DNA of 64,000 bases from Thermodesulfobacteriota bacterium (GCA_049514515.1 JBEKUZ010000008.1:9303-73302), one strand, 5' to 3'. Shown: positions 1 to 64,000, numbered from the stretch's first letter. Translations and numbers: made by a program. The notes: generated from the sequence alone by a model not told the origin.

Positions 1-1085
1 CTTTTGGTCTGCAAGTCCGCAACGATTGGATCAACAACGGGCTTTACCAAACGGAAAACCGCGTGCGCGTGGACAAGTTTGATTCCGAGGCCGGCACCGT
101 TCTGCCTGCCACGACGGAAGCGGATCATTTTACAGACACCGAAGTTGGATTGTACGTAGAAAACAGAGTGAAGTGGGCGGAAAAATTTCGCTCGGTTGCG
201 GCCCTGCGCGGTGATTTGCAGTGTTTTAACGTTACCAGCCTTGTCAACCGGGCCAATTCCGGCACCTCCAGTAAATTTCTGCCCAGTCCGAAATTGAGTC
301 TGATTTTTGGACCGTGGGCAAAAACTGAAATTTATGTGCAAGGCGGCTTCGGTTTTCACAGCAACGACGGGCGTGGTGCCACGCAGACGGTGCAACCGGT
401 TTCGGCGGACAATCCTTACCCCGGAACGCCGGCCGCGAAAATTCCCGCTCTGATCCAAACCAAAGGCGCAGAAATCGGCGTGCGCACGCTGGTTGTGCCG
501 CACCTCCAAAGCACCGTGTCACTGTGGTATCTACACAGCGATTCCGAACTCCAGCAGGATGGCGATACCGGCGGCACGGTTGCTTCAAAATCGGGAAGCA
601 ACCGCTACGGCATCGAATGGGCAAACTACTTCACGCCGACTGAACATCTCGCGTTTGACTTTGACATTGCGGATTCCATCGCCCGTTTTGACTCGGTGGA
701 CACGGTTGACGCCGCGCCGGGCAGTCCCGGGGGCAAGCGTGTGCCCGAGGCGGTTGGATTGGTGATCTCGTCGGGCATCACGTTGCACGATTGGCATGGC
801 TTTTCGGCCGGTCTGCGGCTGCGCTACTTTGGCCCGCGCGATTTGACCTCGGACGGAATTTATCGTTCCCACCAAACACTTTTGCTCAACGGAGAAGCTG
901 CCTACCAAATCAACAAGACCTGGCGCATTTCAATCACACTGTTGAACCTGCTCAACCGCCGCGACCACGACATTGACTACGCCTACACATCGCGCGTGAC
1001 ACCAACGGTCGCGCCGGTGTTTCAGGATGTTTACCATCCCGTAGAGCCGATTCAGGCGCGCGTCGCATTAACCGCGCGATTTTAA
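1..1085 (+). CDS. TonB-dependent receptor, C-terminal beta-barrel part (5' end outside window)
   Basis: The reading frame is open from nt 3 to the stop at 1083-1085; the track ORF starts at an internal GTG. Alternating-hydrophobic beta-strand pattern. C-terminal ...LTARF with a terminal Phe, typical of OM barrels. Confidence 0.6.
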   Translation, partial: FGLQVRNDWINNGLYQTENRVRVDKFDSEAGTVLPATTEADHFTDTEVGLYVENRVKWAEKFRSVAALRGDLQCFNVTSLVNRANSGTSSKFLPSPKLSLIFGPWAKTEIYVQGGFGFHSNDGRGATQTVQPVSADNPYPGTPAAKIPALIQTKGAEIGVRTLVVPHLQSTVSLWYLHSDSELQQDGDTGGTVASKSGSNRYGIEWANYFTPTEHLAFDFDIADSIARFDSVDTVDAAPGSPGGKRVPEAVGLVISSGITLHDWHGFSAGLRLRYFGPRDLTSDGIYRSHQTLLLNGEAAYQINKTWRISITLLNLLNRRDHDIDYAYTSRVTPTVAPVFQDVYHPVEPIQARVALTARF

Positions 1086-1346
1086 CATGAACGGCCACCG
1101 CCTGTGCGCGATTAACGTAAGATGCGGCCTGAGAAGAAATGCCAGGTTTCGGTAGGGCGCGGCTGAAGCCCCGCAAACTGATCGTAACCGGCTTGGCTGG
1201 TTACCGCACGTGTTCGGCTTCAATGTGAGCTCGAGATTATTCTCCTGCGCCCGTTGCGATGGCAACAAAGAAGCAGGAGTCCAGTTGAGAACATTCATAT
1301 TGATAATTTTGAATAACGTCCCCTTCATGTTGATCCTCCTGCGACG

Positions 1347-3068
1347 TCAAAATTCCCAGTGGAACCGCGCACCGAAGACCGAGACCGGACCACGATCACG
1401 ATTAAAGGCAGGATTGCTAATGAACTGGTAATCCACCGCGCCATGGATGGTTTTCCAAATTTTGAAATCGTAGTAAGATTCCAGAATTTTCTCCCACCCG
1501 TAGTTCAGCGCGCCGTCGCCAGCGAGAATGCCTGTGCCGCCAGCTTCAAAAAATTTCTGATGCACCTTGGAGATGCCGTTGAGCACGCCAGCGAGACCGA
1601 ACGTGTCGTCTGGCCGCTGCCAGGCTTGGCCTTTGACGCTGATACCCGCCGTCGCCGTGTAATCGACATCGCTAAACATCCATGCTTGATTTCGTCCGTC
1701 GCTCCAGCCCACGCGGGAAAAGACTCCGAGATTTTTAACAATCTCTTGTTCAAGGTTTAAACCGAAGCCATATTTGTAGCAAAATTCAGCCGAGGCTGTG
1801 ATGTCGGCAGGCCGGGTTGGACTATTAACCGCATCCTGGTAACTGCCCATGTTGGCGCGGTTCAGATAGGCAAGAAACCGAACCACCCCCGGATGGGTGT
1901 TTACGCTGTAACGAAACTCAAATTCCGTCACCATGCCCCAAGCATCTAAAAGCGGGCCATCGTGTGCCGAATTGTCATACGGCCATTTGAAAATCCGGTC
2001 TTCTGCGGTCAAAGAATTCGAGAAGCGCGGCACTTGAAAAAATCCGTAGCGCAAAGTCCATTTCGGCTGGTTCAATTCCACGGCAAGTCCGGTGGTGTAA
2101 CCAATGGCATCCGCCGGATAATCCCAGGCTTCGTTGGCCATCAACGCCCAGCTCATGAACTGAGTTTGCGGATCGTTCGCGTAGCCATTGTTGTCGAAAA
2201 TGTCTTTGACGCTCATCCGTCCGAGTGTGAACGTGAGTCGGGAAACATCCTGTTTTCCAGCAAGGGTGAATTGGTCATCGGGCACATCCTCCTGCTCCCC
2301 GCCCAAGCCGATGGTCTGACGGATGAACAAGCGCGCGATAGCCCCGTTGGGAACCCCAGTGCCGAGACGGAGGGCTTCACCGTTAGGAAAACCTTCCACG
2401 CCGCGCGTGTTGTTCAGACCAAACCCCTGCCACATCATTCCGTCAATGTGCGCCTCGGCACCGCGCCACAGGCGAACGCCGGCCATCAAATCCAGTGAAA
2501 CCGATTCGCGCGTTTCACCGCCGGATGGCAGGCTGTTTGGCCCGGAATACTTCGATGAGAATCTGGGATAACCCTGGACGATGTCGGTGTTCTGGACGTG
2601 CCAGTTCCAATTCTGTTCCTGAACCTCGGACGATTTTTCAACCGCCGGTTTCGTTTGGTCCGTCACTGGCGCGGACCGGTCGCACACGGAATTCGTAGAG
2701 ACTTCCGCCGGACTGTGAAAGGATGGCATGTTTTGATAGATTCCAGTAGCCTGCACACCAAGCAATTTGGGCACCCAGCTCGGCAACTGTAGGCCAAGTA
2801 AATTGGATATAGAATCATTTGCTTCGTAGGCGGACTTCGGCAGCTTCAATTTCGATATCCAATTTTCAGTTCGTCCAGACGAGGTCTCAAGTTGACGCTG
2901 ATTATCTCCGGCGATACGCTCATCATCCGTGACAGCCGTTGCGGGACGAGTGGCGGCGAGAAAGAGCAACGCAATAACGAGGGTAAGGACACGATAAAGT
3001 GATGTCCTTGGATTCTTCTTTCGCAGGGTTAATAAACGGTAACAATTAAGCGTCATGACACCTGCCAC
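1347..3068 (-). CDS. OprB-family (carbohydrate-selective) porin-like outer membrane protein
   Basis: 573 aa with a signal-like N-terminus (LVIALLFLAATRPATA). SD aggagg lies 6 nt before the GTG at 3068. C-terminal ...FHWEF. The conserved blocks (NSLP..GGETRES, FDNNGYANDPQTQFM) match the OprB porin family by recall. Confidence 0.6.
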   Translation of the reverse strand: MAGVMTLNCYRLLTLRKKNPRTSLYRVLTLVIALLFLAATRPATAVTDDERIAGDNQRQLETSSGRTENWISKLKLPKSAYEANDSISNLLGLQLPSWVPKLLGVQATGIYQNMPSFHSPAEVSTNSVCDRSAPVTDQTKPAVEKSSEVQEQNWNWHVQNTDIVQGYPRFSSKYSGPNSLPSGGETRESVSLDLMAGVRLWRGAEAHIDGMMWQGFGLNNTRGVEGFPNGEALRLGTGVPNGAIARLFIRQTIGLGGEQEDVPDDQFTLAGKQDVSRLTFTLGRMSVKDIFDNNGYANDPQTQFMSWALMANEAWDYPADAIGYTTGLAVELNQPKWTLRYGFFQVPRFSNSLTAEDRIFKWPYDNSAHDGPLLDAWGMVTEFEFRYSVNTHPGVVRFLAYLNRANMGSYQDAVNSPTRPADITASAEFCYKYGFGLNLEQEIVKNLGVFSRVGWSDGRNQAWMFSDVDYTATAGISVKGQAWQRPDDTFGLAGVLNGISKVHQKFFEAGGTGILAGDGALNYGWEKILESYYDFKIWKTIHGAVDYQFISNPAFNRDRGPVSVFGARFHWEF

Positions 3069-3108
3069 CCTAAACCTCCTTTAGGCGCCGAGCCAAGTGG
3101 AAGGAGTA

Positions 3109-3140
3109 GAAATAAAAAACCATTCCACAAGGGGGAATGG
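3109..3140 (-). terminator. Intrinsic terminator (minus strand)
   Basis: Hairpin ccattcc-ccc ttgt-ggaatgg followed by ttttttatttc on the minus strand. Confidence 0.55.
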
Positions 3141-3377
3141 TTTAAAATTCGGATCGGGCAACCATGCTAATTGCCCAACCACATATATTGCTTACGTTCC
3201 CCACTCGTTCAAGCTTCGGCACCGCGTACCGTGAGAGGCCGAATGGCCTCAGCCACATTGAGCAAACCCTTAAGCCGGGAGTGCTTGGTCAACCCGTTCG
3301 GAGAGCTTCTCTGGAAGCTTCCGGGCAGTGGCCTGTTTGTTTCGCGGGAGCCTCACCTACCGAGGACCTTTCTTTTT
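3141..3377 (-). ncRNA. Candidate structured RNA or leader of unknown class, upstream of the porin gene
   Basis: No credible ORF. Bounded by a TTGACA-17-TACACG promoter-like site and the terminator at 3109-3140. Several perfect local hairpins (gaggcc-auuc-ggccuc; agcuuc-caga-gaagcu). A possible long-range GCCAC/GUGGC pairing. Confidence 0.3.
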
Positions 3378-3384
3378 AAACTTT

Positions 3385-3413
3385 CGTGTAACACCCCTTA
3401 AAAATTCTGTCAA
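3385..3413 (-). promoter_or_regulatory. Sigma70-like promoter candidate (TTGACA, 17 nt, TGn-TACACG)
   Basis: On the minus strand, -35 TTGACA is at 3413-3408 and a weak extended -10 is at 3390-3385. Confidence 0.35.
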
Positions 3414-3511
3414 GCGAAAAATTAAGAAGAATTTTGTTTTCCTTGCTTCGTCGTCCTCTCTCAGAAGCAACTTTCTTTTCCCGATTACCGGATGAGAGTA
3501 AATAACCTTGG

Positions 3512-4195
3512 TCAGAAAAACCAGCTCACGCCGACGTGAAACATCTGAGTGTTCGTCCCGTTGTTGGGTAGCTGGGTATGCGCGTTAGAGAAGTGCAGCC
3601 ATCTGTATTGCACGGTCAGTGCGGTTCGGTCACTCAGGAAATAATGTATGCCTGCGCCTACCTGGATATTAAACTGGAAATTTCCAGTGAGATCGGGGCC
3701 ATCAATATTAGTGCTTGAAACCCCGGCCCCGGCGTCGACAAACGGCACCAAGCGGCTGCCAGTGGCAAAGTTGTAGCGAATTAGCGGCGTCAGACCAATA
3801 AAATAACGATCATTGGGTTTGAACTGCTCGCCACCGAAAAGTTCAACCAACAGTTCAAGGTTGCCACGATACCATTTGTCGGAAGCCATTACGTCCGTAA
3901 ATACCCAGCCAAGATTCACTGATGCCAGCGCCAGATCGTGAGCGACCGCGGTGCCGAAAACTCTGATGCCAAAACCCGCCCCAACCGTGCCCCCCGCTTG
4001 GAACAGACCTTTGTGAAAGCCACTACCGATACCATCCACCCAGATGTTCTCTGGCGACGGGCTCCGTTCTGATCCGGGTTCATCCGAATAGGCGCACTCT
4101 GCTGAAAGTCCTATTATCATCAGGATGCTCAACATCACCAAGGTCACCTTACCTCTGGCCCAGCAAGCACAGCGTCCTGTGGATTTCGTTTCCAT
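3512..4195 (-). CDS. PagL-like lipid A deacylase / acyloxyacyl hydrolase family OM beta-barrel
   Basis: 227 aa with a signal peptide. C-terminal WLHFSNAH...GVSWFF, i.e. the H-x-S-N motif plus a terminal Phe. Confidence 0.55.
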   Translation of the reverse strand: METKSTGRCACWARGKVTLVMLSILMIIGLSAECAYSDEPGSERSPSPENIWVDGIGSGFHKGLFQAGGTVGAGFGIRVFGTAVAHDLALASVNLGWVFTDVMASDKWYRGNLELLVELFGGEQFKPNDRYFIGLTPLIRYNFATGSRLVPFVDAGAGVSSTNIDGPDLTGNFQFNIQVGAGIHYFLSDRTALTVQYRWLHFSNAHTQLPNNGTNTQMFHVGVSWFF

Positions 4196-4366
4196 TTCTT
4201 CCTGCCATCCTTCCTATAATAGGCGCTAACATCAGATCGTTTCCTCTGACCCGACCCCTGCTATTCTTTCTTCTCTATGTCCATACTTTTCCGTTTCCCT
4301 GCCAATTTCATCAATCAGTCGCAGAAAAAGTGAACCAGTAACAAGATGATACTCACGGTTATTTTT

Positions 4367-4549
4367 CTACTCTTTACTTTTACCCGAATTGTCTTCTAAT
4401 TTCTTTTCGGTGGTTTCGTCACCTTCCAACCCTTTCTTGAAGCTTCGAATCCCCTTTCCAAGACCCGCGCCAAGGTCCGCAATTCTATTACCACCAAAAA
4501 TGACCAAAGCAATCACCAAGATCACCAACAAATCCGGTCCCGCAAGCAT
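4367..4549 (-). CDS. tatA: Twin-arginine translocase subunit TatA/E
   Basis: 60 aa: one TM helix plus an amphipathic helix, [33 protein letters not shown]. Confidence 0.85.
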
Positions 4550-4641
4550 ACATCCTCCTTTCTGAAATCCCCCAAAGTAGCAATTAAAGGAATTTCATAT
4601 CGACCTTTTATAAAAAATTCTGAGATCATGTTCATAGATCA

Positions 4642-7600
4642 CTACTTGCCTTCGGGGATGTCGTCTCCAGCATCGATTCTCCTCGACTCCTCGGCCTTAG
4701 GCAGGCGGTCTGTGGGTCGCGCCCACCAGACGTAAAAAGTAGGTAGCAAAAATATACTAATCAACAGGTCAGCGACCAATCCGCCTACAATGACGATAGC
4801 AAACGGCCGCTGCGAGTCAGACCCGATGGCGTGTGACATGGCTGCCGGCAGCAAACCCAGCGTGGCGACGAGCATGGTCATCATAATCGGCCTGAGCCGA
4901 CGTGTTGCTCCTTCAACCGCGGCATCGGTGATCGAATGGCCTCTCGCACGCAACTGATTGATATACTCAACCATAACGACGCCAATCTGAACCGAAACCC
5001 CGAGCAGGGCCAGGAACCCCACCCCCGAGGAGACGCTTAAATAAGTGCCCGTTACGAGCAATGCCAGAAGACCTCCGAAAGGAGCCACAACCATACAGAG
5101 CAAATTGAGAAACGCCCACTTAGCGGAGCCGAAGGCGCCATACATGATCATGAAGATGAGAAAGACTGTTAGGGGCACGATGATCAGCAGCCGTTCCTCG
5201 GCTCGCTTTTGGCTTTCATACTCACCCAGCCAATTGATGAAATACCCTGGCGGCAACTTCACCTGCTTATTTACCTTCTCTATTGCCTCCTCAACGGTGC
5301 TGCCGAGATCGCGGTCCCGCACGCTGTACTTGACAGCGATATAGCGCCGGTTCGCTTCACGATAGATTTGGTTCGCGCCATCCGGCGTTTCCACCGCGCA
5401 GAGCTGCGCCAGTGACACTCGCTCGCCGGAAAGCGATAATAAGCGGATCTTTTCCAGCGCTTCCTTTGTGTCGCGGTACTGAGGAAGATAGCGCATGACA
5501 AGGTCGTAACGCTCCTCGCCCCTGAGGACCTGGGTGAGGGCATTGCCGCCCACGGCAGTCTGAATGGCATCCTGGACATCCGCCACGTTGATCTGGAAAC
5601 GGGCGGCCTGCCTGCGGTCCACGATGAAATTCAGGTTGGGCTGACCGACGACGCGAAAGATGCCGAGGTCCTGGATTCCCCGAACGCGTTGCATCACGTT
5701 GTAGATCTCTTGGGCCTTGGCCTCGAGAAGTCTCAGATCATCACCGTAGATCTTCGTGGCAAGTTGCCCCTTGATCCCGCTCGTCGCCTCTTCCATGTTG
5801 TCCTGGATCGGCTGAGAGAAGTTCCAGATCGCACCGGGGATCTTCTCGAGCTCCCGGTTCATGGCGGCGATGAGTCTCTCTTTATCCTGGTGAAAGACAG
5901 GGCGCCACTGGTCCTTCGGCTTCAGGTTGACGCAGTACTCTGTGTTGAAGAACCCTGTAAAGTCTTGTCCGTCATCGGGCCGTCCGACTTGGCTGGTCGT
6001 CTGGGTTACCTCGGGAAAGGAGGCGAGTATCACGCGAGCCTGATTCGCTACCCGGATACCCTCACTCGGTCCCGTGCTCGGCGCAAGAGTGCCACGCACC
6101 CAGATTGCACCCTCATCCAAATGGGGTAGAAACTCCGATCCAATGTGATCGCTCATCACCAGATAAAGACTGCCGCACAGAGCGAGCACCGCAACGCCAA
6201 CCATCACCCAGCGATGATGGATCGACCAGGTCAGGGCCCGCCGATAGCGTTTCGTAAGCCATACAACCACCGGATTGTGCCACTCGGGGGTTTCTTTGCG
6301 GAATAAGAAACTTAGCAGAACAGGCGCGATCGTTATTGAAAATACCATTGCTCCCAGGAGAGCAAACGCTACGGTCCAGGCCATCGGTTTGAACAGGCGC
6401 CCCTCCACGCGCTGCAGGGTAAAAACGGGTAAGTAGCCGCTGATGATGATCGTAATGGCGTAGAAGACGGGCCTTTGCACCTCGTGCGCGGCAGCCCGAA
6501 TTCTATCCATCACTGACGAGCTCGGGTCGCGATGGCCTAAGTGGCGAGTGATGTTTTCGACCATGACGACCGCGCCGTCCACGACCATACCGAAATCGAG
6601 CGCACCCAGCGATAGCAGGTTTGCAGGAATCCGCCTCAGATCGAGACAGATGGACGCGAACAATAACGAAAACGGGATCGTCAGCGCAACGATGAGCGCG
6701 CTCCGGGCATTTCCCAGAAAGAGGAGCAGCACGATCGTGACAAGGATGAAGCCTTCCGTAAGGTTTTTCAGAACGGTGTGCGTCGTGTACTGTACAAGAT
6801 CGCCTCGATCGTTGAATGGAACGACCTTAACGCCCGGGGGTAGGATTTTTTCGTTCAGCTCCTGCACCTTCTTCTGCACGCCCTTGATCGTTGCGTCAAA
6901 CTCGGCGCCTTTCCGCATGAGCACGATGCCGGAGACGACATCATCGTTGTCTATGATCTTCCCATCCGAGCGATGAATCGCCCTGCCAAATTGGCCGAGC
7001 CGGATCTTGGGACCCTGTGAGACGACGGCGATGTCTTTGACACGTAACGCCGTGCCGTTCTTTGTCGTGATGACTGTATCCTCAATGTCGCGCACGTTGC
7101 GGACCAACCCGACCACGCGCACGTTGATCTGCTGCATGCCCGCTTCGATGAAGCTTCCGCCCGCGTTCACGTTGTTGTTGGTGAGCTGTTGTTCCACCTG
7201 GCCGATACTGAGTCCGTGGGAGACGAGTTTGTCCGGATCGACGCGGACCTGGTATTCGCGCGTGGGGCCGCCGAAGACCGATACGTCCACCACATTTGGC
7301 ACCGTCTTGAACTGTTTCACCAGGACCCAGTCTTGCAGGGATTTCAATTCCATCGGGTCATATTGCGGATTCGTGCTCCTCAAGGTGTAGAAGTAGATCT
7401 GGCCGACCGGGCTGAAGTCGGGGCCAATCTGGGGCTGAAGATTGGCGGGAAGATTGACCATGGAGAATCGCTCCAGGACCTTTTGCCGGTTCCAGTCGTT
7501 ATCAGAGTCGTCGTCAAACCAGAGGATCACGACGGACAACCCGGCAATCGTTACGGAGCGCAGGTGGGTGAGATGCGGAATACCGTTCATCACGTTTTCA

Positions 7601-7806
7601 AGGGGAATGGTGACTTGCTGCTCTATTTCTTCTGCGGCCCGGCCAGGCCATTGCGTGATGACCCAGGCATAATTATTCGCTACGTCAGGATACGCTTCGA
7701 TCGGAAGACGGTGGAAGGCAACGATGCCACCGGCAAAAAGCAGAAGGGCAAAGGCCAGTACGAAAGGGCGCTTGTTCAGGGCGAAGTCTACTACGGCGCG
7801 GATCAT
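4642..7806 (-). CDS. czcA: CusA/CzcA-family heavy-metal RND efflux pump
   Basis: 1054 aa, 12-TM RND architecture, typical N-terminus MIRAVVDFALNKRPFVLAFALLLF...PIEAYPDV. Confidence 0.9.
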   Translation of the reverse strand: MIRAVVDFALNKRPFVLAFALLLFAGGIVAFHRLPIEAYPDVANNYAWVITQWPGRAAEEIEQQVTIPLENVMNGIPHLTHLRSVTIAGLSVVILWFDDDSDNDWNRQKVLERFSMVNLPANLQPQIGPDFSPVGQIYFYTLRSTNPQYDPMELKSLQDWVLVKQFKTVPNVVDVSVFGGPTREYQVRVDPDKLVSHGLSIGQVEQQLTNNNVNAGGSFIEAGMQQINVRVVGLVRNVRDIEDTVITTKNGTALRVKDIAVVSQGPKIRLGQFGRAIHRSDGKIIDNDDVVSGIVLMRKGAEFDATIKGVQKKVQELNEKILPPGVKVVPFNDRGDLVQYTTHTVLKNLTEGFILVTIVLLLFLGNARSALIVALTIPFSLLFASICLDLRRIPANLLSLGALDFGMVVDGAVVMVENITRHLGHRDPSSSVMDRIRAAAHEVQRPVFYAITIIISGYLPVFTLQRVEGRLFKPMAWTVAFALLGAMVFSITIAPVLLSFLFRKETPEWHNPVVVWLTKRYRRALTWSIHHRWVMVGVAVLALCGSLYLVMSDHIGSEFLPHLDEGAIWVRGTLAPSTGPSEGIRVANQARVILASFPEVTQTTSQVGRPDDGQDFTGFFNTEYCVNLKPKDQWRPVFHQDKERLIAAMNRELEKIPGAIWNFSQPIQDNMEEATSGIKGQLATKIYGDDLRLLEAKAQEIYNVMQRVRGIQDLGIFRVVGQPNLNFIVDRRQAARFQINVADVQDAIQTAVGGNALTQVLRGEERYDLVMRYLPQYRDTKEALEKIRLLSLSGERVSLAQLCAVETPDGANQIYREANRRYIAVKYSVRDRDLGSTVEEAIEKVNKQVKLPPGYFINWLGEYESQKRAEERLLIIVPLTVFLIFMIMYGAFGSAKWAFLNLLCMVVAPFGGLLALLVTGTYLSVSSGVGFLALLGVSVQIGVVMVEYINQLRARGHSITDAAVEGATRRLRPIMMTMLVATLGLLPAAMSHAIGSDSQRPFAIVIVGGLVADLLISIFLLPTFYVWWARPTDRLPKAEESRRIDAGDDIPEGK

Positions 7807-7850
7807 CTCTATTTCCTATTCTTTCCTGTTCTCGAGTCGGCTGAAGACTG

Positions 7851-9002
7851 CTAATACTTCTGCGTAGTGTATTGGAGCGCCAGGGCGTTTGCGACTACCT
7901 GTTGACCCGGCTGGATTCCCGTAACTTCCTGCATGTTGCCGGGATTACCTGGAAGCACCTTCCCAGCGACCACCTCGACGCGCCGGAATTCACTCTCTCC
8001 CGACGGCACGTAGACCCAGTCGCGGTCTTGCAAATGCAGGATTGCGGTTGCCGGAACCTTGGCATGCGTTTCCTGCTGCACGCCATAAAAGGTGGCTGAG
8101 ACAAACATACCGATACGCATGAAGCCCGGATTCTTCATTTCCAGTCGGACCTTCGCGGTGCGGATACTTGGGTCAAGGATCGGGGCGATATTACTGATCC
8201 GACCTTTAAACACCTTGTCCGGATAGGCGTTCAGGCGGACATCTGCGTACTCACCGAGGCGAACAAAAGGGAAATCGTTTTCGTACACGTCGCACATAAT
8301 CCAGACGTAGTCGAGGTTGGCGATGGTGAAGAGGTTCGGCGAATTGTCGAGCGTCTTCACCCCGGCGCCGGCCGTCACATTCTGCTCGGTGATGACGCCA
8401 GAGATGGGAGCGAAAATGTCGACAATTCCGCTTGGGGGATGATCGAGGTCTGTTACACCAAGGACCCGGAGCTTCTCGCCAGTGGCCTCGCGGGTAACCT
8501 CCGCTTTCTCCTCCACCTCCTCCGCAACCTCCAGATCCTTCCTGGCGGTCGCCCCTTTCTCGTAGAGGACTCTGGCGCGTTCCAGCTGCGTCTTCGCCAG
8601 TCTCTCGTCGGCAACGGCTTGCCGGTAATCGGAGAAGGCCCCTGAGATGTCGGCGCTTCGCACCCTCAGGAGAAACTGGCCCTTCTTCACGGTATCCCCC
8701 AGCCGAGCCTTGACTTCCACCACGCGGCCCGAGGCGAGGGAGATAGCAGGGACGGAGCGCGAAACATCAGGGTTCACGACCCCAGTCACGGTCAGCTCCA
8801 GCGCCGCTTTGTGCTCACCGGCCGTTGCCAGCGGAAACTGCTCCGGGTGAGCTACCTTAAACCCGGTAGACTCCCCCTCGCGCTCGACCTGTGCCGGCGG
8901 CGGCATCCCGGACGCGTCATCTGCCTCCATTTCCCGGCCGCAGCCTGCGAGAAGAAGGATCACCCCAAAACAGAGAGTTGCCGCACAAATCAAACGTTTC
9001 AT
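7851..9002 (-). CDS. czcB: RND efflux periplasmic adaptor (membrane fusion protein)
   Basis: 383 aa, lipobox-like LLAGC, coiled-coil hairpin plus beta-barrel pattern. A 4-nt overlap with the upstream OMF gene. Confidence 0.85.
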   Translation of the reverse strand: MKRLICAATLCFGVILLLAGCGREMEADDASGMPPPAQVEREGESTGFKVAHPEQFPLATAGEHKAALELTVTGVVNPDVSRSVPAISLASGRVVEVKARLGDTVKKGQFLLRVRSADISGAFSDYRQAVADERLAKTQLERARVLYEKGATARKDLEVAEEVEEKAEVTREATGEKLRVLGVTDLDHPPSGIVDIFAPISGVITEQNVTAGAGVKTLDNSPNLFTIANLDYVWIMCDVYENDFPFVRLGEYADVRLNAYPDKVFKGRISNIAPILDPSIRTAKVRLEMKNPGFMRIGMFVSATFYGVQQETHAKVPATAILHLQDRDWVYVPSGESEFRRVEVVAGKVLPGNPGNMQEVTGIQPGQQVVANALALQYTTQKY

Positions 9003-10261
9003 TCCATAACCTCCCGACCTACCGCGAGATTCAATTGAGCCGAGGCGGACAAGTAAGACCCAATCAGGGTCAAATAGCTTCGTTGAACATTCCGGTAGTC
9101 ATTTTGCGCTTGCAGAAAATCGAGCAAAGATGCCCCGCCGCGCTCATAGGAAAAGGTCACTATATCGCGAACCGTCACAGCCTGTTGCAGGTATTTCGCC
9201 TTATACGGCCGCAGCAAGATCAGGGTGCTGTTCAGGGTTGCATACGCCGAGTCGACATCGCTATAAACCGACGCTTCAGAGGCATCCCGCAATCTTTCGT
9301 TGCGCAGGATGTCAAGTTGGGTGCGCAGCCTCTCCCCCTGGTTCCTATCGAAGATGCGCAATGGAATGCTAACGCTCAAACCCACATAGGTCTCGTAACC
9401 CGCTTGAAACGAAGTATTTCGCCCGAAATCTACGCCGATCGTCGGATCGGTCGAGGCATTTGCTTCGGCAAGCCGATGGTTCGTCCTGGCCTGGTCGATC
9501 GATTGCACCACGGCCCTCAGGTCCGGCCTTGTCTCGAGCGCGATCCTGCGGAACTCCTCGAGCGGTGAAATTTGCTCGGAGAAATCAAATGGCCCTACCA
9601 CGTCAAACTGTTCGACGTGCGTCCGGTCGTTCAGCAGCATCAAAAGTTGGATCTTCGCCGTTCGCACATTCACTTCAGCAGTTTCCACATCCGATTCAAA
9701 TGTAACGCGCTGCAGTTGCAGTCGATCCAGGTCGATTCGCGCGATATCCCCTGCTTTGAATCGGTCGTTGCTTACCTGAAGCACGCGATCGTAGTAGGAA
9801 AGGTTCTCCTTCGCCAGCTCCAAAATTGCCTTTTGTTGAAGGACCTGTACAAATGCGCTCCGCAAACTGAAGAGCAGGTCTCTCTGCTCGTCCGCCAGTT
9901 GCGAGATTGCAATTGCTGTCCCCTTCTGTGCGCTCTCTAGTCGCAATTGCCGCTTGTGCCGCCGCTCGAACAAATAGCTTAGTGAGACTATTGGCAGCGT
10001 GTCTACGTACGCGTGGGAAGACTTCCATGGGTGGAGTTGGTCCACCGACGCCGTGAAGGTCGGGTTCGGACGCAGAAAGGCTGTGAGTTCTTGCGCCCTG
10101 GACTCTTCAATACCGATCCGCCCTGCCAGCAAAGTCGGATTATTCACCTCAAATTTCTCTCGGACCTCCCGCCAGGTTAAAGCCTGCTGCGCGAAAGACC
10201 CTTTTGTAAAACAACCCACGAGTACAAACACGATGAACGGAAGCCACATCAGGCGCTTCAT
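8999..10261 (-). CDS. czcC: TolC-family outer membrane efflux protein
   Basis: Duplicated OEP repeat pattern. Start moved to the internal ATG at 10261 (MKRLMWLPFIV...), which has gggagg 5 nt upstream. The track ORF extends to 10315. Confidence 0.8.
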   Translation of the reverse strand: MKRLMWLPFIVFVLVGCFTKGSFAQQALTWREVREKFEVNNPTLLAGRIGIEESRAQELTAFLRPNPTFTASVDQLHPWKSSHAYVDTLPIVSLSYLFERRHKRQLRLESAQKGTAIAISQLADEQRDLLFSLRSAFVQVLQQKAILELAKENLSYYDRVLQVSNDRFKAGDIARIDLDRLQLQRVTFESDVETAEVNVRTAKIQLLMLLNDRTHVEQFDVVGPFDFSEQISPLEEFRRIALETRPDLRAVVQSIDQARTNHRLAEANASTDPTIGVDFGRNTSFQAGYETYVGLSVSIPLRIFDRNQGERLRTQLDILRNERLRDASEASVYSDVDSAYATLNSTLILLRPYKAKYLQQAVTVRDIVTFSYERGGASLLDFLQAQNDYRNVQRSYLTLIGSYLSASAQLNLAVGREVME

Positions 10262-10662
10262 ACTACCTCCCTGAGCATGTTGCTCCTCTCTTTCCACCGG
10301 AGCCCCCAAGGCCATCGGGACCCGTAAACATGCGGAGTCGCGACCCCGGGTAGTACCAAGATTTATGATAAATGGATTACTGTAATCGAGTAAACCTATC
10401 TCTTGGCCATACAGACCCTATCTTTTGGCTATCTCCATTGCACTGCCACCAGAATGTTCGTATATTGAGAGAAGAGATCCGAGGGACCTGGCGGGAAATC
10501 AGACGTTTCATAACCAGGTGTAATATTTTGATTTCACTTTGAATTTTTGACCTGATCCGCGCCATTGCTGACAATAAGCATTGACCGGGACCGATATATT
10601 ACAATGTGTCAAGCGCCCTTTCCTATTGCCTGGCCTACACCTATAATTGTCCCGAGGGGGTT

Positions 10663-12072
10663 ATGAAACTGCGTCTTCGCGATTTGCAGAGAACTCCTCG
10701 AGCAGTACTCACATGCGCTGGCATACTCACTGCGGTTATTGCTCTCGTGGATTGGTGGGTCGTTGGCAACATTTACTTCGGCACTCTCTATGTATTCCCC
10801 ATGTTGCTTGCCGGGACCGTTCTTCCACGCTGGCAGATCACCCTGGCCGCAATCTTTTGTTCGGTTCTTGGCGAGCTATTCGACCCGTTCCCGTTTCAAC
10901 TAATCACCACCTTGTCGCAGGACATTTTGCTTTTCATCGCGCTCGCTGGAATGGGATTGTATTCCCGTGAGATAACAGTAACCCAGCTGCGGGAGCTGGA
11001 GAATCGCCAAAGAGTCGAAAAAGAGGTGGCCGCCCGGCGTGAGGCAGAAGAGCAACTGGAATTTGTAATCCAGAGCAGTCCGGTCGCGATTCTCGTCATG
11101 AGCGCAAATGGAGAGATTCTTATCGGAAATCCCACAGCACACCACCTCTTTCGAGTAGGAGCGGGAGAACTGGTCGGAAGGAATATTTCACGCTATGTCC
11201 CGGCGCTTGGCCGCGTGCCTTCTGTGGAGGACACGAGCCAAAGCTTCCGAACCGAAATGCAGTGCCGTGGGAAACGAAACAATGAGGAAATCTTCCTGGC
11301 CAATGTTTTCTTTTCCACTTACAGAACGGCGATGGGGCCCCGCCTGGCTGCCCTAGTGGTAGACGCCTCCGAGGATTTACGGGATCGCGCGGAATACGGC
11401 CTCGAGCAGCTAATGGCGGGATCGCGGGTCCTTGTGGGAGCCGTTTCTCATGAAGTAAGAAATGTGTGCAGTGCTATTGCTGTTATTTATCAGAATCTCG
11501 GGCGAAACCGAGGACTCGTGAAGAATCAGGATTTTGAAGCTCTCGGCTCTTTGGTCGAAGCGCTGAACAAGATCGCGTCTCTGGAGTTGCGACAGAGCAC
11601 CGGTGGCTTCGAGGCTAAAATTGTCGATCTTACCGAGCTTCTCGACGAGGCACGCATTGTACTGGAACCTTATTGCGCGGAATCGGATGTCACGCTGAAT
11701 TGGAACATCCCTGAAAAGCTCCCTTATGTCTGGGGTGATCGTCACGGCTTATTGCAGGTGCTCCTTAACCTTACAAAAAATAGCCGACGAGCATTGGAAG
11801 GAGCAAGCCTGAAGAGAATCGACGTCTCCGTTGCCGTCGAACATGGAATCGCGTCTATTAGGGTTGCCGACACCGGGCCGGGTATCGCCTCGACCGAAAA
11901 GCTGTTCCAGCCATTGCAGAAAGGTGCCGAGGCTACGGGACTTGGGTTGTTTCTTTCTCGCGCTTTGATGCGGTCTTTAAGAGGCGACCTTCGATACGAT
12001 CCCGAAGCGCCGAGGTGTTGTTTCGTAATTGAACTGGTCATAGCTGATATCGCTGAAGCAGATCATGTGTGA
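10663..12072 (+). CDS. Membrane PAS sensor histidine kinase
   Basis: TM segments, a PAS region, an H-box (AVSHEVRN) and HATPase N/G boxes (LLNLTKNS, DTGPGI, GLGLFL). Probable start is the ATG at 10663 after gaggggg; the track ORF starts at 10606. Confidence 0.8.
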   Translation: MKLRLRDLQRTPRAVLTCAGILTAVIALVDWWVVGNIYFGTLYVFPMLLAGTVLPRWQITLAAIFCSVLGELFDPFPFQLITTLSQDILLFIALAGMGLYSREITVTQLRELENRQRVEKEVAARREAEEQLEFVIQSSPVAILVMSANGEILIGNPTAHHLFRVGAGELVGRNISRYVPALGRVPSVEDTSQSFRTEMQCRGKRNNEEIFLANVFFSTYRTAMGPRLAALVVDASEDLRDRAEYGLEQLMAGSRVLVGAVSHEVRNVCSAIAVIYQNLGRNRGLVKNQDFEALGSLVEALNKIASLELRQSTGGFEAKIVDLTELLDEARIVLEPYCAESDVTLNWNIPEKLPYVWGDRHGLLQVLLNLTKNSRRALEGASLKRIDVSVAVEHGIASIRVADTGPGIASTEKLFQPLQKGAEATGLGLFLSRALMRSLRGDLRYDPEAPRCCFVIELVIADIAEADHV

Positions 12073-12733
12073 GCGGGTAAGGATGCAGCGAATACGACTC
12101 TTATTGGTGGACGATCACCCCCTCTTTCGGGAAGGTTTGGCCCGGCTGCTGGCATCGGAGCCTGACTTCGAGATGGTTGCCCAGTGCAGCACTTCAGCCG
12201 AGGCTCTCCAATTACTCGGTCGTTCTGAGGTCGATGTAGTACTTCTGGATTTTGACCTGGGGGAAAAGCAGGGAAATCACTTCATATCGTCGGCGCGTCA
12301 ATCCGGATATGCAGGCAAGATACTTATGGTCACTGCCGGCATGAACGCGACGGAATCTTCGGTTGCATTGAAGCTGGGCGCATCGGGTATTGTCCTTAAA
12401 CATAGTTCTCCGAGTACCCTGGCAAACGCTATTCGGCTGGTCGCAAACGGAGAGACATGGATCGACCAGAAAGTCATTCAACAAATGGCCGACCGGTTCC
12501 TGCAAGGCGACCAACAAGGTCTCCCACGAACTCTTACTGAGCGGGAGGATCAAGTGCTCCGAGGCGTGTTCGAAGGGCTTGCAAACAAAGAAATCGCGGC
12601 GAAAATAGGTGTATCGGAAAGTTCAGTGAAGGCAACGCTCCAGCAATTGTTCGACAAAACTGGCGTACGAACGCGCAGCCAGCTTGTCCGAATTGCACTC
12701 GAAGGCCCCTTCCGTATGAATAAAAAGTTATAA
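12065..12733 (+). CDS. NarL/FixJ (LuxR-type) response regulator
   Basis: REC domain (LLLVDDHP...) plus a LuxR HTH (LTEREDQVLRGVFEGLANKEIAAKIGVSESSVK). ATGTGTGA overlap with the kinase stop. An alternative start is at 12083. Confidence 0.85.
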   Translation: MCERVRMQRIRLLLVDDHPLFREGLARLLASEPDFEMVAQCSTSAEALQLLGRSEVDVVLLDFDLGEKQGNHFISSARQSGYAGKILMVTAGMNATESSVALKLGASGIVLKHSSPSTLANAIRLVANGETWIDQKVIQQMADRFLQGDQQGLPRTLTEREDQVLRGVFEGLANKEIAAKIGVSESSVKATLQQLFDKTGVRTRSQLVRIALEGPFRMNKKL

Positions 12734-12894
12734 TCTACCGTATCCGATTTCGTGCCCGTTAAGGTTTGCTATAGTACTTTTCCGTCCCATGCCGCATCCA
12801 TAGGGTCGAAAGTGACCGTACTTTCTTACCTTAGGCATTAGTTCCGGAATCTTTAGGACGAAGCTTCTTAGGGGACAATAACTGGCCGGCGGAA

Positions 12895-14037
12895 TCAGAT
12901 CTTGCCGGAAAGGGATTCGGCATATCCGGTTAATTCGACATAGCCCACGCCCTTGATGGGTTCCCGCTGGTATTTCCCGTCCACCTTAACGCTTCCCTCC
13001 CAGTAGGTCACCCGAGTGGATTCTTTGGTAATCAATTCTTGATCTTTAACGGTCGGGGAAAGGGTCAACTTAATTTGGCGAGCCGGGACTGTTATTCTCC
13101 ATTTGGAAGGATAGATTGCGCCGCTCTTTGAGCTTTTCCAGTGATCCAGGGCTTCAATCTGAAATTCCTTTTTAGGTAAGTGCTGGTATGTTCCATCAGG
13201 AAAGATGATGGTTCCACTTGAATAAGGATCTATTTCCCCGTCCTTGTGTCGGATCTGATAAAACATCAGCTCCGTCCTGTTATCTAATTGGATGCTAAAC
13301 CAATCCCATCCAACCTGGTATTCCCGGAGTTGAGACGAGCCAAACTCATGGTCCATCCAGCTGATTCCTTGGACAGAAATCTCCTTGTTTTGCAGAAAGA
13401 TTTTTCCTTCCGTTTTTAAGCGAGGGATGGAGTAATAATGCGAGGCATACCCCTCTCCTTCAGCTTTCTGGCTGATCCCATTTTGCCCATGGATGGCAGG
13501 GTTTTTTCCAGGGATAAGCATCAGCTCAATCCCAAAAGTCTTGTCTCCGGCTTTGAGAACATGATTCTGCATCCCGGGACCTTTGCCTTCAATCGACCAG
13601 CCTTCGATCCAGATCCGGAAGGTCTTTTCGCCTTTTTTGTAAGGGTAAGCTCCGGCCTCTCCCAAGCTTCCGCGGCTGATCTTCTCAAGATATTCAAACT
13701 TCGCCCTCGATTCATCCGTGACGGCAAGATGGGCAAAATAAAGGTCTTGAATGGACCAATTCGATTTTTGATGTTTTGTTCCCCTGTTTAAACCCGTTCT
13801 GAAAAAGGTGAGCTGGTATCCAAACGATTTCTTCTCTTGACTGTAAAGATGGCCGGAATAGTACCACCATTCGGTTCTAAATTCAGGATGAGAAAAATGA
13901 TCCTGGGGAAAAGAAAAAACTCTTCCCGGAAGCACCCGTTTGAACTCTTGTCCAAGAAGCATAGAACTAAAGACGACAATAGCCAGAAAAATTAAAAAAA
14001 AGGTGGTCCTTGCGAGCCGAAAGCGAACCAATCTCAT
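12895..14037 (-). CDS. AttH/CrtC-like (hydroxyneurosporene synthase family) lipocalin-domain protein
   Basis: 380 aa, N-terminal TM or signal segment, motifs EWWYYSGHL and YQLTFFR characteristic of the family by recall. Confidence 0.65.
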   Translation of the reverse strand: MRLVRFRLARTTFFLIFLAIVVFSSMLLGQEFKRVLPGRVFSFPQDHFSHPEFRTEWWYYSGHLYSQEKKSFGYQLTFFRTGLNRGTKHQKSNWSIQDLYFAHLAVTDESRAKFEYLEKISRGSLGEAGAYPYKKGEKTFRIWIEGWSIEGKGPGMQNHVLKAGDKTFGIELMLIPGKNPAIHGQNGISQKAEGEGYASHYYSIPRLKTEGKIFLQNKEISVQGISWMDHEFGSSQLREYQVGWDWFSIQLDNRTELMFYQIRHKDGEIDPYSSGTIIFPDGTYQHLPKKEFQIEALDHWKSSKSGAIYPSKWRITVPARQIKLTLSPTVKDQELITKESTRVTYWEGSVKVDGKYQREPIKGVGYVELTGYAESLSGKI

Positions 14038-14046
14038 CCTCCAATC

Positions 14047-14107
14047 CCCACCCTTCCCTTCCCTCTCTTCCCCTCTCCCCTCGTGGGAGAGGGCGCGGGT
14101 GAGGGGG
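14047..14107. repeat. Palindromic intergenic repeat, family PU (CCCCTCACCC..CCCTCTCCCCnnnnGGGGAGAGGG..GGGTGAGGGG), copy 1
   Basis: Inverted arms around tcgt. Same family as the copies at 22002, 27592, 28830, 31258, 36766, 53428, 62425 and 63095. Confidence 0.85.
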
Positions 14108-14259
14108 AAAATTTTCTGTTATTGTAATGGAAAAACCGAAATAGAATCAAGAATTCTATAGACGATAAATGAGAAAGGTGGTAAATAAGTACAATTAGAG
14201 GAGCCAATTGGAAAGAAATCAGACCTTCGTCTAATAAGCATTACATTCTGCGAGAGCAT

Positions 14260-14919
14260 ATGGATAGCATGCTCAAGAAATGGCTGCGATGGCTCAAAGT
14301 CGTTCATGACGACATTCAGCAGTTGCTAATAAAACAGAATATCTTCTGGGAAGTCCAGGATATTATTAGAACTAACGCTAAGCTTCACAAACCCAGTTCC
14401 TTTTACAGCTATCTGGGGGATACTTACGTTGCCTACATCTCAATTGGAATTCGCCGCCAAATCAAGATTGACAATCAGAGTATTTCTTTTGCCCGGTTAC
14501 TCACTGAGCTTGCCAACACACCAGCCGTTTTGTCCCGGAAGTACTATGTCAGCCTTTATAAAGGGTCCAGGGTTGAGCAATTTGCAGACAGAGACTTCGA
14601 CAGATACTGCGGAAATGACAAAGCCTATATTTGTCCAGACATGGTACTCGCCGATCGCGATGAGCTAAACCGCGCGGCATTGGTGGTTGAGGACTTCGCC
14701 GATAAGCGGATAGCTCATCGCGACAAACGCAAACCGAAGGCGCTGCCACGATTTGAACAAGTCGACTCGTGTCTGAATACGCTGGATAAATTATACTGCA
14801 AATACCACGGGATTTTTCACGCATCGGCCATGAGTACTCTAGTGCCTGTTTACCAGTATGATTGGAAGGAGATATTTACCGTCCCTTGGCTGAGATATGA
14901 AGAAGAATCAGAAGAGTGA
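14260..14919 (+). CDS. Hypothetical protein, AbiU2-like HEPN-motif candidate
   Basis: 219 aa, helical. It has DKRIAHRDKR (R-x-x-A-H-[RN]-[DE]) after an IGIRRQIKID-NQSISFARLL block. This matches the layout of ORF 17601..18164. Confidence 0.45.
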   Translation: MDSMLKKWLRWLKVVHDDIQQLLIKQNIFWEVQDIIRTNAKLHKPSSFYSYLGDTYVAYISIGIRRQIKIDNQSISFARLLTELANTPAVLSRKYYVSLYKGSRVEQFADRDFDRYCGNDKAYICPDMVLADRDELNRAALVVEDFADKRIAHRDKRKPKALPRFEQVDSCLNTLDKLYCKYHGIFHASAMSTLVPVYQYDWKEIFTVPWLRYEEESEE

Positions 14920-15061
14920 AGGACCTAACAACATGCACCCAGTCGCCCAAACTGCGGGCTCTGGGATAACCAGGCCGTTGAGTCATGAGGCTGTGGAAAA
15001 TCATAATGGTAATGGAGCTAAGAACTAACCTATGAAGTGTCATCTTGTTTCTAGCCACTGA

Positions 15062-15607
15062 ATGTGGAAGAATACTCGCATGCAAAGAGATTTAAGAACC
15101 AAGCCCTTCTACGAGACCAAACTTGGACGGACGTATTGCGTGGATTCGTTGGAGTTCATGCGCGCTGAGATGAACGACCCTTCCGTGGATCTAATTATGA
15201 CGAGCCCCCCATTCGGCTTGGTTCGTAAGAAGACCTATGGCAATGTCGATGCCGACAGCTACTTGGCCTGGTTTCATCCCTTCGGGCTTGAATTCCACCG
15301 CATCCTGAAGCCCCACGGTTCTCTCGTTATAGACATCGGTGGTGCCTGGAACCGCGGACAACCTACCCGAAGTCTCTATCACTTTGAACTGCTCATTATG
15401 CTATGCAAAGACCTCGGCTTCTACCTAGCCCAGGAGGTTTTCTGGTGGAATCCCTCAAAACTGCCAACTCCTGCTGAGTGGGTTACTGTTCGCAGAGTAC
15501 GCGTCAAGGATGCTGTCAACTGCATTCAGTCTGAGTATCACAAGGTAGACAATGGCGCCCTCGGCAAACTGCAGTCGCTAATATCGACTCGTCTCCCTTT
15601 TAATTAA
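15062..15607 (+). pseudogene. N4/N6 DNA methyltransferase (PF01555-type, beta class), 3'-truncated
   Basis: Catalytic motif IV is present (DLIMTSPPFGL). The sequence follows the family up to VKDAVNCI, then diverges and stops at 181 aa. The C-terminal AdoMet motif I (FxGxG) half is absent, and the next gene starts 18 nt later. Confidence 0.65.
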
Positions 15608-15624
15608 AGGAGTTAAAAACTCTC

Positions 15625-16509
15625 ATGCCCCAATGGAAATTGCTTGCACGTGACTGGAAATCAAATCTTGCTTCCCTTTTTGGCTCCGTAACCTCCCAAC
15701 TTGTCATATCTTCGCCATATGTTACGAGGGATGGAACGTCATATCTACTCTCTTATTTGCCTCGCGCCGGAATCAACTCTATTAACCTCCGCCTTGTTAC
15801 AGATCTGTCAGCTGTAAACATCTATCAAGGGGCAACCGACCCGGATGCACTGCGGATTCTTGCTGATACCGTCCCGAATTTCAAATTATTGCATCTACCC
15901 AAATTACACGCCAAAGTCTACATTTCTGACTACCATAACGCGATAGTCACTTCTGCCAATCTTACTGAAGGAGGATTAAACCGAAATTATGAATATGGCC
16001 TATTCACCGATTGCACACCTTTAATTCACCAGATACTCGAAGATATTACGGAATACTCCGACCTTGGTGCTCTAGTCACCTCAGAAAATCTCCTTGAGTA
16101 CTGTAGAATCGCCGAGAAATTAAAGACAACTTTCAAAAAGCAACAACTTTCAATACGGTCTGCTTTGCAAAAAGAATTCGAACATTGTGTTCTTTCTGCC
16201 GAGGATAATCTCATCCGACTTCGCTTGGCAGGGGGTGCAATGCATACCGTATTTGCCAAGACAATTCTGTATCTCCTTCGGCGTTACGGACCGATGCCAA
16301 CCACCGATATTCATCCGAAGATCCAACGGATCCACCCAGACCTGTGCGATGACAACGTCGACCGTGTCATAGATGGTAAGCGCTTCGGAAAAAAATGGAA
16401 ACACGCTGTCCGGACAGCGCAACAACAACTCAAGAAACAAGGACTCGTGAGGTTTGCTGATGGCCGTTGGAGAATTTCTTCGATTAACGACGGCCTAAAA
16501 GGAGTTTAA
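15625..16509 (+). CDS. PLD-superfamily (single HKD) nuclease with C-terminal Mrr_N-like winged-helix domain
   Basis: HKD motif LHAKVYISD followed by VTSANLT. C-terminal ...KKWKHAVRTAQQQLKKQGLVRFADGRWRIS resembles the Mrr N-terminal wH domain. Confidence 0.7.
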   Translation: MPQWKLLARDWKSNLASLFGSVTSQLVISSPYVTRDGTSYLLSYLPRAGINSINLRLVTDLSAVNIYQGATDPDALRILADTVPNFKLLHLPKLHAKVYISDYHNAIVTSANLTEGGLNRNYEYGLFTDCTPLIHQILEDITEYSDLGALVTSENLLEYCRIAEKLKTTFKKQQLSIRSALQKEFEHCVLSAEDNLIRLRLAGGAMHTVFAKTILYLLRRYGPMPTTDIHPKIQRIHPDLCDDNVDRVIDGKRFGKKWKHAVRTAQQQLKKQGLVRFADGRWRISSINDGLKGV

Positions 16510-16513
16510 AACA

Positions 16514-16756
16514 ATGGCAAAACGAAAAACATGCAAAGCATGCAATGGCAAAGGCCTATTTGCACCTGCCGATCCTTCTTGCAAAATCCATGCACTTAGG
16601 CCACCATGGGTAGTAGTGGAGAGATGCGACTCTTGTGAATTCTTTTCCGACGATCTCCTTGCAGCGCAATCGCTTTATGGTCTGGCTGGCTGGTTTACTT
16701 GCACCGGGGGCGCATTTCATGCCCTTGCAGATACTCGGACATATGTGCGAAAGTAA
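16514..16756 (+). CDS. Small Cys-rich (zinc-ribbon-like) hypothetical protein
   Basis: 80 aa with CKACNGKG...C...CDSC. It starts 4 nt after the PLD gene stop. Confidence 0.4.
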   Translation: MAKRKTCKACNGKGLFAPADPSCKIHALRPPWVVVERCDSCEFFSDDLLAAQSLYGLAGWFTCTGGAFHALADTRTYVRK

Positions 16757-16818
16757 AGTGTGCGACATCTGCCATCGTCAGCTCCGCATTATCAGGAAGT
16801 CGCCGGCAAAAAGTACAA

Positions 16819-17433
16819 ATGGAGTCGGTATCAGCGACAAAGACCAACCAGGAAATAGCAGTTGCAATTCGGCCGGACCAGATGTTGAACTACATGGCCA
16901 ATGCTGAAGAACTTCATCGTCTGGGTAAGAATGCTGCCATGTACAGCCTACTGTCCAAGGCATCGGCATCTGAGAAGATTTTAGCGGAAGAGATCACCAA
17001 ACTTACCCCAAAACGTCAGAAAATCCTCTCCACCCTGACCCGATGGGCTCGATCAGCCTCTTTTCATCAGCAAGTGCTCCGTGCCTATGATAACAGATGC
17101 TCTGTTACACGGATGCAGCTGCGCCTTGTTGATGCAGCACATATCCTACTGGTTCAGGCTGAAGAGACCACTGACGACGTTCGTAACGGCATAGCCTTGT
17201 CACCGACCTACCATCGAGCCTTTGACGCAGGATTGATTTACCTTGATGAAAACTACGTAATGAGAATCAATACTGAACAGCAACTTCAACTCGTGACCCT
17301 AAGACTTGATGGAGGGATAGAAGATTTTAAGCACTATTTGAGCAAGCGGATCTATTTGCCCCCGGACAAACGGCAATGGCCTGACACTACTATGATTCGA
17401 AAGGCTAATAGATACCGACGCATTTCTCAATAG
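16819..17433 (+). CDS. HNH_2-family (PF13391-like) HNH endonuclease
   Basis: FHQQVLRAYDNRCSVT...VDAAHI...VRNGIALSPTYHRAFDAGLI matches the HNH_2 pattern. Start set at the ATG at 16819; the track ORF start at 16699 overlaps the previous gene. Confidence 0.7.
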   Translation: MESVSATKTNQEIAVAIRPDQMLNYMANAEELHRLGKNAAMYSLLSKASASEKILAEEITKLTPKRQKILSTLTRWARSASFHQQVLRAYDNRCSVTRMQLRLVDAAHILLVQAEETTDDVRNGIALSPTYHRAFDAGLIYLDENYVMRINTEQQLQLVTLRLDGGIEDFKHYLSKRIYLPPDKRQWPDTTMIRKANRYRRISQ

Positions 17434-17600
17434 AGATGCGATGCAGGAGCCTATAAAGCGTACGAACCAAACACTTACAGAAAATGCGATTTCTCAGGAT
17501 GCTCCGGCACAACGATCTCATATTGGGAGCGGTCAAGTGCCCCCCGAAAACCACCGTTTAATCCTGGTTAGCTTTTTTTACACGCTCGTTAGGCATTCCT

Positions 17601-18164
17601 ATGAGCGAAGCGCGTGCGATCATCGAAGTTTTAATTGAGGAGGGAAATGCAGCGCGCGCCCATTTCCAAGTGTGGTGGGCGCTTCGCAACGTGGCCATTC
17701 CGCGTTTCCTTCCGACTATGAATAACCTTGAGTATGTGGATTTCTTCCACGCTTCCAACGCTGGCCATTACAAGTTGTTCCTGCTGGCATTGTCGAAGAT
17801 ATTTGATCGAGACACTCGTGTTTCAGGTATTCGCGAACTTCGACGAGCATTGAAACAAGAAGGTCGCAATGACCTCGCCATGTACATTGGCAAAGAGCTC
17901 AACCCATTCCGCAAACACATCAGTGCGATTATGGGCATTCGTAGCCAATCTCTGGTGCACAATGAACGAGCCTTGCCACGTACAAAGGTTTACCAAATTA
18001 ATGGGGTTACCCCGAACCAGATTCGTAGCCTGATCGACAAGACCGCCAAAGCGATAAATTACGTTGCTCGCGAGCTCGGAATTACCAACACTATATTCGA
18101 GAGTGACCGTGCTGAACGAGCCACCATAAGAATGCTGAAAAAGCTTCAACGTGGAAGCATTTAA
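17601..18164 (+). CDS. Hypothetical protein, AbiU2-like HEPN-motif candidate (second copy)
   Basis: 187 aa. LALSKIFDRDTRVSGIRELRRAL block, then IRSQSLVHNE (R-x5-H). Same arrangement as ORF 14260..14919. Confidence 0.45.
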   Translation: MSEARAIIEVLIEEGNAARAHFQVWWALRNVAIPRFLPTMNNLEYVDFFHASNAGHYKLFLLALSKIFDRDTRVSGIRELRRALKQEGRNDLAMYIGKELNPFRKHISAIMGIRSQSLVHNERALPRTKVYQINGVTPNQIRSLIDKTAKAINYVARELGITNTIFESDRAERATIRMLKKLQRGSI

Positions 18165-18426
18165 CTTGCAGTTGGCGTGGAGTGACAAACAGCGGCCCTG
18201 TTGGGTTCCCGCGCACCACGTTTGGAAGTCCTTGCCCATCTACAATGTTGAGGCTGCAGAAAAAGCTCAAGCAGATTTGTGAGCGAGACGTAGAAAAAAA
18301 TGACCTGACGGGAGCGTTACGCCGAGGCGAGTGGGTTTTGCTAGGAGAAAAACCGACGAGTCGTTTGATCGGATCGCCGATAAACCCGGCTCCCGGTGAA
18401 CTCCACTGTCCGGACAAGAGAGGGAG

Positions 18427-18801
18427 ATGATGATCGAGAATCGATTTGACCATGTTGGGCTGAACGTCATTGATCTTGAGGCAAGCATCACCTTTCTCAA
18501 GGATATGTTCGGATTCGAGATCATCCAGAGATGGGATTCGCCGAGGCAGGCCTTTGTCGGAAAAGATAGTGTGGTTCTTGGCGTGATGGAAGTCAAGGAC
18601 TACGATTTCACAAAGCAAACGATGGCGCATATTGCCTTTCCGTGCAGGAAGGAAGACTTCGGTTTCGTTGTCGAGCGGGTGAAGCAACTGAAGGCTCCAA
18701 TTGTCTCAGGACCGAAAGCCCAGAGGGATGGTGAGACTATCTTGTTTCGTGACCCGTCAGGAAATATTTTCGAGGTGTGCTATCCCCCTCTGAGAAAATA
18801 A
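18427..18801 (+). CDS. VOC/glyoxalase-family protein
   Basis: 124 aa. RFDHVGLNVIDLEASITFLKDMFGFE plus HIAF...DPSGNIFEV pattern. Confidence 0.8.
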   Translation: MMIENRFDHVGLNVIDLEASITFLKDMFGFEIIQRWDSPRQAFVGKDSVVLGVMEVKDYDFTKQTMAHIAFPCRKEDFGFVVERVKQLKAPIVSGPKAQRDGETILFRDPSGNIFEVCYPPLRK

Positions 18802-18881
18802 GAGACAAAATCCATTCAAACTCGTGAGACTCGCTACGGGTCGAGTGGAGGGGCTACCGTAGTTCAAACGGAGGTGAATCT

Positions 18882-19268
18882 ATGGCAGTTCGTATCGTGC
18901 AGCTTGGAAGCCCCCGTGCAAGCGACGAAGGGCTTCGCATTGGCACCGTTCGGCGCCCACCAAGAGGCGTGGCTAAAAGGGAGTTTGCATCGCGCAATTA
19001 CTATGATGTATGGCTACCAAACCTCGCCCCTAGTGAACAGCTTGTCAAGGCCGGACGATCGGCCAAAAATGAGACCGGTTGGCGCTCTTTCATCAAACGC
19101 TACCGCTCAGAAATGAGCCGAGCGGAGAACAGTCGGGTTCTTGATCTGCTCGCTGCGTTATCCCACCAGGCGAATTTCTCGGTCGGATGTTATTGCAATG
19201 ACGAGCAGCACTGCCATCGCTCGGCGCTTCGTCAACTCCTCGCCGAGCGTGGTGCTTTAATCGCGTGA
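18882..19268 (+). CDS. DUF488-family protein
   Basis: 128 aa. RIGTVRRPPRGV...WLPNLAPS...CYCNDEQHCHRSAL is typical of DUF488. Confidence 0.75.
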   Translation: MAVRIVQLGSPRASDEGLRIGTVRRPPRGVAKREFASRNYYDVWLPNLAPSEQLVKAGRSAKNETGWRSFIKRYRSEMSRAENSRVLDLLAALSHQANFSVGCYCNDEQHCHRSALRQLLAERGALIA

Positions 19269-19838
19269 GAGAGCAGGCCGTCGCAGAACAGAAGAAATCT
19301 TTTTCAGCTATGAAAAGTCCCGGTATAAGTATATTTTACAAAACTGTAAATGTTTTGCACAAAAACCGTCAGATTCAATTCCTTCAATATTAGTTCAAGG
19401 CCGGCTTCATACAATTCACCAATAAAATTCAAAAGATGGAACATCTTAGAGGCATTCCGAAATTGGCTACGGGTACATACTACACATAGAGAATTTTTAA
19501 ATTTTAACCCGGCCCTAAATTAATACAAACGCCATAAATAATTTGAAGAGAATCTTGAAACAAGAGCTCAGAGGCACGTTCAAGGAATCGATCTCCCTTT
19601 CTCTTTACGTTTCCTCTCCCCCCGATTACTGCATTAGATTTCCATACATAAGGTCTGAGAATTTTTTCCAACTTTTTGCCTCCTCCCCTCTCCGGGAGAC
19701 TGTGTCGTAATGGCGATGCGGGACTTCGTGCAGGCAGGCCGCTTTGGCGACGGCGCGGGGGAGGAAGAATATTGGGAACGGAATATTGGAAATTGATACG
19801 GCAACATATTAAATTAATCCCATAGGCAGGAAGAAGAT

Positions 19839-21230
19839 ATGGACAAGGAATTCGGAAGAGATTTTTCAAAAGGGAGTATTCGCAGACACCTTTTGAACTT
19901 CTCCATCCCTATGCTCTTAGGAAACTTGATACAAATCGGTTACAGTCTCATCAATATTATATGGGTTGGACATTTAGTCGGAGAAAATGCGGTCGGGGCG
20001 GTAGGGATTAGTTTCCCTATCCTTCTCATCCTCATCGGATTTGCCATGGGCATCACCCTGGCAACGACGATACTCGTTTCACAGTATTATGGGGCAAGAG
20101 ATTATGGGATGGTAAGAAAGGTTGTCAACAATTCATTTTCGTTACCGCTGATCGTCGGGGTCGTTTTGACTCTTGCATGCATCCTTTCGCGCAATTTTCT
20201 TTTGGAACTGATCAAAACACCTTCCGAAAACTTTGCCATGGCATCAAGCTACCTTCGAATCATGTTGCTAAGCTTCATCCTGACGTATATGGGATTTCTC
20301 ATAAGTTCCATCCTCAGGGGAATAGGCGACACAATGACTCCCCTGATATTCATGGCGACGGGGGTAGGACTCAACGCCATCCTTGATCCGTTTTTAATCG
20401 GAGGTTTCGGCCCGTTCCCCCGTCTTGGTCTGAACGGAGCCGCCTATGCGACATTGATATCGCAGACCGCCGCACTCAGTTTAGGTTTTGTCTACCTGAA
20501 CTGGAAAAACCATCTGGTAGCGTTCCATCCCCGAGAAGTTGCCTTTGACAGACACCTGACCCTTCTGCTTTTCAAGATCGGTGTTCCGTCCATCATTCAG
20601 CAATCACTGGTTTCGATCGGCGCTATGTTTGTCACCACTTTCGTTAACTCCTTTGGCAGTACGGCGACCAATGCCTTCGGAGCGGTTGGCAGGGTGGACA
20701 TGATCGCTATTATGCCTGCCTTGTCGATGAGCATGGCGGTTGCGACGCTGACCGGACAAAATCTTGGGGCCGGAAAACCCGAGAGGGTAAAAGAGGTATT
20801 TAAATCGGGTGTTCTCATGACCTCTTCCATCACCATTTTTATATCGCTGATCGTGGTCTTCTTTTCAAAATTCATGCTGATCCTGTTCGGTCTTGGAAAT
20901 GATCCAAAAGTTGTGGAGATCGGAACAACCTATCTGCGGATTGTGGGTTCGAGCTACCTATTTCTCGCTGTGATGTTTATTTCAAACGGTGTGATCAACG
21001 GGGCAGGTCATACCATGATCACCATGACGTTTACATTGCTTTCATTATGGTTAGTCAGGGTGCCGGTTTCATGGTGGCTGTCAAAAACCAGCCTTGGAAT
21101 CACAGGGGTATGGATTGCCATTGCATTAAGCTTTTTTGTGACGATGACCGTTAGTCTTACCTATTACTTCTCGGGAAGGTGGAAAAAATCAGCGATTATC
21201 AAGCGTGCTGCCGTTCCGGCAATAGGGTAA
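19839..21230 (+). CDS. MATE-family efflux transporter
   Basis: 463 aa, 12 TM, N-terminus ...LLNFSIPMLLGNLIQIGYSLINIIWVGHL. Confidence 0.9.
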   Translation: MDKEFGRDFSKGSIRRHLLNFSIPMLLGNLIQIGYSLINIIWVGHLVGENAVGAVGISFPILLILIGFAMGITLATTILVSQYYGARDYGMVRKVVNNSFSLPLIVGVVLTLACILSRNFLLELIKTPSENFAMASSYLRIMLLSFILTYMGFLISSILRGIGDTMTPLIFMATGVGLNAILDPFLIGGFGPFPRLGLNGAAYATLISQTAALSLGFVYLNWKNHLVAFHPREVAFDRHLTLLLFKIGVPSIIQQSLVSIGAMFVTTFVNSFGSTATNAFGAVGRVDMIAIMPALSMSMAVATLTGQNLGAGKPERVKEVFKSGVLMTSSITIFISLIVVFFSKFMLILFGLGNDPKVVEIGTTYLRIVGSSYLFLAVMFISNGVINGAGHTMITMTFTLLSLWLVRVPVSWWLSKTSLGITGVWIAIALSFFVTMTVSLTYYFSGRWKKSAIIKRAAVPAIG

Positions 21231-21235
21231 GTGGC

Positions 21236-21976
21236 TCAAACAATTCCGCCGTCCACGACAATCGTTTGGCCGGTGATATAGTCTGATTGGTCTGAGGCAA
21301 GAAAGAGGACGGCCCGGGCGACCTCTTCCGGCTTCCCAATCCTTCCCAGGCTGGATGATTTAATGATGGCTCCCACCTTCTCTTTGGGCATCTTGGACAC
21401 CACTTCCGATTCGATCAGGCCCGGAGCCACCGCATTCACATGGATGTTGAAAGAGCCTAACTCTCGGGCCAGGGATTTTGTGAAGCTGATCATCCCTCCC
21501 TTGGTTGCCGCATAATTGGCCTGGCCCGGAGTGCCCATGATTCCGCTGATGGAAGAGATATTGATGATCTTTCCCTTCCTCTGAGGAATCATCTTTCGAA
21601 TCACAATTCTGCAACAATAAAAAAGGCTGGTCAGATTCGCTCTAAGGAGAGAGTTCCAATCCTCATCGCTCATCAACATGAGGAAGTTATCCCTGACGAG
21701 GCCCACGTTGTTTACCAAAATATCGATCTTCCCGTATTGGGCGAAGGTCTCTTCCACCATTTCTTTTACCTGATCGGGCTGCGTGACATCCGCTTTAAAC
21801 AGGCCGACGCTGAGCCCTCCGGATTTGGATTCCTTCTTCAGATTTTCCGCGGCCTCCACGTCCTTTGAAAAATTGGCGACCACCTTTGCCCCATTCTCGG
21901 CAAAGAGAAGGGAGATCGCTTTTCCGATTCCCTTCGTTCCCCCGGTGACTATGGCTACTTGATCCTTCAATAGCAT
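21236..21976 (-). CDS. fabG: 3-oxoacyl-ACP reductase (SDR)
   Basis: TGGTKGIG cofactor motif, NNVG, S...YAATKGG catalytic triad region. Confidence 0.85.
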
Positions 21977-22001
21977 CTTCCAACTCCCTTCTCTCGCGGA
22001 G

Positions 22002-22040
22002 CCCCCTCACCCTGTCCCTCTCCCCGCAGGGGAGAGGGGA
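22002..22040. repeat. PU palindromic repeat, copy 2 (right arm truncated)
   Basis: ccccctcaccctgtccctctcccc gca ggggagagggga. Confidence 0.8.
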
Positions 22041-22044
22041 AAAT

Positions 22045-22121
22045 GTAGCGTCGGCATTTATTGCCGACGAAAATCTTTTGAATCGAGAATGCTAACCGCC
22101 CCCAGTAAATGGGGGCGCTAC
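22045..22121. repeat. REP doublet (GTAGCG-hairpin ... hairpin-CGCTAC), inverted orientation, 28-nt spacer
   Basis: gtagcgtcggcatttattgccgac ... cgcccccagtaaatgggggcgctac. This is the reverse complement of the units at 26520, 27094 and 32364. Confidence 0.85.
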
Positions 22122-22245
22122 AACCCCCCTTACATAATCCATGTGCCTAAAGTGTGGAATGAACTAAAGTTGGAAAAGATTTCAAATTCATTGAATTTCA
22201 CTTTAGGCACTTTAAGCACTTGTAACTTTAGTCACTCTTTTTACG

Positions 22246-23646
22246 TCACTTTAGTTCACTCAAGGGTCTTATTCTTGGTTTCTTCATTCTTCCCACCAGC
22301 TCCCATAGGGGGCCGCGAATTCGAAATCTCCGTATTTGCTCCATTAGATTTTTCGTGATGTTGATCTCCAGTCCGGGGACGATCCACCGCTGCCTTGCAA
22401 GGGCTTTTTCCTGAACGATCTCGCTCAGCCTCCCTCCCAATTTTGGCGAAATGTAGAAATGAGGGTAGATGAGGTTAGCGTCCTGAGAGATCACCCCCTG
22501 AGAACGGGAAATTCGCTCCATTTCGGTTCCCGGATAGATTCGGATGCCCAACATCGCAATGACCGCAGTGGGATCGACTTGATCCATCAAATGGAAAGAC
22601 TCCTCGATCGTCTCTTCATCTTCCCCTGGCCCTCCGAACAGGAGATAGTGGCACTGATTCACCATCAATTTGGAACAGAGGTTTGAGGCTTGGATGATGT
22701 CCTCTCGAGTGAAAGACTTTCTGTAACTCTCAAGCATCCGCGGAGATCCTGAATCCGTCCCAAACTCGATTCCATCACACCCAGCCTCTTTCATACTTTG
22801 CAAAAGTGTCTCATTCAGAAAGCTCGGGTTGACAAAAGCACTCCATTTGACATCGACCTTTCTTCCAACTATCTCACGACATAAAGCTTCTGCATAAAAG
22901 GGTGGATAGTTAAAGATATCGTCAACAAAATAGAGGTAGTCCACGCCCTCTCCCACGAGGTGTTGAATTTCCCCTACCACATCCTCCGTCTTCCTCAGCC
23001 TGACCCTTTTCCCTTCTAACAAAGGGTAAGTGCAGTAGATACAGGAGAAGGGGCAGCCTCGCTTCGTCTGAATATTTCCCATCCCTCCCTCTTCCAAATA
23101 ACGATGGGTTTCGAAAAGACTCCGATCAGGGCTTTGGATGGGAGAGACTCGAGCTCCTTCTGTCAAAGGAGGGAAAGGCTTCTCTTTAATAAGAAGATGG
23201 GGGGATGGAGAAATGGGAACACCCTTCTCGAGATGCTTCACCAATTCCACGAACACTTTTTCCCCCTCTCCTACAACCCCAACATCGACGTCGAAATGCT
23301 GAAGAAGCTCTTTGGGTGCCAAAGAATATCCTGAGCCTCCGATGACTAAATGTGAGGAGGTGAATTGACGACATATTCCAATGACCTCCTCTACCTCTTT
23401 GAGATAAGAGATGGAGGTTGGGTAAGTGAGATTATCGAGATTTCTAAGGGAGATGCCGATCATGTCGGGTTGAAAGCGCTGAAGGGTGTTCTTGAGATCA
23501 ACCGGTACCTCTTGAGAAAAGCAGAGGTCGATGACTTCAATCGGATGGCCCTCTTCTCTTAATGCCTCGGCGATGTAAGCCAATCCCAGAGGGAAGACAG
23601 GAAAAGGCATCTTCTCACGATTGACGGAGATGAGGAGAATTTTCAT
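22246..23646 (-). CDS. B12-binding-domain radical SAM protein (class B), paralog 4
   Basis: N-terminal Rossmann-like B12 domain (MKILLISVN...GLAYIA). CX3CX2C in TKRGCPFSCIYCTY. Confidence 0.85.
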   Translation of the reverse strand: MKILLISVNREKMPFPVFPLGLAYIAEALREEGHPIEVIDLCFSQEVPVDLKNTLQRFQPDMIGISLRNLDNLTYPTSISYLKEVEEVIGICRQFTSSHLVIGGSGYSLAPKELLQHFDVDVGVVGEGEKVFVELVKHLEKGVPISPSPHLLIKEKPFPPLTEGARVSPIQSPDRSLFETHRYLEEGGMGNIQTKRGCPFSCIYCTYPLLEGKRVRLRKTEDVVGEIQHLVGEGVDYLYFVDDIFNYPPFYAEALCREIVGRKVDVKWSAFVNPSFLNETLLQSMKEAGCDGIEFGTDSGSPRMLESYRKSFTREDIIQASNLCSKLMVNQCHYLLFGGPGEDEETIEESFHLMDQVDPTAVIAMLGIRIYPGTEMERISRSQGVISQDANLIYPHFYISPKLGGRLSEIVQEKALARQRWIVPGLEINITKNLMEQIRRFRIRGPLWELVGRMKKPRIRPLSELK

Positions 23647-24991
23647 AAGGAAGTTCTTTATCTTTGATCCTTCGAATCACCTCCATCTGGGCGCCCCGTA
23701 GGACAAAGTTTGACATCAGGAAGTAAAAAAAGTGATGCTTGGGGCCCCAGAGCAGGCGCTTCAATATGGATCGAGGGGCACAGATATATTTCTGTGCCCA
23801 GAGGTATCCGTCTTGGAGTTCCTGGACAGTCATTTTTCTCGGCTCGAAGACCACATGGCTCATGTCATAATGGGACCAATTGCGGTCGAAGATCCTCCCC
23901 TCCTCCTCCAATCGCTTCTCAAGAGGCGTCCCCGGAAAGGGAGTGAGAATGGAGAAAGTGGGGAGTTCAATATTATTTTTCTGGACGAATTCAACCGTTC
24001 TTCTAAAAATGGTGGGATCGTCTCCATCGAATCCGAAGATGAAAGAACCGTGTATCCCGATTTGGTGGTGTTGGATCGTATTGACCCAATTTGATAATTC
24101 TCCAGCATTGACAAATCGTTTCGAGACGCTGTCCAGATTCTCCTGGAGAAGGGATTCGAAGCCGATGAAGAGGGAGACACAGCCGCTCTCCTGAGCCTTT
24201 TTGAGAAGCTCCTCATTCATGGCAATCTTGATGGTGGTAAACGCCATCCATTTGACCCTGTGGCGTTTAAAGATCTCAAAGAGGCCACGGGCATAGTTTT
24301 CATTAGCGGTCACGTTGTCATCGGCTAAAAAGAGGTATTCCCCTTTTTTCTCGATGATGAGGGACAGTTCCCGATCTATTTCTTCAAGCGGGCGGAGCCG
24401 ATAACGCTTCCCATTGATGATCGGAATAGAGCAGAATTCACACCGGTTCGGACAACCTCGCGTGGTCTCGATGACCTTGAAGAAGGGTCGATACCCTTCC
24501 GCCAGAAGGTCCCTCCTCGGAAGAGGCATTCCTTTTAGATCCGACCACTCCCGATTCTTATAAAACGGCTTGAGTTCCCCTGCCTCGAAGTCTCGCAGGA
24601 CTTTTTCGAGTACCCCTTCCGCCTCTCCGATGAAGACCGAGTCAGCATGCTCTTTTGCCTCCTCGGGCAAAAGGCTGGGGTGGACTCCTCCCAAAATCAC
24701 CTTGACTCCCCTCTGACGAAACCCATCCGCAATTGCATAGGCTCTATTTATCACACAGGTCAGACCGGTGATCCCTACTAAATCGACTTCCGAATTGAAA
24801 TCGACTTCTTCGACCACCTCGTTGATGATCTTGACCTCATAGGTTTTGGGAAAGAGAGAGGCGAGAAGGGTAAGGCCTAATATGGGGAAAGGGTACAACG
24901 TGTCATTGGAAAATTTAATTCCTTTCTCCCTGGGAAAGATGAGAAGAACCTTCTTCAAATGCGGATTGCGGAATGCGGATTGCGGAGTCAT
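23615..24991 (-). CDS. B12-binding-domain radical SAM protein, paralog 3
   Basis: TTRGCPNRCEFCSI. The first about 11 codons (TPQSAFRNPH) are repeat-encoded. A TTG at 24958 (LKKVLLIFP) is a plausible true start. Confidence 0.85.
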   Translation of the reverse strand: MTPQSAFRNPHLKKVLLIFPREKGIKFSNDTLYPFPILGLTLLASLFPKTYEVKIINEVVEEVDFNSEVDLVGITGLTCVINRAYAIADGFRQRGVKVILGGVHPSLLPEEAKEHADSVFIGEAEGVLEKVLRDFEAGELKPFYKNREWSDLKGMPLPRRDLLAEGYRPFFKVIETTRGCPNRCEFCSIPIINGKRYRLRPLEEIDRELSLIIEKKGEYLFLADDNVTANENYARGLFEIFKRHRVKWMAFTTIKIAMNEELLKKAQESGCVSLFIGFESLLQENLDSVSKRFVNAGELSNWVNTIQHHQIGIHGSFIFGFDGDDPTIFRRTVEFVQKNNIELPTFSILTPFPGTPLEKRLEEEGRIFDRNWSHYDMSHVVFEPRKMTVQELQDGYLWAQKYICAPRSILKRLLWGPKHHFFYFLMSNFVLRGAQMEVIRRIKDKELPYENSPHLRQS

Positions 24992-25089
24992 TTTTCTTCT
25001 GTTCTATATATTCCTGCTGCCCACTGCCTTCTGCTTGCTGCCTCCTATTTCCTGGTTTCTAATCCGAACTCTGGACTCATCACTCCGAG

Positions 25090-26511
25090 CTAGGATTCAA
25101 AGTTCGGCTGTTTCCACGGCCTTTTCGTCGCATTCTCCCAAACGTATCGGAGGATGAGCCGATAGGCCATTCGTTTGAAAGGATTCGGGTTGAAGAAGGC
25201 TCCCAGAAGGATCCTCGGTTGGGTGTAATATTTTTTCAGGTAGACTTGTTGAAGGTGATGGAGCTCCTCAGGAGACAAAAATTTTGTATCCATCACGGGA
25301 TGCATGAAATCATAATTACCCAGATCCCTCTCTCGAATCCTTCCCAACCGCTCCGCCTCTTCAAAATATTTTGTCCCTGGAAGGGGGGTAGTCAGGGTAA
25401 GTACCAGGAAGTCGCTCTGAGACTTGACGAATTGGAAGACCTCCTTGATCGACTCTCGGGAGTCATTCCAGTCTCCGAACATGATGTTGGCCATGACCAT
25501 GATCTCATTTTTTCTGAGAATATCGATGGCCTTCTGGGCCATCTCTCTGGATTGATGTTTCTCATATCGGTCGAGCACATCGGGCTGGATGCTTTCGATT
25601 CCCAGCATCACCTCATACAGTCCGAGCCGTTTCATCTCGGGGATGAGATCCTCATCTCGAATAATGTCCTTGGTCCGGGATTGAAACCAAAAATGGATGC
25701 GCAGGCCCGACTTCCCCAACTCGTCAAGGAACTCTTCCACCCGCCTCCGACTCCAGTTGAAGGTATTCTCGTTGAAGACGAAAAGCGTCTTGCCGTATTG
25801 ACGGTGCAGATGCGAAATCTCCTCTACGATTTTCTTCCCGCTCCGTCCCCTCCAGACCGCTTCCCAGAACCTGGACTCCGAGCAATAAGCGCATCGATCT
25901 CCGCAGCCGCGGCTCGTAGAAATCCCGAAGGCCCTTCTCCCCATCCCGTGCCAGTAGTAAGCGTCTTTCTCCATATCGATGAGGTGGTAGGCCGGGAGAG
26001 GAAGAGAGTCCAAATTTGGAATGGGAGGGTGTCTTTCGTTCAGAACCACCCTCCCATTCTCGCGATAGGCGATACTCTTCATCGCTCTTCCCTTCCCACC
26101 TCCGGACAGATCCTTGAGAAGCTGGGAAAAGGCGATTTCCCCTTCACCTAAGACGACGCAGTCCAGTTCCTTTAACTCCTGAAGGATTGTTTCGGCCATC
26201 AGCGTGAAATGGCTTCCTCCTGCTACGATGGTGGCGTGGGGGGAGAGTTTTCGACAGAGATGAACGGTCTGAATGGCCTCTGGCGAGAGACAGGTAGCGG
26301 AACAAGTGACGCCGATGACATCGGCTTTGGATGTGGAAACGGCAGTCTCAATATCTCTCCAGGGAGCCGGAAGGGTCGTGGCGTCAACGATTTGAACTTG
26401 ATTCCCTTCTCTTTCGAGGTAGGCACCTAATTGGAGAAGACCAAAAGAAGGGGTCCACATCCGAAGGCCCGGAAAGAGTTTATGCGGCGGATCGATCAGA
26501 AGAACTTTCAT
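25090..26511 (-). CDS. B12-binding-domain radical SAM protein, paralog 2
   Basis: TSRGCGDRCAYCSE. Start set at the internal ATG at 26511 (MKVLLIDPP), because the track start at 26532 (MGALQEN) lies in the REP unit. Confidence 0.85.
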   Translation of the reverse strand: MKVLLIDPPHKLFPGLRMWTPSFGLLQLGAYLEREGNQVQIVDATTLPAPWRDIETAVSTSKADVIGVTCSATCLSPEAIQTVHLCRKLSPHATIVAGGSHFTLMAETILQELKELDCVVLGEGEIAFSQLLKDLSGGGKGRAMKSIAYRENGRVVLNERHPPIPNLDSLPLPAYHLIDMEKDAYYWHGMGRRAFGISTSRGCGDRCAYCSESRFWEAVWRGRSGKKIVEEISHLHRQYGKTLFVFNENTFNWSRRRVEEFLDELGKSGLRIHFWFQSRTKDIIRDEDLIPEMKRLGLYEVMLGIESIQPDVLDRYEKHQSREMAQKAIDILRKNEIMVMANIMFGDWNDSRESIKEVFQFVKSQSDFLVLTLTTPLPGTKYFEEAERLGRIRERDLGNYDFMHPVMDTKFLSPEELHHLQQVYLKKYYTQPRILLGAFFNPNPFKRMAYRLILRYVWENATKRPWKQPNFES

Positions 26512-26519
26512 ATTTTCTT

Positions 26520-26577
26520 GTAGCGCCCCCATTTACTGGGGGCGATTGTTCTCGTCGGCAATGAGTGCTGACGCTAC
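26520..26577. repeat. REP doublet abutting the RAYT stop codon
   Basis: gtagcgcccccatttactgggggcg - 9 nt - gtcggcaatgagtgctgacgctac. Confidence 0.85.
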
Positions 26578-26578
26578 A

Positions 26579-27085
26579 TCACATGTATTTCTTTATCTCA
26601 GCATCGAACGATTCACTATATGGATAGTCATCAGCATTCTCTACAATGCCCTTTCTAACCGGGTTATTTCGAATATACTCGATGACCCTTTTCAAATTCT
26701 CCTCTGTCCTAATGACATGGTCAAAGGCAGATCTTTGCCATATCTTTCTTAAATTATCCTTGTCCTTGAAAACCTTGGCTGTTCTCCCTTTGAAAATATT
26801 AAGAAATTTAGGGAGTGCAACGGTCGATTCGCCGGGACATACGATTACATGTAGATGGTCAGGCATTAGACAATAGCAAAGAATTCTAAATCTAAGGTCT
26901 TTTGCAGTCTTTAGCAGTTCATTGACTACAATTGTTGCATTAACCTCTGAACCAACAATATTTTCCTTATCTTCTGTACAGATAGTCACATGGATCGGCC
27001 GGTCTTTTGAATAATCATAATTCGACAACCTGTTAGAACGACTTTCCCCCCATGTCTTGTATTGATCCTTAGCTTTTGTCTCCAT
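26579..27085 (-). mobile_element. REP-associated tyrosine transposase (RAYT, IS200/IS605 Y1-like)
   Basis: CYCLMPDHLHVIV (HUH region) and a ...NPVRKGIV tail. Flanked on both sides by directly oriented REP doublets. Start set at the ATG at 27085, because the track start at 27106 (MRALQQK) lies in the REP. Confidence 0.8.
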
Positions 27086-27093
27086 CTTTTGTT

Positions 27094-27151
27094 GTAGCGC
27101 CCTCATTTATTGAGGGCGAACGTTTTCGTCGGCAGTAAATGCCGACGCTAC
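27094..27151. repeat. REP doublet upstream of RAYT
   Basis: gtagcgccctcatttattgagggcg - 9 nt - gtcggcagtaaatgccgacgctac. Confidence 0.85.
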
Positions 27152-27155
27152 ACAT

Positions 27156-27578
27156 TTACACCTCCAAATATTTCTGCATAGCCTCGATTCGTTCGAGCAC
27201 CTCTCGAGGAACCCGGTAGAGAAGATTCCCTTTAAGGTCGGTGAGGACATGCGTGGTGAAGCCCGTTGCAAGAACCTTTCTGCTTTCTTGATCAAGGACC
27301 CGATAATGAAAGATCAGCTTAGCTACCTCTGTCCTCTCCATCGTTGTCTGGATGATGAGAGGGGCGCCAAAGGTAGCTGGGAGCTTAAACTCGCAGTTTA
27401 GTTCGACGACCGGTGCCAGATAATTTGTGTCCTTAAGCTGAAGCGGCCCCATCTGGAATCGCTGGGTTAGGTCATTTCGACCCGCCTCAAACCACCCCAC
27501 ATAGTGGCCATGCCAGACCACTCCATAAGAATCCACTTCATAGAAACGAACTTGGAGGGGCGTCTCGTGGTATTTCAT
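27156..27578 (-). CDS. Hotdog-fold (4HBT/YbgC-like) acyl thioesterase
   Basis: MKYHETPLQVRFYEVDSYGVVWHGHY. Start at the internal ATG at 27578. The track N-terminal extension is PU-repeat translation. Confidence 0.75.
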   Translation of the reverse strand: MKYHETPLQVRFYEVDSYGVVWHGHYVGWFEAGRNDLTQRFQMGPLQLKDTNYLAPVVELNCEFKLPATFGAPLIIQTTMERTEVAKLIFHYRVLDQESRKVLATGFTTHVLTDLKGNLLYRVPREVLERIEAMQKYLEV

Positions 27579-27579
27579 T

Positions 27580-28542
27580 CTAATCCTTTTTCCCCCTCTC
27601 CCTCCCCTCGCCCCCCTGGGGAGAGGGATAGGGTGAGGGGCACCCGGCCGAAAAAGCCCCTGCCTCCCGATCAATCCATCGCATCAATTTCGTAAGAGCT
27701 GCCTCATGTCCTACTTCGACGAATTGCGTAAACCCTTCCCCCAGCAAGTTCTCGACACATCGGACCCAATAGACAGGCCGTGCGATCTCTTGGGAGAGAA
27801 AATCTTTGATCTCCTCTCTCCTCAAAGGCTTGATCGTCCAATGATTGAGGACGGGAACGTTGGGAGCTTGAATCTTGATATCTTGAAGGATGGTCATAAT
27901 CTCTTGCCTGAGAGAATAAAGCGAAGAGGAATGAAGAGCCGTGTTGAAGGCAAGACGGGTGGCTGAAACCGCCTTCCTGGAAAGGGCAAGGGAAATCGCG
28001 CTGTCCACTCCCGCCTCCTCCCCCGAGAGGACGAAATGCATCGAGCCATTATAATTAGCGATGGAGAGTTGAAACCCGTTGAGGTCTTGACAGATCTTTT
28101 GGACTTCCTCCAAGGGGAGGCCGATGATGCTGGCCATGCCTCCCCGGTGAGTCACCCCTTCTTTCTTGAGGAGCCGGCCGATGGCCTCCGTGATAAAGAG
28201 CCCTTCTTCGAAGCGGATGGCTTCCGACGCGGCCAGGGCTGCGTAGATTCCCATGCTGTGTTCGGCAAGGATATCCGGATTCCATCCCGCAGCTCGAAGA
28301 CGGTAGTAGTGGACCATCGAGAGGAGGTAAGTCGCGACCTGAAGCTTGAGGCTGAAATCTTCCTCTTCGTCCTTATCCCCGAATGAGAAGTTGAGGAGAT
28401 CGAATTTCGTCTGGCTGGAAGCCCTTCTTAATAGTTCTCTAAAATGGGGATCTCCTCTCAGGGGATGATGATCTTCAAGGATCGGCTTCTCATGAAGTTG
28501 GCCGGGAAAACAGAAAGCCGTTTTCCCTGTTGATCCCATCAT
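27580..28542 (-). CDS. FabD-like acyl-carrier-protein acyltransferase, divergent
   Basis: FPGQ..., nucleophile elbow EHSMG (canonical GHSLG), ALHSS (canonical AFHS). The last about 20 aa (PSPYPSPQGGEGRERGKKD) are encoded by the PU repeat. Confidence 0.7.
   Translation of the reverse strand: MMGSTGKTAFCFPGQLHEKPILEDHHPLRGDPHFRELLRRASSQTKFDLLNFSFGDKDEEEDFSLKLQVATYLLSMVHYYRLRAAGWNPDILAEHSMGIYAALAASEAIRFEEGLFITEAIGRLLKKEGVTHRGGMASIIGLPLEEVQKICQDLNGFQLSIANYNGSMHFVLSGEEAGVDSAISLALSRKAVSATRLAFNTALHSSSLYSLRQEIMTILQDIKIQAPNVPVLNHWTIKPLRREEIKDFLSQEIARPVYWVRCVENLLGEGFTQFVEVGHEAALTKLMRWIDREAGAFSAGCPSPYPSPQGGEGRERGKKD
27592..27641. repeat. PU palindromic repeat, copy 3 (inside the 3' end of the acyltransferase ORF)
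   Basis: ccccctctccctcccctcgcccccctggggagagggatagggtgaggggc. Confidence 0.85.
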
Positions 28543-28811
28543 GCGGTCCCCTGATGTTCCAAAACATATTGGGCCATGGTTCTCACGGACTGAAAGACTT
28601 TTTTCCCTACCTCCGCATCGGGAATGACGACCCCAAACTCCTTCTCCAGGCCCAGGACGAGCTCAAGGGCGTCAATCGAGTCCAGCCCGAGGCCCTCACC
28701 GAAGAGAGGAGCATCGGTCTCGATCATCTCCGGGGTCATATCCTCAAGTTTTAGTCTCTGGATGATGAGCTGTTTAAGGGTTTCGATCAGGTGATCATTA
28801 GGTTCAACCAT
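28539..28811 (-). CDS. Acyl carrier protein
   Basis: 90 aa, LGLDSIDALELV phosphopantetheine site, 4-nt overlap with the acyltransferase start. Confidence 0.85.
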   Translation of the reverse strand: MVEPNDHLIETLKQLIIQRLKLEDMTPEMIETDAPLFGEGLGLDSIDALELVLGLEKEFGVVIPDAEVGKKVFQSVRTMAQYVLEHQGTA

Positions 28812-28829
28812 TCTTCTCCTCTTCTGTGT

Positions 28830-28873
28830 CCTCCCCTCCCCTCTCCCCGCTGGGGAGAGGGGAGGGTGAGGGG
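28830..28873. repeat. PU palindromic repeat, copy 4 (between acyltransferase and ACP genes)
   Basis: cctcccctcccctctccccgctggggagaggggagggtgagggg. Confidence 0.85.
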
Positions 28874-28874
28874 A

Positions 28875-29786
28875 TTATTCCTTCCAATAAGAGTAAAAAT
28901 TATACCATTGATCCGGGTATTTTTCGATATACCCCTCAAATTTTTTGATTAATCTCTCCATCCCCTCTCGAATAACGGCCTCCCGGGCCTTTCTCGAGGA
29001 GGGATTAAAATAGATGGGGGGCTCAATGATTCCTCTGTACTTTCGATTCTTTTCCATCACGACGAAGACGGGTAAGACCGGGGCCTCCGTGGCCATCGCG
29101 AGAATGGCGACGCCGATGGGAAAGGCCGTCTTCTTCCCAAAAAAATCGAAGACCATCGTCTTTTGAGACTCTATCCGATCCCCCAACATGGCCAGGATCT
29201 CGTTCCGCCGAAGGGCCTTGACAGCATCCAGGATCGCCATGGGAGAGTCATCCTTCGGATTGATATAGAGAATCTTTATTCCCCTCCTTCTTCTCATTTC
29301 CTCCCGAAAGGACCGGGTATCCGCATCTCTCTCGTCGAGAGTGAGGACATTGAGACTTCCTCCCCTGAAAGAGAAGAGCAATCCTCCGATCTCCCAATTC
29401 CCAAGATGGGGTGTGATACAAATCGCTCCTTTTCCGGCACGAAGGGCTTCGATCATATGATCCGCCCCTACCTCCTCTTCAACCCATCGTTCTTTATTGG
29501 ACGGACGGAGGCGATGCATCACCATGTAATCCAGAAGGTATTGTCCGTAGTTCTGGAACGTCTTGCGCGTTAAAACATCCACTCTCTCCTTTGACCACCT
29601 TCTTCTACTCACCCCTTCCATATTTTTTCGGACATGAGCTCTCGTCTTCCTCATCAGAAGATAAAAGAGATCTCCGATGACCACACTGAAGAATTTCTGG
29701 ATTGGCCGGGGGATGAGGGTGGAGCAAAACTGGAAGAAGAAGAGGTAGATAAACCGATTTAGTGATCGGGGGTGACGTTCTTCCAT
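28875..29786 (-). CDS. LpxL/HtrB-family (lysophospholipid/lipid A) acyltransferase
   Basis: 303 aa, N-terminal TM segment, ITPHLGNWEIGG (H-x-G-N-W-E motif). Confidence 0.75.
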   Translation of the reverse strand: MEERHPRSLNRFIYLFFFQFCSTLIPRPIQKFFSVVIGDLFYLLMRKTRAHVRKNMEGVSRRRWSKERVDVLTRKTFQNYGQYLLDYMVMHRLRPSNKERWVEEEVGADHMIEALRAGKGAICITPHLGNWEIGGLLFSFRGGSLNVLTLDERDADTRSFREEMRRRRGIKILYINPKDDSPMAILDAVKALRRNEILAMLGDRIESQKTMVFDFFGKKTAFPIGVAILAMATEAPVLPVFVVMEKNRKYRGIIEPPIYFNPSSRKAREAVIREGMERLIKKFEGYIEKYPDQWYNFYSYWKE

Positions 29787-29787
29787 A

Positions 29788-31158
29788 TTAACCCCCGAAG
29801 TAGTCTCTTAAAAAAGCAAGAAGCGTCCGCATACCCAAATGATGTTTCTTGACGTGATGCCAGATATCCTGAATCGCTTTCTTCGACCGGGTATAGTAGA
29901 GAAGATGTGCCTTTAGCAGAAGCCACTCCATTCGGATAAATGAGAGATGGTCGTGCTTGAAGACCAGGTGCTGCATATCAAAGAAGGACCAGGGCGATCT
30001 CCATTTGAAGATCCGGTCCTTCACCTGCTGATAGATGGCTGTCCCCGGATAAGGGGTGAGGATGGCGAACTGGGCCACATTCGTGTCGAGCTTTTTTGCA
30101 AAACGGATGGTGTCATGAATCGTCTTGGCGGTATCGTGGAGCCCCGCCAGGATATAGGAGGCATGAATCTCAAGGCCATTCCGTTTCAGCATCTCCACCG
30201 TCTGAACGGTTTCGTCCACATGAATCCCCTTCCTCAGCTCTTCGAGGGTTTTCGGGCTGGAGGATTCCACTCCGATAAAAACCGACTTTGCTCCTGCCCT
30301 CACCATCTCTTTCACCATCTCTCCATTTCGGAGCAGGAGGTCGATCCTGGAGAGGCACCACCACCAGAGGTCGAGTTCTTTTTCAACGATCCCATGGCAA
30401 ATTTCAATCACCCTTTTTGGATTGAGGTTGAAGGTATCATCCACGAAGGCGACGGCATGAAAATGATATCGATAATAAACCTCTTCGATTTCCTTTAGAA
30501 CAGAGGCCACACTCCTGGCCCTGATTTTCGTTCCCCAAAAATGGGAGGAAGAACAAAAAACGCATTGATAGGGACACCCACGGCTCGTGATCATAGGGGT
30601 AATGGGACGGCCTCCAATTTTTGTCTTTTGATAATCTTCGATATGGATCAGATGCCTGGCGGGGAGGGGAAGACTGTCGAGATCCTCGATGAAAGGTCTG
30701 GGAAGAGTTCGTACCAGCTTTCCCTTTGAAAAGAAACTAATTCCCTTGACCGAATCAAATGGACCATTTTTCTTTTCTAAGGCAGCAACCAATTCTGAAA
30801 AGGTGATCTCGCCTTCTCCGCGGACGATGAAATCAACTTTCTTCGTTGAGAGGATTTCTTCATCTACATATCCTGGATGGGGTCCCCCCATCACTACCGT
30901 GCAACCGTTGGCCTTTGCTTTCTTGGCTAATCGAAGGGCCTGACGGTGGCGGGTTGTATCCGTGGAGATACCGACCAAATCATATTTTTTAAAATCGATC
31001 TCTTCCTTCTTCCTTCGAACAGCCAAGTCCCTGACCACGACCGGTTGGCCCTCTTTCTCCGCATACGCCGCAACGTAGAGAAGGCCGAGAGGGGGAAAGA
31101 GAACCCCTGTTGCTTTTAAGGTTCCCGTAGGAGCAGGGTTGATCAATAGGATGTTCAT
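29788..31158 (-). CDS. B12-binding-domain radical SAM protein, paralog 1
   Basis: MNILLINPAP..., TSRGCPYQCVFCSS. Start at the internal ATG at 31158. The stop is 1 nt from the LpxL-like start. Confidence 0.85.
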   Translation of the reverse strand: MNILLINPAPTGTLKATGVLFPPLGLLYVAAYAEKEGQPVVVRDLAVRRKKEEIDFKKYDLVGISTDTTRHRQALRLAKKAKANGCTVVMGGPHPGYVDEEILSTKKVDFIVRGEGEITFSELVAALEKKNGPFDSVKGISFFSKGKLVRTLPRPFIEDLDSLPLPARHLIHIEDYQKTKIGGRPITPMITSRGCPYQCVFCSSSHFWGTKIRARSVASVLKEIEEVYYRYHFHAVAFVDDTFNLNPKRVIEICHGIVEKELDLWWWCLSRIDLLLRNGEMVKEMVRAGAKSVFIGVESSSPKTLEELRKGIHVDETVQTVEMLKRNGLEIHASYILAGLHDTAKTIHDTIRFAKKLDTNVAQFAILTPYPGTAIYQQVKDRIFKWRSPWSFFDMQHLVFKHDHLSFIRMEWLLLKAHLLYYTRSKKAIQDIWHHVKKHHLGMRTLLAFLRDYFGG

Positions 31159-31187
31159 TGAAAAACTTCTCCCAGAACTACACGACG

Positions 31188-31360
31188 TTCCAAATTTCAA
31201 ATTACAAATCCCAAATAAACTCCAGTCTCCATTATCCAATGACCGGAGCCGATTTTGCCCCCTCACCCTTCCCCTCTCCCCGCTGGGGAGAGGGAGGGGG
31301 TGAGGGGAATTTCAAGTATCTTCGGTTGATATTCATTTGGAGTTTAGTATTTGTAATTTG
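31188..31360. repeat. Nested composite palindrome (AT-rich outer arms around PU copy 5 at 31258-31307)
   Basis: The left arm caaattacaaatcccaaataaactcc is the inverted match of the right arm ggagtttagtatttgtaatttg, with PU at the centre. Confidence 0.75.
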
Positions 31361-31380
31361 ATGCTTTTCTTCGCTGTGCT

Positions 31381-32352
31381 CTATGCGCCATGCGCTATGC
31401 TATCCTTTTTTTGGCGATAGCGCTCGCAGAGGTCGCCCCAGCAGGCCACCACTTGGTGGTCCACCAGAAGCTGGATCACTTCACACTGATTTCCGCATTC
31501 TTCACAATCAAACCCCCGTGTGGAACACGACTTTTGAGGAAGATCAAATCCTCTAAATTGAGTTTTGGAGGGTTTGGCCTTCTTCACCAATTTTGCAGCC
31601 CCGATGGCACCCATGACGTCAAAATGTTCCGGGATGACGAGAGAGACCTCCAACTCTCTTTCGAGCGCTCTTTGGATGCCTCGATTCGCCGCGACACCAC
31701 CCTGGAAGACGATGGGAGAAAGGATTTCTTTCCCACGGCAGACGTTATTCAAATAGTTCTTCACCAGGGAGTCACAGAGGCCAGCCACAATATCCTCAAC
31801 AGAATGTCCGATCTGTTGCTTATGAATCATATCTGTTTCGGCAAAGACCGTGCATCGGCCTGCGATCCGGACAGGGTGGTCGGCCTTGAGCGCGAGGTCT
31901 CCGAAAGCCTCGATGGAGATCCCGAGCCTCGCTGCCTGCTGATCCAGGAAAGATCCCGTGCCTGCCGCGCAGACGGTATTCATGGCAAAGTCGACGACGA
32001 CGCCGTTCCTCAGGACGATGACCTTGGAATCCTGGCCGCCGATCTCGATGATGGTCTTGGCCTCCGGCAGGAAATCAATTACGGAAACGGCATGGGCCGT
32101 GATCTCATTTTTGACAAGATCGGCGCCTACCAGATAAGCAGCCAAATGTCTGGCACTGCCGGTGGTCGCCACTCCGTCAATAGAAACGATTTTCCTAAGC
32201 TGAGTCAGGATTTCCTCCATCCCCTGCTGGATGGCTTCGATGGGCCGCCCGCTATTGCGAATATAGGACTTGGCCAAAACCCGGTCGTCTCCGCTAAGCA
32301 CCACTAACTTGGTGGTAATGGACCCGACATCAATGCCTAAATAGTTTGCCAT
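31381..32352 (-). CDS. BcrAD/BadFG/HgdC-type ATPase (activase) with Cys-rich C-terminal tail
   Basis: MANYLGIDVGSITTK (ASKHA phosphate-1), IEIGGQDSK, CAAGTGSF. Tail CSTRGFDCEECGNQCE. Start at the ATG at 32352, because the track start (MRALQ) lies in the REP. Confidence 0.8.
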   Translation of the reverse strand: MANYLGIDVGSITTKLVVLSGDDRVLAKSYIRNSGRPIEAIQQGMEEILTQLRKIVSIDGVATTGSARHLAAYLVGADLVKNEITAHAVSVIDFLPEAKTIIEIGGQDSKVIVLRNGVVVDFAMNTVCAAGTGSFLDQQAARLGISIEAFGDLALKADHPVRIAGRCTVFAETDMIHKQQIGHSVEDIVAGLCDSLVKNYLNNVCRGKEILSPIVFQGGVAANRGIQRALERELEVSLVIPEHFDVMGAIGAAKLVKKAKPSKTQFRGFDLPQKSCSTRGFDCEECGNQCEVIQLLVDHQVVACWGDLCERYRQKKDSIAHGA

Positions 32353-32363
32353 AATAGGAATTT

Positions 32364-32418
32364 GTAGCGCCCTCATTTATTGAGGGCGGAGTCGGTCGGC
32401 AATGAATGCCGACGCTAC
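32364..32418. repeat. REP doublet
   Basis: gtagcgccctcatttattgagggcg - 6 nt - gtcggcaatgaatgccgacgctac. Confidence 0.85.
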
Positions 32419-32433
32419 TCTATTTGACCTTTG

Positions 32434-33471
32434 TCATTTGTAATTGATTTGAACTTGATTCACCTTCGGTTCATCACTCCGTGCGACATTTGAACTTTGT
32501 AATTTCTTCTGCTCTTCCACGACATCCCGGAACGCCTCCAGCCGGGTGGTCAATCCTTCCCTTCCGGTATGTTCGTCAAGGGAGAGAATGAGCAGGGGGA
32601 CGGAGGCTCTTCCCTGGACTTTCAACCTTCTTTTGATAAATTCTTGAAGAAGGGCATCGATACCGCACTTAAAGGAGGTAAGGAAGACCACTCCATCCAC
32701 CCCATCGGATAGAAAGTGAAACAGAGACCCTACAATTTCTCTCCCGGACGACCAGTAGATCTCTTTGGAGAGGTCAGAGACTTCTCGATCGATCTCCTTT
32801 TCGGAAAGAAGATCAGAGGTAACGATCTCCATTTGCAAACTTTTCGCCAGGGCAAGGAGGTCTTTGTTGATATCGGTGTCGAAGAGATTGTAAGGATGAC
32901 CGATGAAAGCGATACGGAACGGAGCTTTTTTTCTCACGGGCGACATTGGAACATCCATTTCGAAAAGCTGGGCCGTGGGAAGCCGGTTGATTCGGTCCAC
33001 CCAATCCTTCTGAAATTTGGAAAAAGACTTCTCTGCCTCTCGAAAGGCCCTCTTGCTCTCTTGCCTTGAGGCGCCCAGCTTTTCACCGATCCTTAGAAAA
33101 GTCTGAAGAAGGGACATTCCTCCTTTTCGAAGATCGATGGTTTCGTCAAGGATGGAAACATTTCCTTCCGTAGCAAGCCGCACGATGTCGGGGGCTCCCC
33201 GAAACTTAGGACACATGATGTAAGTTCGATGAATACTGACTAACCGAGGGATAAAAAGATGATCCACCTTGTCTTTCAATTGAACTGCATGCGTGACCAG
33301 AAGTTTCATCGGAAGACAACTGTCTTCGAAATAGATGATCTTCTCCTTCTGTCTTGCCCCGTCGGAAATCTTCACCCTCCAGCCCAGCCTTTCAAAAAAA
33401 GGGCGCCAGAGAGGAAGGTAGCGATAAAACATCAGGGCTCTGGGAATGCCTATGCGGCCTTTCTCTTCCAT
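32434..33471 (-). CDS. Acyl-CoA dehydratase activase-related protein (DUF2229/HgdB-like), subunit B
   Basis: MEEKGRIGIPRALMFYRYLPLWRPFFERLGW..., FKCGIDA, LSLDEHTGREGLTTRLEAF. Start at the internal ATG at 33471, giving a 22-nt overlap with the upstream gene. Confidence 0.7.
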   Translation of the reverse strand: MEEKGRIGIPRALMFYRYLPLWRPFFERLGWRVKISDGARQKEKIIYFEDSCLPMKLLVTHAVQLKDKVDHLFIPRLVSIHRTYIMCPKFRGAPDIVRLATEGNVSILDETIDLRKGGMSLLQTFLRIGEKLGASRQESKRAFREAEKSFSKFQKDWVDRINRLPTAQLFEMDVPMSPVRKKAPFRIAFIGHPYNLFDTDINKDLLALAKSLQMEIVTSDLLSEKEIDREVSDLSKEIYWSSGREIVGSLFHFLSDGVDGVVFLTSFKCGIDALLQEFIKRRLKVQGRASVPLLILSLDEHTGREGLTTRLEAFRDVVEEQKKLQSSNVARSDEPKVNQVQINYK

Positions 33472-34550
33472 TCCAACATCTCCACAAAGGCCTCGAGAAG
33501 TGTCTGAATGCGGCCTTCGATCTCTTGCTCGTCCAGGATGAGCGTCAGGATAGGAATGTCTCGGTCCCTCCCGACCTTTGTCAGAATTCCAGAGGCGGTG
33601 GTCTCCGGCATGCAGGCAAAGGGCATGAGATGGACGATCCCGTCGTATCCTTCTTGGGCTCTCAGGATGGCCTCGCCGATGGAGATATTGCATTCTGCGC
33701 CGACATCGTAACCCAGGTAAGCCTTTGATGCTTCGAAGAACCGAACGCGTTCCGAAGCCCGATCCGCCTTATTTTTGCGAAGACTCCTCAGAATATGAGT
33801 GGAGAACCAGGAGGTGCGCGTTACTTCGACGCCCAGTTCCCCCAGCTTTTGCTCCACTCCTCGATTGATATGGGGGTCCATGACCGTATAAAGCTCGCCC
33901 ACAATGGCGACCCGAAACGGGATGCGGGACCGGTCTTGCTCCATTTCCTGAAGAAGGGTCTTTCCATTTTGAATGGCTTCTTCGACGGTCTTTTGAGTTT
34001 TCGCCTCATCTACCAGGGAGAGGGCCTTCTTCAGTCGCTTTTGAGTCTCTCCTTTCTTGAGCTCCATCGGTCTGACCTTCATGGCCAATCGTTCTAAGGC
34101 TTCACAGGCCATCATCTTCTTCCATCCCATCCAGAGCCCGTAAGGGAAGAAGAGAACGTTTCTGGCGCTCAATTCTTTTCTCAGATCCTTCGTCTCCTCG
34201 TGATTCTTCCAGAGGGCCTTCCAGCTAAATCGAGGTGGAATCGTCAGCCATCGATAATGAAGGCCCATATCTTCGAGGATCACTTTTTGGACAAGGTCAT
34301 AGAGTCCGAGACGGCAAGGAGGCCCACTGCCGACCATCACAATGGTATCCGCCCCCATCTGAAGGGCTTCGATAAAATTTCCCAGGATGATTTTGAAAGG
34401 AAGACAGATACACTCATTCGAGTGGAGGACACCCAGGGTCAGGGTCTTGCGACTGGTTTCAGGAGGAAGGATGTAAGGAATGCCGGCGGTCTCTGCGATC
34501 GCCTTGCAGAAGATGTGCATCGAGCCCAGACGGGGAAAGGTCACCTTCAT
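33450..34550 (-). CDS. Acyl-CoA dehydratase activase-related protein (DUF2229/HgdB-like), subunit A
   Basis: LTLGVLHSNECICLPFKIILGNFIEALQMGADTIVMVGSGPPCRLGLY and FACMPE...ILTLILDEQE blocks, typical of the CoA-enzyme activase C-terminal region. Confidence 0.7.
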   Translation of the reverse strand: MKVTFPRLGSMHIFCKAIAETAGIPYILPPETSRKTLTLGVLHSNECICLPFKIILGNFIEALQMGADTIVMVGSGPPCRLGLYDLVQKVILEDMGLHYRWLTIPPRFSWKALWKNHEETKDLRKELSARNVLFFPYGLWMGWKKMMACEALERLAMKVRPMELKKGETQKRLKKALSLVDEAKTQKTVEEAIQNGKTLLQEMEQDRSRIPFRVAIVGELYTVMDPHINRGVEQKLGELGVEVTRTSWFSTHILRSLRKNKADRASERVRFFEASKAYLGYDVGAECNISIGEAILRAQEGYDGIVHLMPFACMPETTASGILTKVGRDRDIPILTLILDEQEIEGRIQTLLEAFVEMLEWKRKAA

Positions 34551-35956
34551 CCATGTCTACCCACTACCTTTTTCCCTGTCGAAAGGGGCTCGGGGGTTGG
34601 ACCCTCCATTTTTTCTTTCCAGGCGGCTTCCGCAATCTCTCCGTAAGCTTTCGCGTAGCTGTCGATGGCCTGTGCAAAATCCGTAAAAAGCTGCTCTGCC
34701 CCTTCATGGGTAAAGTATTTTGCGTACTGAAGGGCAAACTCCCTCCCTTTCTGAGGGTGATCGATCAGGGGACAGGCTCGAAACAAGTTCTCCGAGAAAG
34801 GCTGGTGGGATCGCATTTCCTTGAAGAGAGGAGAATTGAGAGCTTCCATGAGAGACTTCTCTTTGATATTGTCAGAAGCAAAATGGCAAAAGATACAGGG
34901 CTCGACATCCCCCTGGGCATTCACATGAAAGTACTTCCTCCCCGCGGCAATGCATCCCTGAGTGAGACAGCCATCGTTCCAGAAATCAACGAAAAGCATC
35001 GGTTTGGTGGCCCGAAAATAGGCCAGCCGTTCCCTTGCCCGACACCTCTGCTCAGGAGTCACCATGAGGGAGAGATCAGGGTTTCTTCCGATGGGGACGT
35101 AATGGAAGTTCCAGAGAAGGATGCATCCTCGCTCCACCAGAAAATCGACAAAGGCATCGCTCGTCAGGACATCGTGATTTTTGGAAGTCTGCGTCGTGGA
35201 GACAGCAAAAAAGATCCCAGCTTCTTTGAGTCGATCCATCACCCGCAGAGCTCGATCGAACTGCCCCTTGCCTCTTCTTCCATCGGTTTCTTCTCTGAGC
35301 CCTTCGAGGCTGATTGCGGGAGAGACATTCCCCAGAGCCACGAATCGATCGATCATCTTCTCGTCGATCAAGGTGGCATTGGTATAGACCTGAAACATCA
35401 TATCATCATGCTTTTCAAAGAGGTCGAAAAGATCCTGCCTCAAGAAGGGTTCTCCGCCCGTCATCATGACCAGATGGATACCCATCTCTTTACATTCCCC
35501 CATGAGCCGATCCAGCACCTCATAAGGAAGATCCTCCTGGGAATAGACCCCTGAATAACAACCATAGCAATTCAGGTTGCACCGCATCGTCGGGCTGATC
35601 AACATGGCGTCCGGCGGATAAAATCCCCTTTCTGCCTCAAAGGCCTTTCTTCGATTGGTGCCCACGAGGAGTTGGTTAACGATGAAGTTGGAGATGAGTT
35701 TTCTCCGATGATGGGGATGCGTCTCGCTGAGAACCCTCTTCGCAATCGACAGACCGGGATGATTGGTTTGGAACAGGGTGCGAATCCATCGAATCTTCTC
35801 TCGATAGGATTCCTTTTGGGGAATTTTCTCCGCAAGATAGGTCAGACGGATCAAATTCTCTGTGGAGGCGCCTGCCAGGAGAGAAAGAGCGCTCGCGGTG
35901 AATTTTTCTATGGAATATCGCTTCGCTCGCTGATAAAAATCCATCTTCCTCCTCAC
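34547..35956 (-). CDS. Radical SAM protein with SPASM/twitch-like C-terminal Cys cluster
   Basis: SPTMRCNLNCYGCY (CX3CX2C), GGEPFL, C-terminal CIAAGRKYFHVNAQGDVEPCIFC. 4-nt overlaps at both ends. Confidence 0.8.
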   Translation of the reverse strand: MRRKMDFYQRAKRYSIEKFTASALSLLAGASTENLIRLTYLAEKIPQKESYREKIRWIRTLFQTNHPGLSIAKRVLSETHPHHRRKLISNFIVNQLLVGTNRRKAFEAERGFYPPDAMLISPTMRCNLNCYGCYSGVYSQEDLPYEVLDRLMGECKEMGIHLVMMTGGEPFLRQDLFDLFEKHDDMMFQVYTNATLIDEKMIDRFVALGNVSPAISLEGLREETDGRRGKGQFDRALRVMDRLKEAGIFFAVSTTQTSKNHDVLTSDAFVDFLVERGCILLWNFHYVPIGRNPDLSLMVTPEQRCRARERLAYFRATKPMLFVDFWNDGCLTQGCIAAGRKYFHVNAQGDVEPCIFCHFASDNIKEKSLMEALNSPLFKEMRSHQPFSENLFRACPLIDHPQKGREFALQYAKYFTHEGAEQLFTDFAQAIDSYAKAYGEIAEAAWKEKMEGPTPEPLSTGKKVVGRHG

Positions 35957-36642
35957 CAGAACAGACCCCGAAGAAAAAGCATACAGACGATCCAGGTATC
36001 GGCCACTGGCCTGAAATGGCTGGAGCCGGTTCCGTCAATTCTGGGCGTATTGATAGGAACAGATAACACACTGAACCCCTTTTTGCAAGCTTTAATAAGG
36101 AGTTCCAATTCCGTCTCGAATCGGGATGTCGAGAGCTCGACCGCCCTTAACACCTCCGTCCGAATGAGTCGAAACCCGGATTGGCTGTCCAAAATGTCCG
36201 AGTGGCAGAGCCGTGAAACAGCCTTTACCCCCAAACGATTCCAAAAGCGGCGGAGGAAGGTCATTTTGTCAAACTCCGTTGCCCGGGAGGCAATGAGGAT
36301 ATCGGGTTTGACGCTTTGAAAAATCCTGAGAAGGGACGGGATTTCTGCGGGATCATGTTGACCGTCTGCATCCAGAGTGATCACCACCCGATAGTCTCTT
36401 TGGAGGATATATTGGAATCCTGTCCGAAGGGCAGCCCCCTTTCCAAGGTTAAGGGGGTGCACCAGGAGTTGGACTCTATTTTCCAAAGCCAACCGCTTCG
36501 TCTCATCCGAAGATCCGTCATCGACGACAACGATATCGCTTTTGAGAGGTTCGATTTTTTTTAGAACCGAACCAAGAGTGTCCTGAGCATTATAAGCAGG
36601 GATGAGGATACAGATTTTATCCGACCGTTGCATACAATCCAT
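35953..36642 (-). CDS. Family 2 glycosyltransferase
   Basis: ICILIPAYNAQDTL...VVVDDGSSDET...LDADGQHDP. Confidence 0.8.
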   Translation of the reverse strand: MDCMQRSDKICILIPAYNAQDTLGSVLKKIEPLKSDIVVVDDGSSDETKRLALENRVQLLVHPLNLGKGAALRTGFQYILQRDYRVVITLDADGQHDPAEIPSLLRIFQSVKPDILIASRATEFDKMTFLRRFWNRLGVKAVSRLCHSDILDSQSGFRLIRTEVLRAVELSTSRFETELELLIKACKKGFSVLSVPINTPRIDGTGSSHFRPVADTWIVCMLFLRGLFW

Positions 36643-36679
36643 TGCTTACGATTTAAGATAACTGTGATATCTTGACCCA

Positions 36680-36875
36680 CAAAGCACCAAATTCCAAGTG
36701 CTAAGCTTCAAATAAATCTCCCCGCCTGCCGGCAGGCAGGAATAACCAAGAGTTCGAATTCAAAACCCCTCACCCTCCCCTCTCCCCGCCGGGGAGAGGG
36801 ATAGGGTGAGGGGCGTCATTGGGTTTTGCTGATTGGAATTTATTCGTAATTTGGGATTTCGAAATTAGAATTTTG
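36680..36875. repeat. Composite palindromic element (AT-rich arms, cctgccggcagg palindrome, PU copy 6 at 36766-36813)
   Basis: caccaaattccaag...aaataaatc on the left is the inverted match of gattggaatttattcgtaatttgggatttcgaaatt on the right. Confidence 0.7.
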
Positions 36876-36938
36876 ACTCCCAAGCTCTTTAGATCTGTAT
36901 CTCCCTTTGGCGTTTCAAGAGTTGATATGTCAGGTATT

Positions 36939-38096
36939 TCATCGTCTCTCCAAAAATCGTTTCATTTCAGCATCGTACAGGAAGGTGAAAAAGGTTGCAA
37001 CCGATCCCAACAACGGAAGGGGGTCATCTTTTGAAAACACATCATAGCAAGTATTGGGATCAAAGAAGTTGAAGAAGGAAGGATCAAGGCCAAAACGTTG
37101 CGGATGGTTCAAAAAATGAAGGATGTCCCCCAGGAGAAGCCAGCGAAAACGTTTCCCCACGGCGTAGTGAAGAACGGGGTCGAAATGTTCCTTCCTGGCC
37201 ATCTTCAAAATGAGAAAGGGAAAATCAACTCCAGATACAATGGCCAGCTGTAATGAGCCCCAAAAGCGGGGGTTCACCTCCATCAATTTCGGAATCCCAT
37301 CTCTTGGATCGACTTTGAATTCGACCATGCCCACGCCAACCCAATTTAACGACTTAAGGAGGGAGAGGCCCAACTCCATGATCTGAGGATGTTCTATCCC
37401 TTCCGCCAACGTGCTGGGACCTCCTTGAATCGGATACATCCTCAACTTCTTATGAACGAAGGCAGCCTTGACGTTCGAAGCCTCATCAAACAGGGCGGAC
37501 AGCCCAAAGGTCCCTCCTCCGTCGGGAATCCATTCCTGAATCAACGGAAAAGGATACCGTCCATGGACGTTTTGATAAGACGAGCTGAGGTCCTCCCCCT
37601 TCTTTACATAGACTATGCCAAAGGAGCCGGAACTGATCCGCGGTTTAATCACTGCTGGAATTGGAATAGAGGAGGATGAAGAAGTAGGAAGGTCATAGAA
37701 TGTTTTGGGCGTTGGGATCCCGTGGGCTTCTGCAAACCGTATAAGATTTCCCTTGTCCCGCACGAATTCAATCTTTTTCAAATCGGGAATGAGGAGGTAA
37801 GCATATTTGGAGATTTCAGAATGATATTTCGCCAGCGAAAGCAGCGTTCCCTCTTCCATGGGGAAGAGGCAGTCGTACTGTTTTTTTTTAATCTCTCTCA
37901 GAATAAATTCAATAAATTGATTTGGGGATTGCTGTGGTGAAGGATAGACCAGACGCCTGGTGCAATACCTCGAAAAGAAGGAGGTATTCAGGCATGTCCG
38001 CTCTCCGACAGTGACAGGGACCCCTTTCCGACCAAGGGATCGAACCACAGCCAATGATTTTCTAAAGTGCCCATCCGTGACCAGAACACGCGCCAT
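36939..38096 (-). CDS. ATP-grasp domain protein (carboxylate-amine/thiol ligase type)
   Basis: MARVLVTDGHFRKSLAVVRSLGRKG..., AVIKPRISSGS, EWIPDGG, MVEFKVDPRDGIPKLMEVNPRFWGS. Start at the ATG at 38096. The track TTG start at 38150 reads through a repeat. Confidence 0.75.
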   Translation of the reverse strand: MARVLVTDGHFRKSLAVVRSLGRKGVPVTVGERTCLNTSFFSRYCTRRLVYPSPQQSPNQFIEFILREIKKKQYDCLFPMEEGTLLSLAKYHSEISKYAYLLIPDLKKIEFVRDKGNLIRFAEAHGIPTPKTFYDLPTSSSSSIPIPAVIKPRISSGSFGIVYVKKGEDLSSSYQNVHGRYPFPLIQEWIPDGGGTFGLSALFDEASNVKAAFVHKKLRMYPIQGGPSTLAEGIEHPQIMELGLSLLKSLNWVGVGMVEFKVDPRDGIPKLMEVNPRFWGSLQLAIVSGVDFPFLILKMARKEHFDPVLHYAVGKRFRWLLLGDILHFLNHPQRFGLDPSFFNFFDPNTCYDVFSKDDPLPLLGSVATFFTFLYDAEMKRFLERR

Positions 38097-38105
38097 GAAC
38101 TTATA

Positions 38106-38200
38106 TTGCGGATTTCGAAATGCGGATTGCGGATGAACATCTAATACCAAATCTGTCGTTTGAATTTAAACTCCGCAATCGCCACTCCGCAATCCGAAAT
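38106..38200. repeat. Inverted pair of cgcaatccgca-type repeats
   Basis: ttgcggatttcgaaatgcggattgcgga (38106-38133) is the inverted match of ctccgcaatcgccactccgcaatccgaaat (38171-38200). Related copies lie at 24959-24987 and 63136-63156. Confidence 0.75.
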
Positions 38201-38889
38201 CAGATTAGTCCTTCGTCAGCCAGGCTTCGATAACTCTCGCCTGCCAAGATGATATGATCATAAACCTTGATCCCAAGAAGCCGGCCCGCGTCCACCAACT
38301 GTTTGGTGATTCGAAGATCCTCTTCACTGGGGCTTGGATTTCCACTCGGGTGATTGTGGATCAGAATAACCCCTGCGGCAGGTTCCAAGAGAGCTTCACG
38401 AAAGACATCCCTGGGATGGACGATGCTCGCCTCGAGTGTCCCTTCTGAAATCGTCACGTCTTTAATCAAACGATTCGCTCTGTTGAGGAGAATGACTTTG
38501 AAAACTTCTTTCCTGAGGTCTCTCATCAACGGCAGATAGTGGCTCGCCACATCCGCAGATCGCTTGAAAGAGACTTTGGAGCCCTCTTTCTGGGATTGAA
38601 ACCTTCTGACTAGCTCAAAGGCGGCAGAGAGCGTAGCGGCCTTGGCAGATCCAATCCCCTTGACCTTCATCAATTCCGAAGGGGAACGGGAAAAAAGCTT
38701 CTGGAGTGATTGGTACCGGTCTAACAGCTCCCTCGCTAAATCGACGGCTGTCTTCTTCCTCGTCCCCTTTCCAAGTAAAATGCCCAAGAGCTCTGCTTCG
38801 GCGAGGGGTTGGGGACCATGTTGAAGAAGCCGTTCCCTGGGTCTCTCCTTTTCGGGCCATCGGGTAATTTTGTAAGAGGACTCGGCCAT
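38200..38889 (-). CDS. radC: RadC-family JAB/MPN domain protein
   Basis: HhH N-terminal region. JAMM motif ILIHNHPSGNPSPSEED. Confidence 0.85.
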   Translation of the reverse strand: MAESSYKITRWPEKERPRERLLQHGPQPLAEAELLGILLGKGTRKKTAVDLARELLDRYQSLQKLFSRSPSELMKVKGIGSAKAATLSAAFELVRRFQSQKEGSKVSFKRSADVASHYLPLMRDLRKEVFKVILLNRANRLIKDVTISEGTLEASIVHPRDVFREALLEPAAGVILIHNHPSGNPSPSEEDLRITKQLVDAGRLLGIKVYDHIILAGESYRSLADEGLI

Positions 38890-38895
38890 GACTGA

Positions 38896-39675
38896 TTAAG
38901 TCGATGCAGGGGATCCTGTCTTAGTCCCGTCACTTTCAGAAGAAACCGGCGCAGGTCTTCTCCCAAAAATCCTGCAAAGCAGGATGCTCAGTTCGTAGAG
39001 TCCCACCAGAGGAACGGCCATGAGCACCTGAGAGATCATGTCAGGGGACGGGGTAACCACTGCCGCAAAGATGAAGATAAGGAGAAAGGCGTATTTCCTC
39101 TGCCTGGCCAACATCTTCGCATCAACGATTCCGATCTTCGACAGAAGGACCAAAGCCACAGGAAGCTCAAAAACGAGACCGCAGGCCAGCAAAAACTTGA
39201 GGCTGAAAGAGAGGTATTCCTTCATGCTCGGCATGGGTTTAATGATGTCGGTGGCATAACCCAAAAGAAACTTAAAACCGACGGGGATCGCAACATAATA
39301 TCCGAAGAGAATCCCTAAGGCAAAAAAGAGTGAGCTGCCGAGCACAAAGGGAACCACATATCTCTTTTCTTTTTGATAAAGACCCGGGGCAACAAAAACC
39401 CAGATTTGGTACACGATAAAAGGCGATGTCACGATGATTCCGGCGATGAGCGCCACCTTCATGTATGTGAAGAAGGCTTCGGCTACGCTGGTAAAAATGA
39501 GCGATCCCCCCTTGGGCATCAATTCGTTCGTCAGCGGGGCGGCGAGGACGTTGAAGATCGTATCGGCGAAGGCATAGCAAAGAATGAAACCCACCCCTAT
39601 CGCGATAAATGAAAAAATGAGCCGCTTCCTCAATTCCTGAAGGTGAGCGGTGAGGGGGAGTTTTTTTTCATCCAT
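38896..39675 (-). CDS. tatC: Twin-arginine translocase subunit TatC
   Basis: PLTAHLQELRKRLI..., 6 TM. Confidence 0.9.
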   Translation of the reverse strand: MDEKKLPLTAHLQELRKRLIFSFIAIGVGFILCYAFADTIFNVLAAPLTNELMPKGGSLIFTSVAEAFFTYMKVALIAGIIVTSPFIVYQIWVFVAPGLYQKEKRYVVPFVLGSSLFFALGILFGYYVAIPVGFKFLLGYATDIIKPMPSMKEYLSFSLKFLLACGLVFELPVALVLLSKIGIVDAKMLARQRKYAFLLIFIFAAVVTPSPDMISQVLMAVPLVGLYELSILLCRIFGRRPAPVSSESDGTKTGSPAST

Positions 39676-40069
39676 GGGAAGGAATCCCTTCTTTGGGCTC
39701 CTCGGGTTCCCCTTTCTTTTCCTCTTTTACCTCTTTCCGCTCGGCTTGGACGGAAGCCCCTTCAACGGCAGGTGTCTCCGGAGGGAGAGACGACTCCGGA
39801 TGTGCAGATGTCTCTTCTGTGGTAGGCGATTCATGAGAAAGCTCTTCGGCTAGATTGGCTAAAAGACTTTTGTCCACAAGGGTCTGTTTAAATTCTTCTA
39901 AGCCTTTCGTCTCTGCCTCAAAACTTTCTTTAATCTCTTCGGTCGCCTTCTTAAACTCCCTCATGGCTTTCCCGAAAGCCCTCGCCAGTTCTGGGAGTTT
40001 ATTAGGACCAAAGACGATCAAGGCAATGGCCACGATGATCAACAGTTCCGGGAATCCGATATTAAACAT
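39668..40069 (-). CDS. TatA/TatB-family Tat subunit with acidic C-terminal tail
   Basis: MFNIGFPELLIIVAIALIVFGPNKLPELARAFGKAMREFKKA. ggagga lies 5 nt before the ATG at 40069. Overlaps the tatC start. Confidence 0.85.
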   Translation of the reverse strand: MFNIGFPELLIIVAIALIVFGPNKLPELARAFGKAMREFKKATEEIKESFEAETKGLEEFKQTLVDKSLLANLAEELSHESPTTEETSAHPESSLPPETPAVEGASVQAERKEVKEEKKGEPEEPKEGIPSHG

Positions 40070-40134
40070 AGATCCTCCATTAAATTTATACCACAATTTT
40101 TCTTCTTATTGCAATGGCCCCCTTCCCCTTCGCT

Positions 40135-40224
40135 CCCCAGAGACTGTGTCGTAATTAACGAAAAGCCATCCTAGTTCCGCCCATATCTACCCTTCGTTAC
40201 GTTAATGATACAGTCTCCCAAGGG
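40135..40224. repeat. About 90-bp imperfect palindrome with TIR-like ends (gagactgtgtcgtaattaac / gttaatgatacagtctc)
   Basis: Inverted ends read directly. A partial related copy (gggagactgtgtcgtaatgg) lies at 19688-19711. Confidence 0.6.
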
Positions 40225-40449
40225 AGAACGGATAGGAGGGTTGTTGTCTGTCCCAACGGGGAAGAAACTGGAGAGGAATTGAGTTTAGTCATATGGCATG
40301 CTATAAATTATTTTGTTAGGGTTTTCGACTTATTTGGTTTGTCGGATCTATCTGGCTACAACAAAAAACAGAATAAGAACTAGATAGGCCAACAGAACAA
40401 AGAAGACCGAGAAAATGTTAGGAGATTCAAGAATCCGGAGATCTTAAGG

Positions 40450-41244
40450 ATGACTATCATTCACGTAAATGTGCCTTATTCCATGCTGCTTTCTCGCATC
40501 GATTTTGCGATCAAGAACCAAGTCCATCCTGAAATTTATTTCAGTGCGGAAGATTTGGATGCCTGCCGTAAAAAAGATGCTCAACGCCTGTCACGAACCC
40601 TCCAAGAAAACCAATTGGAAACTACCCTCCATGGTCCGTTCATGGACTTAAGCCCTGGAGGAGTGGATCGAAGGGTGAAGGAGGTGACCCGTGACCGACT
40701 TTTGAAAACGATCGAATTGGCCCATTTCTTCAAACCTAAGATGATCGTCTTTCACCCAGGATACGAGAGATGGAAATTCGATGGCGATGTCAAACTTTGG
40801 CTCGACAGCAGTCTCGAAACCTGGAAACCTTTGGTTAAGAGAGCAGAAGATATGGGGTTGACGCTTGCCATTGAAAACGTTTTTGAAGAAACTCCCGAGT
40901 CCATCAAAAATCTTCTGGAGGAGATCGATTCCCCTCACTTTCGATTCTGTTTCGACACAGGCCACCACAACGTCTTCAGCAAGGCCCCTCTTCCTATTTG
41001 GATGGAAGCCTTGGGAGGATTTTTGGGTGAGGTTCATCTCCACGATAATCACAAAGAGATGGACGAACATCTTCCGATGGGGGAAGGAGGATTCGATTTC
41101 AACCAATTCTTTGCACTCCTTTCACAGTACAAACTGAATCCTCTTTACACCATCGAACCCCACGAAGAAGCTCACCTCTGGAGAGGATTGGAGGCGGCAA
41201 GAAAATACCTGAGCACCAAATCCCAAGCACCAAATTCCAAATAA
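40450..41244 (+). CDS. Sugar phosphate isomerase/epimerase (xylose isomerase-like TIM barrel)
   Basis: 264 aa. HGPF..., FHPG, AIEN, FDTGH, HLHDN metal-ligand pattern. The last codons (STKSQAPNSK) are repeat-derived. Confidence 0.65.
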   Translation: MTIIHVNVPYSMLLSRIDFAIKNQVHPEIYFSAEDLDACRKKDAQRLSRTLQENQLETTLHGPFMDLSPGGVDRRVKEVTRDRLLKTIELAHFFKPKMIVFHPGYERWKFDGDVKLWLDSSLETWKPLVKRAEDMGLTLAIENVFEETPESIKNLLEEIDSPHFRFCFDTGHHNVFSKAPLPIWMEALGGFLGEVHLHDNHKEMDEHLPMGEGGFDFNQFFALLSQYKLNPLYTIEPHEEAHLWRGLEAARKYLSTKSQAPNSK

Positions 41245-41435
41245 ATTTCAATCACCGAAGGCTACATCTAAAAATGCCATGCCTCCCCCGATTTTTATCG
41301 GGTAAACTTCAACAGGAATCCAGAAGGTCCCAACAATACCGTCTCCCGGCGCAGTTTACACATACTGGATAGGGAGCGGAAGTGATAAACCGGTAATTAT
41401 TAAAGATACCACAGAATTCAAAACAACGCTGTTTC

Positions 41436-41495
41436 GGTCATTGGAGATTGGAATTTAGAAATTGTTTGGTATTTGGGATTTGTAATTTGGAATTT
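41436..41495. repeat. AT-rich 'ggaatttgtaatttgggatt'-type repeat block
   Basis: ggtcattggagattggaatttagaaattgtttggtatttgggatttgtaatttggaattt. The inverted partner is at 41212-41255. Same family as the arms at 31188 and 36826. Confidence 0.65.
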
Positions 41496-41503
41496 TTCTC
41501 CTT

Positions 41504-42217
41504 CTACATCTCACCCAGATAGGCTTTCCGTACCATCTCGTTCGCGCGCAAATTCTCCGCTGTGTCGCTGAGCACCACAGAACCGCTTTGCAGCACATAG
41601 CCGTGATTGGCAATTTGGAGGGCCATCCGCGCGTTCTGTTCAACGAGAAGGATCGTTGTCCCATCGGTATTCAATCGCTGGATCGTTTCAAAGATACTAT
41701 CGACCAGCACCGGCGCCAAACCCATGGAAGGCTCATCCATTAAGAGAAGCCGCGGGTTTGCCATCAGGGCCCGACCCATCGCCAGCATCTGTTGCTCCCC
41801 TCCGCTTAGCGTACCCGCTACCTGTTTACTGCGCGCCTTCAGCCTTGGGAAGAGCGTGAAGACCCTTTCGAGGTTTGTCCGGATCAACTTGGGATCTTTG
41901 CAGCCGAAGGCGCCCATTTCCAGATTTTCCATCACGGTGAGTTGGCCGAACACGCGCCGTCCTTCAGGGACCTGCACGATCCCTTTGACCACAATCTCAT
42001 GAGCGAGATAACGGATAAGGTCTTCAGAGTCGAAGCGGATCGACCCGAGCCGTGGCCGCAACAGGCCACTGATTGTTCTAAGCAAGGTGCTCTTGCCCGC
42101 TCCATTCGCTCCGATCAGAGTGACGATCTCCCCTTTTTCAACGGAAAGCGAAACCTCTTTGAGGACATGGATCTGCCCGTAGTAGGTATGGATGTTTTCG
42201 ACTTCAAGCATCGGCAT
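41504..42217 (-). CDS. livF: Branched-chain amino acid ABC transporter ATPase
   Basis: Walker A GANGAGKST, signature LSGGEQQML. Confidence 0.9.
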   Translation of the reverse strand: MPMLEVENIHTYYGQIHVLKEVSLSVEKGEIVTLIGANGAGKSTLLRTISGLLRPRLGSIRFDSEDLIRYLAHEIVVKGIVQVPEGRRVFGQLTVMENLEMGAFGCKDPKLIRTNLERVFTLFPRLKARSKQVAGTLSGGEQQMLAMGRALMANPRLLLMDEPSMGLAPVLVDSIFETIQRLNTDGTTILLVEQNARMALQIANHGYVLQSGSVVLSDTAENLRANEMVRKAYLGEM

Positions 42218-42232
42218 GTCGCTTACACTCTT

Positions 42233-43024
42233 CTACCCACTGGCGCTCCGAGCTTGGACCTCGCTCCTTCGGCCTAAGTACGCCTCGATGACCTGCGGGT
42301 TATTCTGAATTTCGGCCGGAGTGCCTTCAGCAATCTTCTCCCCATAGTCTAATACCGTCACGGTCTCTGAGATACCCATTACCACTTTCATCTGATGTTC
42401 GATAAGAAGGATGGTGATGCCCAATTCATCCCGGAGGTGACGAATAAAATCCATCATCTCTTGGGTCTCCCGCGGATTCATTCCAGCAGTCGGCTCGTCG
42501 AGGAGAAGGAGTTTTGGCCGGTTGGCGAGGGCTCGGGCAATTTCCAGCCGCCGTTGGTCGCCATAGGGAAGGTTCTTCGCCAGAAAATCATCTTTTGCAG
42601 AAAGGTTGACGAACCGGAGGAGATTCTGTGCCTCTTCTGAAGCCTCTTTCTCCTCTTGCCGGGTGGCAGGCCATCCCAAGACGATGCCGACGAATCCCGC
42701 CCTCAGATGACTATGAAGGCCCACCAGGACATTCTCCTTCGCCGTCAGATTGGGGAAGAGGCGAATATTCTGATAGGTTCGGGAAATCCCGAGCCGAACG
42801 ATTTGATCAGGCAAGAGGCCCACTAGTGAATGGCCGTCCAAGAGAATTTCTCCAGCTTCAGGCCGGTAAAATCCCGTGACACAGTTGAAGAAGGTCGTCT
42901 TGCCCGCACCATTGGGCCCGATGACGCTGTGGATCGCATGCTCTCGGACCTCCAGGTCCAACTCATCCAGCGCAACCAATCCGCCGAAGCGTTTCGTAGC
43001 TTTTCGTGCCGTGAGAATAGCCAT
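42233..43024 (-). CDS. livG: Branched-chain amino acid ABC transporter ATPase
   Basis: GPNGAGKTT, LPYGDQRRLEIARAL, C-terminal BCA_ABC_TP_C-like region. Confidence 0.9.
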   Translation of the reverse strand: MAILTARKATKRFGGLVALDELDLEVREHAIHSVIGPNGAGKTTFFNCVTGFYRPEAGEILLDGHSLVGLLPDQIVRLGISRTYQNIRLFPNLTAKENVLVGLHSHLRAGFVGIVLGWPATRQEEKEASEEAQNLLRFVNLSAKDDFLAKNLPYGDQRRLEIARALANRPKLLLLDEPTAGMNPRETQEMMDFIRHLRDELGITILLIEHQMKVVMGISETVTVLDYGEKIAEGTPAEIQNNPQVIEAYLGRRSEVQARSASG

Positions 43025-43033
43025 AAGATCTTT

Positions 43034-44704
43034 CTATTTACCGGAGGCAGCGCCTGATGCCGATTCGATCTCAGGGGCTTCCTCCCTGTGCAACTCCTGA
43101 CGCCGTTTGGCCTCTGGCCACAGGCCCTCGGGCCGCAGAATCATCATGGCCACGAGGGCGGCCCCATAAACAAGAAGACGATACTCAGCGAACTCCCGAA
43201 GCAACTCCGGGAGTCCCACGAGAGCGATGGCCCCTACGATGACTCCGGGAATGCTTCCCATGCCTCCCACGATAATGAGACAGAGGATGTTAATAGAAAT
43301 CATCACGCTGAAACTGTGGGGATAGACCGATCCGAGTTTGCTGGCGAAGATGGCGCCGCTCAACGCGGAGAAGCCAGCGCCGGTGGCAAAGGCAAGCAGC
43401 TTGGCGGCGACAAGATTGATTCCCATGGCCTGGGCCACGTCCTCATCTTCGCGGACTGCCATCCATGCGCGGCCCAACCGGGAATCTCTCAGACGCCAGG
43501 AGATAAAGCCGGCAAGCAAACATCCGGCAAGAATGAGATAGTAGATCTGCTGGGGGGTGGCGAATTCTACGCTTCCAATAGAGGGCCTTGGTATTTTAGC
43601 AATACCCTGTGCTCCGCCCAGCCATGGCCGCAGAAAGTCAGAGAGGACGAGAATGCGAATGATTTCGCCGAAGCCAAGGGTCGCGATGGCCAGGTAGTCG
43701 CCACGCATCTTGAGGACGGGTATGCCTAATAGGATACCGGACACCACTCCCGCGACGATTGCAAAAGGAAGAGCCCCCCAAAATGACAGATTCAAAAAAC
43801 CCAGCTCAGGCGACGTTAATACGGCAACCGTGTAGGCGCCGATGGCAAAGAAGGCCACGTAACCGAGGTCCAAGAGGCCAGCGAAACCAACGACGATATT
43901 GAGGCCCAAACCCAGCAGAACAAACAGACCCACAATGGTCAATACTTCGCTTAGAAAGAGGCCAAGAATCTGCGGCAGGGCAAGTAAGATAACGGCGAGA
44001 AGAAACGAACTTGTTATCCTTAGTACGCGTTGGTTTGTAGGAGGCAGACGCCGCAGGCTTGTTTTCATCTTGCTTCCACTTTTCCTCCAAAAGTAAGAAA
44101 TGGCGGCAATGAGAATAAACAACGATACCGCGCCCTGAACCGTGAGCCCGTTTATAGGGAAGAACCACTGGTTGATCTCCGCAATGGGTCCCCAAGGAGC
44201 AAAGATGGCCCGGAGCAAATCTTGCAGCAAACCAGCCATCGCCACACCTGCCAAGGACCTGATCAATACCCCACGGAGAAGCGAGGGAGAAAGAAAGAGC
44301 AGACCCGAGAGTGAGCTACTCAGAGTTCCAAAAATAAGAAGCAGGAGGATACCGGTTCCTATTCCTTGATTAAAAGTGAGCAGTTTAAAAAGATCCGGCG
44401 ATGCGTTGATGAAGACAGCCCTTAGTCTTACCATACTTCCGAGGATAACCAACAATGACAGCAGTCCACCAATGATCAAACCCGAAATGAGACTGTTGGC
44501 CAAAACCCATAAGGGCTCGGATCGATTAGTCCGTTTTGCAGCCAGGTAGCCTGTAAACATCGCGACTACGAGCAACAGGGTCTGCCCCATCGAAATGACG
44601 TCGCTAATAATATAGCGTTGGCTAAACGCCTCCACCATTCCGACGAGTGCCAACAGGACTTCTATGATCCCTCCGATCAGTCCGATTTTGATTCCCTGTC
44701 TCAT
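43034..44704 (-). CDS. livM: Branched-chain amino acid ABC permease with long N-terminal multi-TM extension
   Basis: The C-terminal about 300 aa match the LivM pattern. Start set at the ATG at 44704 (MRQGIKIG), because the track start at 44752 reads through a 'ctaaagt' repeat. Confidence 0.8.
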   Translation of the reverse strand: MRQGIKIGLIGGIIEVLLALVGMVEAFSQRYIISDVISMGQTLLLVVAMFTGYLAAKRTNRSEPLWVLANSLISGLIIGGLLSLLVILGSMVRLRAVFINASPDLFKLLTFNQGIGTGILLLLIFGTLSSSLSGLLFLSPSLLRGVLIRSLAGVAMAGLLQDLLRAIFAPWGPIAEINQWFFPINGLTVQGAVSLFILIAAISYFWRKSGSKMKTSLRRLPPTNQRVLRITSSFLLAVILLALPQILGLFLSEVLTIVGLFVLLGLGLNIVVGFAGLLDLGYVAFFAIGAYTVAVLTSPELGFLNLSFWGALPFAIVAGVVSGILLGIPVLKMRGDYLAIATLGFGEIIRILVLSDFLRPWLGGAQGIAKIPRPSIGSVEFATPQQIYYLILAGCLLAGFISWRLRDSRLGRAWMAVREDEDVAQAMGINLVAAKLLAFATGAGFSALSGAIFASKLGSVYPHSFSVMISINILCLIIVGGMGSIPGVIVGAIALVGLPELLREFAEYRLLVYGAALVAMMILRPEGLWPEAKRRQELHREEAPEIESASGAASGK

Positions 44705-44783
44705 ATTGAAGTGACTAAAGTGATCTAAAGTTATAAGTGAGCTAACTTGCAACCGGATACAACCCGTTTGCTAACCCGCTATT

Positions 44784-44926
44784 CCGTCATGCCGGACTTG
44801 AGGAGCCCGCCCCGTACTTGATACGGGGGCATCCAGACGTCGTCCCGATGAAAGTCGCGAACCATCTCAATATTGGGTCCCGGTTTTCACCGGGAACCCT
44901 GGATTCCGGCTTTCGCCGGAATGACG
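44784..44926. repeat. MITE-like element inside the liv operon (TIR cgtcatgccgg / ccggaatgacg)
   Basis: Terminal inverted repeats plus three internal perfect hairpins (ccccgta..tacgggg, cccgg..ccggg, ttccggc..gccggaa). Confidence 0.65.
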
Positions 44927-44982
44927 ACCTCTGATGAAAACCATAAATTTGTGGACAAACTTTTAATATAGTCCGCTCATCT

Positions 44983-46083
44983 TTAGGCTTTTTTGATAGC
45001 CAACCGCTCGCCGAGAATGCCCGTGGGTCGAAAGATCAGCACGAGGACGAGCAGGGTAAAGGCAATGGCGTCTTTCAGTTGGTACGGCGCCACAATACCC
45101 AGGCCATCGAGAAAGAGGCTGGGTCCCACCGATTCGACGAGGCCAAGAAAAATTCCTCCTAGCATGGCGCCAGGAATATTGCCGATGCCTCCCAACACTG
45201 CTGCCGTAAAGGCCTTGATCCCCGGAACAAAGCCCATGAAAAAGTGCACCTGCTTGAACATAAGAGCGTAGAGAACGCCGGCGGCTCCGGCCGCCATCCC
45301 CCCGATCACGAATGTCGTCACAATCATCCGGTCGATGTTGATACCCATCAACGTGGCGACCTCCTTATCCTCCGACACCGCGCGTATCGCCTTACCCACT
45401 CGGGTGCGCTGAATAAAGGTATAGAGGCTGATCATGAGAAATGCCGCGGCCCCGATCACAACAGCTTGAAACTTTAAGATCCGGAATCCACCGATGACCA
45501 TCGGGCTTTCCAGTATTTTCACCGTGGGGTAGGCTTGGAAACCCGAGCCGTAAAGCCCCCGAAAGGTGTATTGCAAAAAGAAAGAGGCCCCGATCGCCGT
45601 GATGAGGGGAACCAGGCGGGGCGCGTTCCGTAGGGGGCGGTAAGCAACGCGTTCGAGAAGAACGGCGATCAGAGTTGACGTGGCCATAGAAACAATGAAA
45701 ACGATGAGAAGGCTGACGATGGGCTGACGATCGAGGAAACCCGAGTTGTTGAGAGAAGCTGCGACAAAATAAGCGGTGTAAGGACCGCTCATGAAGACCT
45801 CTCCGTGGGCAAAATTGATCATCCGAAGAGTGCCGTAGACCATGGTGTAACCCATGGCGATGAGGGCGTAGATGCTTCCTTGAGCTAAACCGAAGATGAT
45901 GAAATCGAACCAGTGCCGGGAGGTATATCGGCCTGCGGCCAAAGTGGCGATGGACCCAGAAACAATCAAGGCCAAAATGGCCGCCCCGATTAGCCACATG
46001 AGAATATCTGTGACCTTAATAGATTCTTCCCATCGTTGCCGCATAGGAATGCTCGTCCTTTCAGACCGGCTCACAAATCGCAT
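44983..46083 (-). CDS. livH: Branched-chain amino acid ABC permease
   Basis: GLAQGSIYALIAMGYTMVYG core. About 60 aa N-terminal extension, so the true start is uncertain. Confidence 0.8.
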   Translation of the reverse strand: MRFVSRSERTSIPMRQRWEESIKVTDILMWLIGAAILALIVSGSIATLAAGRYTSRHWFDFIIFGLAQGSIYALIAMGYTMVYGTLRMINFAHGEVFMSGPYTAYFVAASLNNSGFLDRQPIVSLLIVFIVSMATSTLIAVLLERVAYRPLRNAPRLVPLITAIGASFFLQYTFRGLYGSGFQAYPTVKILESPMVIGGFRILKFQAVVIGAAAFLMISLYTFIQRTRVGKAIRAVSEDKEVATLMGINIDRMIVTTFVIGGMAAGAAGVLYALMFKQVHFFMGFVPGIKAFTAAVLGGIGNIPGAMLGGIFLGLVESVGPSLFLDGLGIVAPYQLKDAIAFTLLVLVLIFRPTGILGERLAIKKA

Positions 46084-46232
46084 TTTGCCATTACTTTGGA
46101 CAAATGGTCAAGAACAGATTCACTTCTTATTGCGACTTTGTTTTGGAGGGACGATTCTTTGGCCCGGCTCATCCTGGCTGTTTGCAAGAGCTCCGGGTTT
46201 CTTTAAGAAGTCAAGTTCCTTTGAGCGGGAAA

Positions 46233-47489
46233 TCAGTAGGGTTTCCAGAAGGGTTTATCCGGCATCACCAACTTCTTCACATTGTCCGCGGTCGTCTGAT
46301 AGACCGCGATTCTCGGATCCGCACAGTCACCATAGGCGTCGCAGGTGAGCGTCCCTGTCAATCCCTTAAAGCCCTTGGTAGCGTAGAGAGCATCCCGGAG
46401 GGCCTGGCGACCGATGTAGAGTGTACCGTCCGGGGCTTTCTTGGCCACCTTTTCAATCGCTGCAAAAATGATCATGGTCGCATCGTAGGCATGGGCATGA
46501 AAAACAGAAAGTGGTTTTCCGCCGTATTTCTTCTGATGTTTTTCCAAGAAGCTTCTGTAGCCCCCGGCAAAAGCGGAGAAGTCAGGGCTTGAGTGAAACA
46601 TGCCGATCGCTGCCTCACCCGCAGCCTTGTAGAAATCCGGAGAGAACATGCCATCGGCACCCATGAGATAAACCCTCTCCAATCCAGCTACCTCTTTCAC
46701 CTGGCGCGTGATATGGCCGCCTACGGCGATAAAGACCGGGTAGTAGATGAACTCGGGTCTGCCTGTCGCAATCTTGGTCAGCACCGGGCGCATATCCGTG
46801 TCGGTTGGAGCAACAGCTTCTTGAGAGGTAATGATTCCACCCAATCTCTTGAAGGTCGCGACGAAGACCGCCTGTAGTTGTTCGGAATAGGGGCTGCCAT
46901 CGTGAATGGTCGCCGTCCTTTTAACAGCTAATTTCTTGCGGGCGAACTCGGCGGCGACAGCTCCTTGTACTTTATCATTGTGCGCCGTGCGCAGATAACC
47001 GGCATATTCCGGCCCGCGCTTCGGAGACGTCAGTTCCGGTGCGGTATTGGAGGGTGAAACCGTCACGATTCCGGCTCTCCAAAGGATTGGCGCCCCCGGG
47101 CGAGCCTCGCTCGAGCAAGTCGATCCAATCGCTGCTACGATGGTAGGGTCCGAAGCGATTTTGGTCGCAGCCGCCTGACCTCCTTCGGGATTACAGCCTG
47201 TGTCTTCAACGGTTAACTTAATGGGAAAGCCAAGGAGCTTTCCGCCTCTATCCTCAATGGCAATCTCCACACCTCGTTTGGAATCGATGCCCAACGTAGC
47301 TTCCGACCCGGCTACGGCGAACCAGCATGCGATATGGATGGGTCCGCCGGGCTTGATCTTTACCACTCCGATCCTATCTTCGTATTCAAAAGATGATTTC
47401 GGCTTTGCAGGCGAAGCTGCTGGTGCCGAGGCCACACCCAAACCAAGTACCATAATCAGAACCATAACGACGCAAGCAAGCTGTTTCAT
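46233..47489 (-). CDS. livJ: Branched-chain amino acid ABC substrate-binding protein
   Basis: Signal peptide MKQLACVVMVLIMVLGLGVASAPA (start at the ATG at 47489). Type I periplasmic binding fold pattern. Confidence 0.85.
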   Translation of the reverse strand: MKQLACVVMVLIMVLGLGVASAPAASPAKPKSSFEYEDRIGVVKIKPGGPIHIACWFAVAGSEATLGIDSKRGVEIAIEDRGGKLLGFPIKLTVEDTGCNPEGGQAAATKIASDPTIVAAIGSTCSSEARPGAPILWRAGIVTVSPSNTAPELTSPKRGPEYAGYLRTAHNDKVQGAVAAEFARKKLAVKRTATIHDGSPYSEQLQAVFVATFKRLGGIITSQEAVAPTDTDMRPVLTKIATGRPEFIYYPVFIAVGGHITRQVKEVAGLERVYLMGADGMFSPDFYKAAGEAAIGMFHSSPDFSAFAGGYRSFLEKHQKKYGGKPLSVFHAHAYDATMIIFAAIEKVAKKAPDGTLYIGRQALRDALYATKGFKGLTGTLTCDAYGDCADPRIAVYQTTADNVKKLVMPDKPFWKPY

Positions 47490-47698
47490 AGGTACCCCTA
47501 TTCTGGCAACTCCATTCAAGTTGTCCTCTTCTCGGAAAAATATTAATGAAAAATAGACTCTTGTCAACCGTTTCTATCCAACAGGATCCCTCCACGGAAT
47601 CTATCCTACTCAAAATTCAGCAGGCTCATCCTATGGGAAACGCCATCTCCGAGTGAATCCGTCTTAAATTCCGCATGTATTCCAAACCTAAAAATAGG

Positions 47699-47726
47699 TT
47701 GACACGTAACAAAATATGTATATAAT
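47699..47726 (+). promoter_or_regulatory. Consensus sigma70 promoter (TTGACA, 16 nt, TATAAT)
   Basis: TTGACA at 47699-47704 and TATAAT at 47721-47726, read directly. Confidence 0.6.
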
Positions 47727-47732
47727 CTCCTC

Positions 47733-47886
47733 CAAGAAGTCATATTAGAGTAGGGGGGCCATTAATCCTTTAACGGTGGGGAAAGGTAATGGTAAACCCT
47801 GACCGTGCAACGAAAATGGAGCTCTCATTGTTTCGCCCTGCCTGTGGCTGACAGGCGAGGTCAGAACTATGAGGGCTTTTTTATTT
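47733..47886 (+). ncRNA. Candidate about 150-nt leader or small RNA ending in an intrinsic terminator, unknown class
   Basis: Starts just after the consensus promoter. A GC-rich nested hairpin (gctctcat...cgccctgcctgt ggctg acaggcgagg...atgagggc) is followed by ttttttatttg, ending about 20 nt before the kinase ATG at 47908. Confidence 0.4.
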
Positions 47887-47907
47887 GTTTAGTATGAGGG
47901 TGCCAGG

Positions 47908-49854
47908 ATGAAAGATCAATACAAAACAAAAAAACAACTCATTGAGAAATTGGAGGTTTTACGCAATCAGCTCGTTGGACTTAAAAAGGCAGAAACTAAA
48001 CGCAAGCGTGCAGAGGAGGATTTGAAAGTAAGGGAAGATTCCCTTCAAAAAGTAATCGAACAAACACCCAACGCAATCTGGATATCAGATGAGCACGGAA
48101 CCGTAATAAGAATGAACCAAGCGCTTAGAGATCTTTTGGAAATAACCGACGGGGAAATCATAGGGAAATATAATATATTAAGAGATGTCCAAGTTATAAA
48201 GCAAGGCTTTCTTCCTTTAGTAAAGAGCGTATTTGAAGAAGGCATGACCGTTAATTTTGTGATTGATTATTACACTGAAAAGGAGAAGCAAGTTGAATTA
48301 GCACACAAAACACATAAAGTGCTTCAAATAGTTCTTTCTGCAATCAAAAATAAAGATGGCAAGTTAGTTAATGCTATTTGTCAACATAGGGACATCACCG
48401 AGCGCAAGCACGCAGAGGAAGCGTTGCGATTAGCAAGTGCTTATAACCGGAGTTTGATTGAAGCCAGTCTTGATCCACTTGTGACGATCGGTTCGGATGG
48501 AAGGATCACAGACGTGAATGCTGCTACGGAGAAGGTTACCGGCCATTCCCGTGGAGAACTTATTGGCACTGACTTCATGGACTATTTTAGCGAACCTGAG
48601 AAGGCGAAAGCAGGATACCAGCAGGTGTTTCAAGATGGTTTCGTCCAGGATTATGCTCTTGAGATCCGCCGGAACGACGGACATCTGACACCGGTCCTGT
48701 ACAATGCCTCGGTTTACAGAGACGAACAAGGGAAGGCCATCGGAGTATTTGCTGCGGCACGAGATATCACCCAGCGCAAACGGGCGGAAGAAGCGATAGA
48801 AAGCTTGGCGAGATTCCCCTCTGAAAATCCCAGCCCCGTCTTGCGAGTTAAACGAGATGGCACTCTGCTCTACGCCAACGGGGCCAGTTATATGCTTCTT
48901 CACGACTGGCAACTGGAGATAGACAAACCGGCACCATTGGCTTTGCAGGAGGCGGCTTCTGAGACATTGACACAGCAGACCAGAAAAATGATTGATACGG
49001 AGCATCGTCAACGGATCATCTCATTTTTTGTTGCCCCTATTGTGAATGCCGGCTATGCCAACTTCTATGGCCGGGATGTCACTGAGCGCAGGCAGGCGGA
49101 GGAGGAGATCCGCAACCTCAACGCCGAATTGGAAAAGCGCGTCCGTGATCGAACCGCGCAACTTGAAGCTGCCAACAAGGAACTTGAAGCCTTTTCCTAC
49201 TCTGTCTCACACGACCTGCGTGCGCCGCTTCGGGCAATTGATGGGTTCTCACGCGTGATACTGGAAGATTATACCGACAAACTCGATGACGAAGGTAAAC
49301 GGTATCTGAACATCATCGAAAGTAATACCAAAAAGATGGGTCAACTTATTGATGATCTTCTCGCCTTCTCTCGTTTAGGGCGACAGGAGATAAGAGTTTC
49401 AGAAATGGACATGGGGAAATTGGCAAAGTCTGTTTCTGAGGAACTTAAACTTGCTGTTCCTGAGCGGAAGTTAAACATCACTATAAACACTCTCATTCCC
49501 GCTCAGGGAGACCAGGCAATGGTTCGCCAGGTCTTTGTCAATCTTTTGTCCAATGCTGTCAAATTTACAAGACCAAGGGACACTGCATTCATTGAAATAA
49601 CCGGTTCAGGAGAGGGAAATGAAAATGTTTATTCTGTCAAAGACAATGGGGTGGGGTTTGATATGCAATATGTAAATAAGTTGTTTGGCGTTTTCCAGCG
49701 ACTTCATAGCTCTGAAGAATTTGAAGGAACAGGCGTCGGACTTGCCATTGTCCAACGTATTATCCACCGACACGGTGGACGTGTATGGGCCGAAGGGAAG
49801 GTGAACGAGGGAGCTACCTTTTATTTCACACTTCCACGAGAGAGGAGGGAATAA
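47908..49854 (+). CDS. Multi-PAS sensor histidine kinase
   Basis: Three PAS-like repeats (each ending ...DITERK/QRKRAEE), H-box [13 protein letters not shown], HATPase G-boxes. Confidence 0.9.
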
Positions 49855-49855
49855 G

Positions 49856-50299
49856 ATGACTATTACAAATGAGATTGAAATTCTTTTGGTTGAGGACAAT
49901 CCCAACGATGTTGAGCTAACCCTCAGGGCACTGAAGAAAAACAATCTAACCAATAGAGTGCAAGTGGTAAAGGATGGAGCAGAGGCCCTGGAATATATCT
50001 TTGCCAATGGGGCCTATGCTTATCGGAAAGTTGAACACCATCCTAGGGTGATCCTCCTTGATCTAAAGCTTCCCAAAGTAGATGGTTTAGAGGTTCTGCG
50101 CCGAATAAAGTCGGACGAGCGAACAAGGGTCATTCCAGTCGTTGTGTTGACCTCATCAAAGGAAGAGAGAGATCTCGTGGAAAGCTACAAACTTGGAGCG
50201 AACAGCTACATCACTAAGCCCTTAGATTTCGAGAGCTTTGTCAAATCGGTCGCAGAGCTAGGGCTCTATTGGTTGCTCCTGAATCAGCCGCCCCGATAA
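49856..50299 (+). CDS. Stand-alone response regulator receiver protein
   Basis: 147 aa. [13 protein letters not shown]...[12 protein letters not shown]...NSYITKP. Confidence 0.9.
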
Positions 50300-50332
50300 A
50301 AGAACAATGAGGGAAGGCCAGAAGGGGAACTC

Positions 50333-52687
50333 ATGGACAAGAAGCTTCGCATCCTGATACTGGAAGACGTCCCCGTCGATGCCGAGTTGATGGAACGAGA
50401 ATTACGCAAAGGAGGAATTAAATTCTCCTCGAAGCGAGTGGACACAAAGGAAACCTTCCTAAAGGAACTAAAAGAGTTTGAGCCGGATCTCATCCTCGGT
50501 GACTACAAACTTCCCTCCTTCGACGGTCTCTCGGCCTTGGGAATCGTTCAGGAGAATTGTCCCAACGTGCCCTTTATCTTCATCTCCGGGACCATCGGCG
50601 AGGAATTGGCCATAGAAACCCTCAAATCGGGCGCGACAGACTATGTTCTCAAAGACAGACTATCGCGTCTTGTACCTGCTGTAAGCCGCGCTTTGAGGGA
50701 AGTCGAAGAGCGAACTGAGCGCAAGCGGGCGGAAAAATCCCTGCAGGATTCAGAAAAGAGATACAGAGAGGTCGTGGAGAACGCGACAGAGATTATTTAT
50801 ACGGTCGATGAGAGCGGAAATTTCACTTATGCCAACCCGGCTGGGTTGAAGGCGACCGGCTATTCACTTGGGGAACTTCGGCAACTTAATTATGCGGATC
50901 TTGTGCTTCCCGAACACAAGGAAAGAGTCTCTCAGGTATATGTCAACCAGATCCGGGAAAAACTTCCAAAGACATATGTTGAGTTCCCTTTTTCGGGCAA
51001 GGGTGGAGAAGTCATATGGTTCGGCCAAAATTCGACACTCGTTATGGATCGCGACAAAATCGTTGGATTTCATATCATCGCCCGCGACATCACTGAGCGC
51101 AAGCAAGGCGAGAGTGCGTTACGTGAGAGTGAAGAAAGATACCGAACGCTTGTCGAAACCTCTCCCGATGCCATTACGCTTTTGGACCTAAATCTCAACA
51201 TTGTTATGGCCAACCGGCCGGCTTTGGTCTTATACGGGTCTGAAAGCCTTGAAGAGGTAATCGGGCGCAGTGCACTGGACTTTATCGCTCCGGAGGATCG
51301 ACTGCGTGCAATGGAGGAGGCACGAAGAATGTTGGGAACTGGAAGCATTGCAACCACCGAGTTTACCCTATTGAGGAAAGGGGACGTCTCTTTCCCCGCC
51401 GAGCTGAGTGCCTCATTGATCCTGGATGGGGAAAAGAAGCCTCTCGCCATTATCTGTGTCACCAGAGATATCAGTATCCGCAAGCGGAGTGAGGAAGAAA
51501 GGACAGCCCTTGAAGACCAGCTTCGCCAATCGCAGAAGATGGAGGCCATCGGCCAATTGGCAGGCGGTGTTGCCCACGATTTCAATAACCTATTAACCGT
51601 CATCAAAGGCTATTGCCAACTCTCGCTCGCCGAAATGAAAGAGAGCACCCCTATAAAGGATGTCCTTGAGGTGATTAACAAAGCCGCTGAGAAAGCGGCC
51701 GATCTCACCCGCCAACTCCTGGCCTTCAGTCGGCGCCAGATCATGGAGGTGAGAGTACTGGATCTAAACGCCCTTTTGCAAAATCTTGACAAGATGCTTC
51801 GCCGGATTATCGGCGAGGATATTGAGCTGGTGACGCTGTTAGGAAAAGATGTCGGAAGAGTCAAGGCAGATCCCGGGCAGATTGAGCAGGTGGTCATGAA
51901 TCTCGCAGTCAATGCCAAGGATGCGATGTCCAAAGGGGGGAAACTTATCATTGAGACAGCCAACGCGGAGTTAGACGAGGCGTATGCACACGCTCATGTG
52001 GCCGTGACGCCCGGTCGTTATGTGATGATCGCGGTAAGCGACACAGGGGTGGGGATGGGGCCGGAGGTCAGGGATCGGGTCTTCGAGCCCTTTTTTACGA
52101 CAAAAGGCAAGGGCAGGGGGACAGGATTGGGTTTATCGACGGTCTATGGGATTGTGAAGCAAAGTAGCGGGAACATCTGGGTCTATAGTGAGCCTGGGAA
52201 AGGGACGACCTTCAAAATCTTCCTGCCTCGTGTCGATGAACCCGCCGAGAAACTCAGGGCGCAAGCGGTAAAGGAAGAGTTTTCTCTCGGAAGTGAGACA
52301 ATTCTTGTCGTGGAGGCCGATAAAGAGGTCCGGAACTTAGCGGTACGGATTTTGAAAAGGCAGGGTTACACTGTTTTGGACGGAAGCTACGGGGACGAGG
52401 CCCTTAATGTTTGCAGGAACCATCAGGGCCCAATCCATCTGCTACTGACAGATGTAGTTATGCCCGGGATGAGCGGTCATGAGTTGGCAAAACGTTTGGA
52501 ATCCTTCCACCCCGAAATGAAGGTGCTCTATATGTCTGGCTATACCGACGACGCGATTGTCATGCACGGTGTTTTGGTGCGAGGGGTCAATTACATCCAG
52601 AAGCCCTTTACCGTGGATGCCCTGGCAAAAAAAGTAAGGGAGGTGCTCGAACAGTCACGGCAGAATTCGGAATCCACCTTGCACTAA
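50333..52687 (+). CDS. Hybrid sensor kinase (REC-PAS-PAS-HisKA-HATPase-REC)
   Basis: N-terminal REC, two PAS domains, [12 protein letters not shown]-box, GTGLGLS, C-terminal REC ([13 protein letters not shown]). Confidence 0.9.
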
Positions 52688-53166
52688 GGCGCTTGCTCAT
52701 TGAGATAATCCCACACTCTAAAGCCCTCCTTTCGAGCAGCCTCCGCCAACCCCGAATCTGCCGTCACCAGGATCGGCTGGGCTTCTTGAAACCTGGAAAA
52801 GAGGTCTTTTTTAATGGTGATGATTTGATAAGCATCGACGATGTCAAGACCGTATCGCTTGGCTGTTTTTTCGACTTCCCAGAATATCTCACTATCCGAG
52901 ATGTCCATATCGGCGAGCTCAATGCGGTCGCCTATGTAGCCCCTTAAGATATCGCCCGCCTTGAAGTATGTCTCTTGATCGATCCCCTTGTGTGAATATA
53001 TCGACTTCAATGCCCCAAGAGCCTCCGCAAAGCAGAACGATGTGGCATAGAACGTCGATGCAGGTTCCGCCGACATATACTTTTCGATCGCCTCGCTACC
53101 GCTCTCCTTTACTGCGAGCTTAAACAACGCCGACGCATCTAAGTAGTACACACGCTGAGAACCCAT
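52684..53166 (-). CDS. PIN-domain protein (VapC-like)
   Basis: YYLDASAL (Asp 1), ...FAEALG, DIVDAYQ, VTADSGL acidic residues in PIN order. ggaggag lies before the ATG. Confidence 0.7.
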   Translation of the reverse strand: MGSQRVYYLDASALFKLAVKESGSEAIEKYMSAEPASTFYATSFCFAEALGALKSIYSHKGIDQETYFKAGDILRGYIGDRIELADMDISDSEIFWEVEKTAKRYGLDIVDAYQIITIKKDLFSRFQEAQPILVTADSGLAEAARKEGFRVWDYLNEQAP

Positions 53167-53427
53167 AGGCTTCTCCTCCGGTGGACTCAGACATTATTAT
53201 TTTTAACAATCTGATGCCGCATCCTTGTAACGCATGAATACAACTGATCCGGCCGGGATCACCAGGTTTTAAAATGATCGACCATGGTTCGGAATATACA
53301 CCCCTTTTCGAAATTTTGGAAGTGAAGATTTTAAAGGGAGAAAGAGGGACGGAAAAGGACAGCCGATCCGTCGACAATGCTGGGATGTTCTTGTGCTCAG
53401 GATTCTAATGATGATGGGATTCCAATG

Positions 53428-53466
53428 CCCGCCCTTCCCTCCCCTCGCAGGAGAGGGAGGGGCAGG
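53428..53466. repeat. PU palindromic repeat, copy 7 (degenerate)
   Basis: cccgcccttccctcccctcgcaggagagggaggggcagg. Confidence 0.6.
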
Positions 53467-53484
53467 AGACTACGAATCATACAC

Positions 53485-53835
53485 TTATGAAGTGAAGGAG
53501 GAAACCCCGATTTTCCCCTCTAACTCCTTCACCTTCGCCTCAAGCTGAAAAATCTTCTCTTCGGTGACTTTCTTATAGCTCTCCATATCCACATCTTTAG
53601 AGGCTAATTGTCTATTTTTATATTCAACTTCGTCCCTTAACCGATTCATTTCGGCTTCCTTCGCATTCGATTCCCTTCGCAACTTTGCCATCTGTTGTTT
53701 CAGCAAGGCCGCCTCATTCTTTTTGGGTTTTCTCGCGCCTGCCGATCTTACCACCTTTTTGGGCTTGGTTTTGACCTTCTTCACCTTAGCTTTGACCTTC
53801 TTAATCTTCTTCGCCATAGCTTTTCCCCCCTTCAT
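53485..53835 (-). CDS. Lys-rich (histone H1-like tail) plus coiled-coil small protein
   Basis: 116 aa. N-terminal KKIKKVKAKVKKVKTKPKKVV. The C-terminal half has heptad-like charged repeats. Confidence 0.5.
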   Translation of the reverse strand: MKGGKAMAKKIKKVKAKVKKVKTKPKKVVRSAGARKPKKNEAALLKQQMAKLRRESNAKEAEMNRLRDEVEYKNRQLASKDVDMESYKKVTEEKIFQLEAKVKELEGKIGVSSFTS

Positions 53836-53917
53836 TAGATTTTAGATTTGCCATTCCTGAACGTTTAAGGGACAGGTTTTAGATTTAAAACCTTATTCCG
53901 CGTTCGGCCGTCCGCCA

Positions 53918-53972
53918 CGTACCACGTAGGGTGCTTGGAAGCTCTGAACCTCACATGGCTCGGGGCGCGACA
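53918..53972. repeat. Two-hairpin repeat (family shared with 63150-63208)
   Basis: ccacgtaccacgtagggtgc...gctctgaacctcacatggctcggggcgcg compared with gcaccacgtcgggtgc...gccctgaaccgcacatggttcagggcgc. Confidence 0.6.
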
Positions 53973-53977
53973 ACCCA

Positions 53978-55261
53978 TTAAGCCTCATTAAAAAAATCCT
54001 TTAGCCTTTTGATGGCACAAAACTCTCCGCACATCGTGCAGACGTCTTGTTCCCCGGATTTGCCTTCCTCATGATAGCGCTTTGCTTTCTCCGGGTCAAG
54101 TGAAAGTTCTATCTGCTTCTCCCAGTCAAAAGCCAATCGAGCCTTTGCCATCGCAATATCCCTTTCAAGGGCTATCTTATTTCCCCGTGCAATATCAGCA
54201 GCATGACCCGCAATTCGGGCAGCAATTACTCCTTCCCGGACATCTTCAACGGAGGGCAACTTGAGATGCTCCGAAGGCGTCACATAACATAAGAAATCTG
54301 CTCCTGCTTTGCCCGCTACAGCACCGCCAATGGCGCAGCTGATGTGGTCATATCCCGGAGAAACATCGGTCACCAATGGTCCGAGTACGTAAAAAGGAGC
54401 TCCCCTGCACAACCTCTTTTCCAAAAGAACATTGGCTTCGATCTGATCGAGCGGGACATGGCCGGGTCCTTCGATCATGACCTGAACTCCCTCCGCCCAT
54501 GCCCTTTCCGTCAATTCTCCGAGGAGAATCATCTCCTCCACTTGAGGCCGGTCTGTGGCATCTGCCAGGCAGCCTGGCCTCAACCCGTCTCCCAGGCTCA
54601 ACGTCACATCGTGCTTTTTTGCGATGTCCAAGAGTCGATCAAAATGTTCATAGAGCGGATTCTCTCTGCGATTGTAAATCATCCATTCAATGAGAAAAGA
54701 GCCACCCCGGCTGACCACTCCCAAGACCCGATGCGCTTTCCGCAACCTCTCCATAGCACTCCGGGTTACACCGCAATGGACCGTTATAAAGTCGACGCCT
54801 TCCTCTGCCTGACGCTCAATGACTTCGAAGAGATCTTCAACCCGCATTTTGGCAAGAGCCTTCCTCTTCTTAACCGCTTCGATAGCCGCTTCGTAAATAG
54901 GAACGGTCCCCACAGGGATAGGAGAATGACGAATGATCTCCTTGCGGATGACGTCGATATCTCCACCTGTGCTCAGATCCATCACTGTATCGGTCCCGGC
55001 TTGAATCGAAACCTCAAGTTTTTCCAGCTCCTCCTCTAAATCGACGTGATCAGAAGAAGTCCCGAGGTTCGTATTCACCTTGATCCGGAGCCCTTCTCCA
55101 ATCCCTGTGGGCCTCACCCCGCGATGGCTTGGATTGGCCGGGATAACCACTCGACCAGAAACAATATTTTCCCGGAGCCGTCCCACAGAGACCCCCTCTT
55201 CTCTGGCGACCCTCTTCATTTCCTGCGTGACAACACCCTTTTGGGCTTCTATTTTTTGCAT
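53978..55261 (-). CDS. thiC: Phosphomethylpyrimidine synthase (short form)
   Basis: 427 aa. ...TVHCGV..., C-terminal CTMCGEFCA Fe-S motif. Confidence 0.95.
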   Translation of the reverse strand: MQKIEAQKGVVTQEMKRVAREEGVSVGRLRENIVSGRVVIPANPSHRGVRPTGIGEGLRIKVNTNLGTSSDHVDLEEELEKLEVSIQAGTDTVMDLSTGGDIDVIRKEIIRHSPIPVGTVPIYEAAIEAVKKRKALAKMRVEDLFEVIERQAEEGVDFITVHCGVTRSAMERLRKAHRVLGVVSRGGSFLIEWMIYNRRENPLYEHFDRLLDIAKKHDVTLSLGDGLRPGCLADATDRPQVEEMILLGELTERAWAEGVQVMIEGPGHVPLDQIEANVLLEKRLCRGAPFYVLGPLVTDVSPGYDHISCAIGGAVAGKAGADFLCYVTPSEHLKLPSVEDVREGVIAARIAGHAADIARGNKIALERDIAMAKARLAFDWEKQIELSLDPEKAKRYHEEGKSGEQDVCTMCGEFCAIKRLKDFFNEA

Positions 55262-56073
55262 CGTGGTATCACCTTCCTCGCTAAAGTTTGCAGTAGGCAG
55301 TCAGCAAAAGGATTGACAGGACCCGCTCCTTTTCCAAGGGTGAGGCCGGATTGGATCGCCATGGTGATAAAAGTCTTCGCCTTTGTCACCGCTTCATCGA
55401 CCCTGTCTCCTTTCGCCACAAGTGTTGCAAGCGCTGAGGCGAAGGTGCAACCTGTGCCGTGAGTATTTTTCGACTCAATCCTTGGTCCTTTCGCCTCGGT
55501 AAATTTTTTCCCGTCATAAAGCAGGTCAACTGGCATCCCTTTCAGGTGACCTCCCTTCACCACCACATGTTTTGCCCCCATTCTGTGAATGAGACGGGCG
55601 GCGCCCTTCATTCCTTCCAGAGAGTCTACCCTTAATCCGGTGAGGGCCGATGCCTCCATGAGGTTCGGCGTAATCAGCCACGCGAGGGGAATCAATTTTT
55701 GGATGAGGGCATCTTGAGCATCCCTTCGAAGAAGAAGGGTCCCGCCCTTTGACACCATCACCGGATCCACCACCACCTTCTTCACCTTATACTGCTTAAT
55801 TTTCTTCGACACGACATCAATGATTTCCCCATTGACCAGCATCCCCGTCTTGATCGCATCCGCGCCGATGTCCGAGAGAACGGAATCGATTTGGGCCCCG
55901 ACAAATCGGGCAGGAATCTCATGGATGCCTTGAATTCCCAACGTGTTTTGTGCTGTGACGGCCGTAATCACACTCATTCCGTAACCGCCGAGCAGGCTGA
56001 TGGTTTTCAGATCTGCCTGAATTCCTGCTCCGCCTCCGGAATCCGATCCGGCAATCGTCAGTATTCGTTTCAT
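55249..56073 (-). CDS. thiD: Hydroxymethylpyrimidine/phosphomethylpyrimidine kinase
   Basis: ILTIAGSDSGGGAGIQADLKT, GTGCTFASA. Confidence 0.95.
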   Translation of the reverse strand: MKRILTIAGSDSGGGAGIQADLKTISLLGGYGMSVITAVTAQNTLGIQGIHEIPARFVGAQIDSVLSDIGADAIKTGMLVNGEIIDVVSKKIKQYKVKKVVVDPVMVSKGGTLLLRRDAQDALIQKLIPLAWLITPNLMEASALTGLRVDSLEGMKGAARLIHRMGAKHVVVKGGHLKGMPVDLLYDGKKFTEAKGPRIESKNTHGTGCTFASALATLVAKGDRVDEAVTKAKTFITMAIQSGLTLGKGAGPVNPFADCLLQTLARKVIPRCKK

Positions 56074-56100
56074 CTCCCCTTCATTTCAAACGGAAAGCCA

Positions 56101-56138
56101 AAAAACAAAAGCCGTAATCCCAATGGAGGTATTACGGC
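56101..56138 (-). terminator. Intrinsic terminator (riboswitch expression platform)
   Basis: On the minus strand: gccgtaatacctccattgggattacggc followed by ttttgttttt. Confidence 0.7.
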
Positions 56139-56149
56139 TCGCTTTTCTT

Positions 56150-56248
56150 TTCCGCTTCCCTTCGCTGGAATTACCCAAACAGGTTCGGAGGGTCTCCCTA
56201 TCCCACTGCCGCAGGACAAGGACTCTCAGCCCAATGAGCTCCCCTAGC
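56150..56248 (-). ncRNA. TPP (THI-box) riboswitch
   Basis: The minus strand reads aggggagc...gctgagag...gagaccctccgaacctgtttgggtaattccagcgaagggaagc. This matches the conserved CUGAGA, ACCC..GAACCUG and GGUAAU.CCAGCG.AGGGAA blocks. It lies upstream of thiD-thiC. Confidence 0.85.
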
Positions 56249-56501
56249 TATCTCTTTAAAACCATTATTACGAAGAAATTGTAATATGTCAATCAGTCCC
56301 TTTGAAGAAACAGTCTGCTTCCAGTTGGGGGACGTATGGAGGGAGGCCTATGGGAGGCCTATATCTCAAACTGACCGTGTCTACCGATGAAGGGTTAAGC
56401 CCAGTCCAAGACAGAATCTATTATAATTTTATGAAATAATTGATGTATTCTCTGCGACATCCATAGCATATTAACTCAGGGAAAACTTTGTGAAAAATTT
56501 C

Positions 56502-56530
56502 TTGACTTCTCGAAACCTTTGCTTTATATT
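56502..56530 (+). promoter_or_regulatory. Sigma70-like promoter (TTGACT, 17 nt, TATATT)
   Basis: Read directly, 85 nt upstream of the hppA ATG. Confidence 0.5.
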
Positions 56531-56614
56531 CTACCCGAACTTTTTGGCAAATCTTCCCTACAAAAGTTATTACACTTCATAACTTTGCGGGGATCATAAA
56601 GAGGAGAGGGCGTT

Positions 56615-59131
56615 ATGAGAATAAAAAATGTATGGTCAAAGTTATTGTTGTTGATGGCAGGTGCTTACCTGCTCATCCCCCTCGCGGCTTTTGCCAGCGA
56701 GGCGGATCTCGCGATACCCGACTTGCATAAAGGTGCTCCCTATACCCACCTGGGCGGGATAAGGCCGTGGTATCTTCTCTTCTATGGCGCGTGCATCATC
56801 GCAGGTACACTTGGAATCAGCTTATTTCTGCGCCACCAGGTCAAGAAGCTGCGAGCCCATGAGTCGATGCTCAAAGTGTCCGAAACCATCTTTCAGACCT
56901 GCCGCACCTATCTGATCCAGCAGGGCAAATTTCTGATCATGCTGTTCCTGTTTATTGCCGCCGCCATGACCTTCTATTTTCTGGCCCTGAAGGGCGAGGG
57001 GATCCCCACTCTGCTGCTGGTCTTGTTCTTCTCGGTGGTGGGTATGGGCGGTTCCTATACCGTGGCCTGGTACGGCATTCGAATCAACACCTATGCGAAC
57101 TCCCGTACCGCTTTTGCCTCGCTCGCAGGGAAGCCCTGGGATGTGGTAAATATTCCTCTTCGCTCCGGGATGAGCGTTGGGCTTTTCCTCATTTCCCTCG
57201 AACTTGTCATGATGGTGATCATTCTTCTCTTCGTACCCCGTAACATCGTCGGCTACTGCTTTCTTGGATTTGCCATCGGTGAATCTTTGGCCGCCTCCGC
57301 GCTGCGGATCGCCGGAGGTATCTTCACGAAGATCGCTGACATCGGCTCCGACCTCATGAAAATTGTTTTCAAGGTGAAGGAAGACGACCCACGTAACCCT
57401 GGTGTGATTGCTGACTGCACGGGTGACAATGCGGGCGATAGCGTGGGCCCCACGGCAGACGGTTTCGAGACCTATGGCGTTACTGGCGTGGCGCTGATCG
57501 TTTTTATCACGCTTGCCGTTATCAGTTCCGACAGCGCGACCAAGGAGGCCATCCAGGGGAAACTCATCGTGTGGATTTTTGCAATGCGGTTTCTCATGGA
57601 CTTCTGCTCCGGGCTTTCCTATTTTGTCAATCAGGCTATCTCTTCCGTAAAATATAGGGGAAAGAAAGAGATCGATTTCGAAGAACCTCTCATGAGGCTG
57701 ATCTGGATCGCCGCCGCGCTGTGCATCAGCACCTCGTTTGTGATGAGCTACCTCCTGATCAGCGATCTCCAGGTTCTGAAAGGGGGCGTGCTTACCCCGA
57801 TGCCCCATGTCTGGTGGCAACTTGCCATGATCATCAGCTGTGGCACTCTGGCAGCGGTTCTCATCCCCGAATTCACCAAGATCTTTACCAGCTCCAAGTC
57901 GAAGCACGTCCAGGAGATTGTGACCGCCTCGCGTGAGGGAGGCGCATCCCTCACCATACTGTCCGGTATCGTTTCCGGCAACTTCAGCGCTTTTTACAAA
58001 GGCATGCTGATCGCCTTCCTCCTGGGCATCGCCTACTTCGTCAGCCTTTTGATTCCAGCCGAGGTGATCAATTATCCATCCATCTTCGCCTTCGGTCTCG
58101 TCGCCTACGGATTCCTCTGTATGGGCCCGGTCAACATCGCTGTCGACTCTTACGGTCCGGTCACGGACAACGCCCAGTCCATATTCGAGCTGGCGCAGAC
58201 CGAAACGATTCCCGGCATCAAAGAAGACATTAAGAAGAATTTCGGGTTTGATCCCAACTTCGAGGAAGGCAAGCATTACCTCGAGGCCAACGACTCCGCG
58301 GGCAATACCTTCAAGGCAACGGCGAAACCGGTGCTCATCGGCACCGCGGTGTGTGGCGCAACAACGATGATCTTCTCGATCATCCTGCTACTCCAGAGCA
58401 AGAACATGCTGAATGTGCAGCTCACCGATGCGCCCATTATTATCGGCCTGATTTGCGGCGGCGCAGTGGTCTACTGGTTCTGTGGGGCCTCCATGCAGGC
58501 GGTTACCACCGGGGCTTATCGGGCGGTCGAGTTCATTAAAAAGAACATGAACCTGGAAAAGACAACAGCCGATATCGAGGATTCCAAGACGGTTGTCAAA
58601 ATCTGTACCCAGTACGCGCAGAAAGGGATGTGGAACATCTTTATCGCCCTGATATCCGTCACACTGGCTTTCGCGCTGCTGAACCCCAATTTCTTCGTTG
58701 CGTATCTGATCTCCATCGCCTGCTTCGGCCTCTTTCAGGCCATTTATATGGCGAACACCGGCGCCGCATGGGACAATGCCAAGAAGATCGTTGAAGTCGA
58801 CCTCGACCAGAAAGGCACGCCGCTCCACGCCGCGACGGTGATTGGCGACACGGTGGGCGATCCCTTCAAGGATACCTCTTCCGTATCCCTGAACCCTATC
58901 ATCAAGTTCTCCACTCTGTTTGGCCTGCTTGCGACCGAAATTGCGATCGCGATGGCGGTAGACGCGAAGGAGGCCAGTTCCACAAACTACGCTCCCTATA
59001 TCGCTATTCCGCTGTTTATCGTGGGGCTCATCTTCGTGTGGCGTTCATTCTACAAGATGAGGATACCAATAGAGCCAGCCGCCGAAAAACTGCCAACGGC
59101 GGAAGTAAAGATCGCTCACGTCCACGAATAA
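56615..59131 (+). CDS. hppA: Membrane-integral H+-translocating pyrophosphatase, K+-independent type
   Basis: 838 aa. DCTGDNAGDSVGP, DSYGPVTDNA, GDTVGDPFKDT motifs. GNTFKATAKP carries Lys at the A/K position of the GNTT(A/K)A motif. Confidence 0.9.
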   Translation: MRIKNVWSKLLLLMAGAYLLIPLAAFASEADLAIPDLHKGAPYTHLGGIRPWYLLFYGACIIAGTLGISLFLRHQVKKLRAHESMLKVSETIFQTCRTYLIQQGKFLIMLFLFIAAAMTFYFLALKGEGIPTLLLVLFFSVVGMGGSYTVAWYGIRINTYANSRTAFASLAGKPWDVVNIPLRSGMSVGLFLISLELVMMVIILLFVPRNIVGYCFLGFAIGESLAASALRIAGGIFTKIADIGSDLMKIVFKVKEDDPRNPGVIADCTGDNAGDSVGPTADGFETYGVTGVALIVFITLAVISSDSATKEAIQGKLIVWIFAMRFLMDFCSGLSYFVNQAISSVKYRGKKEIDFEEPLMRLIWIAAALCISTSFVMSYLLISDLQVLKGGVLTPMPHVWWQLAMIISCGTLAAVLIPEFTKIFTSSKSKHVQEIVTASREGGASLTILSGIVSGNFSAFYKGMLIAFLLGIAYFVSLLIPAEVINYPSIFAFGLVAYGFLCMGPVNIAVDSYGPVTDNAQSIFELAQTETIPGIKEDIKKNFGFDPNFEEGKHYLEANDSAGNTFKATAKPVLIGTAVCGATTMIFSIILLLQSKNMLNVQLTDAPIIIGLICGGAVVYWFCGASMQAVTTGAYRAVEFIKKNMNLEKTTADIEDSKTVVKICTQYAQKGMWNIFIALISVTLAFALLNPNFFVAYLISIACFGLFQAIYMANTGAAWDNAKKIVEVDLDQKGTPLHAATVIGDTVGDPFKDTSSVSLNPIIKFSTLFGLLATEIAIAMAVDAKEASSTNYAPYIAIPLFIVGLIFVWRSFYKMRIPIEPAAEKLPTAEVKIAHVHE

Positions 59132-59183
59132 ACCTATGGAGCAGGACGGCCTGCCTGCGCTTGGCATAGAGTAGATATCAAAA

Positions 59184-59217
59184 GCCCTCACCCTCTTCAG
59201 GATGAGGGCTTTTTTAT
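59184..59217 (+). terminator. Intrinsic terminator after hppA
   Basis: gccctcaccctcttcaggatgagggc followed by ttttttatt. Confidence 0.7.
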
Positions 59218-59364
59218 TGGCGAAAGCAACAGCTGGGTTTGAAAGATTAGTTCTGAAAGGTCACATTTTCTTCAGATTCGCCGATTTCGTGCAGGATTGA
59301 TTTTTTCTACGACCTCAACGCACGGCGGGCAATCGCCCATCCGCACGGGTGAGTTATTAACCTT

Positions 59365-60087
59365 TTATTTTTTCCCTCCGTACATTGTAAATATCCCATA
59401 TTTATAGAAGCAATCCACATCCTTAAATCCAATAGCCTGTAGTAGGTTGAGTTGTGCAGTTAAAACGTCAGGCTTGTTATCTGCATTGTCTTTATATTTC
59501 CAAACAATGTCTTCATAATGGCCGCCCTCAATCCCTAAAAATGATTTTCTTTCATCAATCCATTGCTTCCAAAGTAAAAGATACCACTGCTCAAGTGCGT
59601 CTGAGGGAGCAAGGACAACATCGATATTCAAAAAATAGCCGTCAACCTTCAAGTGGGAGTAAATGGTCCTGAATAAGACCGTTTTCTCCTCCATCGTCAG
59701 ATGATGGATCGCCAGTGAAGAAACTATGAAATCATAATTTTGGAGAAGAGTGGTTTTGTTGAGAAGCTCTTGAAAACTTGCTCGGATAAAATGAACATTT
59801 TTAAAATCTTTCAGCCGATCCTTAGCCCTATTCAGCATATCTTCAGAGCCATCTATCAAAGTGGCCTCTATTGAATTATCAATTTTTAAAAGCTCATCTA
59901 TGACAATTCCGTCTCCGCACCCAAGGTCAAGAATACTGCTATTTCGTTTATTGCTGTTGAAATGCTTATAAAAAGACTTCAAAATTTCAAGCAGTCTCTT
60001 CCGCTCCACGATGTAAACATCAGCACTATCCCTGTATTCCTGCGTATATTCTGGCTTCGCCCATTGTAGATCGTTAAATTCTGTCAT
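59365..60087 (-). CDS. Class I SAM-dependent methyltransferase
   Basis: ILDLGCGDGIV motif I. Confidence 0.8.
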   Translation of the reverse strand: MTEFNDLQWAKPEYTQEYRDSADVYIVERKRLLEILKSFYKHFNSNKRNSSILDLGCGDGIVIDELLKIDNSIEATLIDGSEDMLNRAKDRLKDFKNVHFIRASFQELLNKTTLLQNYDFIVSSLAIHHLTMEEKTVLFRTIYSHLKVDGYFLNIDVVLAPSDALEQWYLLLWKQWIDERKSFLGIEGGHYEDIVWKYKDNADNKPDVLTAQLNLLQAIGFKDVDCFYKYGIFTMYGGKK

Positions 60088-60167
60088 AAATATACTTTCT
60101 CGATTTTAGGTTAACGCTACGGGCCGCCGGGAGCTGGATATATTGCCTATTGCGGTGTACGCCATGG

Positions 60168-60803
60168 TTATGTGAAAACTGCCTTTTTGACGGCTCTTGC
60201 ACTTGTTACCTGGACACCGATGCTCGACATTTCTTCCTTTCCCTTGGCGTATAAACCAGAAATAGCATCCTCCACCAATGCGATCTTGAAGTCTCGTTCG
60301 CTTGCCTGGTAAATCGATGTTCTTGGACAATTCGGAAAATTACACCCGACGAACACAAGAGTGTCTACCCCGAGCTTGCTTAGGTGGGAGTCGAGTGGCG
60401 TATTGTAAAAAGCTCCCCACCTTGGCTTATACATTACAACCTCGTGGCTGCTGATTTCCTGCACCTTCCCGGACAGAAGCAAGTCAAAATTCAAACGGAC
60501 AGGACGTCGAAATATCTCGGATGCCAATTCACAGCCAGAGGTACCCTCCAATAGTATTTGCGCCCCGTTCTCAACAGCCTCTTTGCGGCACAAGTCAACA
60601 TTGCTTCCATCTTTCTTGTATATCCTGACGATATGCACGATGGGCATTCTTTGGTCTCGATAGGCGTCCAACACCATCTTCATGTTTGGCAAAGCCGCCG
60701 ACGTCCCGGGGATTTCGAAAGGTTGCCCGTCGAGCGTGTCACGCTGGGTATCAATTGAGATCAGGGCCGATGATCTAAAACTTGGTTCGCTATATTTCTT
60801 CAC
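60168..60803 (-). CDS. Isochorismatase-family cysteine hydrolase
   Basis: ALISIDTQ (Asp), YKPRWGAF (Lys), VGCNFPNCPR (Cys). Confidence 0.8.
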   Translation of the reverse strand: MKKYSEPSFRSSALISIDTQRDTLDGQPFEIPGTSAALPNMKMVLDAYRDQRMPIVHIVRIYKKDGSNVDLCRKEAVENGAQILLEGTSGCELASEIFRRPVRLNFDLLLSGKVQEISSHEVVMYKPRWGAFYNTPLDSHLSKLGVDTLVFVGCNFPNCPRTSIYQASERDFKIALVEDAISGLYAKGKEEMSSIGVQVTSARAVKKAVFT

Positions 60804-60866
60804 CTTAATGCTCTCCTTGTCCCTATTTCTTACACGTATTTCTTAGGGGAGAAAGGACGTAAAGGG

Positions 60867-61196
60867 TTATGGCCAATTCAAATCGAAGGCGTTCTTGATC
60901 AGTTCGATTTCTTCTCCCTTTTGCCCGAGGAGAATGGCCACCACATCAAACCGAGCTTTCACGTCTTCAAGCTTTTTCTCTTTTAAGAAATTGAGGGCTA
61001 CTTTGGAAAGTTGCCTTTGCTTAAAATTAGTCACGGCCAGCTGGGGAGGACCAAAGTGCATTGATGTCCGAGTCTTCACCTCAATAAAGACCAGGGTGTC
61101 TTTCTCTTTGGCAATAAGGTCCATTTCCCCCAACTTGCACACATAATTTGTTTCAATGATCCGATACCCTTTCTTCTTCAAAAATCGAAGGGCCAC
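60867..61196 (-). CDS. yraN: YraN-family (UPF0102) endonuclease-like protein
   Basis: FLKKKGYRIIETNY...GEMDLIAKEKDTLVFIEVKTR. The conserved LGKKGEE lies upstream of the GTG in frame, so the real start is uncertain. Confidence 0.75.
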   Translation of the reverse strand: MALRFLKKKGYRIIETNYVCKLGEMDLIAKEKDTLVFIEVKTRTSMHFGPPQLAVTNFKQRQLSKVALNFLKEKKLEDVKARFDVVAILLGQKGEEIELIKNAFDLNWP

Positions 61197-61237
61197 CTCC
61201 TCGCCCTTCTTCCCGAGTTCTTTCTTTTCTGTTCGTG

Positions 61238-61317
61238 GTCCGTGTCCGTGATCCGTGTCCGTAACAAATCCTCCCTTTCTCCCTGTCTCCCTATCTCCTT
61301 ATCTCCCCGTCTCCCTA
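61238..61317. repeat. Short tandem heptamer-like repeats (gtccgtg x3; tctccct-type x about 7)
   Basis: gtccgtgtccgtgatccgtgtccgt and ctccctttctccctgtctccctatctccttatctccccgtctccctatc, between the rnhB stop and yraN. Confidence 0.7.
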
Positions 61318-61950
61318 TCAAAGGTATTCTTTCACTCCTCGAAAGGTTTTTCGATGGAGCTCGCAGACACCGAATTCTTCAATCGCACTCCGATGTTCCT
61401 TTGTCCCATAACCTTTATGTCTCGCAAAATTATACTGAGGATATTTCTGGTGGCATTCCAGCATCATTCGGTCCCGAGTCACTTTGGCGACGATGGAAGC
61501 TGCCGCAATAGAGTTACTGAGCTGGTCGCCTTTTCGGATGGGTTTCTGAGGAATGGGAAATGTAATACCTTGAAGACCGTCAATCAGAATGAAATCCGGA
61601 GGCGGGGAAAGGTTTCCAATGGCCAGAGCCATGGCTTTTAGCGTCGCCTGGAGAATATTGATGCGATCGATCTCCTCCTGTCCAACGACCCCAACCCCCA
61701 CACCCAAGGCTTCATTCAGGATCGAAGAGTAAAGTTCTTCCCGCTTTTTCGAAGAGATTTGTTTGGAGTCGAAGAGTTGGGGGCCTATCCCATCCTTAGG
61801 CAGAATAACAGCTGCTGCGACCACCGGCCCGGCTAAGGGCCCTCTTCCCACCTCATCCACACCGGCAATCTTTTGGTAGCCCCGGCGATAGTACATCTTT
61901 TCGAAATAATCCATGGGCTGGAGTGGAAGGGATGGAAATAGCATAAACAA
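61318..61950 (-). CDS. rnhB: Ribonuclease HII
   Basis: IAGVDEVGRGPLAGPVV, ...ASIVAKV. Confidence 0.95.
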   Translation of the reverse strand: MFMLFPSLPLQPMDYFEKMYYRRGYQKIAGVDEVGRGPLAGPVVAAAVILPKDGIGPQLFDSKQISSKKREELYSSILNEALGVGVGVVGQEEIDRINILQATLKAMALAIGNLSPPPDFILIDGLQGITFPIPQKPIRKGDQLSNSIAAASIVAKVTRDRMMLECHQKYPQYNFARHKGYGTKEHRSAIEEFGVCELHRKTFRGVKEYL

Positions 61951-62038
61951 TGAAACTAAGTAGAAGGCAGTTGGCGGTAAGCAGAAAAAAATTCGATCCT
62001 TCGCTGCTTACTGCATGCTGCTTTCTGCATCCTGATTG

Positions 62039-62392
62039 TTAGGCGACCTGTTTCTTTTCGCCCCGAATACGCGCTGCCTTCCCTCTCAGGCCTCGAAGAT
62101 AGAAGAGTTTAGCCCGTCTCACCTTTCCATGGCTGATCACATCGATCCGGTCGAGACGGGGTGAATGGAGGGGGAAAACTCTCTCGACGCCGATCCCGTA
62201 GGAGATTTTCCTCACAGTGAAGGTGGATCGAATCCCTCCTCTTTTCTTACGAATGACCACTCCTTCGAAGGGCTGTATTCTTTCCTTCTCTCCCTCTACG
62301 ATCTTCACATGGACCCTTATCGTATCTCCCACCCTGAAATCAGGAAGATCCGTCCTGAGCTGCTCCCTCTCAACCAATTCCATCGGATTCAT
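62039..62392 (-). CDS. rplS: 50S ribosomal protein L19
   Basis: [31 protein letters not shown]. Confidence 0.95.
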
Positions 62393-62424
62393 CTTCTTCT
62401 TCCTTTCTAATCAGTTTCGGAATG

Positions 62425-62472
62425 CCCCCTCACCCTCCCCTCTCCCCGCTGGGGAGAGGGCGGGGTGAGGGG
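62425..62472. repeat. PU palindromic repeat, copy 8
   Basis: ccccctcaccctcccctctccccgctggggagagggcggggtgagggg. Confidence 0.85.
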
Positions 62473-62481
62473 AACCCGCGA

Positions 62482-63057
62482 TCACGAACGATCCCCTAAT
62501 AATCGATCCAAGATAATCGCTACGGCGGACCGAACGGAAAGGTGATTATAGCCTCTTCCTTCAATCGGCGCCAGCACGTAATCGGAACCGTCCTTCACTT
62601 CCTGAGTTAAACCCCATCCCGTTCCAAAAAGAATAATAAACGGGGTGCTCTCATCTTTCAATAACTTCTTTAAGAATCCAAAATCTATACTTTTCGGATG
62701 GGGGGAGGCTCCTGTGGCAACCCTCTGGGCTTTTGTCTTCCAGAGATCGGAAATCTCTTGCTCGGCTTCGTCAATGCTCCGTGAGACCCGGACAAGAGAC
62801 AGAGATTCCTTTCTCGTTGGATTATAAATTGATCCGATGCCCACCACCCAATGGCGAATGATCCTCTCTGCTAACTCAACCTGGCTCGCCAAGGGAGTGA
62901 TAATGAAGAAACCTCCTATTCCAAACGTCTTCGCACACCGTGCAATGTCGTGAATATCGAAATTGGTAAGGGCTGTAGCGACTACCTCTTTTTTCTTGTC
63001 ATAGATCGGATAGTGAACCAACCCTATATAGAGATTAGACCCCATGCCAGCACTCAT
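62482..63057 (-). CDS. Predicted SPOUT-type RNA methyltransferase (PF09936-like)
   Basis: 191 aa. YIGLVHYPIYDKKKEVVATALTNFDIHDIAR and ILFGTGWGL...GYNHLSVRSAVAIILDRL. Conserved position between trmD and rplS. Confidence 0.6.
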   Translation of the reverse strand: MSAGMGSNLYIGLVHYPIYDKKKEVVATALTNFDIHDIARCAKTFGIGGFFIITPLASQVELAERIIRHWVVGIGSIYNPTRKESLSLVRVSRSIDEAEQEISDLWKTKAQRVATGASPHPKSIDFGFLKKLLKDESTPFIILFGTGWGLTQEVKDGSDYVLAPIEGRGYNHLSVRSAVAIILDRLLGDRS

Positions 63058-63094
63058 TCCCGCTTCGATATATCTTCGGCCAGGGACTTCCGTT

Positions 63095-63208
63095 CCCCCT
63101 CACCCTCGCCCTCTCCCGCCAGGGGAGAGGGGGATATCCGCATTCCGCAATCCGCCGTGCACCACGTCGGGTGCACGGCAGCCCTGAACCGCACATGGTT
63201 CAGGGCGC
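63095..63208. repeat. Repeat cluster: PU copy 9 (truncated), cgcaatccgc unit, two-hairpin unit
   Basis: ccccctcaccctcgccctctcccgccaggggagaggggg; atccgcattccgcaatccgcc; gcaccacgtcgggtgc...gccctgaaccgcacatggttcagggc. Confidence 0.75.
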
Positions 63209-63214
63209 AATCTA

Positions 63215-63970
63215 TTATTGGCAATCACTCTTTGAATCATTTTTGCGAATCTCTTTTAAGAGTCCCCGGTCCTCCTCGGAGAGATTGGCCTTGGCTAACA
63301 GATCCGGCCGCCTCAACGACGTTCGCCTCAGTGCTTCTTTTCTCCTCCACAGAGAAATGGCTGAATGATTCCCGGAAAGGAGGACCTCTGGAACGCAACT
63401 CCCCCTGAAATCAGATGGCCGCGTATACTGGGGATATTCTAAGAGAGAGTCGAAGAAGGAATCCTCCTCGGCGGAGCGATCAGATCCCAAAACCCCGGGA
63501 ATGAACCTTGAGACGGCGTCGATGAGGACCATGGCTGCCAATTCCCCCCCTGTCAAGACATAGTCCCCAATTGAAATCTCTTCATCGATAAAGAGCTTTC
63601 TGGCCCTCTCATCCACGCCCTCATATCGGCCGCAGAGAAGGATGAGATGGGGCTGAGTGGAAAGCCTGCGAGCCAAATCCTGGTTGAAGGGGTTCCCCTG
63701 GGGAGTCAAGTAAACTGTCCACGCAGATGGATTTTTAGACTTGACCGATTCGATGGCCCGGGCAATGGGCTCCACTTTCATCACCATCCCCTGGCCTCCC
63801 CCATACGGAGTGTCGTCCACCACCTGATGTTTATCCAGTGAGAAATCCCGGATGTTGATCGTTTGGACCTGGATGAGCCCTTTCTCAGCGGCCTTGCCTA
63901 AGATGCTTTCCTCCAGAGGGGACGAGAACATCCTAGGAAAGAGGGTAAGAATATCAAACCTCATCTTCAT
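63215..63970 (-). CDS. trmD: tRNA (guanine37-N1)-methyltransferase
   Basis: [13 protein letters not shown]..., [20 protein letters not shown]. Confidence 0.95.
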
Positions 63971-64000
63971 CCTCCCACAAGCCCTCCTTCCGGATGACTT
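63954..64000 (-). CDS. rimM: Probable 3' end of rimM (partial)
   Basis: Open frame ...[14 protein letters not shown]-stop overlapping the trmD start. The call rests mainly on the conserved rimM-trmD order. Confidence 0.35.

Follow-up and report, generated by a model that had tools for sequence, protein, structure and literature searches.

Described enzymes close to the locus studied here include PlsA/PlsR and Ger, for which activity on ester bonds has been documented (PMC13159169, PMC12838417). In C. perfringens, plsA and plsR form a two-gene operon (CPE1194/1195; PMC12838417), with reported sizes pointing to a split between the modules termed Red1 and Red2 below, and in Enterococcus and Lactococcus PlsA is a single ORF. 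Ger (T. maritima Tmari_0479; D. alkenivorans SHJ90043), a DUF2229-containing BCR/HAD enzyme that also occurs in Thermodesulfobacteriota, turns sn-1 esters into alkyl ethers (PMC13159169); it consists of one polypeptide chain that includes two activation domains, and its architecture (BBDH...) corresponds to Act-Act-Red1-Red2. Alkyl-ether producers are reported to conserve a BBD core, with two activation domains in tandem ahead of DUF2229 (PMC13159169). Ger and PlsA are described as inseparable by sequence alone, and activation-domain-less PlsA homologs of unclear role have been noted (PMC13274423).

Three-gene systems are represented by HadBC/HadI and HgdAB/HgdC, in which a homodimeric activator ATPase accompanies two paralogous catalytic subunits. 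A HAD-type dehydratase reportedly holds clusters with three cysteines per subunit. In the class I benzoyl-CoA reductases BzdNOPQ and MbdONPQ, BcrAD-type ATPases feed electrons to HgdA/B-fold subunits in a transfer coupled to ATP. A further relative is DCCP with DCCP-R (C. hydrogenoformans; 6ENO, 7YYL); DCCP is a homodimer with six cysteines per subunit for its [8Fe-9S] cluster, and this double-cubane cluster is said to need all six.

Gene layout at the locus

The window, a 64,000-nucleotide stretch from a Thermodesulfobacteriota bacterium, encodes three minus-strand ORFs within 31381-34550 (the trio), and all of the motifs quoted in the initial annotation were found in them at the positions given:

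31381-32376, minus strand: Act (331 aa), BcrAD/HgdC-type ATPase with a four-Cys tail
31594-32340, minus strand: Act core (residues 13-261), ASKHA ATPase of the HgdC/HadI/BcrAD type
31417-31557, minus strand: Act C-terminal Cys domain (residues 274-320), FRGFDL...F-D-C291-x2-C294-x3-C298...W-G-D-L-C317-E-R-Y
32434-33471, minus strand: Red1 (345 aa), catalytic subunit with a complete Pfam DUF2229 domain, its start sharing 22 nt with the Red2 end
33450-34550, minus strand: Red2 (366 aa), catalytic subunit equivalent to PlsR and to the C-terminal module in fused enzymes

The true start of Red1 is MEEKGRIGIPRAL. The 22-nt overlap between Red2 and Red1 (33450-33471) was reproduced by independent gene calls made on metagenome contigs of the same sequence, and in most orthologous loci the gene spacing is identical to that of the window; overlaps at the junctions join a family-2 glycosyltransferase gene (GT2), a radical SAM gene, Red2 and Red1. 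Red1 aligns with the N-terminal half and Red2 with the C-terminal half of Red1-Red2 fusions of ~730 aa (E 2e-59 and 6e-78), and in a fused protein of 1396 aa (P0444) residues 672-976 align with Red1 and residues 1001-1382 with Red2. The order in the window, Red2, Red1, Act, is therefore swapped relative to both, which upholds the swapped, overlapping arrangement first described for the upstream pair.

The trio has the same module set as PlsA/PlsR (BcrAD_BadFG, a DUF2229-containing Red1, and Red2) and, like it, would use the oxygen-sensitive Fe-S chemistry that marks BCR/HAD enzymes. It differs in having one ATPase gene rather than two tandem ATPase domains, in the complete separation of its modules in the order Red2-Red1-Act, and in its placement within a specialised gene cluster. 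Nor does the trio show the fused BBD arrangement of tandem activation domains preceding DUF2229: a single stand-alone Act gene lies downstream of the Red genes.

Catalytic subunits and activator

Red1 matched Pfam DUF2229 (PF09989) across the full model (residues 6-221; 7.7e-40, 137.3 bits, cutoff 29.4), whereas the match of Red2 was partial (9e-13, 48.8 bits). Because this domain lies wholly inside Red1, and there only in the N-terminal two-thirds, the proposal that each of the two proteins represents half of the DUF2229 region does not hold. Instead, Red1 and Red2 are paralogs of each other (blastp 3e-10) and full subunits of the HAD/BCR/DCCP fold. Their AF2 models (pLDDT 90.5 for Red1 and 91.4 for Red2) gave whole-length Foldseek matches with probability 1.00: the top match of Red1 was HadC (3o3m_B, 1e-8), followed by DCCP (7yyl, 3e-8), and that of Red2 was DCCP (7yyl_A, 2.5e-9), within a set comprising DCCP (7yyl/6eno), BzdO (8s02_B) and HadC (3o3m_B) at E 2.5e-9 to 1e-7. 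MbdN/O were also among the structural matches.

At the sequence level, DCCP was the sole PDB match for the Red modules, at a C-terminal motif with a conserved cysteine. The catalytic subunits of the Had and Hgd systems are only 13-14% identical to the Red proteins (TM about 0.55), and matches to HGD-D (PF06050) were confined to the C-terminal ~60 residues (Red1 21.1 bits, Red2 27.0 bits, cutoff 28.4), so that Pfam gave no whole-protein PF06050 match above the gathering score for either protein. Red2 scored 15.5 bits with the NCBIfam model for the double-cubane cluster protein (NF040772), whose cutoff is 350.

Each Red subunit has three candidate ligand cysteines (Cys52, Cys87 and Cys269 in Red1; Cys49, Cys79 and Cys313 in Red2), which are invariant in 32-36 orthologs and invariant or near-invariant in diverse homologs; the third of each aligns with the conserved C-terminal cysteine of DCCP and HadC. 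Two different subunits with three conserved cysteines each set the trio apart from DCCP.

Act was assigned to the activator ATPases, both by Pfam BcrAD_BadFG (PF01869; 3e-46, 158.5 bits, cutoff 31.5) and by TIGR00241 (1e-59, 201.7 bits, cutoff 125.4), and its best PDB sequence match was MbdQ (4e-39), followed closely by HadI (7e-39) and HgdC (1e-35). Cys136 (in CAAGTG) and Cys175 (in CTVFAE) align with the corresponding cysteines of MbdQ and HadI and are kept in all 33 Act sequences. By comparison with homologs, this pair probably bridges a [4Fe-4S] cluster in an Act homodimer; we take the two residues to be the equivalents of HgdC Cys127 and Cys166.

The Cys-rich tail of Act, initially described as an extra element, turned out to be conserved in the family. 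Four of its cysteines (C291, C294, C298, C317) are invariant in 33/33 sequences, while Cys284 and Cys312 vary, and the motif recurs in ten fused proteins (P0338/343/353/362/364/367/373/376/388 and P0444, residues 586-633 of the latter) as well as in the stand-alone Act of Acididesulfobacillus. In Act and in the fused proteins alike, a four-Cys linker, F-x-C-x2-C-x-N-x-C ... G-x-x-C, follows the ATPase, and the Act domain is homologous to the Act2-Red1 linker, which connects the second ATPase domain to Red1 in the fused enzymes of ~1400 aa. The linker may be a family-defining trait, a reading of our own from these sequences rather than a published criterion. HadI and HgdC lack such a tail, both chains being ~270 residues long. 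Taken together, the profile matches of the upstream pair, the full retention of both putative bridging cysteines in the ATPase and the absence of any loss of candidate Fe-S ligands agree with the initial annotation in describing an intact, three-gene, ATP-dependent module of the BCR/HAD type in the DUF2229 (PlsA/Ger) branch.

The surrounding lipid gene cluster and proposed function

The close tie of the module to a lipid-type cluster, also part of the initial annotation, was supported by the neighbouring genes:

36939-38150, minus strand: ATP-grasp protein, proximal end of the syntenic block
35953-36642, minus strand: family-2 glycosyltransferase, polyprenyl-phosphate sugar synthase-like, sharing 4 nt with the start of the radical SAM/SPASM gene
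34547-35956, minus strand: radical SAM/SPASM protein (Pfam Radical_SAM and SPASM), syntenic, its stop overlapping the Red2 start by 4 nt
29788-31266, minus strand: B12-binding radical SAM protein a, accessory, missing from several orthologous loci
28875-29786, minus strand: LpxL / PIM-acyltransferase-like acyltransferase (profile match, Lip_A_acyltrans), linked to Red1-Act even in a distant locus (L047)
28539-28811, minus strand: dedicated acyl carrier protein, PRK09184 type (76.4 bits, cutoff 70)
27580-28542, minus strand: FabD-like acyltransferase (malonyl-CoA:ACP transacylase family)
27156-27674, minus strand: 4HBT-fold thioesterase, with a counterpart in L047
22246-26532, minus strand: block of B12-binding radical SAM proteins b (25090-26532), c (23615-24991) and d (22246-23646)
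21236-21976, minus strand: FabG-like short-chain dehydrogenase (SDR), distal cluster end

Radical SAM protein d passes the cutoff of NCBIfam TIGR04072, 'lipid biosynthesis B12-binding/radical SAM protein' (385.8 bits, cutoff 360), and the radical SAM/SPASM protein shows only generic radical SAM likeness to solved structures (SkfB 2e-11; GDGT-MAS 7tol 3e-3). The order GT2-rSAM/SPASM-Red2-Red1-Act-...-SDR is syntenic in about 35 Syntrophaceae/Thermodesulfobacteriota species, with orthologs at 47-97% amino-acid identity, and we conclude that this is a conserved, uncharacterised lipid cluster of uncultured Syntrophaceae-like bacteria. The distant locus L047 keeps Red1-Act-acyltransferase-ACP-thioesterase, with an ACP 70% identical to that of the window, and is without Red2; not all members of the stand-alone family would therefore form a heterodimer.

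Given this setting, we consider it moderately probable that the products of the three genes assemble into an ATP-dependent Fe-S radical enzyme of the DUF2229 branch, with Red2, Red1 and Act as its subunits, that is dedicated to the lipid cluster and acts on an acyl carbonyl. Family, fold, conservation of the ligand cysteines, synteny and paralogy of the trio are shown by the analysis; its cluster types, subunit stoichiometry, substrate and product are what we infer, as follows. By homology, an Act homodimer would hold the [4Fe-4S] cluster between Cys136 and Cys175; ATP binding and hydrolysis would lower the potential of this cluster and drive one electron into a Red1/Red2 heterodimer with a three-Cys [4Fe-4S] cluster in each subunit. 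The C-terminal four-Cys domain of Act may serve as an electron relay or in docking to Red1. The electron would then generate a ketyl-type radical at the acyl carbonyl, leading to reduction or dehydration. The most likely function would be to reduce or dehydrate, driven by ATP, an acyl (thio)ester carbonyl in the lipid of the cluster. As substrate, the carbonyl of an ester or thioester on the ACP-derived acyl chain seems most probable; our leading guess is a Ger-like step in which the ester made by the neighbouring acyltransferase would be converted to an alkenyl or alkyl ether. The low-potential reduction or dehydration of the cluster's lipid suggested earlier seems reasonable as chemistry. 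A counterpoint comes from Acididesulfobacillus acetoxydans, in which the same three proteins, including the Act Cys tail, are found ('acyl-CoA dehydratase activase-related protein'; Act 58% and Red2 33% identical to the window); there the order is Red1-Red2-Act and the neighbours are the spore genes spoVA and gerA, with no lipid-cluster context.

It is possible, though we hold it to be less likely, that the trio is instead a HAD/BCR-type enzyme acting on a thioester intermediate during chain building, supplying an otherwise missing dehydratase or enoyl-reductase step, for example by radical dehydration of a 2-hydroxyacyl-ACP/-CoA or by ATP-driven reduction of an unsaturated acyl thioester. The cluster encodes an ACP and FabD-like and FabG-like proteins with no dehydratase or enoyl reductase recognisable by Pfam or NCBIfam, in another locus (L046) the gene right after the Red1 homolog encodes a ketoacyl synthase, the minimal core retained in L047 includes ACP and thioesterase, and thioesters are the substrates of HadBC and BzdNO, both structural neighbours of the Red proteins. 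However, the best family of the Red proteins is DUF2229 and not HGD-D, the linker motif of Act also occurs in the PlsA/Ger-type fused enzymes, and no CoA ligase or transferase was detected with Pfam and NCBIfam among the cluster genes scanned. The trio differs from the Had and Hgd systems in its lack of a CoA-transferase context, and from the class I benzoyl-CoA reductases, which have two distinct ATPase subunits and use CoA esters of aromatic compounds, in its lack of an aromatic-degradation context.

Relationship to the fused enzymes

Contrary to the initial view that the region is fused in most genomes, the fused form is abundant, but stand-alone and Red1-Red2 forms are abundant as well: among the nearest 150 representative clusters stand-alone Red1-like proteins dominate, and a Red1-Red2-Act operon is present in a cultured Bacillota species. 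In a neighbour-joining tree of 246 Red1 domains, built without bootstrap support and from sequences other than experimentally validated PlsA, PlsR or Ger, the window's Red1 grouped in a stand-alone clade with uncharacterised Red1-Red2 fusions and trios such as that of A. acetoxydans, outside all ATPase-fused forms, and the function of the trio may therefore differ from theirs. Red1 and Red2 are 24-25% identical to fused-type modules. The relation to PlsA, PlsR and Ger is drawn from architecture, Pfam and unnamed fused homologs rather than from direct comparison with the validated sequences, and CPE1194/1195 were compared by description only; assigning the more distant trio to Ger or PlsA by sequence is still less possible than separating those two.

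We regard it as unlikely that the three genes simply make up a PlsA/PlsR or Ger for general use, a plasmalogen or alkyl-ether synthase with which the organism would process its bulk membrane phospholipids. DUF2229, the two Red modules, the Act module and the linker motif would all fit such an enzyme, and a two-gene split is known from plsA-plsR in C. perfringens (PMC12838417). Yet the nearest relative carries a canonical fused enzyme of 1396 aa and the split trio on one 2.2-Mb contig, ~230 kb apart, and in another locus (L035) the fused enzyme lies directly beside the cluster; the fused BBD proteins are separate genes in relatives, which keep them besides the trio. With its position outside the fused clade and its confinement to a specialised cluster in about 35 species, the trio is better described as a dedicated paralog than as the organism's Ger or PlsA in pieces, and the designation 'split PlsA/Ger' is not supported. 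The split layout is common, and here it represents a second, dedicated copy inside a lipid gene cluster: an old stand-alone paralog committed to a conserved cluster of the Syntrophaceae type.

That the trio is a DCCP-like small-molecule reductase lying near lipid genes by chance is very improbable: DCCP ranks with the best structural matches, above all for Red2, but the lipid-gene synteny extends across about 35 species and to the distant L047, and three conserved cysteines per subunit contrast with the six that DCCP is said to need. The idea that the trio is what remains of a decaying fused gene, for which the split layout alone could speak, is refuted to near certainty by intact reading frames, invariant candidate ligand cysteines and conserved gene order at 47-97% identity.

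If the dedicated lipid enzyme favoured here is extended further, the trio could supply a carbonyl-reducing, ether-forming step in Syntrophaceae-specific anaerobic tailoring of ether or branched-GDGT-kind membrane-spanning lipids, a speculative extension to which we give little credence. Under it, the adjacent radical SAM/SPASM protein would perform C-C coupling (the class of Tes, Gms and the postulated Mss), the four B12-radical SAM enzymes would methylate or cyclise (the class of GrsA and lipid methylases), and the ACP, acyltransferase and GT2 would build and decorate the lipid. Were this true and the peat origin suggested below correct, the cluster would be a sign that peat harbours an anaerobic source of branched-GDGT-kind lipids other than acidobacteria.

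Relatives of the genome include MAGs labelled SPRUCE, presumably after the Minnesota peat-bog experiment.

Gene layout and family of the trio

The interval flagged in the initial annotation contains three minus-strand genes in which all motifs quoted there were found. They encode two paralogous catalytic subunits, Red2 and Red1, and a BcrAD/HgdC-type ATPase, Act:

33450-34550, minus strand: Red2, 366 aa
32434-33471, minus strand: Red1, 345 aa, start at MEEKGRIGIPRAL
31381-32376, minus strand: Act, 331 aa

A longer Red1 reading frame extending to 33693 was rejected because homologs and independent gene calls begin at MEEKGRIGIPRAL. Red2 and Red1 overlap by 22 nt, as originally reported, and 4-nt overlaps join the upstream radical SAM (rSAM)/SPASM gene to Red2 and the GT2 gene to the rSAM gene. 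Several metagenome contigs carry identical DNA.

Act matches BcrAD_BadFG (3e-46) and TIGR00241, "acyl-CoA dehydratase activase" (201.7 bits; cutoff 125.4), and aligns with MbdQ, HadI, and HgdC across 250 residues (E 4e-39 to 1e-35), with both cluster-bridging cysteine positions filled (CAAGTG and CTVFAE). Red1 matches the full Pfam DUF2229 model (137 bits) and Red2 matches it partially (49 bits). In each protein the final ~60 residues also match HGD-D below threshold, and the two are mutually paralogous (blastp 3e-10). Sequence searches of the PDB gave no match for Red1 and, for Red2 and a fusion profile, only the C-terminal ~60 residues of the double-cubane protein DCCP and HadC, so a comparison of folds was needed. 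Using confident AlphaFold2 models (pLDDT 90.5 for Red1 and 91.4 for Red2), Foldseek matched both proteins over their whole length to the catalytic subunit of (R)-2-hydroxyisocaproyl-CoA dehydratase (3o3m_B), DCCP (7yyl, 6eno), and benzoyl-CoA reductases (8s02_B, 9g87_B), with E-values of 1e-9 to 1e-5 and TM of about 0.5-0.58. Each is therefore a complete HgdA/B-type subunit, and not one of two halves of a DUF2229 region as first described; in a 1396-aa fused relative, the Pfam DUF2229 match is confined to residues 672-888, wholly within the Red1 module.

Candidate Fe-S ligands are invariant across 32-36 orthologs in Act (Cys136, Cys175, Cys291, Cys294, Cys298, and Cys317), in Red1 (Cys52, Cys87, and Cys269, its sole cysteines), and in Red2 (Cys49, Cys79, and Cys313). 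The Red2 triad is also at least 90% conserved across a diverse Red2 alignment, the three Red1 cysteines are invariant in the corresponding diverse Red1 alignments, and the last cysteine of each triad aligns with a conserved cysteine of DCCP and HadC. The predicted ligands, whose loss had been raised as a sign of a decayed system, are thus retained, and decay of the trio is rejected on this conservation across orthologs. Tested by its activator, its fold, and its conserved cysteines, the module falls in the BCR/HAD superfamily, and it belongs within the DUF2229 branch. Red1 is the faster-evolving protein: related loci L004-L040 share 47-94% identity with the window in Red1, compared with 72-97% in Red2 and 65-97% in Act. 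Red1 also carries a variable insertion around residues 175-200, where one homolog (P0002) is ~20 residues longer.

Split and fused forms

The trio was compared with P0444, the fused 1396-aa PlsA/Ger-type protein of the closest relative. Act has 50% identity to its Act2 domain and the following linker (residues 323-633) and 45% to Act1, Red1 has 25% identity to residues 672-976, and Red2 has 24.5% to residues 1001-1382; Red1 and Red2 also align to the N- and C-terminal halves, respectively, of ~730-aa Red1-Red2 fusions. The canonical order along P0444 is therefore Act1-Act2-linker-Red1-Red2, and since the window reads Red2-Red1-Act, the claimed swap is real. The Act tail (F-D-C291-E-E-C294-G-N-Q-C298...W-G-D-L-C317-E-R-Y) matches the linker (F-E-C-K-G-C-x-N-x-C...Y-G-S-R-C-E-K-Y), which all of the inspected fused proteins contain, as does the stand-alone Act of Acididesulfobacillus. 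Its four cysteines are invariant in 33/33 sequences, two other tail cysteines being variable, and the tail initially called "extra" is a family feature, not an addition.

Sequence searches also gauge the frequency of the split form. Exhaustive HMMER searching with Red1 returned 2049 representative clusters. Among the best 150, apart from a handful of ~700-770-aa Red1-Red2 fusions, every protein stands alone, at roughly 130-380 aa and in some cases as a fragment; none of these 150 exceeds 1000 aa. The fusion profile retrieves many ATPase-less Red1-Red2 proteins (Chloroflexota, Bacillota) and then fused forms with ATPase domains, and a search with the fused protein of locus L035, whose hits were all unnamed or MAG proteins, showed the ~1400-aa form to be likewise very abundant. 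Acididesulfobacillus acetoxydans has an overlapping three-gene operon adjoining spoVA and gerA. Given that stand-alone, Red1-Red2, and ~1400-aa forms are all numerous, the statement that the region is fused in most genomes is not established; the three-gene layout is therefore not unusual, and the split architecture is by itself ordinary. In a neighbour-joining tree of 246 Red1 domains, built without bootstrap support, from query-biased sampling, and without validated PlsA, PlsR, or Ger, all ATPase-fused forms group into a single clade that also takes in seven apparently contig-truncated fragments, and the window Red1 falls in a stand-alone clade. The survey shows what appears, from sequence comparison, to be a large separate branch of stand-alone DUF2229 proteins in which Red1 and Red2 accompany a single Act with the same cysteine linker.

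Loci with other forms of the system are as follows:

L042 (Acididesulfobacillus acetoxydans), 6001-9326: Red1-Red2-Act operon, lying immediately downstream of spoVA and gerA
L052 (locus of P0444), 8001-12191: canonical fused ~1400-aa Act1-Act2-linker-Red1-Red2 gene
L035, 1-~3900, minus strand: canonical fused ~1400-aa gene, directly adjoining the cluster

The closest relative genome, with 97% identity to the window for Red2 and Act and 86% for Red1, has both systems on contig_9170 (2,225,948 bp), with the split cluster at 654-676 kb (L004) and the fused enzyme at 421.7-425.9 kb, about 230 kb away. The L035 cluster likewise retains its own Red2-Red1-Act despite the neighbouring fused gene. In these relatives the trio is therefore a cluster-tied paralog and no replacement for the fused Ger/PlsA-type enzyme.

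Lipid cluster and proposed function

A genome scan with a four-sequence Red1 alignment, which reached only Syntrophaceae-type relatives, gave 38 related loci in Syntrophaceae/Thermodesulfobacteriota MAGs that keep one gene order with 45-97% identity per protein: (RadC-ATP-grasp)-GT2-rSAM/SPASM-Red2-Red1-Act-(B12-rSAM a)-LpxL-like acyltransferase-ACP-FabD-like-4HBT thioesterase-(Y1 transposase)-B12-rSAM b, c, d-FabG-like SDR, where B12-rSAM a-d are B12-binding radical SAM proteins. The ACP passes PRK09184. B12-rSAM d and a minimal form of the module map as follows:

22246-23646, minus strand: B12-rSAM d, TIGR04072 "lipid biosynthesis B12-binding/radical SAM protein" (385.8 bits; cutoff 360)
L047, 3823-7829: minimal module Red1-Act-LpxL-like acyltransferase-ACP-4HBT on an unrelated metagenome contig

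At the distant locus L047 (Red1 45%, Act 64% identity) this core is kept; Red2 is missing there, and the vicinity holds no radical SAM genes. At L046 the gene after the Red1 homolog encodes a ketoacyl synthase. The contigs of P0127, P0129, and P0132 were too short for their gene context to be of use. Together, the synteny across 38 loci, the minimal L047 core, and the L046 ketoacyl synthase point to what is probably a stable functional partnership between the reductase and an ACP/acyltransferase system.

B12-rSAM d alone among the four passes TIGR04072, the "ladderane-type" lipid B12/radical SAM equivalog family, and this is the sole link of the cluster to the ladderane literature; the other three are closest to BchE, HpnJ, or HpnR, below cutoff. 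A BCR/HAD-type gene is absent from the listing of anammox (ladderane) clusters in Rattray 2009. A Tes/Mss-like role for the rSAM/SPASM protein is not claimed, as its GDGT-MAS match covers the radical SAM core only (E 3e-3) and is weaker than that to SkfB.

By analogy with HgdC/HadI and HadBC, and with DCCP-R and DCCP, Act would form a homodimer bridged by a [4Fe-4S] cluster and use ATP to drive a low-potential electron into a Red1/Red2 heterodimer, each subunit of which would hold one three-Cys [4Fe-4S] cluster. The four-Cys tail may hold either a relay cluster or a structural metal through which Act docks onto Red1, and such docking would stand in for the covalent link of the fused enzymes. 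The electron would then generate a ketyl-type radical at an acyl carbonyl. To our knowledge, no DUF2229 enzymes other than PlsA and Ger have been characterised. Our leading guess is that the module may reduce an ester of the cluster's lipid in the manner of Ger. This guess draws on the affiliation with DUF2229, on the conversion of esters to ethers published for Ger and PlsA (PMC13159169, PMC12838417), and on the neighbouring acyltransferase, which forms esters. The trio lacks the "two fused activation domains" architecture described for Ger. The main rival has the trio acting on acyl-ACP, in a dehydration or reduction directed at the thioester; it is favoured by the linkage of the trio to ACP and by the cluster's lack of recognisable dehydratase and enoyl-reductase genes.

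Current surveys of bacterial ether-lipid potential look for Ger/PlsA homologs (PMC13159169, PMC11868695), and PlsA homologs without activation domains have been noted, their role unclear (PMC13274423). Such screens may count functionally different paralogs. In one lineage the stand-alone branch is hard-wired to an ACP/acyltransferase/radical SAM lipid cluster and a fused enzyme lies elsewhere in the genome. The literature searched held no description of the trio or its cluster. What merits following is not the split but the dedicated paralog, set in an anaerobe lipid cluster that is conserved, uncharacterised, and rich in radical SAM genes. The trio offers a concrete and clonable candidate for a second type of lipid carbonyl chemistry driven by ATP in strict anaerobes.

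Repeats and neighbouring features

A scan of the cluster for promoters and terminators gave counts equal to chance. A REP-like palindrome, CCTCTCCCCgcnGGGGAGAGG, occurs in 8 copies in the window (0.06 expected); the copies and other features of the window are listed here:

14072, 22017, 27606, 28840, 31273, 36779, 62439, and 63110: REP-like palindrome copies, each ~21 nt
26579-27106, minus strand: IS200/Y1-transposase-like (RAYT-like) gene inside the lipid cluster
14260-18164: small defence/restriction-like island, GC lower (0.47-0.48)
12895-14037, minus strand: CrtC-like (hydroxyneurosporene synthase family) lipocalin protein, upstream of the island

Five REP-like copies fall between genes of the lipid cluster and split it into blocks, those at 36779 and 31273 flanking GT2-rSAM-Red2-Red1-Act, and translated copies lengthen the mechanical reading frames at the FabD-like C-terminus and the 4HBT N-terminus. 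The RAYT-like gene, found in some orthologous loci only (L001-3, L006, L008, L037, L039), may be the partner of these palindromes. The 57-nt gap between Red1 and Act (32376-32434) contains a second hairpin-type repeat, distinct from the REP-like palindrome, CGTCGGCATT(T/C)ATTGCCGAC, which is also present after the SDR gene (22049-22069). The island encodes an N6/N4 DNA methylase fragment, a PLD/NgoFVII-like nuclease, an HNH protein, and a HEPN AbiU2-like protein.
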